Shown: positions 1 to 64,000 of the stretch, in pieces
How the letters are laid out: every line of letters begins with the position of its first letter
Numbering within the stretch: position 1 is the stretch's first letter
Sequence record: DRR378314_135
DNA length: 64,000 nt
Direction: 5' to 3' (one strand)
The notes under the pieces: model-generated
Databases searched by the model: none
What the model was told of the DNA's origin: nothing
What the model saw: the letters and a program-made list of their open reading frames with translations, nothing else
Made by a program: the position numbers and the translations under genes

Positions 1-306
1 GGCCAGCATGATGGGCTGCATCTCACCACAGCGCACCGCCGCCAGCATGTTGATCTTCGAGGTGATCGGAGCACACCCAGCGACGAACGACAGCGTGTCC
101 TGCCCCACCTGATAGGAGGAGGGACACAGGATGTTGCGGAAGCCCTGCGCTTCGGCGGTTTTCACAATCTCGGAACAATGAGCCCAGGATGACCGAAGAT
201 CGCCATCCGGCACGCCGAGGAACTGGTAGTCATCCGAACACAGGGCAGAAAACCACGAGACTTCGGCAGCGTCCAGATCGGGCGATGTGATGGGAACGAC
301 GGTCAT
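1..306 (-). CDS. smoC: LLM-class flavin-dependent monooxygenase, sulfoquinovose monooxygenase SmoC-like (N-terminal part; runs off the left edge)
   Basis: Manual translation from the ATG at 306 (GGAG RBS upstream): MTVVPITSPDLDAAEVSWFSALCSDDYQFLGVPDGDLRSSWAHCSEIVKTAEAQGFRNILCPSSYQVGQDTLSFVAGCAPITSKINMLAAVRCGEMQPIMLA. This closely resembles the Agrobacterium SmoC N-terminus as I recall it. Divergent GntR alongside. Confidence 0.8.
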   Translation of the reverse strand, partial: MTVVPITSPDLDAAEVSWFSALCSDDYQFLGVPDGDLRSSWAHCSEIVKTAEAQGFRNILCPSSYQVGQDTLSFVAGCAPITSKINMLAAVRCGEMQPIMLA

Positions 307-357
307 TTGGCTCTCCTGGAACAGTCGAATTTCCTCTTGCGTAGCAGCGGATTTAAA

Positions 358-378
358 GTACATCAATGGTGCATCAAT
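358..378. promoter_or_regulatory. Candidate GntR (SmoD) operator: tandem repeat GTACATCAAT-G-GTGCATCAAT
   Basis: Two 10-mers (9/10 identical) with an 11-bp period, in the short AT-rich divergent intergenic region. Confidence 0.45.
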
Positions 379-417
379 TATTTCCGCCCGTCTACACTCT
401 TGCGCATGGGACCCCGC

Positions 418-1140
418 ATGACCCCGCTGAACGACCTTGACCGAGACACCCCAACCGCCTTGCCGATATACATGCAGATCAGCGAATTCCTGATCCGCGA
501 GATCGCCGCCGGGCGTCTGGTCGATGGGCAACGCCTGCCGCCAGAACGGGAGATGGCAAAGAGCCATGGGACCACCGTGCGCACCCTGCGCAAGTCCTTG
601 TACGAGCTGGAGAAAAAAGGGCTTCTGGAACGTGTGCAGGGCTCCGGAAACTACATCCACGCCAACCACAAGGCGCAGAGCGTTTATTCGATGTTCCGGC
701 TCGAATTGACCACGGGCGGCGGCCTGCCCACTGCCGATATTCTGGAGGTGGCTGCCGTCGAAAAACCGGCAGATCTGCCAGTGTTTGGCACCGCAGATCA
801 CGGCACCCGGGTACGCCGCCTGCGATTTCTCAACCGTATTCCGATCGCGGTAGAGGAGATCTGGCTCGATGGGGACGCCGGCATCATCAAGCCCGAGCAG
901 ATGTCAGATTCGCTCTACCGCACGTATCAGATGCAGCTGGGCCTGATCATCGCCCGCGCCGAGGACCGCGTGTCCATCGGCCATGTGCCCGACTGGGCCC
1001 CGAACAGCTTTGCGCTCCGCCCCGGAACGCTCACCGGCTATATCGAACGCTTCAGCTGGGCCGAGGTTGCGGCCCCGGTGGAGTTTTCCAGAACCTGGTT
1101 CGACACGAACAAGGCGCTCTATGTACAGCGCCTGATCTGA
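418..1140 (+). CDS. GntR-family (HutC/UTRA) transcriptional regulator, SmoD-like
   Basis: wHTH PIYMQI...LPPERE...VRTLRKSL..LEKKG...QGSGNY plus a C-terminal UTRA-like domain. Start at ATG 418 (ATG 406 is possible). Confidence 0.9.
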   Translation: MTPLNDLDRDTPTALPIYMQISEFLIREIAAGRLVDGQRLPPEREMAKSHGTTVRTLRKSLYELEKKGLLERVQGSGNYIHANHKAQSVYSMFRLELTTGGGLPTADILEVAAVEKPADLPVFGTADHGTRVRRLRFLNRIPIAVEEIWLDGDAGIIKPEQMSDSLYRTYQMQLGLIIARAEDRVSIGHVPDWAPNSFALRPGTLTGYIERFSWAEVAAPVEFSRTWFDTNKALYVQRLI

Positions 1141-1151
1141 GGGAGACACTC

Positions 1152-2258
1152 TTGTCACAAATCATCAATTACGGCGTCATCGGCTGCGGCATGATGGGGC
1201 AGGAACACCTGCGCAACATCGCACTGTTGGACGACACACGCGTCGCGGCGATCTTTGAGCCGGACGCCCAGATGGCCACGGAGAGCCGCAAGTTCGCACC
1301 CGACGCGCAGTTTGTCGACAGCGTGGACGCGCTGCTGGCGGTGGAGGCGCTGGACTGCATCCTGATCGCCAGCCCCAACTATCGCCACGTTGAACAGCTG
1401 GAGGCCTTGGCGGCCCATCGTCCGCTGCCGGTGCTGGTGGAAAAACCGCTCTTCACCGACCCCGCACATGCGGAGCGACTGGCGGCGTTCCGCGCCAGCT
1501 ACCCCGCGCCGGTGTGGGTGGCGATGGAATATCGCTACATGCCGCCCGTGGCGACCCTGCTGGCCGAGGCCGAGGCGGCCACTGGCGGCATCAAGATGCT
1601 GACCATCCGCGAGCACCGGTTTCCCTTCCTCGAAAAGGTCGGCGACTGGAACCGCTTCAACCGCTTCACCGGTGGGACGTTTGTGGAGAAATGCTGCCAC
1701 TTCTTCGACCTGATGCGGCTGACGCTGAAGTCGGAACCTGTTCGGGTGCTGGCCTCAGGGGGCGCGGATGTGAACCATCTGGGTGAACGCTATGACGACG
1801 AGGCGCCGGATATCCTCGACAACGGCTATGTCATTGTCGATTTTGCCAATGGAACCCGCGCCATGCTGGAGCTGTGCATGTTCGCCGAGGGCGCCCGCTA
1901 TCAGGAAGAAATCTCTGCCGTCGGTCCAAAGGGCAAGATCGAGGCGTTGGTGCCGGGGCCGGGCCGGTTCTGGCCGGACCACTTGGGCGAACCGCCGGTT
2001 CCGCAGGTTGTAGTCTCGCCACGCGCCCCCAAGGGGCCAGAGGTTCGCGACATCCCGGTCGACCCCACGCTGCTGGAAGCCGGCGACCACAATGGATCGA
2101 CCTTCTATCAGCACAAGGGTTTTCTAGACCTGGTGCGTGGCCTGCGCGCGCATCCCGACGTAAGCTTGGAGGACGGTCGCATTGCGGTGCTGATGGGCAT
2201 GGCGGCGCAGATCTCCATGACCGAGCATCGCGCCGTGGAGATTGCAGAGCTGCTGTGA
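1152..2258 (+). CDS. Gfo/Idh/MocA-family oxidoreductase; probable NAD+-dependent sulfoquinovosidase (GH188/SqgA-like)
   Basis: Rossmann GCGMMG, EKP motif, MEYRY, GGTFVEKCCHFFD. GGGAG RBS before the TTG start. The specific function is inferred from the smoC/GntR context. Confidence 0.75.
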   Translation: MSQIINYGVIGCGMMGQEHLRNIALLDDTRVAAIFEPDAQMATESRKFAPDAQFVDSVDALLAVEALDCILIASPNYRHVEQLEALAAHRPLPVLVEKPLFTDPAHAERLAAFRASYPAPVWVAMEYRYMPPVATLLAEAEAATGGIKMLTIREHRFPFLEKVGDWNRFNRFTGGTFVEKCCHFFDLMRLTLKSEPVRVLASGGADVNHLGERYDDEAPDILDNGYVIVDFANGTRAMLELCMFAEGARYQEEISAVGPKGKIEALVPGPGRFWPDHLGEPPVPQVVVSPRAPKGPEVRDIPVDPTLLEAGDHNGSTFYQHKGFLDLVRGLRAHPDVSLEDGRIAVLMGMAAQISMTEHRAVEIAELL

Positions 2259-2273
2259 CGTCACAGAATTTGC

Positions 2274-2303
2274 AAAAGGCCGCCCCTACGGAGGCGGCCT
2301 TTT
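2274..2303. terminator. Bidirectional intrinsic terminator
   Basis: AAAAGGCCGCC-cctacgga-GGCGGCCTTTT between convergent genes. Confidence 0.85.
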
Positions 2304-2331
2304 AAACGCGTGCTTACGCTTGTCTCTGCAG

Positions 2332-3294
2332 CTAACGCGCCGTCAGGTAGTTGCGAGCCCCGATCAGGCCGAAGTTGGGTTGATGGTAGAGGTGCAGCGG
2401 CAGCTCCTGACGCCAGGACGTATGCCGCCCACCGGCGTTGAAGGCCGCAACAAAAGCCTCATCAAAAATCCACGGGTTGGCCGCGGCCACACCCCCGCTG
2501 ATGAAGACGCCGCCCTTGGCTGCAAAGACAAGGCCGAGATCGCCAGCGACACCCGCGAGATACTGCACAAACAGCTCAACCGCGCGTATCGCGGCAGTAT
2601 CAAGCCTCGCTTTCGCGGCCTCGAAAATTTCAGCACCTGTCCCCAGTGGGGCGGTCAAATCCATGCTCTTGGCCACCGCGCGATAGAAATATGGCAAACC
2701 GGTGCCCGAAAGAATGGCTTCGGCTTCGACCACCAACCCCGGCCCCATGCCGATCTCGGGCCATTCTTCGCGCAGCGCCTCAAAGATCGGCACCTCCTCC
2801 GGGGTGCGCGGACCAAGCGCCACATGTCCACCCTCGCCCGGAATCACGCAGGGTTCACCATTGGCCCAGACCAGCGCCCCCACCCCGAGGCCGGTCCCGG
2901 GGCCAACAATCAGGCAGGGTTCGCGCGGAAACACCGCCTGCCCTTGAAGGACGGTCACATCCCCCTCTGCCACCGTGGCCAGAGACCAGGCGGCCGCCTC
3001 GAAATCATTCAGCACTTTTGCGCGTTCGACCCCAAGCGCCACGGCGATACCGCGTTCTGAAAAGCTCTGATCTGCATTGGTCAATTGCACGGAGCCGTCG
3101 CGCACGACACCCGCTGCCGCAATCACGGCCCGGCCCGGCGCACTACCGCGATGGGCTGCGAAATCCGCGCAGGCCTGCTCAAGGTTTAGCGTGCCCTTGG
3201 TGTCATAGCGGGCGCGTTCGAGAATATCGCCCTCGACGTTCACAGCTGCCAGTCGCATGTTGGTTCCGCCAACGTCGGCGATGAGATTCCACAT
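2332..3294 (-). CDS. glk: Glucokinase (Glk family)
   Basis: ADVGGTNMR, LNDFEA, GPGTGLG, GEGGH, E..LSG.GL, GGVFISGG motifs. GGAGG RBS before MWNLIAD. Confidence 0.9.
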   Translation of the reverse strand: MWNLIADVGGTNMRLAAVNVEGDILERARYDTKGTLNLEQACADFAAHRGSAPGRAVIAAAGVVRDGSVQLTNADQSFSERGIAVALGVERAKVLNDFEAAAWSLATVAEGDVTVLQGQAVFPREPCLIVGPGTGLGVGALVWANGEPCVIPGEGGHVALGPRTPEEVPIFEALREEWPEIGMGPGLVVEAEAILSGTGLPYFYRAVAKSMDLTAPLGTGAEIFEAAKARLDTAAIRAVELFVQYLAGVAGDLGLVFAAKGGVFISGGVAAANPWIFDEAFVAAFNAGGRHTSWRQELPLHLYHQPNFGLIGARNYLTAR

Positions 3295-3479
3295 CTTTGC
3301 CCCTCCAGTCCGGTGCCTGCCCACAAGGGTGGCCGGACCCGATGCTCAGGTTGTCAGTTGCCAAGGGTCAAACAGCCTCGCATGGCGCAGGTCAAGACCT
3401 GCACGTCGATTATGACCGCTTTGCGGGCCCTATCCTCGGAGTCGCGTGACTGTTGCCTGTGATATCACGCAAGGCAAGC

Positions 3480-3491
3480 GTTAGCGCAAAC
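3480..3491. promoter_or_regulatory. Possible LacI-family operator GTTAGCGCAAAC upstream of glk
   Basis: One mismatch from the palindrome GTTAGCGCTAAC typical of alphaproteobacterial LacI sugar regulators. Confidence 0.35.
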
Positions 3492-3497
3492 AGTTCA

Positions 3498-4235
3498 TCA
3501 AGATGACGCCGCGCGTGTCAGATAAGCCACCGGTTCAAAATGGTGCATATGCTCGAATGTGCACAGCTCCAGTGGGCCAAGCTCTATCACAGCCAGCTGA
3601 TCCGCATAGCGGGCAAAGAGCTCATCGGAGAATGACAGCAGATCCGCCGCCTCTGCCACATCAAGCCAGCGCAACAGATAGGCAAGGGTCACATGAAGCG
3701 TGTAAGTGTCAAAATGGTCCTGCCGCAATCCGGTCAGCTCTCGCAGAGAAACACGGGTTGCCCGCAGGCGGGCCTCTTCGATCTCGTCGGCCCCTTCAAG
3801 CGTCAGTGAATGTCCACCGTAGAGGCCGCGCGCGCAGACACGGCGGGTTGCAGGCAGATCTTGCCCGTCCAGCCGCTGCCGGAATGCGGCTGTCACCTCA
3901 TCGCGGGTCGCCTCGACCGGAATATCTGCGGGCCAGTTCCGTTCATCGGGAGCAATGCCCTGGAACACCGTCATGTGCAGGCTAGCGGGGGGCAAATAGG
4001 TGAACAGAGCACCGAAATCGCTCTGCCGGATTTCATCCTGCATGTCGCACAGGGCCGCGTGCACATCACTCGCCGGGTCGATGTGGCAGAGTACCGTGTT
4101 GCCGGGAAAGGGCAGAACCTCACCATTGGGGGTGAATTTTCCACCCTGCCCCGGGGCGGAAATCGCCTTCGGGCGAGACGTTTCGGCATCGGCGCCCGTC
4201 AGAAAACGCATCGGATCGGGGCGGAAAGTGGCCAT
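3498..4235 (-). CDS. DUF1868 / 2H-phosphoesterase family protein
   Basis: KF...G..LPFPGNTVLCH N-terminal motif and two H-x-T motifs (LHMTV, LHVTL). Confidence 0.8.
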   Translation of the reverse strand: MATFRPDPMRFLTGADAETSRPKAISAPGQGGKFTPNGEVLPFPGNTVLCHIDPASDVHAALCDMQDEIRQSDFGALFTYLPPASLHMTVFQGIAPDERNWPADIPVEATRDEVTAAFRQRLDGQDLPATRRVCARGLYGGHSLTLEGADEIEEARLRATRVSLRELTGLRQDHFDTYTLHVTLAYLLRWLDVAEAADLLSFSDELFARYADQLAVIELGPLELCTFEHMHHFEPVAYLTRAASS

Positions 4236-4308
4236 GGGGCGAAGTCCTTTGATAGTCCTACCCAACAGGTCTACGCGCCTTACATGTCAATGGTTTGACA
4301 CATGCCAG

Positions 4309-5142
4309 CTACTCTGACGAGACCGCTGACACGGCATGTCCGGTTAGAGATTTGAGCCTGTTGACCGCACGCACCAGTTCCGCGCCCACTTCGTCGTGGA
4401 TGCGCGCATCGCTGAGGTCATCGACGTTTGCCCCGCAGAAGAACGAGACCGGTTCGCCGATTTCGGAGGGACGAAACGGTGTCGCGACGGCGTTGATGGC
4501 GCGGGAATAGCGGGCCTCCTCCTCGACACAGACATAGCCCTCGCGCTGCAACTGCAGGCGTTCGCGCTGCCAGACCTCTTCACAGTCCTCTGCGTCGGCC
4601 TCCGGCAACAAGGCTTCCAGCTTTTCCCGCTCAGCGCGCGAAAGCGCACCGAGATATGCGACACCGGAGGAGGACGTCAGCACCGGCATACGGTACCCCA
4701 CATCAAGCCAAATGGTGCGTGAACCTTCGGGCCGCCAAGTTTTCACGATCAGCATATTGCCATCGTCCTGGATCGACACGCCAACCAGCGCGTTCATTTG
4801 ATTGGCAAGCGCCTGCATGATCGGTGCCGCAACCGACACAAAGCCAAAGGCCGCCGATGCGATGTTTCCCAATGCCAGCGCCGCTGGTCCGAGGCGGTAT
4901 TTGTCGAAATGACGCCCGTGGGTCAGGTATCCCAACGCACAGAGCGTGAAGGTCAAACGTGAGACTGTTGACCTTGGAATGCCTGTGCGCTCGGAAATCT
5001 CGAGGTTCCCCAGACCGTTGTCAGACGGGCGAAAGGCACGCAGGATCCGAAGGCCACGGGCCAGCGTATTGGCGTATCGCCGGTCCTGCTCAAGTTCGCG
5101 CATGGTTTTCCGTCCTGTTGGGTCATCCGGGGGCGATATCAT
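4309..5142 (-). CDS. IclR-family transcriptional regulator
   Basis: TLARGLRIL, HTH LEISERTGIPRSTVSRLTFTL, C-terminal effector domain. Start may be 5103. Confidence 0.9.
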   Translation of the reverse strand: MISPPDDPTGRKTMRELEQDRRYANTLARGLRILRAFRPSDNGLGNLEISERTGIPRSTVSRLTFTLCALGYLTHGRHFDKYRLGPAALALGNIASAAFGFVSVAAPIMQALANQMNALVGVSIQDDGNMLIVKTWRPEGSRTIWLDVGYRMPVLTSSSGVAYLGALSRAEREKLEALLPEADAEDCEEVWQRERLQLQREGYVCVEEEARYSRAINAVATPFRPSEIGEPVSFFCGANVDDLSDARIHDEVGAELVRAVNRLKSLTGHAVSAVSSE

Positions 5143-5151
5143 ACGAACCTA

Positions 5152-5166
5152 TTCCACATTAAGAAA
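5152..5166. promoter_or_regulatory. Candidate IclR box TTCCACATTAAGAAA
   Basis: Imperfect TTCC-N7-GGAA palindrome directly upstream of iclR; similar boxes at 10947-10981. Confidence 0.5.
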
Positions 5167-5227
5167 AGCACATTCGCCGCCTCGCACTGCGCCAGTTGCA
5201 TAGATCTATTTTCAAGGCAGGCGCACG

Positions 5228-6364
5228 TCATGTCGTTTGATGACCCAACTGGATGAAGCGCTCAAGGTGATGGTCCACATCGCCGAACTGATGGTCGGTC
5301 ATCACGATGCGGCGGATGAAATGCGACAGGGCGTATTCATCGGTCATGCCGATGCCGCCATGCAGCTGCACCGCCTCCTCGGCCACCAGCGCGCCGACCC
5401 GGCCAATCAGGTTCTTGGTGGCGCTGACATAGCGTTCGCGGGTGGCGCGCGGCGCATCGAGGTGACCGGCCAGGTTGACCACGGCAGAGCGTGCCTGTTC
5501 GACCTCCATCAGCACATCGGCCATGCGGTGCTGCAGGGCCTGAAACTTGCCGATGGGGCGGCCAAACTGCTGGCGGTCCTTGAGGTAGGCGATGGTCAAG
5601 CCCTTGGCGCTTTCCATCGCGCCCAGCGCCTCGGCGCTGACGGCAAGGGTGGCGCGGGCGGTGGCGGCCTCGATGGCGTCAAACCCGGCCCCCGCCTTGC
5701 CCAGGCGAGCGGAGGTTGCCACGGTCACATTGTCAAAGGTGACTGTCGCGGCGGCAAACCCATCCACCGTCACATGCGGCGTGACGGTGAGGCCCCTGGC
5801 ATCGGCCGGCACCAGAAACAGCGAGATCCCCTCTGCCGCGCCGGCCCTGCCGCTTTCGCGGGCCGAGACCACAAGCAGATGTGCTTCTGCGCCGCCCAGC
5901 ACATGGGTCTTGGTGCCGTTGAGCGTGATCTGATCGCCCGCCTCGACGCCAAGGGACACATCCGCCAGATCATAGCGGGTGCCGGGTTCGCTGTGGGCAA
6001 AGGCCAGCCGGGTCTGCCCCGCGATCACCTCGGCGATCAGCGCGCGTTGGTCTTCCGTGCCGAGGTCGGCCAGCAGCCCGCCGCCGAGGATGGCAGAGGA
6101 CAAAAGCGGCTCGATCACACCGGCGCGGCCCAGTTCCTCGAACACCAGGGCGATGTCGAATCCGGCGCCGCCATAGCCGCCCTGATCCTCGGCAAACAGC
6201 GCGCCGAGAATGCCGAGGTCCGCCAGCTGCGCCCAGATCGCAGGATCAAAGGGCTTGCCCTCCGCCAGAAGCGCGCGGCGCTTTTCATGGTCGCAATTCT
6301 CGGCAAAGAACCGGCGCAGCATGTCCTGCAACATGGCGCGATCTTCGGTCAGCGTAAAATCCAC
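5228..6364 (-). CDS. pimD: Acyl-CoA dehydrogenase, PimD-like (small subunit)
   Basis: MDFTLTED, R.QFGRPIGKFQALQHRMAD, QLHGGIGMTDE; follows a PimC-like ACAD. Confidence 0.75.
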   Translation of the reverse strand: MDFTLTEDRAMLQDMLRRFFAENCDHEKRRALLAEGKPFDPAIWAQLADLGILGALFAEDQGGYGGAGFDIALVFEELGRAGVIEPLLSSAILGGGLLADLGTEDQRALIAEVIAGQTRLAFAHSEPGTRYDLADVSLGVEAGDQITLNGTKTHVLGGAEAHLLVVSARESGRAGAAEGISLFLVPADARGLTVTPHVTVDGFAAATVTFDNVTVATSARLGKAGAGFDAIEAATARATLAVSAEALGAMESAKGLTIAYLKDRQQFGRPIGKFQALQHRMADVLMEVEQARSAVVNLAGHLDAPRATRERYVSATKNLIGRVGALVAEEAVQLHGGIGMTDEYALSHFIRRIVMTDHQFGDVDHHLERFIQLGHQTT

Positions 6365-6378
6365 CGCGTCGATCCCCC

Positions 6379-7575
6379 TCAGAGTTCCAGAATGGCCTTG
6401 GTGATGATCCCGCGCTGGATCTCGTTCGAGCCGCCAAAGATCGACAGTTTGCGCATGTTGAAATAACCTGGCGCGGCGGCGGGCGCGTGGTCCGGCAGAT
6501 CGGACACCTGGTTATCACCGCCATCAAGGTAATCCGGCAGGAACGGCATCGCATCCGGCCCGGTGGCGCGGCGCAGCAGCGAGGTCAGCTCCTGGCGGAT
6601 CTGGGTGCCCTTGATCTTCAGCATGGAGCTTTCCGCCCCCGGCGCCTGCCCCTTGGCCGCCGCCGAGACCACCCGCAGATTGGTGGTGCGCATCGCCATC
6701 AGGTCAATCTCCACCTGCGCCATGCGGGCGGCAAAATGCGGGTTGTGGCTCAGGGGTTTGCCACCGGCCATGGTGGTGGCGGCAACCCGTTTCAGCGTCT
6801 GCAGCGCGGCGTTGGAAAAGCCCACGCCCGCGATATTGGTGCGTTCGTGGGTCAGCAGGTATTTGGCATAGGTCCAGCCCTTGTTTTCCTCGCCCACGAA
6901 GTTTTCGGCAGGGACGCGCACATTGTCGAAAAACACCTCGTTCACCTCCGCCTCGCCATCGATCAGCGTGATCGGGCGCAGGGTGACACCGGGGGTGTTC
7001 ATGTCGATCAGCAGGAAGGAAATACCCGCCTGCGGCTTGCAGTCGGTATCGGTGCGCACAAGGCAGAAGATCCAGTTGGCGTGCTGGCCAAGGGTGGTCC
7101 AGGTCTTCTGCCCGTTGACCACGTAGTGATCGCCGTCGCGAACTGCACGGGTCTTGAGACTGGCAAGGTCGGAGCCCGCGCCCGGTTCGGAATACCCCTG
7201 ACACCACCAATCCTCGCCGCTCAGGATACGCGGCAGATAGTGGCGTTTCTGGGCGTCAGAGCCAAACGCCAGCAACACCGGCGCCAGCATCGTCAGACCA
7301 AAGGGCACCACGCGCGGGGCATGCGCCAGGCAGGCCTCTTCTTCAAAGATCTGGCGCTGCACCGCGTCCCATTCCGCGCCGCCATATTCCGCCGGCCAGT
7401 TTGGCGCCAGCCAGCCCCGGGCGTTCAGGATGGCGTGCCATTCCTCCATCTCGCCCTTGGTCAGACGTTTGCCAAGGCGCACCTTCTCGCTCAGCCGCTG
7501 GGGCAAATTCGTAGCGAGAAAGTCACGCACCTCGGTGCGAAAGGCGGTTTGGTCGGCGGTGTAGCTCAGATCCAC
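6379..7575 (-). CDS. pimC: Acyl-CoA dehydrogenase, PimC-like (large subunit)
   Basis: WCQGYSEPGAGSDLASL, GQKTWT, SIFGGSNEIQR. Confidence 0.8.
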   Translation of the reverse strand: MDLSYTADQTAFRTEVRDFLATNLPQRLSEKVRLGKRLTKGEMEEWHAILNARGWLAPNWPAEYGGAEWDAVQRQIFEEEACLAHAPRVVPFGLTMLAPVLLAFGSDAQKRHYLPRILSGEDWWCQGYSEPGAGSDLASLKTRAVRDGDHYVVNGQKTWTTLGQHANWIFCLVRTDTDCKPQAGISFLLIDMNTPGVTLRPITLIDGEAEVNEVFFDNVRVPAENFVGEENKGWTYAKYLLTHERTNIAGVGFSNAALQTLKRVAATTMAGGKPLSHNPHFAARMAQVEIDLMAMRTTNLRVVSAAAKGQAPGAESSMLKIKGTQIRQELTSLLRRATGPDAMPFLPDYLDGGDNQVSDLPDHAPAAAPGYFNMRKLSIFGGSNEIQRGIITKAILEL

Positions 7576-7587
7576 AAAGGCCTCCGA

Positions 7588-8766
7588 TCAGAAGATCTCG
7601 AACAGGCCAGCTGCGCCCTGACCGCCGCCGATGCACATGGTGACAACGCCCAGCTTGGCGCCGCGCCGCTTGCCTTCCAGCAGCAGGTGCCCGGTCATCC
7701 GCGCGCCAGTCATGCCAAAGGGGTGGCCGATGGAGATCGAGCCGCCGTTGACGTTGCAGATCGCCGGATCGATCTCCAGCCGCTCGCGACAATAAAGCGC
7801 CTGGCTCGCGAAGGCTTCATTCAACTCCCACAGGTCGATGTCGGAGACCTTCAGCCCATGGCGTTCCAGCAGACGCGGCACGGCAAAGACCGGGCCGATA
7901 CCCATCTCGTCCGGCTCGCAGCCTGCGGTCACGAACCCCTTGAGCGCGCCCAATGGCTCCAGCCCCTGTTGTGCGGCCAGATCGGCGTCCATCACCACCA
8001 ATGCGGCGGCCCCGTCCGACAGTTGCGAGGCATTGCCCGCAGTCACGAAATTGCCCTCACCGCGCACCGGGTTCAGGCCGGACAGACCCTCCAGCGTGGT
8101 GTTGGGACGGTTACAATCATCCATGGCGAAGGTGACATCCTTGTAGGAGACCTCCTTGGTTTCCTTGTCGGTGATCTTCTGGGTGACGGTGATCGGCACG
8201 ATCTCATCATCGAATTTGCCCGAGCTCTGGGCCGCGGCGGTGCGCATCTGGCTTTCCAATGCCAGCGCATCCTGTGCGTCCCGGCTGATGCCATAGCGCT
8301 GCGCCACGATATCGGCGGTTTCGATCATGGTCATGTAGACCTCGGGCTTGTTTGCCTCAAGCCAGTCATCGCGCCGCTGCGCCGGGCGCGAGGGGGGCAT
8401 CTGGCTGATGCTCTCGACACCGCCAGCGATGGCGGCAGAGGCGCCCTCCATGGAGATCGCGTGCGAGGCCATTGCCACCGCCTGCAGGCCGGAGGAGCAG
8501 AAGCGGTTCACGGTGGCGGCGGCCACGGTGACCGGCAATCCGGCACGCAGCACGGCCTGACGCGCGATATTGCCGCCGGTCCAGCCCTCGGGATAGCCGC
8601 AGCCGATGAAGGCGTCCTCAATCAGTGCCGGGTCAACCTTCGAGCGCGCGACCGCGTGTTCGATGGCATGCCCCGCCATCTGCGCGCCATGGGTGTCATT
8701 GAACGCACCCCGATAGGATTTGGCGAGGCCGGTCCGGGCGGTGGAGACGATAACAGCTTGTTTCAT
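7588..8766 (-). CDS. pimB: Acetyl-CoA C-acyltransferase (thiolase), PimB-like
   Basis: NRFCSSG, NEAF, GHPFG, CIGGG thiolase motifs. Confidence 0.85.
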
Positions 8767-8789
8767 TGGAAAATTCCTCTTCGAGGTGA

Positions 8790-10880
8790 TCAGGCAGCGT
8801 TGAGGTCAGCAAAGGTCTTACCCTCAGCGACCAAGCGTTTCAGAAGCGGTGCGGGCTGCCAGAGGAACGCGTCCTCGGCGGCGAAGCCTTCGATATCAGC
8901 GAGGATCTTGTCGAGGCCAACACTGTCGGCGTAATGCATTGGTCCGCCGCGCCAGCGTGGAAAGCCATAGCCATTCAACAGCGTCACATCGACATCCAGC
9001 GGCCGCAGAGCGATGCCCTCCTCGACCACACGAGCGGCCTCGTTGACCATTGCGGCCATGTAGCGGTCGACGATCTCCTGACTCGAGATGTCGCGCGCCG
9101 TGATCCCTTTGGCCGCGCGTTCGGTGGCGATATGATCCAACACCGCGTCATTGGGAGTCTGTGCGCCATCCTCGTAGATGTAGAACCCCTTGCCGGTCTT
9201 GCGCCCAAAATCGCCTGCCTCGCACAGGCGGTCGGCAAATTCGGCGTAGGTTTCGCGCGGGTCGCGGGTGGGGGCGAGCCGCTTGCGCGTGGCCCAGCCA
9301 ATATCCAGCCCAGCAAGATCGCTCACCGCATAGGGACCCATGGCGAGACCAAACTCCGTGAGCGCCCGATCCACGTCAAACGGGCTTGCCCCGGCCAGCA
9401 CGGCGCCGTCGCCCGCTTTGCGATAATGGCTGAGGATGCGGTTGCCAATAAAGCCATCGCACACACCCGCACGCACGGCGACCTTCTTCAACCGCTTGGC
9501 CAGGGCAAAGCCGGTCGCAGTGACCTCCGGCGCGGTCTTGTCGGCCACCACGATCTCCAGCAGCCGCATGACATGGGCAGGCGAGAAGAAATGCAGGCCA
9601 ATGACATCCGCAGGCCGAGAGGTCATCGCTGCGATTTCGTTGATATCAAGGTAGGAGGTGTTGGAGGCCAAAATGGCACCGGGCTTGCAGGTTGCGTCCA
9701 GCTTGGTGAAGACATCCTTCTTCACCTCCATGCTCTCGAACACGGCCTCGATGACGATGTCGGCCTGCGCGAGGGATGCGTAGTCGTCACTGGCACGGAA
9801 GGTACCGGCCATGATGGCGTCATATTTCTCCTGAGCAAGCTTGCCGCGTTTGACAGAGCCTTGCAGCGTTGCGGAAACGGTCTTTTCCGCCCGGGCAACG
9901 GCCTCCGCATCGCGTTCAATCAACGTTACATCAAGGCCCGCAAGCAATGCTGATACAGCGATCCCCGCCCCCATTGTCCCGCCACCGATCACACCGATCC
10001 GGTCCGCATCCCGAGGTTGCACCCCCTTAATATCAGGCACTTTCGCCACTTGCCGCTCTGAGAAAAACGCGTGGATCAGCGCCGATCTCTGATCGCTTTC
10101 CATCAACTCCTGAAACAGGGTGCGCTCCTGGGCCAGCCCCTCGGAGAAGGGCAGCTTGACGGCAGCCTCCACCGCCTTGATGCAATTCTGCGGGGCGATC
10201 TGGCCTCGCGCTTTTTTGGCCATCTTCCGACGCGTCTCATCAAAGACATCCACGTCCCCGATGGCGACGCTGCTCTCGCTGGTACGGCGCGGGCCTGCGC
10301 CTTCCGATATCAACTCTCGGGCATAGGCAAGACCGGCAGCGCGCGGATCATGCGTTTCGGCGATCTTGTCGATAATACCTGCGGTGAGCGCTTCTTCTGT
10401 ACCGATCTGACGACCGGAGGTGATCAAGTCGAGTGCGACCTCCACCCCAGCCAAACGCGGCAGACGCTGCGTACCCCCCGCTCCGGGCAAAATACCAAGC
10501 GTCACTTCAGGCAGCCCAAAGCGCGCGGACGGCACCGCGACGCGGTAGTGCGCGCCAATGGCGACCTCAAGTCCGCCCCCCAACGCCGTGCCGTGCAATG
10601 CCGCAACGACGGGCAAATCGCAGGCTTCGATCCGGTTGATGAGGTCGGGCAAAAAGGGTTCCTGCGGCGGCTTGCCAAATTCGCGGATATCCGCCCCGGC
10701 GATAAAGGTCCGGTCGGTGCCAAAGAGAACCACTGCCTCCAGGTCCTTGCGGTCCGCAATTTCGGCAAAGGCCGCATCCAGTCCGGCGCGGACCGCATGG
10801 CTTAGCGCGTTCACCGGCGGGTTGGCGATGGCGATGACTGCAATAGCATCAGTGGTTTCCAGGGACACAGGGTTCGGCAC
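8790..10880 (-). CDS. pimF: Bifunctional enoyl-CoA hydratase / 3-hydroxyacyl-CoA dehydrogenase, PimF-like
   Basis: AGADI, GGGLE, PE..LGILPG, GGGTMG, SNTS, HFFSP. GTG start at 10880 after a GAGGA RBS. Confidence 0.85.
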
Positions 10881-10946
10881 GGGCGGTTCCTCTTTCCAAG
10901 ACGCAGGGCGCATTTCCCTAAAATGACTAGAGGACTCACTGATAAA

Positions 10947-10981
10947 TTTCAATATGTGGAACTATATCTCTCAATGTAGAA
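10947..10981. promoter_or_regulatory. Two candidate IclR boxes (TTCCACATATTGAAA and TTCTACATTGAGAGA on the minus strand)
   Basis: Similar to the box at 5152-5166; 20 bp apart, upstream of pimF. Confidence 0.5.
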
Positions 10982-11000
10982 TTTGGGCCATCCGACCTTC

Positions 11001-11034
11001 AAAAAAAAAACCGGCCGGTCACAAGACCGGCCGG
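11001..11034 (-). terminator. Intrinsic terminator of the MCP gene
   Basis: Minus strand CCGGCCGGTC-ttgt-GACCGGCCGG followed by T10. Confidence 0.9.
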
Positions 11035-11060
11035 GGGGCAATTTTAGTGGATGTCCGTTG

Positions 11061-13835
11061 TCAGGACGTGCCGGTCGCCTGCTCGCCGTCATCATCCCAA
11101 TTGAACTCCGACCAATCGGTCTCCGGCGCCGCAAGAGGCTCTACCGCGTCCCAATCCTCTCCGTCACCTTCTCCCCAGCTGGATGGCGCGGGGGCGACAT
11201 CCGCCGCCACCTCATGCACCTCCTGCATCGGGAGGAGCGTTGCCTGCGCAGTCTGGAAACGCGCAACCAGCCCGGCAAGCGTCTGGGCATCAGAATTCAG
11301 CAGATGACCGGCGGCCGTCGCCTGTTCCACCATCGCGGCGTTCTGTTGTGTCACCTGATCCAGCTGGTTCATACCGGTATTGATTTCCACCAAGCCGGTG
11401 GATTGCTCCTGTGCGCCAGTGGCGATGCCGGAAATCAGCTGTGAAATATGTGTGACACGCTGAAGGATGCTGTCCAATGCGCCACCAGCCTTGCCAACTA
11501 GATCCACGCCGCGCTCCACTTGCATTGAGCTGTCACTGATAAGGCTCTTGATCTCCAGCGCAGCAGCGGAGGACCTTTGTGCGAGACCTCGCACTTCAGA
11601 GGCAACGACGGCAAAGCCGCGACCCGCTTCGCCGGCCCGGGCTGCTTCGACACCGGCGTTCAAAGCCAGCAAGTTGGTCTGGAATGCAATGTCATCAATC
11701 ACCGAAATGATCTGCGAAATCTTGCTGGAACTCTGCTCGATCTCGGTCATGGCAGACACTGCGTTCTGGACGATTTCACCACTGGCCTCGGCCTCTGTGC
11801 GCGCTTCATTCGTGGTGCGTTCCACATCGCGCGCACCCTCAGCCGCGGATTTCACACTTGCAGTCATTTGATCAAGCGCAGCTGCGGTCTGTTCCAGGGT
11901 GGCGGCCTGACTTTCTGTGCGATGCGAAAGATCCTGCGACGCCTGACTGATTTCAGACGCACCATTGCGGATCGAGGAAGAGGTCTCCACCACCTGCCCG
12001 ACTGTCTCGTTCAACGTGTCGAGCGTGCGGTTGAAATCCGCCCGCAACTGCTCGTAACCTTCGGCCAGTTCATCCTCTATCCGCGCGGTCAGATCGCCTT
12101 CGGACAAACGAGACAGACCGTTCCCCAGCGCTGACACGGCCTTTTCCTGGGCGACCATGCGCTGGTTACGCTCTTCCTCAGCAAGCTGTTCCATTTCTTC
12201 CTTTTCGACGATTCCATCGCGGAACACGGAAAGAGAGCGTGCGATGCGGAAAATCTCGGTGCTGGCCCGTTCGAAACCGGCAACCGGGCTCCGGTCGCCA
12301 CTCGCCAACCGCTCGGTGCTGGCGCTGACGCGGTTCAACGGGCGCAGGATCAGCACCTGGATCAAGAGCAATGCGGTCAGGAACACACCAGCAGCCAAGC
12401 CAAGAGACGCCATCAGATTGCGGTTTGCCGTTGCGACCTCATGAGAGATTTCGCTGGCCATGCCCCCGATGTTTCGCAGTGTCCCCGCCGCGAATTCCGA
12501 AGCGCGATCCGCAATGCCGACGACTGTCACCTCGGTTGCTCGGGTGGCCTGATCGGCGGCAGCCCGGGCGTTGATCGCATTGACCCGAAGCGCGGCAAGG
12601 CCTGTGTCGGGCGCATTCAGGGCACTGAGTTTTTTCAGCAGCTCGCCCACGCGGGCGTCTTCGAAGTCCTCGTAAAACGACAGGTTCATACTCGCACTCG
12701 ACATGTCGAATGCGGCGTCGTTTACATGGACCTCGTCATTGGCTGTGAGCGCATCAAGGGCGGCCACTTGGAAGCCGTTGACCCAGGTACTGATCTCCAT
12801 CAGCGTATTAAGGAAACCAACTTCGTTTTTCATGAGGTGGCGCAGCGCAGCGCCGTTTTCCTTGCTGGCCCGTTCCGCCGCAATGGAGAGTTTGTGCACC
12901 TGCGCGTCGATTGCCATCACGATGAAACGGTCCGTATCCGCACGCGCCTTCATCGCGGCCTGGCGCAGCGCTTCAGATGGAAACAAACTCTGCGCGATCA
13001 CAGATTGAAGCGTAAAGGATGCGCTCCGGATCAGGGAAACATCCAGCAGTTCAGGCGCATTGGTTTCGACGAGATCCGCAATCTCCAGTAGACGAGCATC
13101 CGAACTGTCGGCCAGTTTCTGTAGCCCGGCCAGCGTCTCCGGATCCTTGGTTCCACCAAACGCCACCGCCGTGCCAGCCAGCAAGTTCAGCTCCGCACGG
13201 GCCTCCAGCAGCAACTCCAGATTATGAAAGTCTACTTCGACAAGAGTTTTCAGGGACGCATCGATGGCACTATAGGTGGCCACTGCCCCCTTGTTCAGCT
13301 CGACCGAGGCAGCCTGAGCCAGTTCCGTCATCAGATCCCGCAGTTCGTTGCTGATCCGATGCAAGTCTTCAACGCCGGCTTCAATCTGTGCATCGCTTTC
13401 CAATGCCATCCGCCGGGCTGCGGCCAGATCGTTCAGGGCGGCCGACACCTCAGATGCGCCGACTTCGAACTCGGGCTGCATGGTCTCGTCCAGCTTTTCA
13501 ATCAACTCCAGCAGCGTCTGGGATGAGGTTTCGACCTTGGCCTCCGCCGCATCGATGCCGGCCGTGTCATCTGCAACCATCAAAGAGATCATGCCGTCCT
13601 TGGCACGTCCGGCTGCGACCGAAATATCACCGGCAAGCAGTAAATCCGGAAGGTTTTCGGTATTGAGATGGGTCATGTCCTGATCAATCTCATTCAAAAC
13701 CGAGTGCATCATGTATGCAAACAGCCCGAACGAGATGCCCATCAGCAGCAGGATCATTCCCATCTTGGCGCGAATACTGCGCAGCAGACCGAAGCGACGG
13801 CGGCGGGCGGGTTTGATAGTGGAAGTATCGGTCAT
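11061..13835 (-). CDS. Methyl-accepting chemotaxis protein with a very long helical periplasmic domain
   Basis: Two TM segments, HAMP domains, [34 protein letters not shown] signalling motif, acidic C-terminal tail with a WSEF-type tether. Confidence 0.95.
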
Positions 13836-14353
13836 TGGCTCACTCTGCGCGCTGGAAAGCCACGCTTGGCGCTGAGAATAGCGCGCGATCGCATGGACAG
13901 GAGAAGATCGGGCAGACACAAGGAGATATTGGCAAAGCAGATCGTGGCCAGCAGAGCGGCATCATGCCCATCGAAACAGGTCCGCTGGCGCATTTTGCAT
14001 TGCTGAGTGACAACGAGGGTCAAACATCATCTCCAGTATCGTTCAGCCAGAAGACTGCTCTGCACGCCCTTAATTTTCGATGAAATCGAAGGCGCTTTAC
14101 GCATATACTCCGCTGCCCTGATGGAAGAATAACGCGAATTGACGGCTTTATTTTGGGTAGATTTAATTCAAATTCGCCACACTGATTTCACGGCCACCGA
14201 CGCCACCATGTCGCCTCGGAAGGCCTACACGCCGTTTTCCCGTTTGGCGTAGCGTGCCACCTCTGCTCCACTCGGCTGCGCCGATACGCAGCGCATGAAT
14301 GCTCCGGCCCTCACACTCACGGCGCAAAATGCCGCCACTCAAAGGATAGAACG

Positions 14354-15805
14354 ATGACCGAGCTGCCTCCCTATTGGAAAAACCACATCGCCGGGGACTG
14401 GGTGGATGGCGGTGCGGGGCGCATCGACGTAGTGGACCCTGCCAGTGGCGAGAAAATCGCCGAACACGCCATGGCAGACGCTGCTGATGTGGATCGCGCC
14501 GTGCAGGCTGCTCGGGCCGTGCATCTCTCCGGCGCCCTCAGCCGTATGCGCCCGATCGAGCGGGGCCGTATGGTGCAGGCCATGGGCTGCTACCTACTGG
14601 AACACAAGGACGAGATTGCGCTTACACTGGTTCTGGAACAGGGCAAACCGCTGTGGGAGGCGGTGGTCGAGGTGGAAGGCGCTGCCCTCTACTTCGAATA
14701 CTACGGCAACCAGGCCAGTACGGTCGAAGGCCGGTCAATCCCGCTCGGCGCTGGCTACTACGACTTCACCGACTATGAACCAATGGGGGTGTCGGCCCAA
14801 ATCATCCCGTGGAACTATCCGGTGGAGATGACGGCCCGCTCGCTCTCGGCGGCGCTGGCGACCGGCAATGCCTGCGTGATCAAGAGCCCGGAGCTGACGC
14901 CGCTGACCAACGCCTGGTTCGCCCATGCCGCAACGGCCGCAGGGTTTCCGGCGGGCACGGTGAACGTAATCTGCGGCTATGGGCATGAGGCAGGTGCCGC
15001 GCTGGCAGGCCACCCGGATGTGAACCAGATCGTCTTTACCGGCTCCGTTCCCACCGGGGTCGCCATTGCCAAGGCGGCAGCGCAAAACGTGGTGCCCTGC
15101 GTGCTTGAGCTGGGTGGAAAGTCCGCGGCCATCGTGCACGACGACGCCGACCTGGAAGCGTTTGAGACCGATATTCGCTGGGGGATCTACTTTAACGCAG
15201 GACAGGTGTGTTCGGCCATGAGCCGGGTGATCGTGCATGAGAGCCGCGCCGAGGAACTGATCGCGCGCGCCGAAACCATTGCAACCGGCCTGTCGGTTGG
15301 ACCCGGAGTGGAGCGCACAGAGTTCGGGCCCAACATGGGGGCCATGGTCTCCGAGGCGCAGCGCAACCGCGCCGTCGCCATGGTGGCACGTGCGGAGGAA
15401 CAGGGCGCGCGCCTGGTCACTGGAGGACGTGCGCCGAACCATCCCGGTGCCTTTTTGCAGCCAACGGTGGTCGCCGACGTGACCCCGGACATGGACATCG
15501 CGCGCAACGAGGTTTTTGGCCCGGTTCTGTCCATCCTGACCTTCAAGGACGACGCGGAGGCCATCGCGATCGCCAACTCCACGGATTATGGGCTGGTCGG
15601 CGGCGTATTTACCCGCGATCTGGACCGCGCCACCCGCGCCGCCCGTCAGATCCGCGCAGGTCAGGTGTTCGTCAATGAATGGTATGCCGGTGGGGTGGAG
15701 ACGCCATTTGGCGGTGTCGGAAAATCCGGCTATGGCCGCGAAAAAGGGCGTGAGGCGCTGTGGAACTACGTGCAGACCAAGAATATTGCAATCCGCCTGC
15801 GCTGA
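14354..15805 (+). CDS. NAD(P)-dependent aldehyde dehydrogenase
   Basis: IIPWNYP, FTGS, LELGGKS, NAGQVC, EVFGP, PFGG..KSGYGRE. Confidence 0.95.
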   Translation: MTELPPYWKNHIAGDWVDGGAGRIDVVDPASGEKIAEHAMADAADVDRAVQAARAVHLSGALSRMRPIERGRMVQAMGCYLLEHKDEIALTLVLEQGKPLWEAVVEVEGAALYFEYYGNQASTVEGRSIPLGAGYYDFTDYEPMGVSAQIIPWNYPVEMTARSLSAALATGNACVIKSPELTPLTNAWFAHAATAAGFPAGTVNVICGYGHEAGAALAGHPDVNQIVFTGSVPTGVAIAKAAAQNVVPCVLELGGKSAAIVHDDADLEAFETDIRWGIYFNAGQVCSAMSRVIVHESRAEELIARAETIATGLSVGPGVERTEFGPNMGAMVSEAQRNRAVAMVARAEEQGARLVTGGRAPNHPGAFLQPTVVADVTPDMDIARNEVFGPVLSILTFKDDAEAIAIANSTDYGLVGGVFTRDLDRATRAARQIRAGQVFVNEWYAGGVETPFGGVGKSGYGREKGREALWNYVQTKNIAIRLR

Positions 15806-15820
15806 GCAATCAGCGAGATG

Positions 15821-15850
15821 CAAAGGCCGCCCACTCCGGGGCGGCCTTTG
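15821..15850. terminator. Bidirectional terminator
   Basis: CAAAGGCCGCCC-loop-GGGCGGCCTTTG between convergent genes. Confidence 0.8.
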
Positions 15851-15863
15851 CCGTTAAAGCGTC

Positions 15864-17168
15864 CTACTGCCGCCGAATATTCTCCGGCAACCATGTCGCC
15901 AGTTCTGGCCAGACCACAAGGATCACCACCATCAGAAGCATCAGCGCCACCATCGGCACTGCGGTCTTGGCGATGTAGGAGATTTCGTGCCGGGTCATGC
16001 CTTGCAGCACAAAGAGGTTGAAGCCGATGGGCGGCGTCACCTGCGCGGTCTCAATCACTACGACGAGGAAGATACCAAACCAGATCACGTCAATTCCCGC
16101 TTGCCGGATCATCGGCTCCACGATGGCCATGGTCAGGACCACGGAGGACAGACCATCCATGAACATGCCGAGGATCAGGTAGAACACCGTGAGCACCGCA
16201 ATCAGGGCAATGGGCGACAGGTTATAGCTATCAATCAGCCCGGCCAGCGCGCGCGGCAAACCTGTGAACCCCATCGACAGCGACAGGAAGGCCGCCCCCA
16301 TCAGGATGAAGGCAATCATCGCGGAGGTGCGCGTGGCCCCCATCAGGCTTTCGACAAACGTTGCCCAATTGAGGCTACCCTGCATCAGCGACAGGCCCAA
16401 GGCGCCAAGGACGCCCACTGCGGCGGCTTCGGTCGCGGTGGCAAATCCGGTGTACATCGATCCGATGACCACAAAGACCAGACCAAAGAGCGGCAGCAGA
16501 AAGCGGCTCTCGGCGATCATCTCGCCCAGTGACAGGCGCGGCTCTGGCTTGGGGCGCTGAGCGGGGCTAAAGAAATGCCACCCAATGATATAGAGCATGA
16601 ACAGACCCGCCAGAACGAGGCCGGGAAAGACGCCCGCCATGAACAGCTTGGTGATGCTTTCGTTGATGCTGACACCATAGACGATCAGCGTCAGCGAGGG
16701 CGGGATCATCAGGCCCAGTGTGGCGGCACCTGCCAAGGTGCCGATGATCATATACTCCGGATAGCCGCGCGCCCGCAGTTCCGGGATCGACATCTTGCCC
16801 ACCATATTGAGCGTTGCCGCCGAGGAGCCGGAGACAGCGGCAAAGATCGTGCAGCCCGCGATATTGGTGTGCAAAAGCCCGCCCGGCAGGAACTGCATCC
16901 AGGGTGCGAGACCACGAAACATGTCCTCGGATAATCGGGTCCGATAGAGAATTTCGCCCATCCAGATAAAGAGCGGCAAGGCGGTGAGCGTCCAACTGGA
17001 GGCGCCACTCCAGATGGTGGTGATCATGGCATCCCCTGCCGGACGGGAGGTGAAAAGCTCCATCCCCACCCAAGCGACGCCCATCAGCGCAAGGCCAATC
17101 CACACGGACCCGCCCAGAAGCGCGAACAGGACAAAGAGGAAAATGACCGTGGTGTAGATTTCGATCAT
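15864..17168 (-). CDS. dctM: TRAP transporter large permease
   Basis: LPLFIWMG, SGSSAA, LMIPPS, TATEAAA, QVTPPIGFNLF; ATGA overlap with dctQ. Confidence 0.92.
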   Translation of the reverse strand: MIEIYTTVIFLFVLFALLGGSVWIGLALMGVAWVGMELFTSRPAGDAMITTIWSGASSWTLTALPLFIWMGEILYRTRLSEDMFRGLAPWMQFLPGGLLHTNIAGCTIFAAVSGSSAATLNMVGKMSIPELRARGYPEYMIIGTLAGAATLGLMIPPSLTLIVYGVSINESITKLFMAGVFPGLVLAGLFMLYIIGWHFFSPAQRPKPEPRLSLGEMIAESRFLLPLFGLVFVVIGSMYTGFATATEAAAVGVLGALGLSLMQGSLNWATFVESLMGATRTSAMIAFILMGAAFLSLSMGFTGLPRALAGLIDSYNLSPIALIAVLTVFYLILGMFMDGLSSVVLTMAIVEPMIRQAGIDVIWFGIFLVVVIETAQVTPPIGFNLFVLQGMTRHEISYIAKTAVPMVALMLLMVVILVVWPELATWLPENIRRQ

Positions 17169-17878
17169 TCGAGGACCTCCCCCTTGATCTGCGGCGCACC
17201 GGTCACAAGCATCCGGGCGAGGTAGTCCCACAGCGCGATGGCCAGCAGAACAGTTCCGATCGACATCGGCAGTTGCGGCAGCCAGACCGGCGTATAGACC
17301 CAGCCCGAACCGCTCTCGGCCCAGAGCGCGGCCCAGTTCCAGGGCCAGGTTCCGAACATGGACACCGCTGTCAGCAGCCATTCAGGCGCGAAATCCTGTC
17401 CCTGCGTGCGATCATTCAGCATCTCCGACAGGACATTTGTCTTGATGGCGTAGCGGGCAAAATAGGTGGCCGTCAGAGCCGAGATCAACATCGCCCCCGC
17501 ATCGAGCCAGAAATGGTGCCGCCCACCAAGGTTCAGAAAGATCGACACCCGGATGTGCCCCCCGTGGGTCAGTGTGTAGGCCAGTGCAAAGAACGATGTC
17601 GCGGCCATCGCATAGCCCGCATATTCGGTCGAGCCGGGAAAGGTCAGTGACGCCCAGCGCGCCCCCATCTGCCCGACGATCAACAGCAGGATCGCCACCA
17701 TGAACAGCGCCGCGATTGCGCCCGCGCCGTTATAGATCCGATCCAGCGCGCCCCAGAGCGGTTGCAGCACCGGGCGCATGGCGGCCGGTCTCAAAATGCA
17801 CAGCAGCATCAGAGCTGTTGGCACAACGAAGAGCCATACCCACAGGGGCAAGCCCAGAACAGGTTGCCAGTCACGCAT
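17165..17878 (-). CDS. dctQ: TRAP transporter small permease
   Basis: TM helices, GHIRV motif, position between dctP and dctM. Confidence 0.88.
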   Translation of the reverse strand: MRDWQPVLGLPLWVWLFVVPTALMLLCILRPAAMRPVLQPLWGALDRIYNGAGAIAALFMVAILLLIVGQMGARWASLTFPGSTEYAGYAMAATSFFALAYTLTHGGHIRVSIFLNLGGRHHFWLDAGAMLISALTATYFARYAIKTNVLSEMLNDRTQGQDFAPEWLLTAVSMFGTWPWNWAALWAESGSGWVYTPVWLPQLPMSIGTVLLAIALWDYLARMLVTGAPQIKGEVLE

Positions 17879-17957
17879 GTCTTGTCCTTTGGATGACTAG
17901 ACTGATCGAGAGGAGGCGGAGCCGGTTGCCCAGAAGGCCTCCCGGCTCCGTCGCGGA

Positions 17958-18935
17958 TCAGTTTGCCTTGAAACCGTCGAGGATCGCCTGACCATCCTCA
18001 CCCGCAGTGGCGAGCCAGTCCTCGGTCATTTTTGCACCGATGGTTTCCAGTTCAGCCAGAAACTCCGGTCCGGCCTCAACCACATTCATGCCATTGGCTT
18101 CAAGCTGTTCAAAATACCAATTGGCCAGCTCCTCGGACTTGGCAGCACAGGCGGCGCCGGTCTCTGCGGCGGCTTTTTCGACCGAGGTTTGCACCTCGGC
18201 ATCAAGACCGTCCCAGACCTGCTTGTTCACCATCACGTAGTTGCGCGGCAGCCATGCGTTCACCTTGTAGTAGTGGCTGAGCTGTTCCCAGACCTTGCGA
18301 TCATAGCCGGTGGCACCGGATGAAATGAACGCTTCCGCCACGCCGGTCGCAAGGGCTTGGGACAGTTCGGCGGCCTCGACCTGTACCGGGATCATTCCCA
18401 GCTCCTCCGCAAAGGTCGCCGTTGCGGTATTGTAGGAGCGGAATTTCACACCCTGGGTGTCCTCGGAAGAGTTCACTTCCTTGTTGAAATAGAACCCCTG
18501 CCCCGGCCATGGGCAGGTATAGAGCGTGACGAGGTTCTGATCGGCAAGCTGCGCGTTGACCTTGTCCTTGGCGATTGCCCAGAGTTTTTCATTGTCCGCA
18601 TAGGACGTGGCAAGGAACGGCAGGTTGTCCCAGCCCAGCAAAGGCACCTCATTGGCGTGCGCAGACATGAAACGTTCGCCAATTGGGGCCTGCCCGGTCT
18701 GTACCGCACGCTTGATCTCGCCCCCTTTGAAGAGGGACCCGCCGGGATGCACGGTGATGTCGATTTCACCATCGGTGTACTCACGCACCTTGTCGGCGAA
18801 GACCACGCCCATCTCGGAATGGAAGTTCGAGGACGCATAGGCCATCGGCATATCCCATGTCTCGGCCTGCGCGGCGCCAGCGGCGATGGCAACCGCAAAA
18901 CCGGCGACGGTGGTCCTCAAAAGTGTCTTGTTCAT
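17958..18935 (-). CDS. dctP: TRAP transporter substrate-binding protein
   Basis: Signal peptide, HPGGSL, conserved Arg (KFRSY), ELSQALATG. Confidence 0.92.
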   Translation of the reverse strand: MNKTLLRTTVAGFAVAIAAGAAQAETWDMPMAYASSNFHSEMGVVFADKVREYTDGEIDITVHPGGSLFKGGEIKRAVQTGQAPIGERFMSAHANEVPLLGWDNLPFLATSYADNEKLWAIAKDKVNAQLADQNLVTLYTCPWPGQGFYFNKEVNSSEDTQGVKFRSYNTATATFAEELGMIPVQVEAAELSQALATGVAEAFISSGATGYDRKVWEQLSHYYKVNAWLPRNYVMVNKQVWDGLDAEVQTSVEKAAAETGAACAAKSEELANWYFEQLEANGMNVVEAGPEFLAELETIGAKMTEDWLATAGEDGQAILDGFKAN

Positions 18936-18970
18936 AGGTTCGGTTCTCCCGTGTTGAATAGTTTTTATCG

Positions 18971-20218
18971 TTATGTCTTGGCAAAGCGCATCGGATCAAA
19001 GGCGCTCACATCGGCATTGGGCCAACTGCCTGCAATCATGTCGGCCACCAGTCGGCCTGTCTTTGGGCCACCTGTCAACCCGATGTGGTGATGCCCGAAG
19101 GCGGTGTAGACCCCGCTGCCCCGCACCTCGCCAATCAGCGGCAGACTGTCCGTGGGCGCAGGCCGGAAGCCCAACCACTCTTCCTCGGTCGTATAGTCGA
19201 GGTCGGGAAAGGTCCGCGCCACCGTGCGCCGCAGCATCTCGAGCGGTTTTCTGGATTTCACATCGCTCAAGCCGCCAAATTCGACAATGCCGGCACAGCG
19301 CAGACCCTGATCCATGGGCGTGGCGACAAATTTGCCTTCGGTCAGCATCATCGGATTGTTGGGACGCTGGCTCGGGTTCTTGAAGATGATGTGATAGCCG
19401 CGCTCTGCTTCCAGCGGCACCTCAAGCCCCAGTTTCTTCATCAAGGCGCCGGACCAAACCCCGGCGGAGAGAACCGCCTTGTCGCATACGAGGCGTCCCT
19501 GATCGGTCGCGACAGCAGTGACCTGGCCGCCCATGAGTTCAAAATCTTTAACCTCGGCCTGCAGAAAGCGCCCGCCCATCCCCTCAAACTGTGTCACCAG
19601 ATCCTGCACATAGCTGCCCGGATTGAGGATGAAGCCGTGATCCTTGTTCACGGCCAGAAGGCGCATGTCCGGCGACAGGATCGGCTCGCGCTCCCTCACG
19701 GCGTCGCCTTCGATGATCTCTGGCACAAACCCGGCCTCGCCGCGCAAGGCCCATGTATAAGCATCCGCCTCAAACGCGGCCCGGTCGCGATAGACAAAAT
19801 TATACTCACTGTCCTGTATCCATTTCGCAGCGGGCATGCCGTCGGTCAGCGCCTTGTGTTGCTCGACACTGTCCCCCACGACGGTGGCCAGCCCTTTCGA
19901 AATCCGCCGGGTGTCTGCGTCATTGGCGTTTTTCAGATATTTGGCCAGCCAGGGCAGCAACTTCGGCAAATAGGACCAGCGCATGAACAGCGGAAAGTTC
20001 GGATCGAACAGGTAACGTGGCCCTTTGGGGATCAGACCTGGCGTCGTGACCGGCACGATGGCGCTGCGCGCGAGGATACAGGCATTGCCATATGAGGCCC
20101 CCATGCCCGGCGCGCCTTTGTCCACCAGCGTCACCTCCAGCCCCGCCCGACGCAACCAGATGGCGCTGGCCGCGCCCACAATACCGGCGCCAACCACCAC
20201 GATATGCTGAGTTCCCAT
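18971..20218 (-). CDS. FAD-dependent D-amino acid dehydrogenase (DadA/DAO family)
   Basis: GAGIVG, ASYGNA, ERGYH, WLGFRP, GH.HIGLT.GP.TG. Confidence 0.88.
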   Translation of the reverse strand: MGTQHIVVVGAGIVGAASAIWLRRAGLEVTLVDKGAPGMGASYGNACILARSAIVPVTTPGLIPKGPRYLFDPNFPLFMRWSYLPKLLPWLAKYLKNANDADTRRISKGLATVVGDSVEQHKALTDGMPAAKWIQDSEYNFVYRDRAAFEADAYTWALRGEAGFVPEIIEGDAVREREPILSPDMRLLAVNKDHGFILNPGSYVQDLVTQFEGMGGRFLQAEVKDFELMGGQVTAVATDQGRLVCDKAVLSAGVWSGALMKKLGLEVPLEAERGYHIIFKNPSQRPNNPMMLTEGKFVATPMDQGLRCAGIVEFGGLSDVKSRKPLEMLRRTVARTFPDLDYTTEEEWLGFRPAPTDSLPLIGEVRGSGVYTAFGHHHIGLTGGPKTGRLVADMIAGSWPNADVSAFDPMRFAKT

Positions 20219-20458
20219 GTCTCTACCCTATGTCCTGTTGCGGATCAGATTGTCGGGAACCACACATCATTTCAAATACAAATCATCCGCTCACCGATCA
20301 CAGGAGATGATAGAGCCGACGCAGTGCCGCTTGCATCAAATCCGGGCGCTTCATGACATCCGCCGCGCTCCTGGCTCCTGGCCTGCCGGGCACTTCCATC
20401 GCGCGCTTTCTCACATGGGGTCAGGCCAGCTTGACGCACCGCAGGCAAGCCGCAGACC

Positions 20459-21385
20459 CTAGCGCCCTTTTATGGCAATGGTGAACCGGGTCCGCGCACC
20501 TGCGGGGGGCGGCGGAAACGGGCCCGCCCGTCGTATTTGCTGCACTGCCAGCCGGTCCAGCTCTGCAGATCCGGAACTCTTTGCCACCCGCACCGTGGTC
20601 AACTGCCCTCCGGCCCCGATGGCAAAGGCAATATGCGCCACCCCGCGCGCCGAGGTTTGTGGTTTCCGCTGACGCGAAATCTTGCGCATGACTTGGCCCG
20701 GATAATTGGATGCAGCCGCATTGCCAGCATCCGTCGACTTGCCCGCGCGCGCACTGCTTGCCCGGGCGGCGCGCTGATCTTCCGCCCCGCTTTCGGTTCC
20801 CGCCCGTGCGTTGGTGGCACTGTTCCCACGAGGCGCTGCCGTCGCCGGTTTCACAACAGGCTTTTCAGGCTGTTTGGTCGCCTCCACAGGGGGCCGCGTC
20901 GGGCGCTCGGGGGGGCGCGGACCACTATCGGGCGCAAGGTCTGACTGCGGGACCGCAGCAACCTTCGTCACCGGCACGGACGCCACCACAGAAACCGCAT
21001 CGGTGGGGGAAACTGACGTGGATGCAGGAGCCGAGAGTGTAGGCTGTTCGACGGGTGCGACCGCTTGCACTGACGCTTCGGGAACAGGCGTCACTGCGGT
21101 CACGCCCTGTGCAGGCGACGTCGGCGCGACTGTCGGTTGCGATGTGGTTTGCGTCGGCGGCACCGGCTCTGTGACCTGCTGGGTGTCAGGCAACGTCTCT
21201 GCCTCCACCGGCGATGCGCGGCCCTGCACGAGGTCGGCGAAACTGCTGCCCAATGCCGCTGGCGCGATGCTGCCACCACCCTCAATCTCGACAGAGGCCG
21301 CCCCCATATCCACAAGGAACGCCGCATGCGCCGCGAGCGCCACACAGACCGAAAGGCTCGCAATGAGTGGTGACCGAGGGATCAT
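20459..21385 (-). CDS. tonB: Energy transducer TonB
   Basis: N-terminal TM with S-x6-H (SVCVALAAH), Pro/Thr-rich linker, C-terminal domain with SSG...LD. Confidence 0.88.
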   Translation of the reverse strand: MIPRSPLIASLSVCVALAAHAAFLVDMGAASVEIEGGGSIAPAALGSSFADLVQGRASPVEAETLPDTQQVTEPVPPTQTTSQPTVAPTSPAQGVTAVTPVPEASVQAVAPVEQPTLSAPASTSVSPTDAVSVVASVPVTKVAAVPQSDLAPDSGPRPPERPTRPPVEATKQPEKPVVKPATAAPRGNSATNARAGTESGAEDQRAARASSARAGKSTDAGNAAASNYPGQVMRKISRQRKPQTSARGVAHIAFAIGAGGQLTTVRVAKSSGSAELDRLAVQQIRRAGPFPPPPAGARTRFTIAIKGR

Positions 21386-21777
21386 GGCATATTCCGTTCC
21401 GACAACAGCGAAATGCGGGAGGCGCCCAGCGCGCGCAGCTCCTTGGCGACACGCAACAGCTGCGCGGCAGGCAGGGCACGATCCGGAACAAGTCGCGCCA
21501 CAAAGTTCTCCTGCTCTTCCCACACGATGCGCACATAGGCCTCGGGCGAGGTCAGTTCCGCACCCCGAAAACTCAGACTGCCATCGGCGCGTATTACCAG
21601 TGCATCTGGTGGTGGGCTGGCCTCCAGGTCAGAGGCTTCGACCAGACGCACGGCCGGATCCATCGATGGCGCAAGCGAGCCCGCAACCATGAAGAATACA
21701 AGCATCAGGAACACCACATTGATCAGAGCAATGGTCGGTTCACGATGGCTTTTGTTTGCGCGACGGCGTGACAACAT
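21382..21777 (-). CDS. exbD: Biopolymer transport protein ExbD
   Basis: TIALINVVFLMLVFFMV TM segment, ExbD-like periplasmic domain. Confidence 0.88.
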   Translation of the reverse strand: MLSRRRANKSHREPTIALINVVFLMLVFFMVAGSLAPSMDPAVRLVEASDLEASPPPDALVIRADGSLSFRGAELTSPEAYVRIVWEEQENFVARLVPDRALPAAQLLRVAKELRALGASRISLLSERNMP

Positions 21778-21781
21778 GGCC

Positions 21782-22174
21782 CTACCCCAGCACCGTCACG
21801 GCCAGCTTCGGCTGCTGACGCAGAACCGCCAGCACATCGACCAACCGCTGAGAGGTCACCGTGCCAGCCAGACTGACCAGCACTTGGGTTTCTTCGGCGT
21901 CACGGTCTGACCTGAGAGAAACCAACCGCGCCTCTATCGCGTCAACCGCCACCACCTCACCGTTGAGGGAAATCTGGTCTGGCGTGAGCCTGAGAAACAA
22001 CGAGCGTGTCTCGCCCGATGTGCCCTGCCCGGCCTCCGCTGCCATCAGGTCAACGGTGCCGAACCGGGAAAATGTCGACGACAGCATAAAGAACAGCAGC
22101 AATAGAAAAATCACGTCGATCAGCGAGGTCATCGACAACCGCCGCGCATGCCGTTTGCTCAGTCGCAGTGCCAT
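21782..22174 (-). CDS. exbD: Biopolymer transport protein ExbD
   Basis: MTSLIDVIFLLLLFFML with the conserved Asp. Confidence 0.9.
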   Translation of the reverse strand: MALRLSKRHARRLSMTSLIDVIFLLLLFFMLSSTFSRFGTVDLMAAEAGQGTSGETRSLFLRLTPDQISLNGEVVAVDAIEARLVSLRSDRDAEETQVLVSLAGTVTSQRLVDVLAVLRQQPKLAVTVLG

Positions 22175-22854
22175 CAGGCCGCCTCGCGCGGGGTGTGCTG
22201 TGCCACGCAGTCTGCATCCGGGGCGAAGGCCTGCCGCAGCGCCGTGTTGGCAAAGACGCGGTCCCGTTCAACCGCGCCGCTGAGCCAGCCGTGGACAGCC
22301 GCCACCGGCATCGCAACCGCAAGCCCCGCCGCAGTGGTCAGCAGTGCGACCCAGATGCCGCCAGCAAGTACAGTGGGATCCACCGAGGTTCCCGCAGATT
22401 GCAGCCCCTGAAACGCCTCGATCATGCCCAGCACCGTGCCAAACAGGCCAATGAGGGGCGCGAGCTGTGCGACCATATCGAGAAAGCCCAGTCCGGTCTC
22501 AAGCCGCAGAAACAGCGCTTCGGCCTCTGCATCGCAGCGATCAGATACCGCAGAGGCATCATCAGCCGTAGCTCCACGCAACGCCCGTTTCACCGGCGCG
22601 ACAAGGTAGCTTCGCGAGTCTGACAAGAGTGCCTCCGCAGTTTTGCAGTCGCCACGCTCATAGGCCGCGAGAGCCAATTTGACGCGACGATGCCGCCCCA
22701 CACCTGCGCGGCGGAACTGCCAGAATTTATAAAGCACCGTCGCCGCACTCACCACGGACAGGGCCAACAGCAGGACAACCACGGGCCCACCGATCGCGAC
22801 CACCTCCGCGAGCGACCACAGCAGGCCAGACCAGACATCAGACAGCTGCATCAT
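22174..22854 (-). CDS. exbB: MotA/TolQ/ExbB proton channel
   Basis: APLIGLFGTVLGMIEAF, LAGGIWVALLTTAAGLAVA. Confidence 0.93.
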   Translation of the reverse strand: MMQLSDVWSGLLWSLAEVVAIGGPVVVLLLALSVVSAATVLYKFWQFRRAGVGRHRRVKLALAAYERGDCKTAEALLSDSRSYLVAPVKRALRGATADDASAVSDRCDAEAEALFLRLETGLGFLDMVAQLAPLIGLFGTVLGMIEAFQGLQSAGTSVDPTVLAGGIWVALLTTAAGLAVAMPVAAVHGWLSGAVERDRVFANTALRQAFAPDADCVAQHTPREAA

Positions 22855-23297
22855 CCCAGAAGCTCCACGTCGGTGCGGCTTTTGAGGCCCAAGCCCTTTT
22901 CGCAGACCGTATTGCCGCCATCCGCGATGCAACTGCTGGCACCATTGATCAGAACCCGGCCCACATCGGCGCAGGCGATATCGGGCAGATCGAACTGCCG
23001 GACCCGCGGACGCCCCGCTGGCAGATCGCGAAAATCAAACAGGGTGAAGGTCATCACCCCTCCGGACTGGTCGAAGAGGACGGTCTCGTAGACCGCCTCC
23101 TCGATATCCATGGCGTGGGTGTTCTGCGCGAGAAAGGACAAGCGACACGCGCTGCCTTGATCCTGAAGCGCGTTCAGTTCGATCTGAACACCCGACTGTG
23201 GCGGGGTATCCTCCGCCCCGGCTGCAGCTGCCCCCCCGAGGGAGGAAAGGACAGCTGCCGCAAGAGCAAAGGCATGGACCTGGCTCGGATTAGTCAT
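22851..23297 (-). CDS. Secreted four-Cys hypothetical protein of the heme-uptake locus
   Basis: Signal peptide, IELN...CRLSF, DFRDLPAGRPRVRQFDLP, 4 Cys; translationally coupled to exbB. Confidence 0.8.
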   Translation of the reverse strand: MTNPSQVHAFALAAAVLSSLGGAAAAGAEDTPPQSGVQIELNALQDQGSACRLSFLAQNTHAMDIEEAVYETVLFDQSGGVMTFTLFDFRDLPAGRPRVRQFDLPDIACADVGRVLINGASSCIADGGNTVCEKGLGLKSRTDVELLG

Positions 23298-23310
23298 GAC
23301 ATCTTCTCCT

Positions 23311-25302
23311 TTAGAAGGCTGCGGCCAGCGAGAGCTTGATATTGCGGCCAGACGCGGCACGGGTCGCCAGATGCGGCGTGTACTGCTTGTCAAAGATGTT
23401 CTCGACACCCAGACGCAGCTCCGCCTCTTTCAGGAACCCGGTGTCGATGGCGTAGGTGGCGCGCAGATTGTGGACCGCATAGCCGGGCGTGCTGCGGATG
23501 TCCTTGGTCAGCACTGCTTCCCACGACAGATCCAGCGTGTCGTTGAACTTCTTACCGACGGTGAGGCCAAGGCTGTTGGCGGGCATGCGGGTATAGTCGG
23601 CGGTGGTGCCGTCCACATAGGACCACTCACCACTGGACATATTCGCATTCATATCCACGTAGGCGCCGGAGCCATGACTGTAGGACGCCTCGATCTCCAC
23701 ACCCTCGGTGTTTACACGGTCAACGCTCGCGTAGTCGGTGCCCGACGTGTAGTCCCATAGCCGGGTCTGCCAGAGGTTCACCTTCGCCCGCAGCGTGTCG
23801 TCACCGCTGAATACCCCGACCTTGTCGTAGGAGGCGCCCAGTTCATAGGTCACGGCCTTCTCGCTCTGGGTCATATATGTTGCGTAGGTGGCATAGTCGA
23901 AATCATCGAGGATCGGCAGGCCGGCGGTATAAGCCACCGAGCCAAACACGGCAAAACCACTGTCAAAGGCGTAGCGCGCGGAGATCCCGCCCATCAGCTC
24001 GCTGTTGTCGAAGCTTTCGCCTGCGGTGACATAGCTGCCGTCCGAGCTGGACCTGATGTCCTGTGTTTCGTAGCGCATCGCCGGGGTCAGGCTGAACCCA
24101 TTGCCAAAGTCGATCTCGTCGATCGCAAACAGGGCAAACCGCTTGTCAGTACCGCCCGGCGCGGAGGATGCATCGAGACGTTCCTTGTGAATGATCTCCC
24201 CGCCTGCCCGCAGATTGTGCTCCGCACCAAAGGCATTGAACAGCGAGGTATTCTTCACGGTCAGCTTGGTGGTCTCATACCGGTGGTCCGCATTGAGCAA
24301 GGCGGAGCCGGTGCTGCCGACCTCATCCTGTTCGATATACTGATCAGCGTAGGACAGGGTCGCGGTCAGGTCGACCAGATCGTTACCCAGCGGGTTGTAG
24401 GCATATTGCAGGCTGGTTGTTGTGGTCTCGGTATAGCGGTCCACATTGCCAAACGGGATGCTGGCGAAGGCGTCATAGGGCACGTCCTTCTCATCCGAGG
24501 TCGTCTGCGAATGCGAGAACGTCAGCGACTGGTTGGCGTTGTCGCCAAAGCTGTACCGCCCCTTCACCAGATAGGATGGCAGCTCGTAGCCGGTGTTGGC
24601 CACTTCATTGCCGTCGCCATCGGTATAGTTGCCCTGCTCGCGGTAGGTGTAGTTCAGCAGGAATTCCAGGTTCTCGGTCGGCTGCCAGCCAAGAATAGTA
24701 GAGCTGACGCGGGTGTTGGCGTTGCCGTAATACTCAAACGTCTGCCGCCCGGACAGGCCGATCTCGCCCTCGGTCAGATCTGCGGCGTCGATGGTCTCCA
24801 GGTTCACCACCCCACCGATCACGCCCGAGCCATACTCGTAGGACCCCACGGTGCCGCGGATCACCGAAACCTCGCGGAACAGGGCCGGATCGGTATAGAG
24901 CTGGGTGCCGATGCGATAGAGTTCTTCGGACCCCATCGTCGCGCCATCAAGCTGGATCTGAACCTTTTGGTTCGACCCGTAGGTGCCATCGGCGCCATAG
25001 CCGCGAATGTTGATCCCCGCGCCGGTGGGCGTGCCAGCGTTCACCAGCGTCACGCCGGGAACGGAATCGATCAGCTCGGCAACACTTCCCGCCTGACGGT
25101 CCTGAATTTCCTCGGCGTTGATAACGGTTTCCGGCGTCGCGGTATCGGTTTGAACATCGCGCTTGTTGTTGCCAAGCACGAGCAGGCCGAGGAACCCGTC
25201 ACCGTCATCCAGATCCTGTGCCGCACTGACGGTTGCAGTCACGGCCAGCGCCATGCCTGATGCAGAGCACAGCAGTGCCCGGCGCATTTTATTGATTTTC
25301 AT
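23311..25302 (-). CDS. hmuR: TonB-dependent heme receptor HmuR
   Basis: Signal peptide, plug (PGV...NIRG, V.RG....YG..IGGVVN), barrel ENIFDKQY, C-terminal Phe; divergent from hmuSTUV. Confidence 0.85.
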   Translation of the reverse strand: MKINKMRRALLCSASGMALAVTATVSAAQDLDDGDGFLGLLVLGNNKRDVQTDTATPETVINAEEIQDRQAGSVAELIDSVPGVTLVNAGTPTGAGINIRGYGADGTYGSNQKVQIQLDGATMGSEELYRIGTQLYTDPALFREVSVIRGTVGSYEYGSGVIGGVVNLETIDAADLTEGEIGLSGRQTFEYYGNANTRVSSTILGWQPTENLEFLLNYTYREQGNYTDGDGNEVANTGYELPSYLVKGRYSFGDNANQSLTFSHSQTTSDEKDVPYDAFASIPFGNVDRYTETTTTSLQYAYNPLGNDLVDLTATLSYADQYIEQDEVGSTGSALLNADHRYETTKLTVKNTSLFNAFGAEHNLRAGGEIIHKERLDASSAPGGTDKRFALFAIDEIDFGNGFSLTPAMRYETQDIRSSSDGSYVTAGESFDNSELMGGISARYAFDSGFAVFGSVAYTAGLPILDDFDYATYATYMTQSEKAVTYELGASYDKVGVFSGDDTLRAKVNLWQTRLWDYTSGTDYASVDRVNTEGVEIEASYSHGSGAYVDMNANMSSGEWSYVDGTTADYTRMPANSLGLTVGKKFNDTLDLSWEAVLTKDIRSTPGYAVHNLRATYAIDTGFLKEAELRLGVENIFDKQYTPHLATRAASGRNIKLSLAAAF

Positions 25303-25430
25303 GTCGTCCCCATAGGTCTGATGCAAGTCGATACCGCATGCTCGCCTTGGGGCTGGCTTGGTGTCTGGCGCGTTGAGTGGCCCGATTATTCTCTGTCATC
25401 AAGCCTTCGCACTTGCGGCGCCTAATTTAA

Positions 25431-25447
25431 TTTATTAATTCTGTCAA
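25431..25447. promoter_or_regulatory. Possible Iron-Rhodo-box-like site TTTATTAATTCTGTCAA
   Basis: AT-rich hmuR/hmuS divergent region; centre and right arm match CTGAC-TRAWTYA-GTCAG, left arm is poor. Confidence 0.35.
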
Positions 25448-25556
25448 GAAATATCCCGATGCGCATATGACTCTCTCGCACCGGATGTCAGCCTGATCGC
25501 CCCATCCAATGGGCGCACGCCAGCAGTATCCCCAGACACAAGAATCGAGGACCCTG

Positions 25557-26612
25557 ATGGATCAGGACAGACCCACTTCGGCAGAAGACATCCGCACTCT
25601 GCGCGCCGAGAAAGCCTCTCTGCGCGCACGGGATTTCTGCGACACCTACGGCTTGGCAGAGGCGCAGCTTGTTGCGGCCTATACTGGCCACGGATCGACA
25701 CGACTGACGGCACATCCTGATGCGCTGATGCCACGCATCGAACGGCTGGGCGAAGTGATGGCGCTGACGCGGAACGCCTCCTGCGTGCATGAGCGCGTGG
25801 GCACCTATGGCAATTACAAAAGCGGCCCGCATGCGGCGATGATCCTGCAACCGGAGATCGACCTGCGGCTATTCCCATCCCATTGGGTCAGCGCCTTTGC
25901 CGTGGAGACAGAGACCGACGCGGGCGTAAGACGCTCGATCCAGGTCTTTGATGCGGCGGGCGATGCGGTGCACAAGATCCACCTGCGTGACACCTCAAAC
26001 CACGCGGCCTGGGCAGAAGTCATCGCCGAACTGGCCAATGGCGACAGCTCCGACACGCTGGAGGTCGCGCCCCGCAAGCCGGCCGAGACCCCGAAGGTCA
26101 ACCACGACAAACTGGACCTGCTGCGCAGCGAATGGTCCAAGATGACCGACACCCATCAGTTCCTGCGCCTGACCTCAAAGCTGAAGATGAACCGTCTGGG
26201 CGCCTATCGCCACGTCGGCGCGCCCTATGTTGATCGCCTCGACACCGGCGCCGTGGACGCGACCCTGCAGGCACTGGCGGGCAGCGGCACCGAGGTGATG
26301 CTGTTTGTCGGCAACCGCGGCTGCATCCAGATCCACGGCCGCGCAATCGAAACGCTGAAGGCGATGGGCCCGTGGCAAAACGTGATGGATCCGCGCTTCA
26401 ACCTGCATCTGCGGCTGGACCATATTGCCGAGGTCTATGCGGTCAGCAAACCGACCCAGCGCGGCCCCGCCCTGTCGCTGGAGGCCTTTGACGCCGAGGG
26501 AGGCATCATCCTGCAGATCTTTGGCCGCCGCACCGAAGAACTCGACAGCCGCCCGGCGTGGCAGGAAATCCTGTCCGCCCTGCCCCGCAGTCAGGAAGAG
26601 GAGCTGGTCTGA
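25557..26612 (+). CDS. hmuS: Heme-degrading/trafficking protein HmuS (HemS/ChuS)
   Basis: ALTRN..CVHE, IDLRLF..W, SIQVFD..GDAVHKI, W..MTDTHQF, FVGNRGCIQIH. Confidence 0.95.
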   Translation: MDQDRPTSAEDIRTLRAEKASLRARDFCDTYGLAEAQLVAAYTGHGSTRLTAHPDALMPRIERLGEVMALTRNASCVHERVGTYGNYKSGPHAAMILQPEIDLRLFPSHWVSAFAVETETDAGVRRSIQVFDAAGDAVHKIHLRDTSNHAAWAEVIAELANGDSSDTLEVAPRKPAETPKVNHDKLDLLRSEWSKMTDTHQFLRLTSKLKMNRLGAYRHVGAPYVDRLDTGAVDATLQALAGSGTEVMLFVGNRGCIQIHGRAIETLKAMGPWQNVMDPRFNLHLRLDHIAEVYAVSKPTQRGPALSLEAFDAEGGIILQIFGRRTEELDSRPAWQEILSALPRSQEEELV

Positions 26613-27460
26613 TGCGTCGTACGCTCCTCGCCGTCAGCCTGTCCGCCCTGCTCTGCTCTTCCCTCGCCGCACAGGCTGCGGATCGGGTGTTGTCCATCGG
26701 CGGCTCCGTCACTGAGATCATCTACGCGTTGGGCGCCGGTGACCGGCTGATCGCCCGGGACACCACCTCCACCTACCCAGAGGCCGCCAATGGCCTGCCG
26801 GACGTCGGCTACATCCGCGCCCTGTCGCCCGAAGGGGTGCTGTCGGTGGACCCGGATCTTATCATCTCAGAAGCTGGCGCTGGCCCGATGGAAACGCTGG
26901 AGGTGTTGACCCGTGCAGAAATTCCGTTTGTTGAAGTGCCCGATGGGTTTGATGGCGCGGGCATCCTCGCAAAGGTCGCAGCCGTTGGCACCGCGCTCGA
27001 GCTGGAAGAGGAAGCCGCCGATCTTGCCGAGGACCTGAGCACCGGGCTGGACGCGGTTGCCGCAAAGACCGCATCGCTGCCGGAATCAGAACGCAAACGC
27101 GTGTTGTTCATCCTTTCCACCCGCGGTGGGCGCATTATGGCCTCGGGCACGCATACCGCCGCTGATGGCATCATCCGGATGGCGGGTGGCGTCAATGCGC
27201 TGAGCGATTTCGAGGGCTACAAGCTGATGACCGATGAGGCCATATCCCGGGCAGCACCAGAGGTTATTCTGATGATGGATCGGGGCGGCGATCATGGTGC
27301 GCCCGATGCCGAATTGCTTGCCTTGCCTGCCATTGTCACCACCCCGGCGGCCAAGACCAAATCCGTTGTGCGGATGAATGGCCTCTATCTGCTAGGGTTC
27401 GGCCCACGCACAGCCGACGCCGCGATGGATCTCGCCCGCGCACTTTATGAGGGGTTGTGA
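26612..27460 (+). CDS. hmuT: Heme ABC transporter periplasmic protein HmuT
   Basis: GGSVTEI, D.TSTYP, VGYIRALS.EG (heme-ligand Tyr), LGFGPR. Confidence 0.93.
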   Translation: MRRTLLAVSLSALLCSSLAAQAADRVLSIGGSVTEIIYALGAGDRLIARDTTSTYPEAANGLPDVGYIRALSPEGVLSVDPDLIISEAGAGPMETLEVLTRAEIPFVEVPDGFDGAGILAKVAAVGTALELEEEAADLAEDLSTGLDAVAAKTASLPESERKRVLFILSTRGGRIMASGTHTAADGIIRMAGGVNALSDFEGYKLMTDEAISRAAPEVILMMDRGGDHGAPDAELLALPAIVTTPAAKTKSVVRMNGLYLLGFGPRTADAAMDLARALYEGL

Positions 27461-27463
27461 TCC

Positions 27464-28552
27464 ATGGTCGCGTTAAGTGAACCCAGCCCTCACAGCCTCA
27501 CAGACCAGGCGCGCCCCCTTGATCGCCGCATCCTGGCGCGACGGCTTAGCGTCCTTCTGGTTGGCCTGCTCGCCATCGCCATTGTGGTCAACCTCGCGCT
27601 GGGGGCTTCAGACATCTCGCTGTGGGGGGCGCTTGGTAAGCTTCTCTCGGGCGAGGAGCTGACGACACTGGAGCGCGTGGTCCTCTGGGACATTCGCCTG
27701 CCTCGGATCATCCTCTGCGTCTTGGTGGGCGCGGCGCTGGCGGTTTCGGGCGCGGTGATGCAGGGGTTGTTTCGCAACCCTCTGGCGGACCCCGGACTGG
27801 TGGGCGTCGGGGCCGGAGCGGGACTGGGGGCGATCATCTCCATCGTTCTGGGCGGGCTTTTGCCCGTTGGGCTGCAAAGCCTTTTTGGCAGCTATGTCAC
27901 GCCCATCGCAGCCTTTGTCGGTGGCTGGGGCAGCACTCTGGTCCTGTACAGAGTGTCCACCAGAGGCGGGCGCACTTCGGTTGCGACCATGTTGCTGGCT
28001 GGGATTGCCCTTGGGGCACTGGCTGGCGCAGTTTCGGGTATCCTTGTCTACATGGCGGACGATCAGCAACTGCGTGACCTGACATTCTGGTCAATGGGGT
28101 CGCTGGCGGGCGCGACATGGGAAAAATCCATGATCGCCGGTCCCGTGATCCTGCTGGCCATCGCGGGCTCTACCTGGCTGGCGCATGGTTTGAACTGCCT
28201 TGCACTGGGAGAAGCGGCGGCAGCGCATATGGGGATACCAGTCCAGCGCATGAAGAATGCTGCCATATTCTCGGTGGCGGCGGCCACGGGTGTGGCGGTT
28301 GCTGCGACCGGAGGCATTGGCTTTGTCGGCATCGTGGTGCCGCATGTGCTGCGCCTGGCGACAGGGCCGGATCACGGTACATTGCTCCCGAATGCAGCAC
28401 TGCTGGGCGGAGCACTGCTGTTGGGTGCAGACCTGATCAGCCGCACAATCATCGCGCCGGCGGAACTGCCCATCGGCATTGTCACGGCCGTCCTAGGGGC
28501 GCCGGTCTTCTTGTGGATCCTGCTAAAGCGTCGCGGGTTGGTGGATCAATGA
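27464..28552 (+). CDS. hmuU: Heme ABC transporter permease HmuU
   Basis: IRLPR, QGLFRNPLADPG, IGFVGIVVPH, ELPIGIVTA. Confidence 0.93.
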   Translation: MVALSEPSPHSLTDQARPLDRRILARRLSVLLVGLLAIAIVVNLALGASDISLWGALGKLLSGEELTTLERVVLWDIRLPRIILCVLVGAALAVSGAVMQGLFRNPLADPGLVGVGAGAGLGAIISIVLGGLLPVGLQSLFGSYVTPIAAFVGGWGSTLVLYRVSTRGGRTSVATMLLAGIALGALAGAVSGILVYMADDQQLRDLTFWSMGSLAGATWEKSMIAGPVILLAIAGSTWLAHGLNCLALGEAAAAHMGIPVQRMKNAAIFSVAAATGVAVAATGGIGFVGIVVPHVLRLATGPDHGTLLPNAALLGGALLLGADLISRTIIAPAELPIGIVTAVLGAPVFLWILLKRRGLVDQ

Positions 28553-29331
28553 CCATGCACGCAGATCACATCAGCCTGACCATCGGCAAGAAGCAGATCC
28601 TCAACGACGTGTGCTTCGCCGCGCGCCCCGGAGAGGTCTCTGCCATCGTCGGCCCAAACGGATCCGGCAAGTCCACCCTGCTGAAAGCCATGGTGGGAGA
28701 ATTGCCCTGCGATGGCGACCTCACCCTGAACGGGCGCAGTTTGCAGGGCTATAAACCCTGGGAGCTGTCAAGCCTACGTGGCGTACTGCCACAAGCAACC
28801 ACGCTGGCCTTTCCTTTTACCGTTCTGGAGGTTGTGCGCCTCGGCCTTGCCGCCGGGATCGACGCCAACCACCCTGATCGCCCGTTTGAAGCGCTCGCCC
28901 GTGTGGACCTCGGCGGCTATGCCGGGCGTCTCTATCAGGAGCTTTCCGGCGGAGAGCAGCAACGCGTTCAGCTTGCCCGCGTCCTGGCGCAAGTTGGCCA
29001 ACCCCGGCGTGATGGTCATCCGTGCTGGCTGTTTCTCGACGAACCGGTCTCCAGTCTGGATATCGCACATCAGCTGACGGTGATGGATCTGGCGCGGGAG
29101 TTTGCGCAGGGTGGAGGCGGGGTGATTGCAGTGATGCACGACCTCAACCTGACCGCAATGTATGCCGACCATGTGCATGTCATGGCCTCAGGACACACTG
29201 CAGGTGCTGGCCCGGCTGCCGAGGTGCTCACCGACGCGAGGCTGTCGGATGTTTACGGCTGCCCCCTGCGCACCGGGATCGTGCCGCCAGATGTGGGCGT
29301 ATTTGTCCTGCCACAAACCGCAAGAACATGA
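28549..29331 (+). CDS. hmuV: Heme ABC transporter ATPase HmuV
   Basis: GPNGSGKST, LSGGEQQRVQLARVLAQ, LFLDEP, HDLN; ATG at 28549 overlaps the hmuU stop. Confidence 0.93.
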   Translation: MTMHADHISLTIGKKQILNDVCFAARPGEVSAIVGPNGSGKSTLLKAMVGELPCDGDLTLNGRSLQGYKPWELSSLRGVLPQATTLAFPFTVLEVVRLGLAAGIDANHPDRPFEALARVDLGGYAGRLYQELSGGEQQRVQLARVLAQVGQPRRDGHPCWLFLDEPVSSLDIAHQLTVMDLAREFAQGGGGVIAVMHDLNLTAMYADHVHVMASGHTAGAGPAAEVLTDARLSDVYGCPLRTGIVPPDVGVFVLPQTART

Positions 29332-29419
29332 TCTGAACGCCCTGACACCGATGCCAAAGGCTCGCGCTTCACCACAGCCGGCCTTTGGTTTTTCGAAGCC
29401 CCAAGACCGCGCACCGCAA

Positions 29420-31900
29420 TCAAGCCGACGCAACCTGGGACACGGTATCGGGCCCTGCCATCACCGAAGCCATGCAGCGCAGCAGATGCTGCTTGTTGAT
29501 CGGCTTGGACAGAAAGGAATTCATGCCAGCCGCCGCGCAGGCCTCCCTGTCGCTGGCAAAGGCATTGGCGGTCAGCGCCACTATGGGTGGTTGAAAGCTC
29601 TGCTCGTTGCGGATCAAACGCGTGGCCGTGAGCCCATCCATCACGGGCATGGACATGTCCATCAGCACCACATCCGGCTGACAACTCGCGCAGAGTTCAA
29701 CCGCCTCCAGCCCGTTCTGTGCCTCGATCAATTCAACCGACAGGTCAGAGAGATATTTGCGGATCAACAGACGATTTGTGCGATTGTCCTCCGCCAGGAG
29801 AACCTTGCTGCCGCGAATGCGGTCCAGATCAGGTTCCAACCTGGCCGCGGGTGCCCCCAGCTCGCCCACCGGCGGATTGCACTGGACATAGAGTGAGAAG
29901 CAGCTGCCCTCGCCCGGCGTAGAGCACACGGTGATGTCGCCCCCCATCTGACTGGCCAGATGGCGGGAAATCGTAAGACCGAGCCCGGTACCGCCAAACG
30001 CACGCGTCGTCGCTGCATCCGCTTGTGAGAACCGCTCAAAAATATTGCGCAACTGAAGTTGCGAAAGTCCAATACCGGTATCGTCTACATCAATGGTCAA
30101 CGCATAGGGGTTGCCCTTGGCACGCATCACGCGGACATCGATCCGCCCGGAAGAGGTGAATTTGACGGCGTTCCCGACAAGGTTCACGAGGATTTGCCGC
30201 AACCGACCATCGTCCGTGCGCACCCGGGCCGGCAGGTCGGGCGCATAGTCGACGTTCAGCAATAGCCCCTTGTCCTGCGCGACAGGCCGCAAAAGGTCGA
30301 TCGCGCTTTCGACACATGTTTCAAGGTTGAAATCCACATCTGTCAGCGACAGCTTTCCCGTCTCGAGACGCGACAAATCAAGGATATCATTGATAATCTT
30401 CAGAAGCGCCTTGGAAGACGTGCGAATGACCTGCACGTATTGCTCTTCTTCTTCCGGCAGATCGGACTCCGACAGGAGATCAGCCATCCCGATGATACCG
30501 TTCATGGGCGTGCGGATTTCATGGCTCATGTTCGCAAGGAACTCGGACTTGGCGCGGTCTGCCTTTTCGGCGGCCAGCTTTGCATCGGCAAGCTCTGCCG
30601 CATTGCGTTTGGATGCGGTGACATCGCGTTCGATCCCGATCACCATGCGCAGTTCGCCAGCTTCATCCTGCACCGGCACAAGGTTTGTATCGACCCAGAT
30701 TTTCTCGCCCGACTTGGTATAGTTCAGGATTTGCCTGTGCAAACGCTCACCGCGCGCGATATGTTCGGCGATCTCCCGAACCGTGGTCAGGTCGGTCTCC
30801 GCCCCGTTCAAAAGATCGCCCGGCCGCTGCCCCTTTGCCTCTTCGATGCTGTAGCCGGTCATTCGGGTAAAGGCGGCATTGACCCAAAAGATACAGCCGT
30901 CAGCTCCGGAAAGAATGATGCTGTCGGAGGCGTTCTGAGCCACGGTCGACAGTTGCTCCAGCTCCACCTGCTTGTGCTGCAACTCCTGTTCGCGCGTGCG
31001 CAGTTTCTTGATCGCGCTGCGCCGGACAGCGGACAACCGGCAGGCCATATAGGTGGGAACGATGATCAGCACGCCAGCCGTGAGCAGGATCAAGCGCATA
31101 GGCCACAGATTCTGCGGCTCACTGGACCAGCCACCGCGCGGGGTCGCTGCCATTTGCCAGGTTCCCGTCGGCAGGGCGATATCCATCAGAACGGCATCGC
31201 GCTCAAAAATCGCCTCATCTCCGTAAAAGACGTCGCCTTGCTCTCCCATTCCATCACGTCCAGCCAAGGCGATATCGAGTGTCGCGCTTGCGTCGGTCAG
31301 TCCGGCATCTGCATAGACAATCTGCGCATCCACAACCGTTGAAACGATGCCCCAGAATCGCCGTTCCTCGCCTTCATCGACAAAGATCGGAAAACGACCG
31401 ATGAATCCGCGCCCCCCCTGAACCAGATCGACAGGGCCTGCCAGCACCACATTGTCAATGTCGCGCGCACGCAGTGCGGCTTCTCTTTGGGCATCGTTTT
31501 GATTGTAGTCCAAGCCGAGGGCGGCCTTGTTGCGTTCATACGGATAGACCATCGTCACCACGAGATCTGGCGCAACCGCGATGTTCAGGATTTCTGGCAT
31601 GTCGCCGACAGCGATGGAGGCGATCTCGCTGAAACGCTCCTGTGACATGGTCCGATCAAGCGCCAGAACGGCCACCAGTCCCTTGATCAGCTGGAGGTCG
31701 GCATTCAGATGCCCTTCAAGGCGAGATCGGATCAAACCGGCCTCGCTCTGCACATCCGCGCGCAGGCTTTGTTGGTGGATCGTTCGGTTCTGTTGCTCTG
31801 CGAAAATCAGCGCGACAATGACCACAAGCAAAGCGATCAATGTTGGCAGATAGGTCCGGTTCACCACAGCCAAACCGGCTACTCGGCCCCAATGGCGCAC
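29420..31900 (-). CDS. Hybrid sensor histidine kinase (CHASE-PAS-HisKA-HATPase-REC)
   Basis: AGPVDLVQGG (CHASE), VN.AF..MTGY (PAS), FLANMSHEIRTPMNG, NAVKFT, GGTGLGL, DMSMPVMDG. Confidence 0.92.
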   Translation of the reverse strand: MRHWGRVAGLAVVNRTYLPTLIALLVVIVALIFAEQQNRTIHQQSLRADVQSEAGLIRSRLEGHLNADLQLIKGLVAVLALDRTMSQERFSEIASIAVGDMPEILNIAVAPDLVVTMVYPYERNKAALGLDYNQNDAQREAALRARDIDNVVLAGPVDLVQGGRGFIGRFPIFVDEGEERRFWGIVSTVVDAQIVYADAGLTDASATLDIALAGRDGMGEQGDVFYGDEAIFERDAVLMDIALPTGTWQMAATPRGGWSSEPQNLWPMRLILLTAGVLIIVPTYMACRLSAVRRSAIKKLRTREQELQHKQVELEQLSTVAQNASDSIILSGADGCIFWVNAAFTRMTGYSIEEAKGQRPGDLLNGAETDLTTVREIAEHIARGERLHRQILNYTKSGEKIWVDTNLVPVQDEAGELRMVIGIERDVTASKRNAAELADAKLAAEKADRAKSEFLANMSHEIRTPMNGIIGMADLLSESDLPEEEEQYVQVIRTSSKALLKIINDILDLSRLETGKLSLTDVDFNLETCVESAIDLLRPVAQDKGLLLNVDYAPDLPARVRTDDGRLRQILVNLVGNAVKFTSSGRIDVRVMRAKGNPYALTIDVDDTGIGLSQLQLRNIFERFSQADAATTRAFGGTGLGLTISRHLASQMGGDITVCSTPGEGSCFSLYVQCNPPVGELGAPAARLEPDLDRIRGSKVLLAEDNRTNRLLIRKYLSDLSVELIEAQNGLEAVELCASCQPDVVLMDMSMPVMDGLTATRLIRNEQSFQPPIVALTANAFASDREACAAAGMNSFLSKPINKQHLLRCMASVMAGPDTVSQVASA

Positions 31901-32129
31901 CGCTTATGCCTCCGTGTCATAACAGGATCCTCAACAAGATGACTGACTACATTCTCGCAGCTAAAACTTCCCGGATCGTTAACCTACAATCATTCCGGCG
32001 CCTGCCCTGAAGACATGCGAATCTTTGAAAGATTGAAATCTATTGAGCCGGAAACGCAAGAGGTTGATCGGCATCACGCGCAACGGGGGCGCAACGCCAT
32101 GCCAATGCATCCCTAGACCGCGCGGGCGT

Positions 32130-32948
32130 TCACTGATCCCGGAGGACGCAATGACGCCCGATCGGAAGCATCATCGGCGCACCTGAGACCGGGTCAGACA
32201 CGACCTGACAATCGAGCCCGAACACCCGAGCAACCATTTGCGGCGTCAGCACATCAGACGGGTGCCCCATTCCTTCAAGCCGACCGGCCACCATCGCCGC
32301 GAGCCAATCGCAATAGCGCGCAGCAAGGTTCAGATCGTGCAACACCATGACGATGGTCGTGCCGCGCGTGCGATTGAGATCCACGAGAAGGTCAAGAACC
32401 TCAATCTGGTGATTGATATCGAGAAACGTTGTCGGCTCGTCCAGCAGCAGTATGCCCGTTTCCTGCGCAAGTGCCATCGCGATCCAGACCCGCTGGCGCT
32501 GCCCGCCAGACAGTTCGTCAACATCGCGATCCGCAAGGTCGGCAATGCCCATGGCCTGCAGCGCCGTGGCGACGGCAGCGTCATCCTGCGCCGACCACCT
32601 TGCCCATAACCCCTGATGCGGGTGGCGCCCACGGCCAACCAGGTCGAGCACCGAAATACCGTCCGGCGCAACCGGGCTTTGTGGCAAGAGACCCAAAGCA
32701 CGTGCCAGTTCCTTTGGCGGCATGCGGTGGATCGATGCCCCGTCAAGCAGCACCTCGCCTTTGAAAGGTCGCAGCAGACGCGACAGGCTACGCAACAAGG
32801 TGGATTTGCCACAGGCGTTTGCACCGACAATTGCCGTGATCTGCCCCTCCGGCACGGTAAAATCCAGTCCCTCAAGTATGGCGCGGTCTCCGTATCGGGT
32901 CTCCAGTCCGGTCGCGATCAGGGATTTCCGTCTCAGATGCAGGTTCAA
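32130..32948 (-). CDS. Iron-siderophore ABC transporter ATPase (FepC/FhuC-like)
   Basis: GANACGKST, LSGGQRQRVWIAMALAQ, DEPTTFLD. Confidence 0.93.
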   Translation of the reverse strand: MNLHLRRKSLIATGLETRYGDRAILEGLDFTVPEGQITAIVGANACGKSTLLRSLSRLLRPFKGEVLLDGASIHRMPPKELARALGLLPQSPVAPDGISVLDLVGRGRHPHQGLWARWSAQDDAAVATALQAMGIADLADRDVDELSGGQRQRVWIAMALAQETGILLLDEPTTFLDINHQIEVLDLLVDLNRTRGTTIVMVLHDLNLAARYCDWLAAMVAGRLEGMGHPSDVLTPQMVARVFGLDCQVVSDPVSGAPMMLPIGRHCVLRDQ

Positions 32949-33994
32949 GACAGCGCTCCTTTGCGGTGCATGCGAATGAGAAGATAGAGCAGATAGGGTG
33001 CCCCCAATGCGCCGGTGACAATCCCGACCGGATAACGCGACGGCAAGAGAAACTGCCCGGCATAATCGGCAGCGAGCACAAGCACGGCACCCGTCAGCGC
33101 AGACGTCATTAAGAGCGGGCCACTGGCGCGTGTCATCCGCGAGGCAATCGGGCGAGACAGGAACGCAACAAAGGCGATCGGACCACAGACGGCGGTGGCG
33201 ACCGCAATCACCCCTACCGCCGACAGAACGACAAGCAAGCGGGTGCGCGCCACTGAGGCCCCAATGGCTGCTGCGGCCTCATCCCCCATTTGGAGCGCAC
33301 CGAGCGCCCGCCCCTGCAGCAGAAGCATGCCGCCGCAAATCCCCAGTGTCACGATCACCGGCACCGCCTGCATCAGTGTCGCGCCGTTCAAGGTGCCGGT
33401 CAGCCAGCGCAGGGCTTCTTCCAGGCTCCAGGCCGGGGCTTTGGACAGCGTGTAGGCGGTGACACTCTGCAGCATCGCCGCAACGCCGATCCCGATCAGG
33501 ATAAGCCGCCCGCCTGCCACACCATCGCGCCACGCCAGCAGGTAGATCACCATGGCGACCACAAGCGCGGCCAGCACGGCAAACACAGAGACCAGCCCGC
33601 CGGATGCTCCGAAAAAGACGATGGCAAAGACCGCTGCGGCACCCGCTCCAGCGGAAATTCCGATGATATCAGGACTGGCAAGCGGATTTCGCAATAAGAC
33701 CTGGAACGCCGCCCCGGCAAGGCCGAAGCTGAGGCCGCCAACCGCCCCGAGAACCGCCCGTGGCAGGCGCAGTTCACGCACCGTGAACCCGACTCCGGGC
33801 ACCTCATGCCCCCATAGCACCCGGATCACATCAAGCGGCGCAGTCACGGATTGGCCGATGGCCAGCGTAACACACACCAACGCCATCAAAAGCGCGCCCA
33901 GCAGCACGCAAAGGCGCCGCAGCTCTCGGCGACGGCGGTCGCGCTGCAGGCGGATGCTCTGGATCAATGGCGCAGGCGCTGCGAGGGTTTTCAT
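32945..33994 (-). CDS. Iron-siderophore ABC permease (FecCD family, FepG-like)
   Basis: LRLPR, RNPLASPD, GPIAFVA, PVGIVTG. Confidence 0.92.
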   Translation of the reverse strand: MKTLAAPAPLIQSIRLQRDRRRRELRRLCVLLGALLMALVCVTLAIGQSVTAPLDVIRVLWGHEVPGVGFTVRELRLPRAVLGAVGGLSFGLAGAAFQVLLRNPLASPDIIGISAGAGAAAVFAIVFFGASGGLVSVFAVLAALVVAMVIYLLAWRDGVAGGRLILIGIGVAAMLQSVTAYTLSKAPAWSLEEALRWLTGTLNGATLMQAVPVIVTLGICGGMLLLQGRALGALQMGDEAAAAIGASVARTRLLVVLSAVGVIAVATAVCGPIAFVAFLSRPIASRMTRASGPLLMTSALTGAVLVLAADYAGQFLLPSRYPVGIVTGALGAPYLLYLLIRMHRKGALS

Positions 33995-35055
33995 AGCTCA
34001 CGTATTCTCTTGCGGCGCACGATCGCAATGAAGACCGGCGCGCCGACAAAGGCGGTGACAACGCCAGCTTCCAGCTCTCCCGGACGGGCCAGGAAACGGC
34101 CCAGCACATCCGCCAGTGTGAGCAGGACTGCGCCACCCAGAGCGCTGAGCGGCAACAGGAGACGGTGATCGACGCCCGCAATCAATCGGCAGGCATGCGG
34201 GACCACAAGACCGACAAACCCGATCGGCCCGCAGATCGCCGTGGCTGCGGCACAGAGAAGAACTGCCCCCAGCGCCGCCATGAAACGCAGCCGGGCCACC
34301 CGTGTTCCAAGCACCGCTGCGGCCTCATCCCCAAGCGCAAGCATATTGAGCCCGCGCGCGCTGAGAAGCGACAGGAGCAGGCCCACGCCAAAGAAGGGCA
34401 ACATCGGGCGGATCGCCTCGAAGGTGGCACCGCCCACACCGCCGATCTGCCAAAGCTGAATTCCCCCGGCAATATCCCCGCGCGGCAGGATGATCGCGAG
34501 TGTCAGAGAGGCGAGCGCGACCGATGTGGCGGCACCCGCCAATGCAAGCTTCAACGGGGTTGCGCCCCCGCGACCAAGGCTGCCAACCGCATAGACAAAG
34601 ATCGCGGCAATTGCTGCGCCTGCGCTTGCCACCCAGAGGAAGCCAGTCAGCGACTGCATGTTGAACCACGCGACCGCAATCACAACAGCCATCGCAGCGC
34701 CGGCGTTGACGCCAAGAATGCCCGGATCGGCGAGCGGGTTCCGGGTAAGCCCCTGCATGACCGCTCCGGAAACGCCCAGCGCCGCCCCGGCCAGCGCCGC
34801 AAGGAGCGTTCGCGGCAAACGCATCTGAACAACGGCCTGCCCCAACGTCTCATTCCGCCCACTCAGACCACCCAGGACATCGCCCCAGCTCACGTCTCGG
34901 GCGCCGTAGCCCAATGACAGAAATGCCGAAACGCACAGCAGCGCCAGCAGCAGAGGGACCGCCCCCATCGCGCCGAGGTAGCGGCGAGACGGGGGCGGTG
35001 CGGGTACGTTTCGCCCCGTGCAGCCAGTGGTCGCTTCCTGGGCGATCGATGTCAT
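33991..35055 (-). CDS. Iron-siderophore ABC permease (FecCD family, FepD-like)
   Basis: RLPRT, TRNPLADPGILGV, GPIGFVGLVVPH. Confidence 0.92.
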   Translation of the reverse strand: MTSIAQEATTGCTGRNVPAPPPSRRYLGAMGAVPLLLALLCVSAFLSLGYGARDVSWGDVLGGLSGRNETLGQAVVQMRLPRTLLAALAGAALGVSGAVMQGLTRNPLADPGILGVNAGAAMAVVIAVAWFNMQSLTGFLWVASAGAAIAAIFVYAVGSLGRGGATPLKLALAGAATSVALASLTLAIILPRGDIAGGIQLWQIGGVGGATFEAIRPMLPFFGVGLLLSLLSARGLNMLALGDEAAAVLGTRVARLRFMAALGAVLLCAAATAICGPIGFVGLVVPHACRLIAGVDHRLLLPLSALGGAVLLTLADVLGRFLARPGELEAGVVTAFVGAPVFIAIVRRKRIREL

Positions 35056-36089
35056 TCGGCGTTCCGCGCAGCCTCAGCGAGGCGGGCAACATAGGTCTCG
35101 AGAACCCAGTCGATGGCCAGCGGTGTCGGGTTGGCTCCGGTCCCCATCGGGTCATTGGCCATCAGCACCAGCGCATCATTCTCGATCACCGGCATGCGCG
35201 CGGTCAGGGGGTTGTTCCTCAGGCTCTCCAAGAGGTCCTGCCCGCCATAGGTCACTGCAATGTCGACGTCGGTAAAACTGTCGATCCGCTCCACGCTGAT
35301 TTCGCCCGAGTACCGTCCTGCCTCAGTGGCATCGCGCACGCTTTGGGGGGAAATCATGCCGAGGTCTTCAAAGAACTGCACCCGCAGATCATTGGCCGAA
35401 TAGAACCGAATGACGCTCAGATCACGTGCCCGCAGATGCGTGATGAACATCGCGCGTTTTCCGGCGATTTCCGGGTATTTGGCGGTGATCGCGGCGATCT
35501 TGTCCTCGATTTCAGCAACAAGTGCCTCCCCTTCCTGCGCCATTCCCATGGCGGTGGAATTGAGGCGGATCACCTCGCGCCAGCTGGTCGCCCAGGGCCC
35601 GACGCTATAGGCGACCACCGGAGCAATCTTGCTCAGCGTATCGTAGTCGGACTGGCTGATGCCGGAATAGGCAGCCAGGATCAGATCGGGCTCGGTGGCG
35701 GCGACCGCTTCGAAGTCAATGCCATCGCCCTCGTCGAACAGCGGCGGCATGTCCGCATCCAGTTCGGCAAGCCTCTCTTCGACCCAAGGAAAGACACCAT
35801 TGTCGTCGTCATCCCCGAAGTTGACCTTGGCAAAGCCCACGGGCACCACCCCAAGCGCCAACGGCACTTCGTGATTGCTCCAGCCGATCGCCGCGATACG
35901 GGTGGGTTTCTGCGCCACGACCGTGGTGCCCAGCGCGTGTTCCACAACGACCGGGAAGGTCTGCGCGGCGACGCTGGCGTCCTCCTGTGCCATGGCCGGG
36001 ACGGCGCCAATAGCCGCGAGCGCTGCAAAGGCCAGCAGGACGCCGGAACGCCCCTGTTTCAGACAACGACGGAACAGCTGAGACATCAT
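35052..36089 (-). CDS. Iron-siderophore ABC substrate-binding protein
   Basis: HALGTT, LALGVVPVG, IDFEAVA...PDLILAAYSG, LSKIAP; GAGGAGG RBS before the ATG at 36089. Confidence 0.9.
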   Translation of the reverse strand: MMSQLFRRCLKQGRSGVLLAFAALAAIGAVPAMAQEDASVAAQTFPVVVEHALGTTVVAQKPTRIAAIGWSNHEVPLALGVVPVGFAKVNFGDDDDNGVFPWVEERLAELDADMPPLFDEGDGIDFEAVAATEPDLILAAYSGISQSDYDTLSKIAPVVAYSVGPWATSWREVIRLNSTAMGMAQEGEALVAEIEDKIAAITAKYPEIAGKRAMFITHLRARDLSVIRFYSANDLRVQFFEDLGMISPQSVRDATEAGRYSGEISVERIDSFTDVDIAVTYGGQDLLESLRNNPLTARMPVIENDALVLMANDPMGTGANPTPLAIDWVLETYVARLAEAARNAE

Positions 36090-36213
36090 GAACCTCCTCG
36101 ACGTCAATGATCTCCATTCCCATTTCGAGTTTCACGATGCCCCTCACCGGTCAACCGAAGCAGGCAGGAAAATCAGGGCCAAACCGCCACCAAGGCGGAA
36201 ACAACCAGAGAAA

Positions 36214-36230
36214 CTGACCAAAAAAGTCGA
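36214..36230. promoter_or_regulatory. Iron-Rhodo-box-like operator CTGACCAAAAAAGTCGA
   Basis: TGAC-N7-GTC palindrome matching the Rhodobacteraceae iron box (CTGACtrawtyaGTCAG), in the divergent promoter of the siderophore genes. Confidence 0.55.
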
Positions 36231-36431
36231 TTTTTACAATACGCGCCACCTCCCGACGGATAGGCAGCGGCGCGAACATACGCCCGGCCACAGCCACGCA
36301 ACCACTTTCCCTCGGGTGAGCGCCGCCAGTCCCCCCGTGTGCTCTGTTCCCCTCGCCCGGTGGTCCTGGCTCTTGGACCATCAGACGAAGCCTCAGAAAC
36401 AGAAAAACAATAACCAGATGGGACCTCTAGG

Positions 36432-38531
36432 ATGACCCTTGAAACGCCAAACATCAAAGGCCGACGCCTGCGCGCCCTGATGGCAGGTTGCACGGCCCTG
36501 ATCGCCGTTCCGAGCCTTGCCATCGCGCAAGCCGATGACGAATTGATCGTGCTGGAACCGATCACGGTTCAAGCTCAGGACGACACGCAAACGCTGGTGG
36601 CAAGCGAAGTGACCTCCGGCTCCGGGCTTGCGACGGATGTGATGGACACCTCCGCCACAGTCTCGGTCGTAACCGCACGCGAAATCCAACAGCGCGGCGC
36701 CCAGACCATCGAGCAGGTGCTGAACTATACTGCAAGCGTGGTGACCGACTACTACGGCGCAGACAGTCGTTTCGACTACTTTAGAATCCGCGGTTTTGAT
36801 GCTTACACCTATCGGGACGGGCTGCGGGTCGGCGCCTCCTTCGGTGGGCTGCGCGAAGAGCCCTATGCGTTTGAACGGGTCGAGGTCGTGAAGGGCGGCA
36901 ACTCCACCACCTTTGGCGTGTCGGATCCCGGTGGGTCGGTGAACTTTGTCACCAAGACGCCAAAACAGGGTCGCCACGGCGAGGCCTATTTGTCGTTCGG
37001 CTCATTCAACAGCAAAGAAGTCGGGTTTGACTTCGGCGACGATCTGAATGCAGACGGGACCCTCTCCTATCGTCTGGTTGGCCTGGTGCGCGACGCAGAT
37101 GCCGAATGGGATTTTTCGCGTGATGACGAGACCTACCTGGGCGCAAGCATTGCCTGGCGTCCAACTGCGATGACCAGCCTCGTCTTTGCGGTGGACCGGC
37201 TGCACCGGGATGGCGTCCCGGGCGGTGGTGGCCATCCAATGGACACGGACTATGACGCCAGCCGCTATTTTGGCGAGCCTGATTTCAACTATCGTGGCGT
37301 TGATCGCAACACGGCCTCCCTCATGTTCAATCATGAGTTCGACAACGGGCTACAGCTGGGGGTGTCCGCGCGCTACACCGACAGTGCCTCCGACTACGGC
37401 TATGTCTATCTTGATGACCGCAGGAACATCGCGCCCGGCGCCAATGTGGTGGATCGTTTTCTGTTCGCCAACGATTCATCCGGCAATGACTTTGTCATAA
37501 ATGCAAATCTTCAGTATGACGCCAGCTTTGGCGCCATCGACAGCCGCACGCTGGTCGGTATCGAATATTCCGACAGCAGCGACTTCAACACGGCCTGGTG
37601 GTCCGCCGTCGACCCGATCGACCACACCAATTTCGCCTATACAGGCGGCGGCTATGACCTCGACAGTATCGCGCCCTACCAGGTGCGCCGTACAGATCAG
37701 ACCACAAAAAGCGTGTATCTGCAGGAAGAGCTGACCTTCAACGAGCAATGGATCGCCAACTTCGGCCTGCGCTACGACGAAGGTGAAACCACGCAGACCA
37801 ACCTGCAGACCGGCGCCACGTCAAGCGGCGACTACGGCGAGACAACCCTGCGGGCGGGTCTCCTTTACAAGGTCACGCCGGACCTGTCCGTCTACGGCAG
37901 CTATTCTGAATCCGTGATCCCGGCGGGCCTTACTGTTGAACCGGAACGTGGTCGTCAGTTGGAGGCAGGCGTCAAATACCGTCCGGCTGGTGGGCGTGCC
38001 TTGCTGTCCGCCTCGATTTACGATCTGACCAAACACAACATGACGGTCACAAACCCGACCACCATGATGGATGAGACCATCGGCGAGTCCAGCGTACGCG
38101 GTCTCGATCTCGAAGCGAAGGTTGACCTCTACCGGAACTTCTCGATCATTGCAGGCTACTCGCACCTTGACTCCGAAATCGTCGATGACGGTGACGGCGG
38201 CAATGAAGGCAACGCACTGCAGTTTGTTCCCAGCAATGTCGGCTCGCTCTGGGTGAACTACACGCTGGAGGGCGCTGGCAATCGGGGCGACATGGTGTTC
38301 GGACTTGGTGCGCGCTACACTGGCGCGATGTGGTACGACAATGCCAACACACGCGAGGGAGACTCCTTCACCGTGGTCGATGCCTCCTTCTCCTACGACA
38401 TCCAAGAGAATACCAACCTTCGCCTCAACGTCACCAACCTGTTTGACAAGAAACACATCTCAGGTGGCATCGGCGCAAATTGGTATTCACCCGCACGCAC
38501 CATCAGCGCCACCCTGACCCGTACCTGGTAG
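36432..38531 (+). CDS. TonB-dependent siderophore receptor (FhuA/FoxA-like)
   Basis: TonB box (ITVQA), IRGF, ERVEVVKG....FG...PGGSVN.VTK, NLFDK, C-terminal Trp. Confidence 0.92.
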   Translation: MTLETPNIKGRRLRALMAGCTALIAVPSLAIAQADDELIVLEPITVQAQDDTQTLVASEVTSGSGLATDVMDTSATVSVVTAREIQQRGAQTIEQVLNYTASVVTDYYGADSRFDYFRIRGFDAYTYRDGLRVGASFGGLREEPYAFERVEVVKGGNSTTFGVSDPGGSVNFVTKTPKQGRHGEAYLSFGSFNSKEVGFDFGDDLNADGTLSYRLVGLVRDADAEWDFSRDDETYLGASIAWRPTAMTSLVFAVDRLHRDGVPGGGGHPMDTDYDASRYFGEPDFNYRGVDRNTASLMFNHEFDNGLQLGVSARYTDSASDYGYVYLDDRRNIAPGANVVDRFLFANDSSGNDFVINANLQYDASFGAIDSRTLVGIEYSDSSDFNTAWWSAVDPIDHTNFAYTGGGYDLDSIAPYQVRRTDQTTKSVYLQEELTFNEQWIANFGLRYDEGETTQTNLQTGATSSGDYGETTLRAGLLYKVTPDLSVYGSYSESVIPAGLTVEPERGRQLEAGVKYRPAGGRALLSASIYDLTKHNMTVTNPTTMMDETIGESSVRGLDLEAKVDLYRNFSIIAGYSHLDSEIVDDGDGGNEGNALQFVPSNVGSLWVNYTLEGAGNRGDMVFGLGARYTGAMWYDNANTREGDSFTVVDASFSYDIQENTNLRLNVTNLFDKKHISGGIGANWYSPARTISATLTRTW

Positions 38532-38570
38532 CGCTGTTTTGCTTCAGTCCGGCCCTGTCATGGGGCCGGG

Positions 38571-39470
38571 CTACGCGTCTTCGCGATCATTCAACAGCCG
38601 CCGCCAGCTTGCCGGCGTATGCCCGGAGACATCCCGAAACACCTTGGTGAAATGGGACTGGTCCGAAAACCCGAGCCGTGCCGCTACGTCTGCCACGCTC
38701 AAATCCGTATCTCTCAGCAACCTTTGCGCGTTGCTCACCCGCCGGTTCTTCTGCCATCTGACAGGTGTCACTCCAGTGGTGCTCTTGAAGACATGCGAGA
38801 ACCAGCTTTCCGACAGGCCGACCAATTGCGCCATCTCAGAGATCGACATGCGCTGCCCGCCGCGCTGGTCAAATCCCTGTCGCAGCTTTCGCATCTGGTG
38901 CGCAGTCAATCGTCCGGCACTGGGTTTTGCCTTGGACAGCGCCGGAGAGAGCGCTGCAATCACCATCGCGCAGGACAAGCTTTCAAAGTAGAATTCATCA
39001 TGCGCCGGATCGGAAATCTCCGACATCAACAGATGCGCAAGGGCCTCGACTTGAGGAGAGCCTTCGGTGCTGATCGTGCGGCTGAACATGTCATCAACCA
39101 CATGCTCCCCCAGCGAGGGCGTCAACAATTGACGCAACCAGGCCGCTTCGAAATGCAGGTCCAGATGGCGGAATTCATGCGCCTTGCTGAAATAACTGCT
39201 CAGTGACTGCCCCGCCGGAACGAACAGCGCCGTCGACAGCGACTGGCCACTCCGCGCTGCAGCGTCGTGACCCTCACTGATGCGCACGCAGGACATGTCA
39301 TCGAGAAAGACCATCAACCTGGGCACATCCGACCAATATGATCCATGGGCACCAGCATCTCCTCTGGCTTCCCAGTGTATCCCCAGCATCCGCGCGCAGC
39401 ATCGCCATCGCGCCGGAACCGTGACCTCGATACCCTCGGTCTTCCCCTCGAAATTTTGAAGCAACCCCAC
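38571..39470 (-). CDS. AraC-family transcriptional regulator (likely of siderophore uptake)
   Basis: C-terminal double HTH: LSESWFSHVFK..TG.TP, GFSDQSHFTKVF. Confidence 0.92.
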   Translation of the reverse strand: MGLLQNFEGKTEGIEVTVPARWRCCARMLGIHWEARGDAGAHGSYWSDVPRLMVFLDDMSCVRISEGHDAAARSGQSLSTALFVPAGQSLSSYFSKAHEFRHLDLHFEAAWLRQLLTPSLGEHVVDDMFSRTISTEGSPQVEALAHLLMSEISDPAHDEFYFESLSCAMVIAALSPALSKAKPSAGRLTAHQMRKLRQGFDQRGGQRMSISEMAQLVGLSESWFSHVFKSTTGVTPVRWQKNRRVSNAQRLLRDTDLSVADVAARLGFSDQSHFTKVFRDVSGHTPASWRRLLNDREDA

Positions 39471-39830
39471 CGCGTCATCTCCACGCTCTGTTCAGATTGC
39501 CTGATGGCGAGGCTGTCCTAGAGGGCTCGACACGGAAGTGGCGCCGGTCAAACTGTCCTATAGGCATGGCGGGCTGTCAGGTAGATTACAGCCCTTGAAT
39601 ACAACTCGCGACCCAAACTGTCCATCGGTCAACACCGGCATCGACGCCGCCTTGCAGTTGCACGGTGGCCAAAACACGTGCCTGAAGACAGTCTAAAGCC
39701 ATGCTGGAACACGCTTGCCTGTGCTCACTTAGCCCAGTCACGCCAAAGCGGCGCGTATTTCACAGATGGCGAAATCTTCCGGCTCGGTCAGCTATCGGTG
39801 CAGGTCGAGATGCAGTCGAAGGCGCATCTT

Positions 39831-40253
39831 CTAATTCGGATTGGCTTCCAGAATGGCTTCAAACCGATCCCGCGCACGTTTTGGCAACCCCTCCGGCAGG
39901 CGCTCGGTTGCAACGCCATCCCCCACTTCTATCACCATCACCATACCCATCGAGAAATGCGGAGAACACTTGATCCCGTACCGCCCCGGAGCAGTTAGCA
40001 TCACGGTAAAATCCTCGTTGATCTTACCTTTGAAGGGCGTCGCGTCAGCCGGAATCATACCGTCGATGGTCGCGGCGTTGTGGCTGGGCTGGGTTGGAGT
40101 GAAGCGCACGCTATCACCGGGTGCGATCCGAAGATACGCCGGATCATACAGCATTGCGCCGTGCTCGTTGCGATTGAACATCTGCACCTCATGGATCTCG
40201 GCCAGAGCCGGTGAGGCCAGGAGTATCGCAATCAGGAAGTTGGAAATTTTCAT
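39831..40253 (-). CDS. paz: Pseudoazurin (type-1 blue copper protein)
   Basis: Signal peptide, HEVQMFN, PGDSVRF, SHN and C-SPH-FSMG-M giving the complete His/Cys/His/Met ligand set; ATGA overlap with the upstream ATPase. Confidence 0.9.
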   Translation of the reverse strand: MKISNFLIAILLASPALAEIHEVQMFNRNEHGAMLYDPAYLRIAPGDSVRFTPTQPSHNAATIDGMIPADATPFKGKINEDFTVMLTAPGRYGIKCSPHFSMGMVMVIEVGDGVATERLPEGLPKRARDRFEAILEANPN

Positions 40254-41026
40254 AGATATAAATCCTCGAGACAATGAAAACGGAATATGGTCGCCTGATC
40301 ACCCGGATCACGCAGGCGAGTGGCGCGAATACGGAAAATCTCAGCAAGCCGATCCGGGGTCAGCACGTCGGCAGGCGTACCGCAGGCGACCAGCCGACCG
40401 CCGTCCATGACTCCCAGCCGGTCACATCCCATCGCCTGATTCAGATCGTGCAGGGCCATGACAACGGTAATGGGCAAGCGCCCCACCAACCGCAGCAACG
40501 CCAGTTGATGGTGGATATCCAGATGATTGGTCGGCTCGTCCAGCATCAGCAGCCGGGGGCGTTGCGCCAATGCGCGGGCGATCTGCACACGCTGACGCTC
40601 TCCGCCCGACAAGGTGGACCAGGCACGTCCCGCCATGTCCGCCATGCCGACCGTCTGCAGAGCGTCAGAGACAATGGCAGCGTCCTGAGTATCAAAAGGC
40701 GCAAGAGCCGAAAGCCATGGGGTGCGGCCCAGTGCAACCACATCACGCACGGTCAGGGTTTCGGCCGTATCGGTGATCTGCTCCACAAATGCGAGCTTTC
40801 GGGCCACCTCTCGTCGGGATAGGCTGGCCATGGAACGCCCATCCAGATGCACCTCGCCAAGGGGACGCGACTGAAGGCCCGCCATGAGCCGCAACAAGGT
40901 GGATTTGCCCGACCCGTTGGGCCCGATCAAGCCAAACGTCTCTCCCGGCGCAATGTCCAGAGACACATCCTCGACAATGGGCTGCGCGCCTGTGCGCCAG
41001 CCCAGAGACTTCGCAGTGAGCTTCAT
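40250..41026 (-). CDS. Cobalt/cobalamin-type ABC transporter ATPase (CbtL/BtuD-like)
   Basis: GPNGSGKST, LSGGERQR, DEPTNHLD; downstream of the B12 riboswitch. Confidence 0.88.
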   Translation of the reverse strand: MKLTAKSLGWRTGAQPIVEDVSLDIAPGETFGLIGPNGSGKSTLLRLMAGLQSRPLGEVHLDGRSMASLSRREVARKLAFVEQITDTAETLTVRDVVALGRTPWLSALAPFDTQDAAIVSDALQTVGMADMAGRAWSTLSGGERQRVQIARALAQRPRLLMLDEPTNHLDIHHQLALLRLVGRLPITVVMALHDLNQAMGCDRLGVMDGGRLVACGTPADVLTPDRLAEIFRIRATRLRDPGDQATIFRFHCLEDLYL

Positions 41027-42063
41027 ACCCGTCTCCGGTTGTGGATCAGGATCAGAGCAAATCCCGGCGCTCCCACCAGAGCCGTGACAACGCCGATGGG
41101 TACGACTTGGCCCGGGATCAGCATGCGGGACGCGATATCCGCAACAATCAGGAAGACGGCCCCCGCCAGAGCTGCCGCAGGAACAAGTCGGCTATGACGC
41201 GGCCCCACCACATAACGCATGGCATGCGGAATAACGAGGCCGACAAAACCGATCGACCCCACGAGGCTGACCATAGCCGCCGTCATCAATGTCACCGCTC
41301 CAATCAACACGATCTGGACCCGGCGCACCGGAATGCCCAGCGAGGCGGCAGAGGACGTTCCGAAAGAGAACGCATCCATCGCGCGAGAGAACCAGATGCA
41401 GGTGAAAAAGCCCAGCACAGCAACCGGCACAGCCAGAGACACATCAGGCCAACGCACCCCGGAGAGATTGCCAAGCAGCCAGAACATTATGCCGCGCGCC
41501 TGTTCGGCGTTGGCTGATTTGGCAATCAGAAAGGAGGTCACCGCGTTGAATAGCTGCGAGCCCGCAATGCCCGCCAAAACCAGATGCGCAGGTCCGCCCC
41601 CTGCCGCCCGTGCCAGCGCCGCCACGACAACGAAGGCAAGGCTCGCGCCCAGAAACGAACCTGTGGAAATTCCCAGAACGCCGCCGCCCACACCCAAAAT
41701 CGTCACCGCAACGGCGCCGGCGCCTGCCCCGGCCGAAACCCCCAACAGATAGGGATCAGCCAAGGCGTTGCGCACCAGAGATTGCAGAACAACCCCCGAC
41801 AGCGCCAGCCCAGCTCCGCATGCGGCGGCCACCAATGTACGCGGCAACCGGTAGCTCCAGATGATGCCGGCATCTATGGGGTCCACCATATGTCCAGCAT
41901 CCCAGAGGTTGTTTGCAAAGGCCGCTGCCACCGTTGAGAGTGGGAGCGGTGTCTCGCCGATCACGACACCCGCGAGAACGGCTATCATGAGCACGACCAC
42001 TCCCGGCACGCCCCAAAGCGTGATACGGCGATGCAACATACCTGAAACGGTCGTGTCAGTCAT
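41023..42063 (-). CDS. Cobalt/cobalamin-type ABC permease (CbtK/BtuC-like, FecCD family)
   Basis: RLPR, RNALADPYLLGVS, GSIGFVGLVIPH. Confidence 0.88.
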   Translation of the reverse strand: MTDTTVSGMLHRRITLWGVPGVVVLMIAVLAGVVIGETPLPLSTVAAAFANNLWDAGHMVDPIDAGIIWSYRLPRTLVAAACGAGLALSGVVLQSLVRNALADPYLLGVSAGAGAGAVAVTILGVGGGVLGISTGSFLGASLAFVVVAALARAAGGGPAHLVLAGIAGSQLFNAVTSFLIAKSANAEQARGIMFWLLGNLSGVRWPDVSLAVPVAVLGFFTCIWFSRAMDAFSFGTSSAASLGIPVRRVQIVLIGAVTLMTAAMVSLVGSIGFVGLVIPHAMRYVVGPRHSRLVPAAALAGAVFLIVADIASRMLIPGQVVPIGVVTALVGAPGFALILIHNRRRV

Positions 42064-43069
42064 TTTGGCCCAATGCCGGCAGCGCTTCCGCAAGCGTCTC
42101 CAACGCGGAGATGTTTCGAATGGAGGGATCCATCGCATGGGCATCCAGAACAACGATACGGTCGTTCTTCACCGCATCCATCTGGCTGGCAACGGGATCA
42201 CTGTGCAGGAATTCAAGCTTTTTCTCAACATCATCAGCCTCGAAGCGGCGACGATCCATGCGCGCGACAACGATGACAGATGGGTTTGCACGGGCGATGG
42301 TTTCCCAGCTGACTGTTGGCCACTCCTCGTTGCTTTCGATGACATTGCGCAGACCCAGGGCCTGCATCATGTAGGCCGGAGCCCCTGCCTGGCCTGCGAC
42401 ATAGGGATCGATGTCCATCTCAGCCGAGGAGAACCAGAAAACCGCAGAGCCCTCCGCGAGATCCAGGCCCTGCGCTTTCTCGATTGCGGCAGCTTCACGA
42501 GATTTCAGGCTCTCAACCAGATCGACGCCACGCTCAGGCACATTGAAGATTTGCGCCAGCTCGGCGATCCCCTGATACACGCTGTCCATCGCGTACATTT
42601 CAAGCCGCGTACCGTCCGAGCCTTTGGTGTTGTCTTTGCCGATGCAGTCCGCTGGCAGGACGTAACTTGCGATACCAAGATCCGAGAACTGTTCGCGGGT
42701 GGCAACAATCCCCTGTGGACCTACATGCCATTCGTACTGAACGGTCACCAGATCGGGACGCTGTGCAACCACGCTCTCAAAGCTGGGATCATTGTCCGCC
42801 AGACGCTCGATACCGGCGTTCACCTCTTCGAACTCTGGCAACACCTTGGTGAACCAGACGGACGTTCCGGCGACTTGTTCGCCAAGCCCGAGGGAATACA
42901 AAACCTCAGTCGCGGCCTGCCCCACCGCAACGGTCTTTTCAGGTGCTTTGTCAAACGTCAGCTCGACACCGCAGTTGTCAAGCGTCAGCGGATAAGACGT
43001 CTCCGCATGAACAGAGAGCGCAAAGCTCGCAGCGCCGAAAGTAACGGCGGCCAGTGTTTTCGAATACAT
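42056..43069 (-). CDS. ABC substrate-binding protein, CbtJ-like (cobalt/corrinoid)
   Basis: YPLTLDNCG, LADNDPSFESVV, WHVGPQG, ADC.GKDN resemble rhizobial CbtJ as I recall it; first gene after the riboswitch. Confidence 0.75.
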   Translation of the reverse strand: MYSKTLAAVTFGAASFALSVHAETSYPLTLDNCGVELTFDKAPEKTVAVGQAATEVLYSLGLGEQVAGTSVWFTKVLPEFEEVNAGIERLADNDPSFESVVAQRPDLVTVQYEWHVGPQGIVATREQFSDLGIASYVLPADCIGKDNTKGSDGTRLEMYAMDSVYQGIAELAQIFNVPERGVDLVESLKSREAAAIEKAQGLDLAEGSAVFWFSSAEMDIDPYVAGQAGAPAYMMQALGLRNVIESNEEWPTVSWETIARANPSVIVVARMDRRRFEADDVEKKLEFLHSDPVASQMDAVKNDRIVVLDAHAMDPSIRNISALETLAEALPALGQND

Positions 43070-43249
43070 GGATCAACTCCGGAAGATAATGGACCCGGAG
43101 AAAGCGAGGACATGTCGTTGCACGGCTGAAGCAGAGCGCTGACGGCGAGAGTCGGCGCATATACTCTGGCAATGATCAGCGCCAACGGATCCGCTGACAG
43201 TCTCATTCGACACCTCCCCGGACACCCCGTCCGAGCCAAGTTGCATACA

Positions 43250-43425
43250 GCGTCGGCAGGTCTCCTGACTGGCGCTTCATCACATCAACGGCCTTCCCAC
43301 GGCAAAAGCCGCAGTGGCGGTATCGCTGACGCTCGGCGCCTACAGTTGCGGGGGCAGTTCCGGTTCACTGCATAGACAGTGACGGATTCCCTTTTCATCC
43401 CAGATGGAAACCGACTGCGATGTTG
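43250..43425 (-). ncRNA. Cobalamin (AdoCbl) riboswitch
   Basis: The minus strand has AAAAGGGAA, CTGCCCCCGCAACTGT, GCCACTG...GGGAAGG and the B12 box AGTCAGGAGACCTGCC, in canonical order. Confidence 0.95.
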
Positions 43426-43530
43426 TATGAGCGTCACATGATGATAGCAATACCAATCCGATGACCTACCGGTGATCGAGACGCCGTCAGCGGCCTTTGA
43501 CGACGCATTCAGCGCAGGCCTTGACTGTGA

Positions 43531-44409
43531 CTAGTCGGCTGCAATCAGCAACAGCTCCGCAGTGATGCATATCCGGTTTTCCGCAGTCGCCAGTTGTCCG
43601 GTGGCAAACCGCCCGTCAAATCCGACCGAGGCCGCATGGATTTCCGGCACGTCCCCCGCCTCCAGATGCCCCTGCGTCAGGAGAACTTCGGTTGCATAGC
43701 TCTGTTGACTGGCTTTGCCGTCAGTCTCTGACTGCTCTTTCACAAAACAGGTCCGGATCAAACTGCCAATACCTTCGATGCGCAGGGTCTCCCCCAAACC
43801 TTGGTCTGCCTGCACCGCGTGCGGCAGGAGAAGATCCGGGTCTTCATTCGGCCGGAGCCGACATAGAGCCGCTGCATGCCCCTGCTGATCGCTCACCTTG
43901 GCGCGCGCGACAGGCTCGAACAGATCAAACCCCGTCTCCGGATCCGGGTTCACCACAAACGCGGCACCGGATATACCCCAGCCGTGCGCACGCAGATCTT
44001 CGGAAAGGACAGAATGCGGCGCCAGCATGTGGCCCATGCAAGGTTCCGCCTGCGGTTCGGTCCATATGCCGTGGCAGTGCAGAAACGGTTTGCCTTCCCG
44101 AAGTCCGAGGTGCAGCCCGGCGTCCAGCACAGTAGCCGACCGCATCTGGTAGGTGCGACTGTACCAAGCTGCCCGCCCGTCCCCCGGCGCCACATCCGGA
44201 ATGACATAGCCTAGCCGCTCGAATTGCGCCTCAGACAACCGCAAGTACCCCGCTTCGAAACCGACCGCAGCAAACGCCTCCGCAACCGCTACATCAAAGG
44301 GCACCCCCGCACGCAAGGTCACGGCGAGCGGATGTGCCTGACACGCCTGTGAGTTATAGCGTTCGGGAGCACGTGGCCCCGGATGTTGCAGCCGACGCGC
44401 TTCGGTCAT
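43531..44409 (-). CDS. Tandem PPC/DUF296 (AF0104/ALDC-like) domain protein
   Basis: PFLHCHGIW...GH motif, FVVNPDPETGFDLF linker, second domain RLRPNED...GIGSL; ATGA overlap with the ligase. Confidence 0.7.
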   Translation of the reverse strand: MTEARRLQHPGPRAPERYNSQACQAHPLAVTLRAGVPFDVAVAEAFAAVGFEAGYLRLSEAQFERLGYVIPDVAPGDGRAAWYSRTYQMRSATVLDAGLHLGLREGKPFLHCHGIWTEPQAEPCMGHMLAPHSVLSEDLRAHGWGISGAAFVVNPDPETGFDLFEPVARAKVSDQQGHAAALCRLRPNEDPDLLLPHAVQADQGLGETLRIEGIGSLIRTCFVKEQSETDGKASQQSYATEVLLTQGHLEAGDVPEIHAASVGFDGRFATGQLATAENRICITAELLLIAAD

Positions 44410-46031
44410 TCCACCTGCGCCTTCTGCTGCGAAACAGAGTGCGCCTGTGCCAGATCTCCGCGCTCCTGCAAGGTTTCGCGGATCATCTTCTTGGTGATCT
44501 TTCCATAGGCGCTCTTGGGCATTTCCTGCCAGAACAGCAACTGGCGGGGCATCTTGTAGCGGGCCAATTGCCCATCGAGCCACTCCAACACAGCCTCGAC
44601 TGTCGGGTTTTTTCCCGCCGTCGCGACACAGACTGCAACGCCAACTTCCCCCCAAACTGGATCAGGTACACCCAGAACGGCCACTTCCGAAATGTCGGGA
44701 TGCTCCAGAATCTTCTCCTCGATCTCGCGCGGGTAAATGTTCGATCCCCCGGAGATATACATGTCCGAGGCCCGTCCAGTCAGGTAGACAAAACCCTCCG
44801 CATCCATGTGACCGAGGTCACCGGTCAAAAACCATCCGTTGCGGAAGCTCTTGGCGTTGGCGCCAGGATTGTCGAAATACCCGGCAAAGACCGCGGGGCC
44901 GATCACCGCTATCTCTCCGGTCTCACCAAACGCAACCTCTGTTCCTTCAGCATTCTGGATCTGCACCTGCATTCCTGTACGGGCAAAACCGCAGGTGCCA
45001 ATGCGCATCTGTGCATCCTCCACGAAATGATGGGCTGGCGGCAGCACGGTAATATTGCCGGTGACCTCGCCCAGTCCAAAATACTGAACCAATTTCGGTC
45101 CCAGAACCTGCAGTGCCTTCACCTGATCAGCCCGATACATCGGCGCGCCAGCATAGATCATGTAGCGCAGGCTGGACTGGTCGAAGTCCGCCACTGAAGG
45201 GTGTTCAACCAAGAGCTTCACGATCGTGGGCACGGTAAAGAGGTTTGAGACCTGCCAGTCCTGAACCAGGCGCCAGATCTCGGCCGCGTCGAATTTTTCA
45301 CCGGCAGGCAGGATTGTCTTGGCGCCATGAGCCACCTGCGACAGCTGATGGATGCCCGCCCCGTGGCTAAGCGGCGCCACAACGATAGACGCATCCTCGG
45401 GTCCGGTTCCGGGCATCAGGTCACACAGGTGACTGGTGACCACAAATGCCATTTGCCCATGCGTCAGCACTGCAGCCTTCGGTCGCCCGGTGGTTCCGGA
45501 CGTAAAGAAGAACCAGCAGGGGTCGTCGCGCTCTACTGCGACGGCAGCTGGCGCCTGTCCCATATAGGCCTCGATCAGCCCCTCGTAGTTGTCCCCCAAG
45601 CCGTCACCAATCCCGACGGTGAAAGCCACGTCCTTGCACGCCGTGGCATGATCGGCGAACTCCGCACCGCACAGCAGCCCCTTGGCACCGGAACTTTCAG
45701 CCAGATAGGCAATGTCCTGCGGCGATTGGCGATAGTTCGCAGGCACCCAGATTGCGCCAATCCGCCAGCAGGCGAACATCGCCTCAAACATCTGGTTGTT
45801 GTTGGCCGATTGCACCAGAATGCGATCACCCTTGGTCACTCCGTACCGTCCGCTCAATGCGGCGGCGAAGGCAGCAGAACGCGCTTCCATCTGCGACCAC
45901 GTCCAGTGTCGATCTCCCCAGACAAAGCCGATTTCCCCCGGCAGTCGCCGCGCGGTTTCGCTCAGAAGGTTGGAGAGATTCATCACACGCGTCGAAATCG
46001 ACGTGATGGCAGTGCTGAGGTGCTGGCTCAT
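44406..46031 (-). CDS. Acyl-CoA synthetase (AMP-forming)
   Basis: FTSGTTGRPK, YFGLGE, TGD, R..DMYISGG.NIYPRE, PKS..GK. Confidence 0.93.
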   Translation of the reverse strand: MSQHLSTAITSISTRVMNLSNLLSETARRLPGEIGFVWGDRHWTWSQMEARSAAFAAALSGRYGVTKGDRILVQSANNNQMFEAMFACWRIGAIWVPANYRQSPQDIAYLAESSGAKGLLCGAEFADHATACKDVAFTVGIGDGLGDNYEGLIEAYMGQAPAAVAVERDDPCWFFFTSGTTGRPKAAVLTHGQMAFVVTSHLCDLMPGTGPEDASIVVAPLSHGAGIHQLSQVAHGAKTILPAGEKFDAAEIWRLVQDWQVSNLFTVPTIVKLLVEHPSVADFDQSSLRYMIYAGAPMYRADQVKALQVLGPKLVQYFGLGEVTGNITVLPPAHHFVEDAQMRIGTCGFARTGMQVQIQNAEGTEVAFGETGEIAVIGPAVFAGYFDNPGANAKSFRNGWFLTGDLGHMDAEGFVYLTGRASDMYISGGSNIYPREIEEKILEHPDISEVAVLGVPDPVWGEVGVAVCVATAGKNPTVEAVLEWLDGQLARYKMPRQLLFWQEMPKSAYGKITKKMIRETLQERGDLAQAHSVSQQKAQVE

Positions 46032-47197
46032 TTCACCCGCTCCAGGATCGACACATAGTTGGTCACGGCAGCCCCTCCCATATTGAAGACGCCCGCCAAT
46101 GTTGCATCCCGGATCTGCATATCACCGGCCTCGCCAGCCAATTGCATGGCTGCCATAACATGCATCGACACGCCGGTGGCTCCGATAGGATGCCCCTTGG
46201 ACTTCAATCCACCAGAGGCGTTCACTGGCAGCTTACCATCCTTGCGCGTGATGCCATCGCGGATGACCCGCGCACCCTGCCCGCGTTCGGCGAGCCCCAT
46301 CGCCTCATACTCCAACATTTCGGCAATGGTGAAACAGTCGTGGGTTTCGACCAGAGACAGGTCATCGAGGGTGACGCCCGCCTGTTCGTAGGCAGCCCCC
46401 CATGCGCGACGAGCCCCTGCAAACTCCAGTACATCACGACGCGACAGGGCCATGATCTCATTGGAATGCGTGCGCGCCCGAAACGCGATGGCCCGCTCCA
46501 TCCCGGCCGCTGTCTCGGCATCCGCAAGGATCAGCACCGCTGCCCCATCCGAAACCAGCGAACAGTCCGTGCGTCGCAACGGTCCTGCCACCAACGGATT
46601 CCGGTCAGATATGGTATTGCAAAAATCTGTCCCGAAATCCTTCCGCATATGCGCGAGTGGATTCGACATACCGTTTGCATGGTTCTTCGCGGAAATCATC
46701 GCGAGAGCTTCGCTCTGATCGCCGTATCTCTGGAAATAGCTCCCCGCAATCTGACCAAACAATCCGGCAAAGCCACCCTCGATATCGGCCTCTTCCTTGC
46801 GATAGCTCGCCCCCAATAGGATATCACCCACCTGAGGCGTCGCGGTGGCAGTCATCATTTCCGCCCCCACGACCAATGCGATCCGTCCCCGACCAGCAGC
46901 AATGAAATCAAGCGCACCGTGCAATGCAGCGGATCCAGTCGCACAGGCGTTTTCATAGCGCGTCGCGGGTGTCGCAGCAAAACGCTCGTCTCCCATGGCA
47001 ACCAATGCGCCCTGAAAATCCTGTGCGGAGAAGCCGTTATTGAACACGCCCGCAAAAATTCCGTCCACCTCCTGCGGCAGGAGGCCGGCATGTTCCAGCG
47101 CCTCCGAAACCGCGGCAGCCATCAGAGCCTCGGTGTCTGGCAGCTCGGACTTGCCAAAGCGGGTATGCCCCCACCCCACGATCTGTGCTTCGCTCAT
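46028..47197 (-). CDS. SCP2/SCP-x-type thiolase
   Basis: ENACATG, HDCF, GHPIGATG, FNMGG fingerprints. Confidence 0.88.
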   Translation of the reverse strand: MSEAQIVGWGHTRFGKSELPDTEALMAAAVSEALEHAGLLPQEVDGIFAGVFNNGFSAQDFQGALVAMGDERFAATPATRYENACATGSAALHGALDFIAAGRGRIALVVGAEMMTATATPQVGDILLGASYRKEEADIEGGFAGLFGQIAGSYFQRYGDQSEALAMISAKNHANGMSNPLAHMRKDFGTDFCNTISDRNPLVAGPLRRTDCSLVSDGAAVLILADAETAAGMERAIAFRARTHSNEIMALSRRDVLEFAGARRAWGAAYEQAGVTLDDLSLVETHDCFTIAEMLEYEAMGLAERGQGARVIRDGITRKDGKLPVNASGGLKSKGHPIGATGVSMHVMAAMQLAGEAGDMQIRDATLAGVFNMGGAAVTNYVSILERVK

Positions 47198-47212
47198 CTG
47201 ATCATTTTCCTC

Positions 47213-48058
47213 CTAGTCGGTGCTGCCCGCGCGTCCGGGGCGATCCCCGTAGACCCGGGCCAGCGTTGTCTCGATTGTGGCCGCAGCTTGGCGAAGCTGT
47301 TCGGCCAGTTCAGTCCGGCGAGGTTGCTGCAAGCGGCTTTCGATCGCTGCGAGAGACAGAGCTCCGGCGACGCTTCCATCAGGGCGATGCAGCGCCACAC
47401 CAATACCCCACGAGCCCGGCACAACCAGCCCCGGGTTCAACGCGTAGCCGGTCTGTCGCGTGGCGTGGACTTGGGCACGAATGTCGTCAGCCTTAAGCAT
47501 GGGGAACTCACGTTGCAGAGTGGCAGCATTGGCGTCCAGCGCGGCCTCGACTTCAGCATCGGGCAGCGCCGCAAGAGTCGCCAGTGAACCCGCCCCGACG
47601 CCCAGCGGATGCAATCGTCCGGTCATCAGCGCGTAGGTGCGGATTGGATAGGTGCCTTCCTCGCGGTGCAAGCAGAGCGACGAATAGCCGCGGCGCACTG
47701 ACAGAAACACGGCATCCCCGCAACGTTGCGCCAATTCCGTGAGCGTTTCGAATGACAGCTCCAGGATGCCATGACGATGTGCCGCAAAGGTGCCAAGCAC
47801 ATAGCTCTCCTCGCCGAGGTAATAACGCCGTGTCTCCTGATTCTGCTCAACCATCCCGTTTCGCATCAACGCCAGCAAGAGTCGCCGCACCGTGGGTTTG
47901 TTCAGGCCGCTGTTTGCCACCAGATCGCCCAGACTTGCTCCATCGGCCATACAGCGCCCAACCATACCAAGCAAAGATAGCGCCCGATCCACCGACTGGC
48001 TTCCGGCAGAGGGAGATGAGTCGCGATCTTCGCTTTTAAATTCCATATTATGGACCAC
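47213..48058 (-). CDS. IclR-family transcriptional regulator
   Basis: SQSVDRAL, GLNKPTVRRLL, PLGVGAG, TGYALN. Start may be 48046. Confidence 0.92.
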   Translation of the reverse strand: MVHNMEFKSEDRDSSPSAGSQSVDRALSLLGMVGRCMADGASLGDLVANSGLNKPTVRRLLLALMRNGMVEQNQETRRYYLGEESYVLGTFAAHRHGILELSFETLTELAQRCGDAVFLSVRRGYSSLCLHREEGTYPIRTYALMTGRLHPLGVGAGSLATLAALPDAEVEAALDANAATLQREFPMLKADDIRAQVHATRQTGYALNPGLVVPGSWGIGVALHRPDGSVAGALSLAAIESRLQQPRRTELAEQLRQAAATIETTLARVYGDRPGRAGSTD

Positions 48059-48172
48059 CAGAAGCAGCTACATTCGGTAACAATTCGTCGAACACTCTAT
48101 ATTTGGAACATTTTGGAAGAATATTGCAACTTCTTCTTGTCCATAGGAATAACATTGTTCCATGATATGGAT
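48041..48172. promoter_or_regulatory. Two candidate IclR operators: TTCCATATTATGGAC (48041-48055) and TTCCATGATATGGAT (48158-48172)
   Basis: Near-identical TCCAT-N3-ATGGA palindromes at either end of the iclR/dctP divergent region. Confidence 0.65.
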
Positions 48173-48248
48173 CGAAACATCTCCACTTGCGGGGAAAGAG
48201 GCGTATATCCATCAGCGCGATGCTGACTTAGAGGTCTGGGAGGACGAC

Positions 48249-49253
48249 ATGACATTTTCGAAACTTGGCAAGACGGCGCTGGTGTCGGTGCTTGCTGGCG
48301 CCGTAATGGTCGGCGCGGCGACAGCTGAGACCCTGCGGCTGTCGCACAACACCGGCGACACCACGACATGGCACAAGGGCGCAGAGAAATTCGCGGACCT
48401 GCTGTCGGAGGCAACTGGCGGAAAGCTTGGCGTGCGCGTGTTCCCCAATGCACAGCTTGCGGGTGGCGACCAGATGCGACAGGCAGAAATGGTTGGGCGC
48501 GGCGCGCTGGATCTCGTGGTGACCTCGGCGATCAACGTAACGCCACTGGTGCCGGAAATGGCTGTGTTCTCCCTCCCCTACCTCTATTCCGACTACGCAC
48601 AGGTCGACGCCACGACCCAAGGCGCGCCCGGTGAAGAACTCTCCGAAATCCTTGCGGGCAAGGGCATTGTCGTGCTGGCCTGGGGTGAGAATGGCTTTCG
48701 TGAGGTGACCAACAACAGCCGCCCGATCCACAGCCCGGACGACATGAAAGGCCTCAACATGCGGGTCGCAGGCCCCATGTATATCGACGTTATGAACGCG
48801 CTTGGCGCCAATCCCCAGCAGATGCAGTGGGGCGAGACCATGACAGCATTGCAACAGGGCGTGGTTGACGGTCAGGAAAACCCGATCGGCGCGGTGATCA
48901 TCCCGCAGCAGGTCTACGAAGTGCAAAAATACCTGACCACATGGCACTATTCCTATGATCCGATCTTCATCGGCATCAGCCAGAAGAAGTGGGACGGATA
49001 TGACGCCGACATGCAAGCCACATTGAAGGCCGCCGCCGAAGAGGCGATGAGCTATCAGCGCGAAATCTCGCGCGAGGCGACAGCATCCGGCATCGCATTC
49101 CTGCGGGACAAAGGCATGGAGGTCTATGAACCTTCAGCCGAGGAACTGGCAGCCTTCAAGGCCGCAACGCAACCTGCGTTCGATGAGTGGGCGGCGAAGG
49201 TTGGTACCGATCTGGTGGCAAGCTTCGAGGCTGCCATCGACGGCGCCAAATAA
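48249..49253 (+). CDS. dctP: TRAP transporter substrate-binding protein
   Basis: Signal peptide, FPNAQL, ENGFRE, LNMRV, LQQGVVDGQENP. Confidence 0.93.
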   Translation: MTFSKLGKTALVSVLAGAVMVGAATAETLRLSHNTGDTTTWHKGAEKFADLLSEATGGKLGVRVFPNAQLAGGDQMRQAEMVGRGALDLVVTSAINVTPLVPEMAVFSLPYLYSDYAQVDATTQGAPGEELSEILAGKGIVVLAWGENGFREVTNNSRPIHSPDDMKGLNMRVAGPMYIDVMNALGANPQQMQWGETMTALQQGVVDGQENPIGAVIIPQQVYEVQKYLTTWHYSYDPIFIGISQKKWDGYDADMQATLKAAAEEAMSYQREISREATASGIAFLRDKGMEVYEPSAEELAAFKAATQPAFDEWAAKVGTDLVASFEAAIDGAK

Positions 49254-49283
49254 TCCTGCGGTATTATCCAGTACAAGAACCAA

Positions 49284-49318
49284 CCAATGCGCCGGGCCAA
49301 TACCCCCCGGCGCATTGG
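49284..49318 (+). other. Intercistronic stem-loop between dctP and dctQ
   Basis: CCAATGCGCCGGG...CCCGGCGCATTGG 13-bp stem with no U-tail; probably stabilises the dctP mRNA. Confidence 0.55.
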
Positions 49319-49334
49319 CGATGACGGAGGGGGC

Positions 49335-49823
49335 ATGTCCTTTATTCTGCGCGAGGCCGAGAAGATCATCTGCGCGGTGATCTTTCTGACCATGACCTTT
49401 CTCGGCTTTGCCAATGTGGTGGTGCGATACGGCACCCATTACTCTTTTGCGGCAACCGAGGAACTGCTGACCAATGGCTTTCTTCTGCTCACCGTCTTTG
49501 GCGCGGCAATCGCCGCTCGCAGGGGCGAACACCTGGCAGTGGGACTGATCTACGATTTACTGCCAAAACCAATGCGCCGCGTGGTCTTCGCAATGTCGGT
49601 ACTTGCCTCCACACTGCTGTTGACGCTGTCAGCTTGGTATTCATGGCAGGCTATGACCAACATGATGAGCAACGGCATGCGCTCCTACGGATTGGGACTG
49701 CCTGCCTGGTATTATCAGGCCGCGGTGCCATTTGGGTTTGCATTGGTTCTGATCCGCTACCTGCAACATGCATGGGAAACCTACACCATCGACCGTGCGC
49801 ACGAGGTCATCCCCGATGTATGA
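49335..49823 (+). CDS. dctQ: TRAP transporter small permease
   Basis: Four TM helices, TEEL, GEHLAV; GGAGG RBS. Confidence 0.9.
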   Translation: MSFILREAEKIICAVIFLTMTFLGFANVVVRYGTHYSFAATEELLTNGFLLLTVFGAAIAARRGEHLAVGLIYDLLPKPMRRVVFAMSVLASTLLLTLSAWYSWQAMTNMMSNGMRSYGLGLPAWYYQAAVPFGFALVLIRYLQHAWETYTIDRAHEVIPDV

Positions 49824-51150
49824 TGTGATCCCCGCCCTGCCCGCTGGCACAGAAATGATCATCTTGTTCTTTATGCTGTTGGCCCTGCGGGTTCCGGTGG
49901 CAATGTCACTGGGGCTTTCCGCGCTCTATGCGATGTGGCAGATGGGCTTCGGCTTAGAATTGGTGGGCGATCTTCTGGCGGCCGGCATCACCAAATTCTC
50001 ACTACTTGCGATCCCGTTCTTCATTCTTGCAGGGACCCTCATGGGCTCACTCGGCATCGCAGAACGTATGATACGCTTTTTCCGGGTGCTGATCGGCAGC
50101 ACCCCGGGTGGGATGGGTATCGTTGGAACCGCCGTCTGCCTGTTTTGGGGAGCCGTCAGCGGTTCCGGCCCAGCCTCGGTTGCCGCCATCGGACCGATGA
50201 TCATCAAGGGCATGGAAGAAGACGGGTATTCTCGCGCCTACGCTGCCGGGCTTGTCTGTACGGGCGCGGCGTTGTCGATCGTGATTCCGCCCTCAATCGG
50301 GCTGGTGATCTATGGCGTCATTGCCGAGACCTCAATCTCGAACCTTTTCCTAGCGGCGATCCTGCCCGGCCTGTTCATGGGCGCAATGATGCTACTGACA
50401 TTGCCGCTGGCAAAACCATCCAGCGGCCCCGCCGAAGCTCCCACTGTCGTAGCTCTCAGCCCGATGCCCCACGCAGCACAACCCTATGCGACCCGCCTCT
50501 GGCTGTCGTTTTGCGAGAGCTTCTGGGGCCTTATGACTCCAGTGGTGATCCTGGGCGGCATTTACTCCGGCATTTTCACGCCGACCGAAGCCGCATTGGT
50601 CGCAACCGTCTACGCATTGCTCGTCGGCGGTCTGGTCTATCGCACCCTTACCCTGCGGGGGCTATATCAGTCTCTTTCGGATGCAGCCGCCTCTTCGGCC
50701 ACGGTGATGCTAGTGGTCGCATACGCCAGCCTCTTTGGCTGGGTGGTCACGGTCGAAGATCTGGTTGGGCAATATTCCGATGCGCTTCTGGGTCTCAGTG
50801 GCAACGAATGGGTGATCCTGCTGGTCATCATGGTGATCCTGCTCATCGCCGGAATGTTCATGGATGCGGTGACAGTGATGTTCATCTGCCTGCCGATCCT
50901 GATGCCCGTCGTACGTGAACTCGGCTGGGATCCGATCTGGTTTGGTGTGCTGGTCATGGTCAATCTCGCCATTGGCCTCATCACACCACCCGTTGGCATC
51001 AACCTATATGTCGCAGCCAATGTAACGCGCCTTCCGATCGAAAAAGTCGCCCGTGGCGCAATGCCCTTTCTCTTCGTATGCCTGATCGGCCTTGCGGTGA
51101 TCGGCTTCGTTCCACAACTGTCTCTGGGCCTGCTAGGCCCCTCCAACTGA
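49816..51150 (+). CDS. dctM: TRAP transporter large permease
   Basis: LAIPFFILAG, SGSGPA, VIPPSI, FTPTEA, ITPPVGINL. Confidence 0.93.
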   Translation: MYDVIPALPAGTEMIILFFMLLALRVPVAMSLGLSALYAMWQMGFGLELVGDLLAAGITKFSLLAIPFFILAGTLMGSLGIAERMIRFFRVLIGSTPGGMGIVGTAVCLFWGAVSGSGPASVAAIGPMIIKGMEEDGYSRAYAAGLVCTGAALSIVIPPSIGLVIYGVIAETSISNLFLAAILPGLFMGAMMLLTLPLAKPSSGPAEAPTVVALSPMPHAAQPYATRLWLSFCESFWGLMTPVVILGGIYSGIFTPTEAALVATVYALLVGGLVYRTLTLRGLYQSLSDAAASSATVMLVVAYASLFGWVVTVEDLVGQYSDALLGLSGNEWVILLVIMVILLIAGMFMDAVTVMFICLPILMPVVRELGWDPIWFGVLVMVNLAIGLITPPVGINLYVAANVTRLPIEKVARGAMPFLFVCLIGLAVIGFVPQLSLGLLGPSN

Positions 51151-51163
51151 GGACCCGAGATAT

Positions 51164-51916
51164 ATGTCAGAAAAAACCGCCATCGTTACCGGCGCCGCAC
51201 GCGGCATTGGCCTTGCCACGACAAAGCAACTCCTTGCCGAAGGCCGCCAAGTCGCGATGATCGACCGTGATGCAGACGTACTGATGCAGGAAGCTGGCGC
51301 GCTCGAAGGGGTGCTGCCCGTCGTCTGTGACGTGTCGGATCCGGATGCTGTCGCTGAAATGATGTCGACCTGCTACAGCGCGTTTGGCCGCATCGACGCC
51401 GTGGTCAACAACGCAGGCGTGGCGGATTTCGGCCCCATCGAAGACACAAGTTTTGCCCGCTGGCGTCGAGTGATGGAAACCAACCTCGACGGCGTGTTCC
51501 TCTGCTCACAGGCCGCAATCCCGCATCTGAGAGAAAGCAAGGGCGCCATCGTCAACATCGCGTCGATTTCAGGCCTGCGGGCTTCCACCCTGCGTGTGGC
51601 CTACGGAACATCCAAAGCAGCGGTGATTCAACTGACCATGCAGCAGGCCGCAGAGCTGGGCGAATATGGCATCCGCGCCAACTGTGTCGCACCGGGCCCG
51701 GTGCGCACCAAATTGGCAATGGCTGTTCATAGCCAGGAAATCATCGATGCCTACCACGATGCCATTCCCCTCAACCGGTATGGGTCGGAGGACGAGATTG
51801 CATCTGTCATCGTATTCCTGTGCTCGGACAAGGCCAGCTATGTCACCGGACAGACTATCGCATCCGACGGCGGCTTTCAGTCCACCGGAGTCGGTCTCCC
51901 TGCCCTGCGCGTCTGA
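51164..51916 (+). CDS. Short-chain dehydrogenase/reductase (SDR)
   Basis: TGAARGIG, NNAG, YGTSK (YxxxK), PG. Confidence 0.93.
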   Translation: MSEKTAIVTGAARGIGLATTKQLLAEGRQVAMIDRDADVLMQEAGALEGVLPVVCDVSDPDAVAEMMSTCYSAFGRIDAVVNNAGVADFGPIEDTSFARWRRVMETNLDGVFLCSQAAIPHLRESKGAIVNIASISGLRASTLRVAYGTSKAAVIQLTMQQAAELGEYGIRANCVAPGPVRTKLAMAVHSQEIIDAYHDAIPLNRYGSEDEIASVIVFLCSDKASYVTGQTIASDGGFQSTGVGLPALRV

Positions 51917-51933
51917 TTTTCCACTGTAATTTG

Positions 51934-51962
51934 AACCAGCCGGGCCCGATGCCCGGCTGGTT
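51934..51962 (+). terminator. Terminator-like hairpin after the SDR gene
   Basis: AACCAGCCGGGC-ccgat-GCCCGGCTGGTT. Confidence 0.7.
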
Positions 51963-52080
51963 GCTGTGCCTGATAGGGTTCGATTGCAGCGGTTGAAGAT
52001 CTGATCCACGGGATCACGCCGATTTTCACGACCGCGCAGCCCAATGCTTTTCTCGTACCCGAATCCTTGTTAGGGTTCGC

Positions 52081-53124
52081 GTGATTTTAAAGCTTAGGAT
52101 TTATCCATTGGAAACGGTATCTTGCCCACCGCCGTGGAACCGCTTTTGTTCGCTCAATCAGGTTTCGCCAGAACCGGAAGCAGAGCATCAGTTGCTCAAT
52201 CCGAATTTTTCACCGATCTCAAACGCCTCGGACTTTGATGCTAAACTGCTTGATGAGCTCGTTCCTCAAGCATCGTCCGACACCCCCCTGAAGCTGTTTG
52301 CGCTGCTCGGTGCCCGCCGCAGCAGTTTTTTGAAAGACTTGCTGGATATCTCGGGGCTGCCTCATGCCTGTCTCTATGATCTGGACCAAGATAATGATGA
52401 CGATGGTGCTGGGGCCCCCTGGCTTGTAGAGCTGGATCCGGGATCGCCCTTCACTGCCAGCACGTTCACCCTCGACCCCGAAGCGAAGGATCCACGCAGG
52501 ATGTTCGGTGACGGGATCTGGATCTGGAGCCCACTTTCATTGCAGGCGTTGCGGGCGCATCTGCGCCGCTACACACGGTTCGAAGACGAGCGGTCGGTCT
52601 GGATGCTGTTCAGACTGCAGGAACCTGGCATGTTGGATGCCCTGCTCCAGACCGCGCCCTGCGAGGCCCGAAGGCGTTTCTTTTCCGGCATTCACCGTAT
52701 CATCTACCCTTGGCCCGCGCTCACAGAGGGGGAATGGGACCTTTTCGCAATGGAGCCTCCAACCTCCTCAACGCAAAACACCTCGTCTGATGCTGGTGGC
52801 CGCATGCTGCTGGAGCAGCGCGCACGCAAGGCTCTCGCCTGTTTCGTCAACGACCGCACTGCGCGAAAGCTTGCGGCCGGCGAAATTCAAGTGCCCGAAG
52901 AACGCCCTGCCGCCTGTGACGTGTTCTTTCGCCTCCTGAACGCAGGCTACGATCACCCTCCCCGCCTGGTGGAAACATTCCGGCTGCTACAGCGCTGCCC
53001 GCCCGATGCGGCGCCACAGTTCTGGCATGAAGTTGAAAGCGGCGAACATTCTTTGCGGCGAATACTGCTGGTCTTTGCGGATCACTACAAAATCAAAGAT
53101 GTCCTAGAGGAGCATGTCTGGTGA
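52081..53124 (+). CDS. DUF4123-domain protein (T6SS effector chaperone/adaptor type); start uncertain
   Basis: FALL.A, CLYD, APWLVEL, GIWIWS..SLQALRAHLRRYT, LFRL..P pattern. Confidence 0.75.
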   Translation: MILKLRIYPLETVSCPPPWNRFCSLNQVSPEPEAEHQLLNPNFSPISNASDFDAKLLDELVPQASSDTPLKLFALLGARRSSFLKDLLDISGLPHACLYDLDQDNDDDGAGAPWLVELDPGSPFTASTFTLDPEAKDPRRMFGDGIWIWSPLSLQALRAHLRRYTRFEDERSVWMLFRLQEPGMLDALLQTAPCEARRRFFSGIHRIIYPWPALTEGEWDLFAMEPPTSSTQNTSSDAGGRMLLEQRARKALACFVNDRTARKLAAGEIQVPEERPAACDVFFRLLNAGYDHPPRLVETFRLLQRCPPDAAPQFWHEVESGEHSLRRILLVFADHYKIKDVLEEHVW

Positions 53125-54968
53125 GCATCTGTGTAGAATGTGGCGAACTCGAACTCTACTACGTGCCAGCCTGCGGTGACCCGGCTGTCGGTGAGAGCAA
53201 GATCCTGCTCTACTCCGGCGAGGAGCTTCAGGCCTTGCATGCGGAAATCCGAGAGATGGATGCGGCCTTTGGGGCATTGGAAGAGGCCAAGGTCGACGGT
53301 GAGCCTCAGGCCATTGTCGACGCGCAGGATCACCTGACAATCCTGCTCAAGGGTTATATCAAGCCAACTGAAAACCTGCCGTCAAAACACCTGGTGCAGG
53401 CCTACTCGATCACGGGCAAGAAATGGACCCGCATTCGCAGTGACAAGATGCGCAATCACTGGCGCAGCTACAATGTCGACAAGTCGTTGCTGCGCGCACA
53501 ACAGGGCACGGATGGACGGTCCGCGCTGGCACGCACGCAATTGCGTGACGCGTTCAAGGCAAGCGCCAAGAAGATCTCGGACGATCTGCAAAGAGGGATT
53601 TCCTACAATGGACAGATTGCGAAAGGGGTCGTCAGCGGATCAATTACCGAGTTGTGGGACGCCAATTGGCTGAAATGGGTCGATGCCGTCAATGAAAGCC
53701 TGACATATTCAACCGAAAATGCACATTTCGACCTTTCCGCCGGAGCGCAGCTACTGCGCGGGTATGCAGGCTATGGCGTGCAATTGGGATATGACCCCAA
53801 GAAAGGCAGCTACGCGCTGAAAGGCAACGCGGAAGCCAAGGCAATCCTTGGCGAAGCGAAGGTAAGGTTCAGCGGCTACTTCGTCGACCGCGAGGGCTGG
53901 CACGCATTGGTTGATTTTACGGATGAAAAGGCCTCGGAAGCAGGACACCAGCAGCAGATCGATTTTGGCTATTTCCGCTTCCAGCTCCGGGTTGATGCAA
54001 CCGCCATGCTCGGTGCCAGTATCTACGGCACCGCAGGCATCGAATTTGCCACCGAACCAAGCGGCAGCGTCCGCGTCAAACCGACCGCTGCAGGCAGCAA
54101 GGGCGAAATTTCCGCCGGAGCCTTCGCCGGTGTCGAGGCCGGCGGAACCGCAACCGGCATGTTCGAATGGCGCAATCCTGGCTTCACAGAAGGCGAAGAC
54201 GGTCGATTGCAAGAAGCCGGTTGGAAGGCCATGGTCTCGATCGGGACGTCGGTTCTGGGAGCGGCTGGCGCAGGCGCCGAGGCGACGCTCAAGATCCAGT
54301 TTGAGAATGGCAAGTTCATGTTTCGCTGCGAGGCCCGTGTGGTGCTCGGGATCGGCGCCAAGGGTGGACTGAATGGGCTGATCGATTTCCGTCGCATCGT
54401 TGAATTCATCCAGTACATCTACCATCAGCTCAAGGATAACAATTTCGCGTTCCTACGATTTGTAGAGGAAGCCGCGTTCAACGCGATGGTTCAGGTCACA
54501 CTGCTGCTCGTCGAAGGCATTGTGGATGTTGCCGATGCCGCAGTTGAAGTGATCGAGGCCGCGTTGACGCGAGCGTTTGAACCCATCGCAGATGCCAACG
54601 CGGCAGAGGCCTTTGCACGGAAGGTGCAAGCCCGTCCAACGGCATTGATTTTTGCCGCACCGGAAGCAAAGGGCGCCATTCTTTATAAACTCTCCGAGAG
54701 ATTTGTATGGTCTTGGGAGGAGCGCCAGGAGGCCGCGATTCTAACGGTGATTGGCACCCTGCAGTCCCGCCGAGAGTGGGAGCAGGTCGTTGAACGCATT
54801 ACAATAGACGGTACGAAATCCAGCGCTGCAACAGGTCTTGCGCGGCTTCGCGCCGTTCTGGATGGCGGATCTGAGCGGAAGTTTGAATCGATGATCCGCG
54901 CAATCAACACTCTGCCGCCCGCCACACTGTATGCAGGGACACCTGTTGTCGTAAGGAACCTCGCGTGA
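53121..54968 (+). CDS. Putative antibacterial effector/toxin of unknown activity (615 aa)
   Basis: GTGA overlaps with both neighbours; no signal peptide; Gly/Ala-rich C-terminal half; lies between the DUF4123 and FGE-like genes. Confidence 0.6.
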   Translation: MSICVECGELELYYVPACGDPAVGESKILLYSGEELQALHAEIREMDAAFGALEEAKVDGEPQAIVDAQDHLTILLKGYIKPTENLPSKHLVQAYSITGKKWTRIRSDKMRNHWRSYNVDKSLLRAQQGTDGRSALARTQLRDAFKASAKKISDDLQRGISYNGQIAKGVVSGSITELWDANWLKWVDAVNESLTYSTENAHFDLSAGAQLLRGYAGYGVQLGYDPKKGSYALKGNAEAKAILGEAKVRFSGYFVDREGWHALVDFTDEKASEAGHQQQIDFGYFRFQLRVDATAMLGASIYGTAGIEFATEPSGSVRVKPTAAGSKGEISAGAFAGVEAGGTATGMFEWRNPGFTEGEDGRLQEAGWKAMVSIGTSVLGAAGAGAEATLKIQFENGKFMFRCEARVVLGIGAKGGLNGLIDFRRIVEFIQYIYHQLKDNNFAFLRFVEEAAFNAMVQVTLLLVEGIVDVADAAVEVIEAALTRAFEPIADANAAEAFARKVQARPTALIFAAPEAKGAILYKLSERFVWSWEERQEAAILTVIGTLQSRREWEQVVERITIDGTKSSAATGLARLRAVLDGGSERKFESMIRAINTLPPATLYAGTPVVVRNLA

Positions 54969-55984
54969 TGAAAATCGGAACTGCTGCGCTATGTCTGGCC
55001 GTCTTAGCTGTGACTGCTGCCAGTGCCTATTGGGGCTATGGGAAATATGAGCAAAAACAACTCCATTCCGCGCTTGTAGAGAAGATCCGCAGCGATCTGG
55101 TCTACATCGAAGGCGGGGACTTCGAGACAGGGAATTACAAGATTGATTTCCAGTTCCCCAGTGGCGCGCGACGCTTGGTTTCGATCGTGGAAGACATGCC
55201 GCTGCCATCGCGCCGCGTGACGCTGGAGAACTACTATCTCTCGGCCTATGAAACGAGCTACTCCGACTTCAACGTTTATCTGCGCGCGCAAGGCTATCCG
55301 GTTCTCGAACCTCAGGAGTACCGCCGCTACCTTCCGGATCACGCCGCCGCCCTATCGCTGGAGGAGGCATCCGCGTATTGCGCATGGCTGGGAGAACAGG
55401 TCGGGACAATCATGCGCCTGCCGACAGAAGCCGAGTGGGAATTTGCCGCACGCAGTCGAGGGCAAAATCCGGCTTGGGCCACGGATGACGGGAATTTTCG
55501 GCCTGGCGAAAACCTTGCCTATCTGGTGACCGATGATCTGACCGCAGCAGACCGGGACCCGCCGATCGGAAGCTATCCTCCGAACCCACTGGGTTTGTAC
55601 AATCTTGCCGACGGTCTCTACGAGTGGGTGTCGGACCGCGCCCCTTCGGATCCAGATGGTTCCGCAATAGGCAAAGGTGCGAGCAACTTCACATCCCGGT
55701 TCACCGAGGTCATTCCACGCCGCATCGTTGTGGAGCGTCTGACTGACAAAGCTCGGGACGACCTGCTTCAGGTGCTTGCGCCGGAAGATCGGCAACGCCT
55801 GATGCGCCAGAAAGATCCGCTAAGCCCGTATCGCAGCCGGGTAACCGCCCGATGCGCCGCGTCGGAAACACGCGAACCTGCTCAGTCCGGTTTTGGAACG
55901 ACACCAGGCCCGGTCCAATTCAACCCGCCGTTCTATGCCGAGGGCGAGCACCCTCCCTTGGTCACCGCGCCCGCCGGAGAATGA
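54965..55984 (+). CDS. Formylglycine-generating-enzyme-like (SUMF1/EgtB/PvdO) protein, putative immunity protein
   Basis: N-terminal signal/TM, GGDF..G, AYCAWL, RLPTEAEWEFAAR, PNPLGLYNL...YEWV; catalytic Cys pair and RGGSW not seen. Confidence 0.8.
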   Translation: MMKIGTAALCLAVLAVTAASAYWGYGKYEQKQLHSALVEKIRSDLVYIEGGDFETGNYKIDFQFPSGARRLVSIVEDMPLPSRRVTLENYYLSAYETSYSDFNVYLRAQGYPVLEPQEYRRYLPDHAAALSLEEASAYCAWLGEQVGTIMRLPTEAEWEFAARSRGQNPAWATDDGNFRPGENLAYLVTDDLTAADRDPPIGSYPPNPLGLYNLADGLYEWVSDRAPSDPDGSAIGKGASNFTSRFTEVIPRRIVVERLTDKARDDLLQVLAPEDRQRLMRQKDPLSPYRSRVTARCAASETREPAQSGFGTTPGPVQFNPPFYAEGEHPPLVTAPAGE

Positions 55985-56136
55985 AAGTAGCTTTGCAGCA
56001 ACTGCAAGAACCGGGTTAGCGCGATGCCTGTTGCGCCGGAACCAGAAAAGCTGAGCGGGCAGCAATATTCGCAGCTGAAACGTAAAGGCGGCACGGGTTG
56101 CCCCGCGCCGCTTTCATTCTTCGAGTGCGCGTGAGC

Positions 56137-57225
56137 TTACTCTGCGCAGGCCCGAATTTTCTCAATGTCGGGGCCATTCGGGTTGCGGCCGAGGTTGAAT
56201 GGTGCGGAGGCCGCGCGCCAGTTGGAGTAATCCGCAAGATATTCGAGCTGGCTCAGGTAGACTTTTGCCGAGGATGGGTTTTCACAAGCCACATTCTCGA
56301 TCACCGCGTTGGCGGTTTCCTGAATTTTTGCCAGCGCTTCGTCGTCCATACGCGTGATCTCGTTAACTTCGAGGAACTGCTTATAGGCATCATTCGCCCG
56401 GCGCTCGGTGAAGGCCAGCGACCACAGCATCGTCGCGTCGGCGGCAATCTCCAGCTTTTCCTGAGCTTCCGGGCTCAGCGCATCCCAGGACGCCTTGTTG
56501 ATCATCACGCCAAAAACAGATGCAGACTGATGCCAACCAGGCGTTGCCCAGTAACCGGTCACCTGCTGGAACCCACCAGACCAGTCCACGTTTGGCGTGG
56601 AGAATTCCGCTCCGTCGATCACGCCGCGCTCCAGAGATTGGTAAATTTCACCACCAGCCATGGAGACCTGGCTGCCGCCAAGCTCGTTGAGAAGCCGGCC
56701 CTGCTCGAGACCCGACACCCGAAGACGCTTGCCCTGCAGATCGTCGATCGAACGGATCGGTTCCTTGGTGTGAAAACCAGACTCGTTGTTGGTCACCGCG
56801 TAGGGAAGATAGACCATGCCGAACTTGCCATAGGTCTCGTTATAAATTTCCTTGCCACCCCACTGCTGAATCCAGTTCACGTAGTCGACTGCGTTGAACA
56901 AACTGGAGGTGGTGGCGAGCGGCGAAAAGGCCGGGTCACGGCCCGCCCAGTAGCCAGGCCAGTCTGCGCCAGCTTGCACGATCCCGCTCTCGACGGCACC
57001 GAAAACTTCGCCTGACGGCACCAGGCTGCCCCCTTCAAAGAACTCAATGCTGACTTCGTCGCCCGCGAGCTTGTTCGCAAGCTCGACGAAATGCTTGTCG
57101 AATTCGATCAGTTCGAGCGACGAAGGCCAGGTTGTGGTCATCTGCCAGCTTTGCTGCGCAGATGCCGCACCAGCGGCCATGGTCACGGCGAAGGTGGCCG
57201 AAGCCAGCGTCTTTCCAAGTGTCAT
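56137..57225 (-). CDS. dctP: TRAP substrate-binding protein (TakP-like, monocarboxylate/2-oxoacid)
   Basis: WQMTTTWP, GYWAG, LRVSG, GGEIYQSLERGVIDGAEF, PGWHQ; GGAGGAG RBS. Confidence 0.9.
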   Translation of the reverse strand: MTLGKTLASATFAVTMAAGAASAQQSWQMTTTWPSSLELIEFDKHFVELANKLAGDEVSIEFFEGGSLVPSGEVFGAVESGIVQAGADWPGYWAGRDPAFSPLATTSSLFNAVDYVNWIQQWGGKEIYNETYGKFGMVYLPYAVTNNESGFHTKEPIRSIDDLQGKRLRVSGLEQGRLLNELGGSQVSMAGGEIYQSLERGVIDGAEFSTPNVDWSGGFQQVTGYWATPGWHQSASVFGVMINKASWDALSPEAQEKLEIAADATMLWSLAFTERRANDAYKQFLEVNEITRMDDEALAKIQETANAVIENVACENPSSAKVYLSQLEYLADYSNWRAASAPFNLGRNPNGPDIEKIRACAE

Positions 57226-57248
57226 AGAGATCTCCTCCTGTCTCATTT

Positions 57249-58574
57249 TCAGTTTGGTTTGTAGAGCGCTTCCGGCAACCAGGTGACGAGCTGCGGAAAC
57301 AGCGCGATTGCAATAGCCATCATCAGGATCAGACCGATGAAGGGCAGAACGCCAATAATGATGTCGGAGGTGCGTACCTCCTTTGGTGCCAATGCACGCA
57401 GATAGAACAGCGCATACCCGAAGGGAGGCGAAAGGAAGGAGGTCTGCAACACGACAGCGGTCAGAACCACGAACCACAATTCGCTGACGCCCATTTCCCG
57501 CACGATAGGCAGGAAAATCGGGAAGGACAGCAGCACGATGCCAGTCCAGTCAAGGAACATGCCGAGGATGAAGATGATGAACATCATCACAGCAATCAGC
57601 ATCCATGGCTCCATTTCGAGCGACCGCATCAACTCCTGTGCGGCACGCAGACCGCCCGTGATATTGAACACCCCCGTAAACGCGGTTGCCCCCACAACGA
57701 TGAACAGGATCATCGCTGACGTGCGTGCGGTTTCATGCAGGGCGGAGCGGAAGGTGCCCCACTCAAAACGCCCCCGGAAAATCACAATCCCAAGCGCCAG
57801 CGCTGCGCCGATCGCCGATGCCTCTGTTGCGGTGGCAATCCCAGCAAGCATAGTGCCCAGGATTCCAAAAATCAGCACCAGCGGAGGCAATGCTTCGAGC
57901 ACCAGCATCCGCAGCAATGTTCCGCGTGAGACCTTCTCATCAAGCGCCACAGAGGGAGCCAGATCGGGCCGGAACATCGCGACCAGTGCGACATAGCCCG
58001 CGTAGAGCAAACCAAGGATAATGCCCGGCCCCATCGAACCGGCGAATAGTTCGCCAACAGACAGCGATGAGTTCGACGCCATGAGGATCAGCATGATCGA
58101 GGGGGGGATCAGGATCCCCAGACACCCGGACGCTGCGATCACCCCGGTGGTAAGGCGCTTGGAGTACCCGTATTGCAGCATCGGCTTGAGCGCCATTACC
58201 CCCATAACGGTGATCGAGGCACCGATGATGCCAGTGGTTGCCGCCAGCAGGATCGAGATAAACACCACCGCGAGCCCCAACCCACCGGTAACACGCGACA
58301 TCAGAAGGCGCAGTGTCTCAAACATTCGATCCGTCACGCCTGAATCGGACAGGAACCGCGCCATCAGCACAAACAACGGAATCGCGATAAGGATGTAGTT
58401 ATCGAGAACCTCGCCGTAGATACGGTTGATGACGATGCCCAGCACCATAGGCTTGCCCGCGATGATCGCACCAAGCACAGCAGTGCCGCCAAGAACAAAG
58501 GCTAGAGGGTGGCCCATGAAGAGGCCGGTCAGCAACAAGCCCGCCATAATTAGACCGATGATCTCACCCGACAT
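57249..58574 (-). CDS. dctM: TRAP large permease
   Basis: AIPLFVLM, ATTGIIGAS, LIPPS, ATATEA, QTSFLSPPFG. Confidence 0.93.
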   Translation of the reverse strand: MSGEIIGLIMAGLLLTGLFMGHPLAFVLGGTAVLGAIIAGKPMVLGIVINRIYGEVLDNYILIAIPLFVLMARFLSDSGVTDRMFETLRLLMSRVTGGLGLAVVFISILLAATTGIIGASITVMGVMALKPMLQYGYSKRLTTGVIAASGCLGILIPPSIMLILMASNSSLSVGELFAGSMGPGIILGLLYAGYVALVAMFRPDLAPSVALDEKVSRGTLLRMLVLEALPPLVLIFGILGTMLAGIATATEASAIGAALALGIVIFRGRFEWGTFRSALHETARTSAMILFIVVGATAFTGVFNITGGLRAAQELMRSLEMEPWMLIAVMMFIIFILGMFLDWTGIVLLSFPIFLPIVREMGVSELWFVVLTAVVLQTSFLSPPFGYALFYLRALAPKEVRTSDIIIGVLPFIGLILMMAIAIALFPQLVTWLPEALYKPN

Positions 58575-59067
58575 GGTGCTGCTCCGATTTCTTGAGGATG
58601 AGCTTCAGGACCTCTGAAATGCCCTGAATGGCCAGAAGCACTGCAGCGATCGCCATGGCGATCTTGACCGGATAGACCGGGATTTGAATGGCACCATAAG
58701 TGGTCTCGTTCTGCGCATAGGAGCGCAGTGCGAACTCCCAACTTTTGCTTACAAAAATCCAGCAGAAGGGAAAAAAGAAAATCAGATAGCCAAGCACGTC
58801 AACAGCCCGACGCAACGGCGGAACCAGGTTTTCGGTGAGCAAATCGACACGGACATGCGCCTGATGACGCAACGCGTAGCCCCCAAGCATCACGAAGTAA
58901 AACCCGTAGAGCATCTTGGTAAGATCGAACGCCCAAAGCGTCGGAGCATTGAAGCCGTACCGCATGATCACGTCGTAGATAATCATGCCTGCAAATATGA
59001 TGGCAATAAAGGAGACCGCCTTGCCGACGACCTCGTTCAGCCCGTCAACGAGACGGATCAGAACCAT
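58564..59067 (-). CDS. dctQ: TRAP small permease
   Basis: DVIMRYGFNAPT.W, HVRVD, four TM helices. Confidence 0.92.
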   Translation of the reverse strand: MVLIRLVDGLNEVVGKAVSFIAIIFAGMIIYDVIMRYGFNAPTLWAFDLTKMLYGFYFVMLGGYALRHQAHVRVDLLTENLVPPLRRAVDVLGYLIFFFPFCWIFVSKSWEFALRSYAQNETTYGAIQIPVYPVKIAMAIAAVLLAIQGISEVLKLILKKSEQHHVG

Positions 59068-59179
59068 TGTGATTTCCTCCCTGCAAAGGCACCTGCAAAC
59101 CTGTCGCGAACCTTTTGGCGTAGACTAGGCAGCGCACTCGCGTTTGACATGGAGAAATCTGCAGACCATTACTGCAGAT

Positions 59180-60109
59180 ATGCAGAACAGCTTCGACTGG
59201 AATGACCTCAAGGTTTTTCTCACGCTACATCGCATGAAACGCATGACAGACGCAGGCAAGGTGCTTGGCGTCGATCAGACGACGATTGCCCGCCGTATCA
59301 AGGCACTGGAGGCATCGATCGGAACACATCTTTTTGTGCGCAGGGCGGACGGGTTTGAGCTGACGCAAGCCGGACACCGGATCCTGCCCTTCGCCCTTGA
59401 CATCGAACAATCGGGGGAACAGCTGCACGAAGAGGTTTCAGGCCAAAATAAGCGCCTGTCGGGCCGGGTCCGCGTCGGTGCGCCTGACGGCCTGGGTACC
59501 TTTTTTGTGCCCTCGATTCTCACTCATTTCCAACAGGATCACCCGGATGTCGACATCGAGGTCGTCGCCAGTTCGCGCGAGTTTCGCATTGCCGAACAGG
59601 AGGTGCATCTCGCGCTCTGCCTGTCATTGCCCGAAAGTGGCCGCCTGTTGGCCCGCAAGCTTGCTGACTATCACCTGTATTTCTTCGGGTCGGCAGAATA
59701 CATTGAGAAGCACGGCACACCTCAGGAACTGAGTGAGCTGCAGGGACACCGTCTCGTTGGCTATATCTCCGATATGCTATTCTCACCGGAGGTTCGTTTT
59801 CTGGAAGAACTCGGTTTGCGCGAAATGGTGCGCTTTGCCTCAAGCTCCATGGCAGCACAGCGCGAAGCCATTCGCTCCGGGGCGGGTCTCGGAATCCTGC
59901 CCCGGTTCATGTCCCTGAACGATCCGAGCCTCGTGCCCGTCCTAACCGAGCGCTATCTTCTCAAACGTACAGTTTGGATTGTGAGCCATCAAAGCACCGA
60001 AGATCTGGCCCGCGTCCGCTCGGTCTCCGAATACCTCCAGCGCTCCGCCAGATCTCGACGCGGCGATCTGTTGCTGCCGGACGATCTTGGGCAACCCGGG
60101 CCGAGGTGA
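59180..60109 (+). CDS. LysR-family transcriptional regulator
   Basis: DWNDLKVF, TTIARRIKALE...LF.R, LT.AG, substrate-binding domain; divergent from the TRAP operon. Confidence 0.93.
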   Translation: MQNSFDWNDLKVFLTLHRMKRMTDAGKVLGVDQTTIARRIKALEASIGTHLFVRRADGFELTQAGHRILPFALDIEQSGEQLHEEVSGQNKRLSGRVRVGAPDGLGTFFVPSILTHFQQDHPDVDIEVVASSREFRIAEQEVHLALCLSLPESGRLLARKLADYHLYFFGSAEYIEKHGTPQELSELQGHRLVGYISDMLFSPEVRFLEELGLREMVRFASSSMAAQREAIRSGAGLGILPRFMSLNDPSLVPVLTERYLLKRTVWIVSHQSTEDLARVRSVSEYLQRSARSRRGDLLLPDDLGQPGPR

Positions 60110-60157
60110 CCAGCTGCTGCAGCGTGTTGGCCGACTACAAGCCACGCTGATTGAAGC

Positions 60158-60262
60158 TTTGGTGGCGTCAAATCCAGCGGCTATGGGCGCGAAGGCGGCA
60201 CCGATGGATTGAAGAGCGACCTCACGACGCACAACGTTTGATCCAGCGCCGAAATCGCCTGA
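60158..60262 (+). pseudogene. Aldehyde dehydrogenase C-terminal remnant
   Basis: Manual translation FGGVKSSGYGREGGTDGLKSDLTTHNV*SSAEIA*; no start and no upstream domains. Confidence 0.7.
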
Positions 60263-60339
60263 ATGGCCTTTCCACACAGATGTCGATCTTGGATTTATCA
60301 TGCAGTACAATATGATAGATGGAAACATACGGGCAGTTT

Positions 60340-60701
60340 GAAGGAGACTATCGCCGACAGCGGCAACGCACGACCCGCCTGGCCCGCCTGGCCATCGGGT
60401 TGCCGTCGAGGGTGGTCATCACTGCACCTGCGTCCCCGGGTACGTTGAGCAGGATCGACGAGATCCTCCCACCATATTCCGCACCGTAGTATATACCGGC
60501 CAGCAGGATCAGCGCCGCCTCGGGCTGGAAACCCAAACCGTAGGCGATGGGCAGCAGGATCGCCACACCGTTGATGGGAGCAAGGCCCGGAAGTGAACCG
60601 ATCAGCGTGCCCACAAAGCAGCCGACCAGCACCAGCATGAGGTTGACCGGATCGAGGGCGACGGCAAAGCCTGTCGCGAGACCGGAAAACACCGCGTCCA
60701 T
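60340..60701 (-). pseudogene. tctA: Tripartite tricarboxylate transporter TctA, frameshifted and truncated
   Basis: GTLIGSLPGL, YYGAEYGGRISSILLNVPG...TTLDG.PMAR, then GQAGRALPLSAIVSF in another frame, then similarity is lost (about 120 of about 500 aa). Confidence 0.85.
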
Positions 60702-61123
60702 CAGTTGGCCTCCGTTTCAAAGCGTTCGAGCAGGGCTTCGATCAACGCGCCCTCCGGCGGGTTAAGATCCATCAGGCTCACGCACAGCAGCCAGCCGAGA
60801 ATACCGGCCGCAATGCCAAATGCCAGCGCACGCCAGCGCGGCGCACCCAGCATCCGCGCGAGGATGGTGTCGAAAATGGCGGTTGAGACAATGAAACCCA
60901 GTGGTTCGTAGAGGCGCCCGTAGGCGAGCAGCATGACAATTACGGCAGCTAGGTGGAACCATACCTTTTGGGTCAGCTCCAGGCTGTCGATGTCCGGCTT
61001 CCAAAGCACGCGCGCCAGACACAGGGTGGCGACAATGGACAGGATTTGGGGCCAGCTTTCGGGCCCGAGCGAGTCGTATTGGAACGGTGCCTGGATAACG
61101 GTGAACGCGATGATCGCGTATGC
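60701..61123 (-). pseudogene. tctB: TctB, 5'-truncated
   Basis: In-frame AYAIIAFTVIQAPFQYDSLGPESWPQILS...LGFIVST...LNPPEG; native start missing. Confidence 0.7.
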
Positions 61124-61260
61124 GCAGCAATGCGGAATGGGGCATTGGATGCACCGTATCCCTTGTAGCCACCGTTCCTCTGCACGATTTCTAAGAACAT
61201 GTCGCCCGCGTAGAGCCGGGAATAAACTGGAAGAAAGTGCTCGCCTTGATCGACGCCGTA
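61123..61260 (-). pseudogene. C-terminal remnant of an HPPD-like/QuiC1 (dehydroshikimate dehydratase fusion) gene
   Basis: FLPVYSRLYAGDMFLEIVQRNGGYKGYGASNAPFRIAA matches the FFEIV.R..GY.GYGA.NAP.R.AA terminus of that family. Confidence 0.65.
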
Positions 61261-61379
61261 CCCTGGCGTCACACCAGCGAAATCCGCGGCCCTACCAACC
61301 CGCCCGCCCTCGCATGTGTACAGCACAACAAAACAGCACGCCCCGGTGCGGGACACGCTGTCTGCCTTTTGAAGTCAAT

Positions 61380-61946
61380 TCAGAGCTGCACCCAGTCCTC
61401 TGGCGGCTTGCCCTTGCCGGGGTGAACCTCGCCGCATGACTGGCAGGTGCGTGCCTCGATGTTGGCGTGGAATGCCTCGTAGATCTTGGGCAGCGCCGAG
61501 ACGATGCCATCGGTACCTTCCAACGTGACCTCCTCACGGTGGACGAGCGCCTCGCAGTTGAAGCAGAACCATTCGAAGCCCTCGGTCATGCCAGGCTGGC
61601 GCGGCGCCTCGACGACGATACCGATGGACCCCTCCTGCGGACGCTGCGGCGCGTGGCGCACATGCGGCGGCAGCATGAACACCTCGCCCTCACGCACCGG
61701 CACATCATAGATTTTGCCGCCGTCGGCGATCTTGATCATCATGTCGCCCTTCTGCTGAAAGAACCATTCCTCCACCGGGTCGTCATGGAAATCGCAGCGG
61801 GTGTTGGGGCCGCCGACCACCATGACGATCATGCCGTCGCCGTCCTTGTGCAGCAGCTGGTTGCCAACCGGCGGCTTTAGCTTGTCGGCGTTCTCTGCCA
61901 GCCATTTCTGAAAGTTGAAGGGCTTCAGCTTGGGGTGATTGGACAT
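61380..61946 (-). CDS. nbaC: 3-hydroxyanthranilate 3,4-dioxygenase
   Basis: LKPPVGN, VGGPNTR.DFH...EEWF.Q..G, HAPQR, rubredoxin-like CxxC...CxxC. Confidence 0.95.
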   Translation of the reverse strand: MSNHPKLKPFNFQKWLAENADKLKPPVGNQLLHKDGDGMIVMVVGGPNTRCDFHDDPVEEWFFQQKGDMMIKIADGGKIYDVPVREGEVFMLPPHVRHAPQRPQEGSIGIVVEAPRQPGMTEGFEWFCFNCEALVHREEVTLEGTDGIVSALPKIYEAFHANIEARTCQSCGEVHPGKGKPPEDWVQL

Positions 61947-61991
61947 TTGTGACCTCCTTGGGACTGTAACTGTTGCCTTGCGTGCGGTGAG

Positions 61992-63422
61992 TCAGGTGAT
62001 GGACCGGGAATGCCAGACATTCTTGACTGACAGATAGCTGTCCAGGCCCTCGGCGCCGCCTTCGCGGCCCTGGCCGCTGGCCTTGACCCCACCAAAAGGG
62101 GTTTCCGGCAGCGAGGCCTCCAGCGTGTTGATCGACAGGTTGCCGACCTCGATCTCGTCAATCATCCGGTCGATGTAATCGGCGCGGTTGGTCATGCCAT
62201 AGCCTGCCAGCCCATAAGGCACCGCGTTGGCGGCAGCGATGGCCGCATCCAGGTCCACCACCGGGTTCAGCACCGCAATCGGGCCAAAGGGTTCTTCCTG
62301 CATGATCTGTGCCTCAGGCGGCACGTTGGCCAGCACCGTCGGCTGGAAGAAATAGCCGCGGTCCCCCAGCCGCGCGCCGCCGGTCAGCAACTCAGCACCC
62401 TTGGCGACAGCATCCTCCACCAGCGCCGTCAGCACCGGGATACGGCGTTCGTTGGCAGTCGGCCCCATCTCGACGCCCGGTTCCATACCGTTGCCCACAA
62501 CGGTGGCGGCGGCGCGTTTGGTGAAGCGGGTCTTGAATTCCTCAAAGATACTGTGATGCACAAAGAACCGTGTTGGCGAGGTGCAAACTTGGCCGGTGTT
62601 GCGCATCTTGCGGATAGCACCACTGAGCGCAGCCTTTTCCACATCCGCGTCCTCGCAGACGATGACCGGTGCGTGGCCGCCCAACTCCATCAGCGCGCGG
62701 GTGTCATGGCGCGCCGCCAGCGCCGTCAACTGGCGCCCTACTGCGGTGGAGCCAGTCAGCGCGACCAGCTTTACCGCCGGTTGCGGGATCAGGAATTCGG
62801 AGATCTCTGAGGGCACCCCGAACACCAGGTTCAGCACCCCGGCTGGCAGACCCGCATCCTCGAATGCGCGCACGATATGCACCGCGCCACCGGGCGTTTC
62901 CTCGGCCGCCTTCAGGATGATCGAACAGCCCGATGCTAGCGCCCCCGCGACCTTGCGCGCGGGTTGGCTCATCGGGAAGTTCCAGGGCGAGAACGCAGCC
63001 ACCACCCCGATGGGATGATGATGAACCGATAGCTTGGAGCCCGCTGCCGCCGGGATGACTCGGCCATAGGCGCGCATCGCCTCGCCCGCGTCCCATTCAA
63101 AGAACTCGGCACCACGGATCACTTCCAACCGGGCCTGCGCCAACGGCTTGCCATGCTCGGCAGTGATGGTCAGGGCGATCTCCTCTTGCCGATCGCGCAT
63201 CAGCGCGGCGGCGCGCAGGATGATATCGGCACGTTCCCGCGGCGCAGTCCGGCTCCAGATCGCCAGCCCTTTTTCGGCCGCCGCCAGTGCATCCCGCAGA
63301 TCCGCGCGCCCGGCGCAGGGCAGTTGCCCCAATTCTTCTTCGGTCGCCGGGTTGACGACAGCGATGCTGCGCTCCGCCTTGCGCCAATGGCCATCGATAA
63401 AGAGGTTGAGATCGGGATACAT
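61992..63422 (-). CDS. NAD(P)-dependent semialdehyde dehydrogenase (SSADH/KGSADH-like)
   Basis: FSPWNFP, LTGS, ELGGHAP, NTGQVC, EEPFGP; GGAGG RBS before MYPDL. Confidence 0.92.
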   Translation of the reverse strand: MYPDLNLFIDGHWRKAERSIAVVNPATEEELGQLPCAGRADLRDALAAAEKGLAIWSRTAPRERADIILRAAALMRDRQEEIALTITAEHGKPLAQARLEVIRGAEFFEWDAGEAMRAYGRVIPAAAGSKLSVHHHPIGVVAAFSPWNFPMSQPARKVAGALASGCSIILKAAEETPGGAVHIVRAFEDAGLPAGVLNLVFGVPSEISEFLIPQPAVKLVALTGSTAVGRQLTALAARHDTRALMELGGHAPVIVCEDADVEKAALSGAIRKMRNTGQVCTSPTRFFVHHSIFEEFKTRFTKRAAATVVGNGMEPGVEMGPTANERRIPVLTALVEDAVAKGAELLTGGARLGDRGYFFQPTVLANVPPEAQIMQEEPFGPIAVLNPVVDLDAAIAAANAVPYGLAGYGMTNRADYIDRMIDEIEVGNLSINTLEASLPETPFGGVKASGQGREGGAEGLDSYLSVKNVWHSRSIT

Positions 63423-63549
63423 ATGCCTGCGCCTCCTGCATTGAACGGCCCGATTAGGCGCAGGCCCGGCACACGCGTTCAACTGATATCCGGGAAAGCT
63501 GATATGCCGTTTGCTGATAGCAAGGCTGCAGACTCGCCGAAGAGATCCG

Positions 63550-64000
63550 CTAGGCCTGATCTTCTACCCGGTCAAAGAAGCGACGTGTAAAGCCCGCGTG
63601 TTCTTCCAGCAGACGCACCGCTTGCTCCTCGTCGCGTGCCAGAACCGCCTCCATCAGCTTGGTGTGGTGGGCAATGCCAAGGGCGGCGCGGCTATGGGCG
63701 ATCAACTCCGGGCTGCCCAGAAACTTGTCGCGGTTGTCCCCCGTGAACATGCTGAAAAAATGCCGGTCCAGATGGTTGGAAATCTGCGCGTAGAACAGGT
63801 TCAGCCACTGCGAGCGCGACGCCGCCAGCAGCGCCCTGTGAAAGCCCCGGTGACGGTCCGACCACACCCACAGCTCATCCAGATCACTGGTCTCCGCCGG
63901 TTCGGTCGCTTTGGCCAGCAGGTGGTGGCTGGACAGGATCGCCGCCTCCCAGGCGTCATCGCCATGCGCAATCGCCTCGCGCAGCAGCGCGGTTTCGATC
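63550..64000 (-). CDS. GntR-family regulator, FCD domain (5' part outside the window)
   Basis: IETALLREAIAHGDDAWEAAILSSHH, HRGFHRALL, H..LMEAVLARD...A..LLEEH. Confidence 0.85.
   Translation of the reverse strand, partial: IETALLREAIAHGDDAWEAAILSSHHLLAKATEPAETSDLDELWVWSDRHRGFHRALLAASRSQWLNLFYAQISNHLDRHFFSMFTGDNRDKFLGSPELIAHSRAALGIAHHTKLMEAVLARDEEQAVRLLEEHAGFTRRFFDRVEDQA

Follow-up and report, generated by a model that had tools for sequence, protein, structure and literature searches.

The locus lies on the reverse strand of sequence record DRR378314_135, in a 64,000-nucleotide (64 kb) stretch of DNA that was analysed as a whole and is called the window below, and consists of a cobalamin riboswitch, the three genes of a binding-protein-dependent ABC importer and, as the last cistron, a gene for a pseudoazurin (Table 1). 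The riboswitch matches RF00174 over model positions 1–189 with a score of 106.7 bits (gathering threshold 31.5, E 1e-25), and no other match was obtained when the entire 64 kb were scanned with Rfam. The original prediction, a riboswitch followed by binding protein, permease, ATPase and pseudoazurin with overlapping stop and start codons, is borne out by this match, by the Pfam matches and by reading of the junctions; the operon is present at the coordinates first given for it (39831–43425), the end of which falls 5 nt short of the Rfam match (43430).

Table 1. Features of the riboswitch-controlled importer and pseudoazurin operon (positions in the window).
Feature	Coordinates	Strand	Evidence
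Cobalamin riboswitch aptamer (RF00174)	43238..43430	(-)	cmscan 106.7 bits, full model
Leader / putative expression platform, aptamer to binding-protein start	43070..43237	(-)	sequence reading
CbtJ-like periplasmic substrate-binding protein, 337 aa	42056..43069	(-)	Peripla_BP_2, 6.8e-34
CbtK-like FecCD-family permease, 346 aa	41023..42063	(-)	FecCD, 1.4e-84
CbtL-like ABC ATPase, 258 aa	40250..41026	(-)	ABC_tran, 9.3e-36
Transporter-linked pseudoazurin paralogue, 140 aa	39831..40253	(-)	PF00127 1.4e-14; TIGR02375 123.6 bits

The first 8 nt of the permease gene are also the last 8 nt of the binding-protein gene (ATGACTGA), and ATGA overlaps join the permease stop to the ATPase start and the ATPase stop to the pseudoazurin start. 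A GAGGA lies 9 nt ahead of the pseudoazurin ATG; this ATG, at 40253, is a likelier start than the TTG at 40274 used for the longer version in the mechanical ORF list. No promoter-like site was found by a simple scan anywhere in 39400–43700, and the four genes are probably co-transcribed and translationally coupled. In the leader, the sequence GGAG is read 9 nt before the binding-protein ATG. A simple scan, which says little on this point, found no terminator-like site in the leader (43070..43237) or directly after the pseudoazurin gene; since none was seen in the leader, it may act as an expression platform at the level of translation initiation. The Pfam scan covered 48 of the 52 ORFs predicted in the window and revealed no nirK, nosZ or sox gene, in agreement with what had been claimed; the small ORFs outside it are located at 36088–36435, 43876–44214, 58564–59067/60348–60701/60933–61439 (in part) and 63511 (a cut ORF).

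The importer had been assigned to the CbtJKL type, and this assignment holds. The genes of the window are colinear with, and orthologous to, the riboswitch locus on pSymB of Sinorhizobium meliloti 1021, which we take to be cbtJKL from the gene numbers together with the description given in the papers (pSymB, riboswitch), with identities of 54.5% for the binding protein, 66% for the permease and 55% for the ATPase. The binding protein has a single match on pSymB, adjoining one of the only two cobalamin riboswitches of that replicon, and its paralogues at 38–43% identity are without a riboswitch. The S. meliloti system is said, in work by Cheng et al. from 2011, to take up 57Co. According to the available part of PMC7689651, cbtJKL of S. 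meliloti imports Co(II), is controlled by an AdoCbl riboswitch and had at first been taken for a B12 transporter; the available parts of PMC12239276 and PMC4207669 do not give its pSymB coordinates. Judged from these sequence relationships, cobalt is the putative substrate of the window importer.

Two further candidates were tried and rejected. The best NCBIfam match of the binding protein is EitA, yet neither EitA (316.9 bits against a cut-off of 640) nor EitC (300 against 485) reaches the score demanded for the EitABC siderophore importer, and a BtuF-type binding protein is likewise not indicated, with the BtuF model giving 20.3 bits against a cut-off of 234. The best solved relative of the binding protein, which carries a signal peptide of about 22 aa, is 4mlz, an unnamed structural-genomics protein.

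The pseudoazurin exceeds the equivalog cut-off of TIGR02375 (123.6 bits against 109.85, NCBIfam), and among solved structures its closest relative is 1bqk (126.9 bits, E 4.9e-36, about 55% identity), the alignment to which pairs query residue 22 with residue 4 of the mature 1bqk chain and reaches residue 137 of 140, so that the C-terminal helical extension is present. The signal peptide (MKISNFLIAILLASPALA, 40253..40200) is a hydrophobic stretch of 18 residues ending in ALA, and the mature protein (40199..39834) begins with EIHEV. The type-1 ligands His58, Cys96, His99 and Met104 (precursor numbering), with C-x2-H-x4-M spacing, are invariant in our alignments A1 and A3; the statement that the protein keeps its signal peptide and all four ligands is thus confirmed by its sequence, by the 1bqk alignment and by both of these alignments. 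Among 88 distinct sequences of the clade described below, H58, C96 and M104 are fully conserved (100%) and H99 is conserved to 99%, with unchanged loop spacing, and the site probably holds copper rather than cobalt.

Whether transporter-linked pseudoazurins separate from classical ones had been proposed as a check, and they do: a branch with an SH-aLRT of 98 sets apart 94 of the 111 rows of a tree, of which 89 are ATPase-linked, two binding-protein-linked and three unlinked. The pseudoazurin of the window falls into this linked clade. Classical or unlinked copies from the same genomes fall outside the linked clade (L019 against L001 in G019, and L134 against L131 in P. denitrificans), which itself is marked by the residues R28, A60, A61 and M106 and by a C-terminal LPxxLPxRAxxRF. 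The linked copy of P. pantotrophus was considered as the crystallised PazS and ruled out, as it scores only 107.6 bits with 1adw and is not identical to it.

Lack of conservation of the linkage had been named as a refuting outcome, and the linkage is conserved. Eighty loci were collected as the closest pseudoazurin relatives in species-representative genomes, and the complete colinear order of binding protein, permease, ATPase and pseudoazurin was found in 72 of them, a figure that describes the clade and not all pseudoazurins because the loci were picked by likeness to the query. The other eight comprise four ATPase–pseudoazurin pairs whose remaining genes are absent or lie beyond a cut, two pseudoazurins with a binding-protein paralogue directly upstream and two standalone genes. 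A riboswitch lies upstream of 69 of the 72 complete operons, the remaining three (L061, L063 and L073) being without one both by our own model and by Rfam, while locus L122 has only binding protein, permease and ATPase, with neither pseudoazurin nor riboswitch; units of riboswitch, binding protein and pseudoazurin without a permease occur as well (L036/L115 and L100). In related loci the ATPase stop and the first residue of the mature pseudoazurin are separated by a median of 56 nt, about one signal peptide, and there is therefore no intergenic room before the pseudoazurin gene.

The linked loci belong to Rhodobacterales, Hyphomicrobiales/Rhizobiales and Rhodospirillales, and among the carriers of the operon are experimentally tractable hosts, namely Rhodobacter capsulatus SB1003 (on plasmid pRCB133) and Paracoccus species; three genomes from the genus of the nearest comparison genome keep the order riboswitch, binding protein, permease, ATPase and pseudoazurin, with pseudoazurin identities of 54–72%. 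Genes adjoining related loci include cobO/cobW/cobN, CbiM and CobW. We found no paper on a pseudoazurin linked to a cobalamin riboswitch or to a cobalt ABC importer; the main text of PMC3766115 contains no azurin or copper term, and its supplementary regulon tables might list the gene. The four-gene arrangement is therefore kept in many alphaproteobacteria and has apparently not yet been described.

The pseudoazurin is nevertheless an accessory, dispensable for the transporter as such, and not a core part of it. No pseudoazurin is encoded anywhere on pSymB of S. meliloti 1021, though the orthologous operon is present there, and about half (6 of 13) of the orthologous operons, when anchored on the binding protein, are without one; three of five genomes with such operons have no pseudoazurin at all. 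These operons come from a family-level sample that followed a nearly empty class-wide one (7 of 401). A FastTree tree of the binding proteins requires at least 5–7 changes to account for the operons without a pseudoazurin, so that gain and loss of the gene are frequent.

A second, unrelated ABC importer (type B), siderophore-like and without a riboswitch, was observed to have its own pseudoazurin, which carries a Tat signal. Since this importer too has a pseudoazurin, the partnership is not specific to cobalt. The earlier proposal of a fourth, undescribed periplasmic component of cobalt uptake is consequently well supported as a statement about gene context, because the linkage is conserved, the clade separate, the transporter orthologous and no paper was found; it does not stand as a description of a core component, nor of a partnership special to cobalt.

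A complex of the pseudoazurin with the binding protein, another of the checks suggested at the outset, was predicted from residues 23–337 of the binding protein and 19–140 of the pseudoazurin. Its score was 0.44 against 0.04 for the best control, at least 92% of contacts were shared between the runs and the partner pLDDT was at least 87. In our benchmark 51 of 78 solved complexes reached the mark used, as did 2 of 108 mismatched pairs; scores of 0.60 or under, though, held only five of the 78 solved complexes together with all four of the mismatches (of 180) that passed. The prediction hence stands above its controls, in a score range where few true complexes are found, and lends weak support to a contact between the two proteins.

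Co(III) chelates are substitution-inert, and a large share of environmental cobalt is believed to sit in strong organic complexes, probably as Co(III). Classical kinetic studies have shown cupredoxins to reduce Co(III) complexes, [Co(phen)3]3+ among them, and the potentials of aquacobalamin and Co(III)EDTA lie near or above that of pseudoazurin. The operon arrangement suggests that a periplasmic redox helper can take part in cobalt uptake, and the reading we prefer, with a probability of about 0.45, is that the pseudoazurin is an accessory periplasmic one-electron partner through which the importer gains access to chelated Co(III) or to the cobalt of corrinoids. B12 would switch off the operon of the CbtJKL-type, binding-protein-dependent cobalt importer through the riboswitch, and its last cistron would supply a dedicated, Sec-exported type-1 copper pseudoazurin. 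The electrons of this protein would come from the respiratory chain, just as classical pseudoazurins draw theirs from cytochrome bc1, and would go to the cobalt of kinetically inert organic Co(III) complexes or of corrinoid-type Co(III) species; the resulting exchangeable Co(II) would be caught by the binding protein and imported by permease and ATPase. For this pathway we infer both the substrate and the direction in which electrons flow.

The strongest of the alternatives, itself unlikely, is that the importer, for at least part of its substrate range, takes up corrinoids or their cobalt-containing breakdown products and that the pseudoazurin interconverts cob(III) and cob(II) forms in the periplasm for their binding or release. 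Such a role would suit the control of the operon by a cobalamin riboswitch, a class of binding proteins that includes BtuF as well as haem and siderophore binders, and the aquacobalamin couple, which lies near the pseudoazurin potential. The binding protein, however, scores only 20.3 bits with the BtuF model (cut-off 234), and the S. meliloti orthologue, according to the same part of PMC7689651, is a Co(II) importer once mistaken for a B12 transporter.

It is rather improbable that the pseudoazurin is a metal chaperone that takes up Co(II) (or Cu) in its cupredoxin site and passes cobalt on to the binding protein without transferring electrons, even if the protein is periplasmic, is co-encoded with and sometimes adjoins the binding protein, and is weakly predicted to form a complex with it (0.44 against 0.04). 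Type-1 sites do accept Co(II) in vitro, but ligands and loop spacing in the 88 sequences are exactly of the copper-pseudoazurin type, with no shift to harder ligands, and a buried His2-Cys-Met site would be ill-suited to fast metal release.

An ordinary respiratory pseudoazurin riding on the operon is very unlikely. One version of this idea is that B12 control boosts the supply of electrons to N2O and nitrite reductases when N2O has destroyed B12, and N2O does affect B12-riboswitch genes in P. denitrificans (available part of PMC5987163); the protein also passes the TIGR02375 equivalog and shares about 55% of its residues with 1bqk, a donor to nitrite reductase. The linked proteins nevertheless form a separate clade with conserved residues of their own and, in 72 of the 80 loci, accompany a single transporter family. 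Furthermore, when denitrification partners were looked for genome-wide in the relatives' genomes, nirK, nirS and nosZ were absent above cut-off from three of five carrier genomes (G004, G005 and G613), while the other two, which have nirK, keep a second, classical-type pseudoazurin about 10 kb from it. That the pseudoazurin might buffer periplasmic copper and spare the cobalt-binding protein mis-metallation could be argued from a high-affinity copper site co-expressed with a metal importer, but this is very improbable, as a single site per 13-kDa protein makes a poor buffer, the same partnership at the siderophore-like type B importer would be hard to explain and nothing in the analysis speaks for it.

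The preferred reading, a one-electron partner of the importer, would address a gap, namely how bacteria free cobalt, which is scarce in the environment, for B12 synthesis. A dedicated electron carrier encoded with an importer would be a concrete and testable mechanism, tying cobalt and B12 supply to copper. A wider and more doubtful proposal is that cupredoxin-assisted import of chelated metals may be a general, undescribed module, pseudoazurin paralogues having been recruited at least twice as dedicated redox partners, in the periplasm, of ABC importers with class-III binding proteins (type A, cobalt, Sec and riboswitch; type B, hydroxamate-siderophore-like, Tat and no riboswitch). If this wider proposal is true, the cobalt-linked pseudoazurin would be the first known protein acting on the oxidation state of cobalt before uptake, and copper supply would be linked to B12 synthesis in marine and soil alphaproteobacteria. 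Genes annotated as pseudoazurin fall into three or more groups of distinct function, the respiratory ones, those linked to a cobalt importer and those linked to a siderophore importer, and this matters when denitrification potential is read from genomes.

Compared with known systems, the linked protein resembles classical pseudoazurins (A. cycloclastes 1bqk, 126.9 bits; Paracoccus PazS 1adw, 118.8 bits) in family model, length, ligands, loop spacing and C-terminal helical extension, but differs from them by VE->AA next to the first His ligand, by A/G->M after the Met ligand and in the C-terminal helices, and its gene ends an importer operon whereas classical pseudoazurin genes lie near nir/nos genes. 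With CbtJKL of S. meliloti the operon shares the cobalamin riboswitch followed by Peripla_BP_2, FecCD permease and ABC ATPase, while the pSymB operon has a class I SAM methyltransferase gene after the ATPase in place of the pseudoazurin. BtuFCD is similar in its riboswitch control and its permease and ATPase families (BtuC model 221.7 bits, under the cut-off of 461), in contrast to the binding protein, which is not BtuF-like, and BtuFCD is not known to include a cupredoxin. The iron systems FtrABCD and EfeUOB have Ftr1-type permeases and involve Fe(II) oxidation. Their FtrB and EfeO are, like the protein described here, periplasmic cupredoxin-type proteins encoded in metal-uptake operons, and they have been proposed to alter the metal's redox state for transport (available part of PMC11966278). 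The system of the window differs from both in that a FecCD-type, binding-protein-dependent ABC importer, in a cobalt context, is accompanied by a true pseudoazurin.

The layout of the operon, a cobalamin riboswitch followed by genes for a binding protein, a permease, an ATPase and a pseudoazurin, was recovered in the order first noted by matches to Rfam, Pfam and NCBIfam, and reading of the sequence at the three gene junctions (ATGACTGA, ATGA and ATGA) bore out that every start codon overlaps the stop codon of the preceding gene. The riboswitch is the sole RNA family matched by Rfam in the whole 64-kb window, a simple scan of 39400-43700 returned no promoter-like sites, and a GAGGA motif lies 9 nt 5' of the pseudoazurin ATG. 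The pseudoazurin retains the two features ascribed to it, a Sec-type signal (MKISNFLIAILLASPALA) and all four ligands (His58, Cys96, His99 and Met104), in the C-x2-H-x4-M spacing typical of type-1 copper sites. A 374-aa ORF (43531-44655, minus strand) ends approximately 100 nt upstream of the riboswitch and has no match in Pfam or NCBIfam; as its upstream portion overlaps a gene for an AMP-binding enzyme (44406-46031), its true start is probably later.

Coordinates of the operon, its surroundings in the window and related features in loci fetched from other genomes (L-numbers)
Feature	Location	Strand	Remarks
Cobalamin riboswitch	43430..43238	minus	Rfam, 106.7 bits against a gathering score of 31.5, full model
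Peripla_BP_2 binding protein	43069..42056	minus	
FecCD permease	42063..41023	minus	
ABC ATPase	41026..40250	minus	
Pseudoazurin, 140 residues	40253..39831	minus	TIGR02375 equivalog, 123.6 bits against a cut-off of 109.85
TonB	20459-21523		
ExbD/ExbB	21782-22932		
TonB-dependent receptor	23311-25326		
HemS/ChuX	25509-26612		
Haem-type binding protein and permease	26558-28552		haem ABC importer
CHASE/PAS hybrid histidine kinase	29420-31900		
Siderophore ABC importer	32130-36107		two FecCD permeases
TonB-dependent siderophore receptor	36432-38531		
AraC regulator	38571-39470		
Further cobalamin riboswitches adjoining the operon	L044:1619-2559, L036:3468-4432, L101:5105-7535, L027:7288-8264, L111:1454-2416, L032:104-1810		precede nrdI, nrdD, cbiM, cobW
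Class I SAM methyltransferase	L028:6414-7181, L109:19553-20332, L114:2954-3733, L107:9357-10145		
Type B operons	L024:3583-7093, L025:3556-7072, L026:3227-6735; also L137-L141		

The operon borders a metal-uptake region (window 20459-39470), and the noted absence of nirK, nosZ and sox held for the 48 of 52 predicted ORFs scanned with Pfam, among which there were no nitrite, nitrous-oxide or sulfur-oxidation enzymes. Elsewhere in the window (52081-55984, plus strand), genes for a DUF4123 protein, a 615-aa protein unmatched in Pfam and an FGE-sulfatase-domain protein follow one another in that order with overlapping ends; DUF4123 proteins are often chaperones for type VI secretion effectors.

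Conservation of the linkage had been set beforehand as a test of the original prediction, and there is good support for conservation of the four genes as a unit. Pseudoazurin matches were found at 20 places in 17 of the 61 relatives of the genome nearest the window, and the three best (54-72% identity, same genus as that genome) each lie directly after the orthologous permease and ATPase, with the binding protein and riboswitch present in all three once longer flanks were taken. From a scan of species-representative genomes we used the best 80 of 567 confirmed pseudoazurin relatives, chosen by likeness to the query, so that the counts describe the clade around the window's protein and not pseudoazurins generally. 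Among these best 80, the linkage was upheld by 72 complete colinear operons; in four others (L035, L049, L057 and L106) only ATPase and pseudoazurin remain, the rest being lost at a contig end or missing, in two (L036 and L100) a binding-protein paralogue lies directly upstream of the pseudoazurin, and in two (L050 and L099) the pseudoazurin stands alone. At L050 (5596-6087) a 26-residue remnant of the ATPase C-terminus, 73% identical, lies upstream of it, which points to a recent operon break-up or an assembly join. With a covariance model built from four riboswitches, a riboswitch was found upstream of 69 of the 72 complete operons and of both binding protein-pseudoazurin units; neither this model nor the Rfam gathering score detected one in three complete operons (L061, L063 and L073, upstream of about 3100-3200) or in L122, which has binding protein, permease and ATPase but no pseudoazurin, and in these four the leader may be divergent or control may take another form. 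Between the ATPase stop and the start of the mature pseudoazurin lies a median of 56 nt, roughly what a signal peptide takes up. The records of the best 80 name organisms of Rhodobacterales, Rhizobiales/Hyphomicrobiales and Rhodospirillales, together with one bin labelled Enterobacterales. Non-pathogenic carriers include Rhodobacter capsulatus SB1003, on its plasmid pRCB133, and Paracoccus denitrificans.

That importer-linked pseudoazurins form a clade of their own was likewise confirmed, by a quick IQ-TREE phylogeny of 111 rows (105 different) over only 139 columns, from which L115 (the same place as L036) and L095 (too few columns) were omitted. A branch with SH-aLRT 98 separates 94 rows (89 ATPase-linked, two binding-protein-linked and three unlinked) from 17, namely all 14 remaining unlinked copies and three copies from the type B operons described below. 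The same branch divides the two copies of genome G019 (L001 linked, L019 unlinked) and those of P. denitrificans (L131 linked, L134 on the classical branch). Among 88 distinct clade sequences H58, C96 and M104 are retained in 100% and H99 in 99%. The clade has R28 where classical, respiratory copies have K, A60 and A61 immediately after the first His ligand (V and E in classical copies), an invariant M106 two residues past the Met ligand (A or G in classical copies), and a C-terminal LPxxLPxRAxxRF in which P124 and R130 are invariant. For the linked copy of P. pantotrophus DSM 2944 (plasmid pPAN2), identity with the crystallised PazS was considered and rejected, as 1adw gives only 107.6 bits.

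The binding protein does not resemble BtuF (20.3 bits, cut-off 234), and its scores with the EitA and F420-0 models likewise fall short of the thresholds. On pSymB of S. meliloti 1021, in an unannotated record, a riboswitch (66,246-66,475) precedes genes whose products, a binding protein, permease and ATPase, have 54.5%, 66% and 55% identity to those of the window; the replicon has no other homologue of the binding protein and just one other cobalamin riboswitch site. According to reviews, cbtJKL lies on pSymB, is controlled by an adenosylcobalamin riboswitch and encodes a Co(II) importer initially mistaken for a B12 transporter (PMC7689651; PMC4207669; PMC12239276). On the strength of this placing and the orthology with pSymB, the window transporter is treated here as a putative CbtJKL orthologue. 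The operon adjoins cobO/cobW/cobN on a P. yeei plasmid and, in related loci, other riboswitch-controlled genes such as cbiM, cobW, nrdI and nrdD, the additional riboswitches marking these loci as small B12-regulon clusters.

The pseudoazurin is an accessory and not a core member of the operon. There is none anywhere on pSymB, and when regions were anchored on the binding protein (matches in 17 of 301 family-level and 7 of 401 class-level genomes, 20 regions taken), the 13 uncut regions with at least 47% binding-protein identity, taken as the orthologous set, had a riboswitch in 12 cases and a pseudoazurin after the ATPase in six, after a second binding protein nearby in one and not at all in six; six regions at 38-43% identity had neither riboswitch nor pseudoazurin. 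Three of five genomes with a pseudoazurin-less operon had no pseudoazurin detectable with the clade profile (E 1e-5). The pseudoazurin-less state requires at least 5-7 changes on a FastTree phylogeny of the binding proteins, which implies repeated gain or loss of the gene. A second optional member is a class I SAM methyltransferase (Methyltransf_11), which follows the pseudoazurin in 25 of the best 80 loci and lies directly after the ATPase (cbtL) on pSymB and in L114; its best NCBIfam match is the corrinoid-protein-associated CpaM (66 bits, cut-off 180). Several loci have additional binding-protein paralogues, 52-66% identical, next to the operon (L036:4558-7172, equal to L115, L100:4652-6414, L028, L032, L046, L075, L082 and L098), and two genomes have a separate unit of riboswitch, binding protein and pseudoazurin, with or without the methyltransferase, that lacks a permease, which suggests that several binding proteins feed one importer.

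Three relatives have a different arrangement, type B, in which a Peripla_BP_2 protein, a FecCD permease, an ATPase and a pseudoazurin occur together with no cobalamin riboswitch. The binding protein of 385 residues is best matched by a ferrichrome/ferrioxamine binding protein model (170.5 bits against a cut-off of 374), and the pseudoazurin has a Tat-type signal (RRNF/RRSF), all four ligands and 124.1 bits to TIGR02375. In a sample of 301 genera, every place that is 64% or more identical to this pseudoazurin (five in all) was linked to a permease and ATPase, as was only one of the 25 weaker places inspected, which belongs to a riboswitch-controlled operon of the window's kind (type A). Taken together, the two types indicate that the association of pseudoazurins with chelated-metal importers arose twice.

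The intact and strongly conserved type-1 site favours electron transfer over the hand-over of metal that a cobalt chaperone, one rival reading, would perform. The surface and second-shell residues peculiar to the clade speak for a new partner, for which the simplest candidates are the co-encoded importer's substrate or its binding protein; the units lacking a permease point in this direction too. The inferred role of the linked pseudoazurin would be to donate electrons for the release of periplasmic cobalt by reduction. Known chemistry fits such a release: inert Co(III) chelates exchange their metal only once reduced, cupredoxins reduce Co(III) complexes in vitro, and the potentials of the Co(III)EDTA and aquacobalamin couples are close to or higher than that of pseudoazurin. 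Complex prediction for the binding protein and pseudoazurin scored 0.44 against 0.04 for the best control, with at least 92% contact agreement between runs and partner pLDDT of at least 87. Of 78 solved complexes 51 reached the mark used, as did 2 of 108 mismatched pairs; at scores of at most 0.60 only 5 of the 78 did so, together with all four passing mismatches (of 180), so that the prediction lends weak support to a putative complex of the two proteins.

A helper in corrinoid redox chemistry is a rival to cobalt release as the pseudoazurin's role, and a respiratory carrier that merely hitch-hikes with the importer genes is another. Five carrier genomes (G004, G005, G613, G019 and G557) were checked for denitrification partners: none had a cytochrome cd1 domain, and none had nosZ of either type above cut-off in a search for which the control genomes gave none either and which therefore had no positive control. 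G019 and G557 have nirK, with a second, classical-type pseudoazurin roughly 10 kb away on the same contig. As no nirK, cd1 domain or nosZ was found in the other three, the linked pseudoazurin is there without its textbook acceptors; across these five genomes it is probably not a denitrification carrier. The remaining rival reading is a copper guard.

A literature search, with supplementary regulon tables outside its range, found nothing tying a pseudoazurin or other cupredoxin to a cobalamin riboswitch or to CbtJKL. Iron uptake systems that contain cupredoxins use a different kind of permease from that of the window's importer. Their cupredoxin components, e.g., FtrB of FtrABCD (PMC11966278), are the nearest functional analogues of the electron-donating pseudoazurin proposed here.

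Follow-up and report, generated by a model that had tools for sequence, protein, structure and literature searches.

The 64-kb window (the whole stretch of DNA analyzed) contains three co-directional open reading frames (ORFs) on the plus strand, ORF1 (52081-53124), ORF2 (53121-54968), and ORF3 (54965-55984), encoding proteins of 347, 615, and 339 amino acids (aa), respectively. As read from the sequence, each junction is a GTGA in which the GTG start of one gene overlaps the TGA stop of the preceding gene; at the ORF2/ORF3 junction, translation could equally begin at an ATG at 54968, which would give a protein of 338 aa. A GAGGAG Shine-Dalgarno-like motif lies 9 nt 5′ of the ORF2 start. The upstream neighbor of this cassette is a TRAP dctPQM and SDR operon, the likely end of which is a perfect 12-bp hairpin (AACCAGCCGGGC / GCCCGGCTGGTT; 51934-51962, plus strand) with a 5-nt loop, located 18 nt past the stop of the SDR gene. 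This hairpin was read directly from the sequence; it has no T-run and was therefore missing from the consensus terminator scan. On its 3′ side, the cassette is bounded by a terminator-like G+C-rich hairpin (56088-56111, minus strand; consensus scan) belonging to the downstream neighbor, a convergent TRAP operon. Consensus scanning found no sigma-70-like promoter upstream of the cassette, and no mobility genes were detected among the neighboring genes scanned. G+C content across the cassette (0.54 to 0.62) is similar to that of the neighboring genes. A first-pass annotation had placed three GTGA-chained genes between a terminator and a TRAP operon, and we recovered the same coordinates, lengths, junctions, and flanking features. 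Together, the three genes resemble a self-contained weapon module of a type VI secretion system (T6SS), comprising a loading chaperone, a toxin, and a periplasmic antidote, in the genome of a marine member of the Rhodobacterales.

ORF1 encodes a DUF4123 (Tap/TEC-type) T6SS adaptor. Residues 72 to 197 match Pfam PF13503 (E = 4.5e-13; 49.9 bits against a cut-off of 25.8), covering positions 1 to 117 of the 119-position profile. The start farthest upstream is the GTG at 52081, and in an alignment with four homologues similarity begins at residue 6. DUF4123 is described as a T6SS-specific adaptor family (Tke5 paper, PMC13133200; PMC6833914). The gene lies directly 5′ of ORF2 with a 4-nt overlap, an order also seen in two of the more distant loci described below (L036 and L037), and an adaptor gene precedes the effector gene in all seven Rhodobacterales loci. 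An upstream vgrG is usual but not obligatory for DUF4123 adaptors; none was found in the 64-kb window, and only two of the seven related Rhodobacterales loci, both from Celeribacter, carry a vgrG within the available flank.

ORF3 encodes a protein of the FGE-sulfatase fold (Pfam PF03781; E = 8.3e-23; 81.8 bits against a cut-off of 23.3) and is the predicted periplasmic immunity protein of the cassette. Among solved structures, its best matches are human FGE (E = 1.7e-14), to which the alignment ends at residue 224, and PvdO (E = 6e-10). The hydrophobic N-terminal segment (residues 1 to 22) is a predicted export signal or membrane anchor. Such N-terminal segments are found in all 13 ORF3 homologues, and all five gammaproteobacterial ones carry lipobox-like sites. 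ORF3 has three cysteines, at positions 10, 139, and 297. Between W221 and a conserved RC motif, a region we take to be the site of the FGE catalytic cysteine pair, each of the 13 homologues has one cysteine only. FGE activity is reported to require two cysteines (Lopez et al. 2021), and ORF3 lacks the two copper-holding active-site cysteines of a catalytic FGE.

ORF2 encodes the candidate cargo effector. It has no Pfam match above the cut-off and none in NCBIfam at E ≤ 1. We collected 45 homologues, 44 of them full-length (603 to 629 aa; 42 to 73% identical); all lack Pfam domains, and those with names are called "hypothetical" or "uncharacterized." These results agree with the first-pass annotation, which had called ORF1 a DUF4123 protein, ORF2 an unknown effector, and ORF3 an FGE-like protein. 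A profile search extended the effector family to an unnamed toxin superfamily of 674 clusters at E ≤ 1e-3 (240 at E ≤ 1e-30; clusters defined at 50% identity), spread over Alpha- and Gammaproteobacteria plus one Cupriavidus record, with annotated members named for an N-terminal LysM or as hypothetical. In distant members, the effector core sits behind VgrG, VgrG-PAAR, or LysM in a single protein. Among nine long relatives scanned, four carry an N-terminal VgrG (Phage_GPD), two of these also with PAAR; of the other five, one has LysM, one shows VasX_N just below the cut-off, and three have no N-terminal match. Two long relatives are called VgrG by their sources. The distant relative P0065 has a VasX_N-like N terminus, just below the cut-off, ahead of the effector core. 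In the Rhodobacterales subfamily, an N-terminal C4/C7/C18 module is invariant.

The predicted structure of the effector (AF2; mean pLDDT, 77.8) contains five long beta-hairpin strands, with hairpin tips at pLDDT below 50. The core consists of amphipathic beta-hairpins of 20 to 30 residues each and is rich in glycine (16%) and alanine (14%). Family-averaged hydrophobicity alternates strictly along the hairpin strands, and the beta-moment is 1.08 in the core versus 0.53 and 0.42 in the flanking domains. Across 101 sequences, 39 positions are conserved at 80% or more, of which only Q210, R213, E245, R286, and E515 are polar; no conserved set of Asp, His, Ser, or Cys was found in these sequences. 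Comparison with solved structures matched no pore-former or other fold, and comparison with hydrolase families and folds likewise gave no match.

Related loci retain this association of genes. The order adaptor, effector, FGE-like gene was observed in all seven Rhodobacterales loci. Effector relatives occurred in 8 of the 401 genomes of a phylum sample. In the four of these loci with a full-length effector match, an FGE-like gene directly adjoins the effector gene (phmmer against ORF3, 1e-26 to 4e-29), on the opposite strand in one and as a tandem duplicate in another. VgrG lies upstream of the effector in all three such loci scanned (L036, L037, and L039); two of these also contain DUF4123, and the other one contains Hcp. 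The VgrGs fused or adjacent to effector relatives carry T6SS_Vgr, DUF2345, or Gp5_C domains. The weaker, partial relatives (L040 to L043) are followed not by an FGE-like gene but by others, for example, those encoding lipoproteins or a Sel1-like protein. In Vibrio, Marinobacter, Pseudomonas, Cronobacter, and Klebsiella, the effector relative directly follows vgrG, with a DUF4123 gene present or absent, and the FGE-like genes that come next may be single, arrayed in tandem, or encoded on the opposite strand. For example, the annotation of Cronobacter plasmid pA137-1 lists Hcp, TssH, VgrG, the effector relative, two SUMF1/EgtB/PvdO genes, PAAR, and TssM, and a Klebsiella pneumoniae record contains VgrG, the effector relative, and then FGE-like genes, three whole and one split.

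We searched the window for T6SS genes by tblastn with 60 query ORFs, 16 of them taken from the T6SS locus of G001, the nearest genome, and others from gammaproteobacterial loci, including VgrG, Hcp, and ClpV-sized genes. No T6SS core genes (vgrG, hcp, or tss) were found in the 64 kb. The cassette was matched only by effector and immunity relatives, and one unrelated query ORF matched the window outside the cassette. Four VgrG or VgrG-PAAR N-terminal parts used as queries had no match in the window, nor was a PAAR found as probed by the two PAAR-bearing queries, as the first-pass annotation had stated for vgrG, PAAR, hcp, and tss. Elsewhere, tssC is present in all seven other cassette-carrying Rhodobacterales genomes (5/5 and 2/2). 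Within a family sample of 301 genomes, tssC was found in 77 and the effector in only 2. The nearest genome has a T6SS and lacks the cassette with its surrounding 17 kb. One sequencing run contains 91% of the cassette's sampled words, together with contigs at a depth of 106 to 123, shared with the cassette, that are 80 to 90% identical to parts of the T6SS locus of the nearest genome, including tssC. These matches are short pieces, and the run comprises 1.8 million contigs and is therefore no clean isolate assembly. Judged from these contigs, a T6SS is indirectly indicated in the window's own genome.

The first-pass annotation had named the locus as its best candidate for an undescribed system. 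This proposal did not hold, because published Tse3-Tsi3 loci combine FGE-like immunity with DUF4123, VgrG, and an effector of no assigned function, and because T6SS cassettes of the orphan type have been described before. Like ORF3, Tsi3 of Acinetobacter baumannii ATCC 17978 has an FGE fold without the FGE catalytic cysteines, and Tse3-Tsi3 neighborhoods are reported to be enriched in VgrG, PAAR, and DUF4123 (Lopez et al. 2021, bioRxiv 10.1101/2021.05.21.445229; J Bacteriol 203:e00281-21). Tsi3 homologues are described as occurring mostly in groups of four (Lopez et al. 2021); similarly, among relatives of our pair, some FGE-like genes are arrayed in tandem and some lie on the opposite strand, and in Klebsiella and Cronobacter, vgrG and the effector gene are followed by arrays of ORF3 relatives. 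The 615-aa effector is likened to Tse3 by gene context alone; abTse3 is given as 1001 aa with "no conserved domains" (PMC6833914). Unlike in Tse3-Tsi3, a single immunity gene is present here, running in the same direction as the effector gene and translationally coupled to it; the module includes DUF4123 but no vgrG, and its host is an alphaproteobacterium. Given an effector-FGE layout as published for Tse3-Tsi3 loci, the cassette is therefore an orphan T6SS cargo-effector module of a described kind.

Two other groups of systems resemble the cassette in part. The BTH_I2691/VasX systems (Tke5-Tap3-Tki5 of Pseudomonas putida, PMC13133200; VasW-VasX-TsiV2 of Vibrio cholerae) likewise combine an adaptor, a large effector, and an envelope immunity gene; that family is reported to show the same set of N-terminal fusions (VgrG, PAAR, LysM, and MIX; PMC13133200), and a membrane target is proposed for our effector too. 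Membership of the 615-aa protein in this family was nonetheless rejected: it had no hit to NCBIfam NF041559 or Pfam VasX_N, and hhalign against eight family members gave a probability of 0.2. Moreover, Tke5 is reported to be mostly helical, with predicted transmembrane helices (PMC13133200), in contrast to the beta-hairpin core here, and five of seven downstream genes scanned at sampled BTH_I2691 loci were DUF6708 whereas none was FGE-like. The orphan MIX-effector operons of Vibrio parahaemolyticus are described as lying, like our cassette, away from the T6SS cluster and vgrG in variable DNA, with products presumed to be loaded in trans (PMC9765294). Those cassettes are reported to carry MIX or FIX markers, often beside mobility genes (PMC9765294), whereas the cassette described here has its own DUF4123 adaptor, no MIX match in its proteins, and no mobility gene among those scanned.

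We propose that the DUF4123 adaptor would place the 615-aa effector on a VgrG spike whose gene lies at another site in the genome, that the T6SS would fire the effector into the periplasm of neighboring Gram-negative cells, and that the membrane-anchored periplasmic FGE-like protein would bind the effector and so protect the producer and its kin, by analogy with Acinetobacter, where protection by Tsi3 binding of Tse3 was reported (Lopez et al. 2021). That the cassette is a T6SS effector-immunity module is very probable, and the fuller version, with loading in trans and immunity by binding, is likely. Such an adaptor-effector-immunity module, away from vgrG and loaded in trans, had been the suggestion of the first-pass annotation and is well supported, because the toxin core is found fused to VgrG, PAAR, and LysM, because canonical vgrG-tap-effector-FGE loci exist in other classes, and because every other Rhodobacterales carrier has tssC. 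The locus could alternatively be a defensive or decaying leftover, with no matching spike or no working T6SS, kept mainly since the FGE-like gene protects against related effectors of neighbors. Consistent with this are the lack of vgrG and PAAR in the 64 kb, the absence from the nearest genome of the 17 kb that include the cassette, and reported immunity arrays without a matching effector (Lopez et al. 2021). Yet all three ORFs are intact and translationally coupled and keep the family-invariant residues, the other carriers uniformly have tssC, and T6SS-like contigs share the cassette's depth in the same run; we consider a leftover improbable. A role unrelated to the T6SS, in which the FGE-like protein acts as an enzyme on the 615-aa protein or another substrate or a different contractile injection system delivers the effector, is still harder to credit and appears highly improbable: effector relatives are fused or adjacent to VgrG and lie beside Hcp, TssH, and TssM, DUF4123 is described as T6SS specific (PMC13133200; PMC6833914), and the catalytic cysteine pair is absent from all 13 FGE-like homologues, although the fold does include true enzymes (FGE, PvdO, and EgtB) and LysM proteins are described as core parts of extracellular contractile injection systems (PMC10673891).

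As to its mode of action, the effector is unlikely to be an enzyme, since the family shows no conserved catalytic residues, and this feature together with the long amphipathic Gly/Ala-rich hairpins favors membrane insertion. On the basis of the sequence pattern and the predicted model, we tentatively suggest that the hairpin core may insert into the membrane from the periplasmic side and make it leaky; the amphipathic sheet could equally be packed against protein. Within the same module, the effector might instead form no pore and act, enzymatically or by binding, on the cell wall or a different target in the envelope. Many effector relatives have an N-terminal LysM, such LysM proteins are taken by annotators as cell-wall degrading (PMC13694042), the immunity protein is predicted to be periplasmic, and the FGE-paired Tse3 is described without an assigned activity (Lopez et al. 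2021; PMC6833914). LysM in T6SS effectors is, however, reported to mediate VgrG loading and not necessarily action on peptidoglycan (PMC10673891), and neither a conserved Asp, His, Ser, or Cys set nor a hydrolase match supports an enzyme; we regard an envelope target of this kind as rather unlikely. Extended to the whole superfamily, membrane insertion would make its core a beta-hairpin (beta-barrel type) T6SS pore-former neutralized in the periplasm by an FGE-fold protein, a generalization that we consider doubtful. To our knowledge, the T6SS pore-formers characterized so far (VasX, Tke5, Tse4, and Ssp6) are described as helical or glycine-zipper proteins, and a beta-hairpin pore-former would therefore be a mechanistically new class.

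The cassette itself is ordinary, an orphan T6SS effector module in an arrangement already known from other bacteria. Its middle gene belongs to a widespread toxin superfamily that lacks a Pfam or NCBIfam model, and the steady pairing with FGE-fold immunity genes ties this superfamily to the Tse3-Tsi3 type of locus. The cassette also extends FGE-type immunity to marine Rhodobacterales, where about a quarter of the sampled genera have a T6SS. If the beta-hairpin pore reading is true, an activity would be given to FGE-paired Tse3-type effectors, "function unknown" since 2016, and the C4/C7/C18 module of the Rhodobacterales subfamily would take the place of LysM, PAAR, or VgrG as the handle for spike loading. 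The short, LysM-less Rhodobacterales version (615 aa), which comes with an adaptor of its own and one immunity gene, offers a compact model from a non-pathogen for working out the activity of the toxin.

The 615-aa effector (ORF2, 53121-54968, + strand) lies between a DUF4123 adaptor gene (ORF1, 52081-53124, +, 347 aa) and a gene for an FGE-like putative immunity protein (ORF3, 54965-55984, +, 339 aa). The first-pass annotation had described these genes as chained by GTGA overlaps, and both junctions indeed read GTGA, the start codon overlapping the preceding stop each time; ORF3 could equally well begin at an ATG at 54968, and a GAGGAG motif stands 9 nt before the start of ORF2. HMM searches also confirmed the proposed domains of the outer genes, with ORF1 matching Pfam DUF4123 at 49.9 bits (cut-off, 25.8) and ORF3 matching FGE-sulfatase at 81.8 bits (cut-off, 23.3). 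ORF2 matched no Pfam family above cut-off and no NCBIfam family at an E value of ≤1. Both flanks of the cassette are metabolic: a dctPQM TRAP transporter and a short-chain dehydrogenase upstream, with a perfect 12-bp hairpin (51934-51962) 18 nt beyond the end of the TRAP operon, and on the 3' side a convergent TRAP operon, which has a terminator-like hairpin of its own, and then a LysR regulator. The G+C content of the cassette was not distinct from that of its surroundings. No sigma-70-like promoter was detected upstream by a scan that covers alphaproteobacterial promoters poorly. An 8-bp hairpin followed by a T-rich stretch (52060-52079) adjoins the start codon (GTG) of ORF1. It may act as a weak terminator or in regulation, or may be due to chance; two such sites were found, versus 4.6 expected in shuffles.

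No T6SS core genes were found in the 64-kb window, as had been claimed for vgrG, PAAR, hcp, and tss genes. Sixty ORFs were used as tblastn queries, 16 of them taken from the T6SS locus of G001, the nearest genome, and others from gammaproteobacterial loci, including VgrG, Hcp, and one ClpV-sized gene. Apart from one unrelated query ORF that matched elsewhere, matches were confined to the effector and immunity genes of the cassette, and four VgrG or VgrG-PAAR N-terminal parts used as queries had no match in the window. The ten largest noncassette ORFs carried only metabolic, transport, chemotaxis, and signaling Pfam families, with one ORF lacking any. One public run of 1.8 million contigs contains 91% of the sampled words of the cassette, and contigs of that run at depth 106 to 123 align in short pieces, at 80 to 90% identity, to parts of the G001 T6SS locus, tssC included. 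These alignments point to a diverged T6SS in the cassette's own sample, though, with pieces so short and contigs so numerous, only tentatively in the same organism.

Close relatives of the effector share this gene order. In a collection of 5.8 billion proteins, 45 homologues were detected, of which 44 are full length (603 to 629 aa, 42 to 73% identical); the remaining one is the protein of the window itself, with a later start codon called. No Pfam domain was detected in any of them, and all names given are "hypothetical" or "uncharacterized"; named sources include Thioclava, Paracoccus, Yoonia, Litoreibacter, Ascidiaceihabitans, and other Rhodobacterales. We compared seven Rhodobacterales loci (L007, L008, L009, L010, L012, L044, and L045), excluding L011, whose ORF table matches that of L010 throughout. 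These two are contigs of one Celeribacter ethanolicus assembly and agree in this way over 12 kb around the cassette, reflecting either a large duplication or one stretch assembled twice. The order DUF4123 gene, effector, FGE-like gene was found in all seven loci, while the neighbors of the cassette varied and vgrG occurred within the available flank in two. In C. ethanolicus, metabolic genes surround the cassette. In Celeribacter naphthalenivorans (L009), it sits inside an effector island (features at L009:13101-16662, +; L009:5605-8767, -; and L009:17125-19113, -) that includes a DUF4123 and Tle1-like phospholipase pair and a further DUF4123 gene with two ORFs; vgrG lies ∼4.3 kb downstream of the cassette on the other strand. 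The two ORFs accompanying the further DUF4123 gene, of 689 and 349 aa, match no Pfam family and may constitute another uncharacterized effector-immunity pair. A reverse-transcriptase (RVT_1) gene, perhaps belonging to a group II intron, is located ∼3 kb upstream of the cassette in Thioclava sp. SK-1 (L007:4370-5842); no other mobility-type gene was seen close to a cassette copy.

The cassette is rare: among 301 genomes chosen to represent the genera of the family, 2 have it. Both carriers have tssC, versus a background of 77/301, as do all five genomes reached via the first related loci, although these seven carriers are not independent, since three are Celeribacter. The effector is absent from G001. 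Window positions 44001-61309, comprising two TRAP operons, regulators, and the cassette, have no counterpart there, and 95% identity resumes at 61310. Because this 17-kb stretch is missing as a whole, the cassette belongs to a larger variable region rather than a clean 4-kb insertion, and G001 cannot serve as an empty-site comparison.

Distant relatives link the toxin core to the T6SS. A profile built from 35 homologues and searched against 1.84 billion representatives retrieved 674 clusters at an E value of ≤1e-3, many of them longer proteins with the match at the C terminus. Nine longer relatives were scanned for domains. Four start with VgrG (Phage_GPD plus Phage_base_V, Gp5_C, or DUF2345), two of these also containing PAAR; one starts with LysM, one has a VasX_N-like N terminus just under the cut-off, and three had no detectable domain family. 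Two of the nine are named VgrG by their sources. In a phylum sample of 401 genomes, eight carried an effector relative, with full-length matches in four. Two of these four loci (L036 and L037) are ordered VgrG, DUF4123, LysM-effector, FGE-like gene, the last on the opposite strand in L036; a third (L039) reads Hcp, VgrG (DUF2345), effector, and two tandem FGE-like genes. The fourth (L038) shares the ORF layout of L037, upstream domains having been scanned in the other three. Their FGE-like proteins match that of the window at 1e-26 to 4e-29. Source names for the effectors read "LysM domain-containing protein" (Vibrio and Marinobacter), and a Pseudomonas immunity protein is named "SUMF1/EgtB/PvdO family."

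Two further loci, from the plasmid collection, showed similar arrangements. In the annotation of Cronobacter dublinensis pA137-1, Hcp, TssH, VgrG, a 770-aa hypothetical protein, two SUMF1/EgtB/PvdO genes, PAAR, and TssM are listed, and the 770-aa protein matches the family HMM at 5e-106 (positions 12 to 616 of 627). Klebsiella pneumoniae NZ_CP079635.1 (L046), listed as a 1.04-Mb plasmid bearing just five annotated features, carries VgrG, then an effector relative that is broken up into several ORFs in this record, and then four FGE-like genes, the first three intact and the fourth divided in two. The other four phylum-sample loci have weaker, partial matches in proteins of 1071 to 1257 aa, with other genes rather than an FGE-like gene downstream. 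In one of them, a 1257-aa Vibrio LysM effector matching part of the toxin core only is followed by three tandem ∼380-aa lipoprotein ORFs of no Pfam family (L041:3633-7615, -); these may make up a distinct immunity family that serves a sister branch of the toxin. For comparison, we examined loci of the BTH_I2691 family of VasX-type pore-forming effectors (L013 to L015 and L023), to which the effector showed no similarity by hhalign. All four upstream genes scanned there were DUF4123 adaptors; downstream, five of seven scanned genes were DUF6708 and none was FGE-like. Adaptor and immunity types therefore assort independently.

The FGE-like protein has a hydrophobic segment at residues 1 to 22 and cysteines only at positions 10, 139, and 297. 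It resembles the solved structures of FGE and PvdO up to about residue 224, ahead of the region that carries the two catalytic cysteines in FGE. Past that point, a conserved "RC" cysteine stands alone in 13/13 homologues. The hydrophobic N-terminal segment is likewise present in all 13, and the five gammaproteobacterial homologues have lipobox-like sites. Compared by description, the family of Acinetobacter baumannii Tsi3 is likewise of FGE type: Lopez et al. (bioRxiv 10.1101/2021.05.21.445229) report an FGE fold without the catalytic cysteines, action by binding to Tse3, genes often arrayed (mostly in fours) and often running opposite to the effector gene, and neighborhoods with VgrG, Hcp, PAAR, and DUF4123. 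Tse3 itself is described as a 1001-aa protein with no conserved domains (PMC6833914). In these traits, the putative immunity protein of the window fits the Tsi3 family. A complex prediction of the effector with immunity protein residues 28 to 339, made without alignments, scored 0.00 against a mark of 0.34, a value that weighs neither for nor against binding.

To consider how the toxin might act, we modeled the effector with AlphaFold2 from 101 aligned sequences (mean pLDDT, 77.8, versus 62.2 with 35). The model has three parts. An N-terminal domain precedes a core of long beta-hairpins (strands 230 to 254, 279 to 311, 332 to 351, 368 to 395, and 398 to 422) with low-confidence tips, and the C-terminal domain is helical (pLDDT, about 95). 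Gly and Ala account for 16% and 14% of the core, respectively. Along its strands, hydrophobicity averaged over the family alternates from one residue to the next; the beta-moment of the core is 1.08, compared with 0.53 and 0.42 for the domains on either side. Across the 101 sequences, 39 positions are conserved at ≥80%, the only polar ones being Q210, R213, E245, R286, and E515; R213, F335, and four glycines are invariant. For two whole-protein models, Foldseek against the PDB gave no match at an E value of ≤0.001, and a wide VIA-align search gave only generic helical-repeat matches (residues 448 to 603; best Z, 7.6 and 6.3). The profile matched no PDB sequences, and a search of the ESM Atlas returned unnamed clusters only. 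No named description of the toxin core was found in the literature, in which our coverage of subscription journals was thin.

The main alternatives for the toxin are an envelope-targeting enzyme or binder and a nonenzymatic toxin that inserts into the membrane from the periplasm. The LysM domains of relatives might appear to favor the former, but they need not imply a cell wall target, since LysM is reported to help load effectors onto VgrG (PMC10673891). Given this, together with the strand pattern, the few conserved polar residues, and the lack of a fold match, we tentatively favor membrane insertion, at clearly less than even odds. The N terminus differs between subfamilies: C4, C7, and C18 are invariant in the 35 close Rhodobacterales homologues, and the stretch bearing them (residues 1 to 25, window 53121-53200) forms a small beta-hairpin in the model. 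In VgrG- or LysM-fused relatives, which lack this module, the match starts at about profile position 25 to 30. This pattern suggests that the module could be a loading handle of the Rhodobacterales subfamily, and it may bind metal.

Together, the VgrG, PAAR, and LysM fusions, the vgrG-adjacent loci, and tssC in 7/7 carriers uphold the functional outline of the T6SS module proposed in the first-pass annotation. Its suggestion of an undescribed system does not hold, as the cassette fits a module type already described, namely, T6SS modules with DUF4123 loading and FGE-type immunity, of which it is a new and distant member of the orphan kind; loci like it may already be listed in supplementary data sets such as Datasets S1 to S4 of Lopez et al., which would cover Tsi3 homologues together with their neighbors. 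The lasting interest lies in the toxin superfamily, which is large and stands without a family model or an assigned activity.
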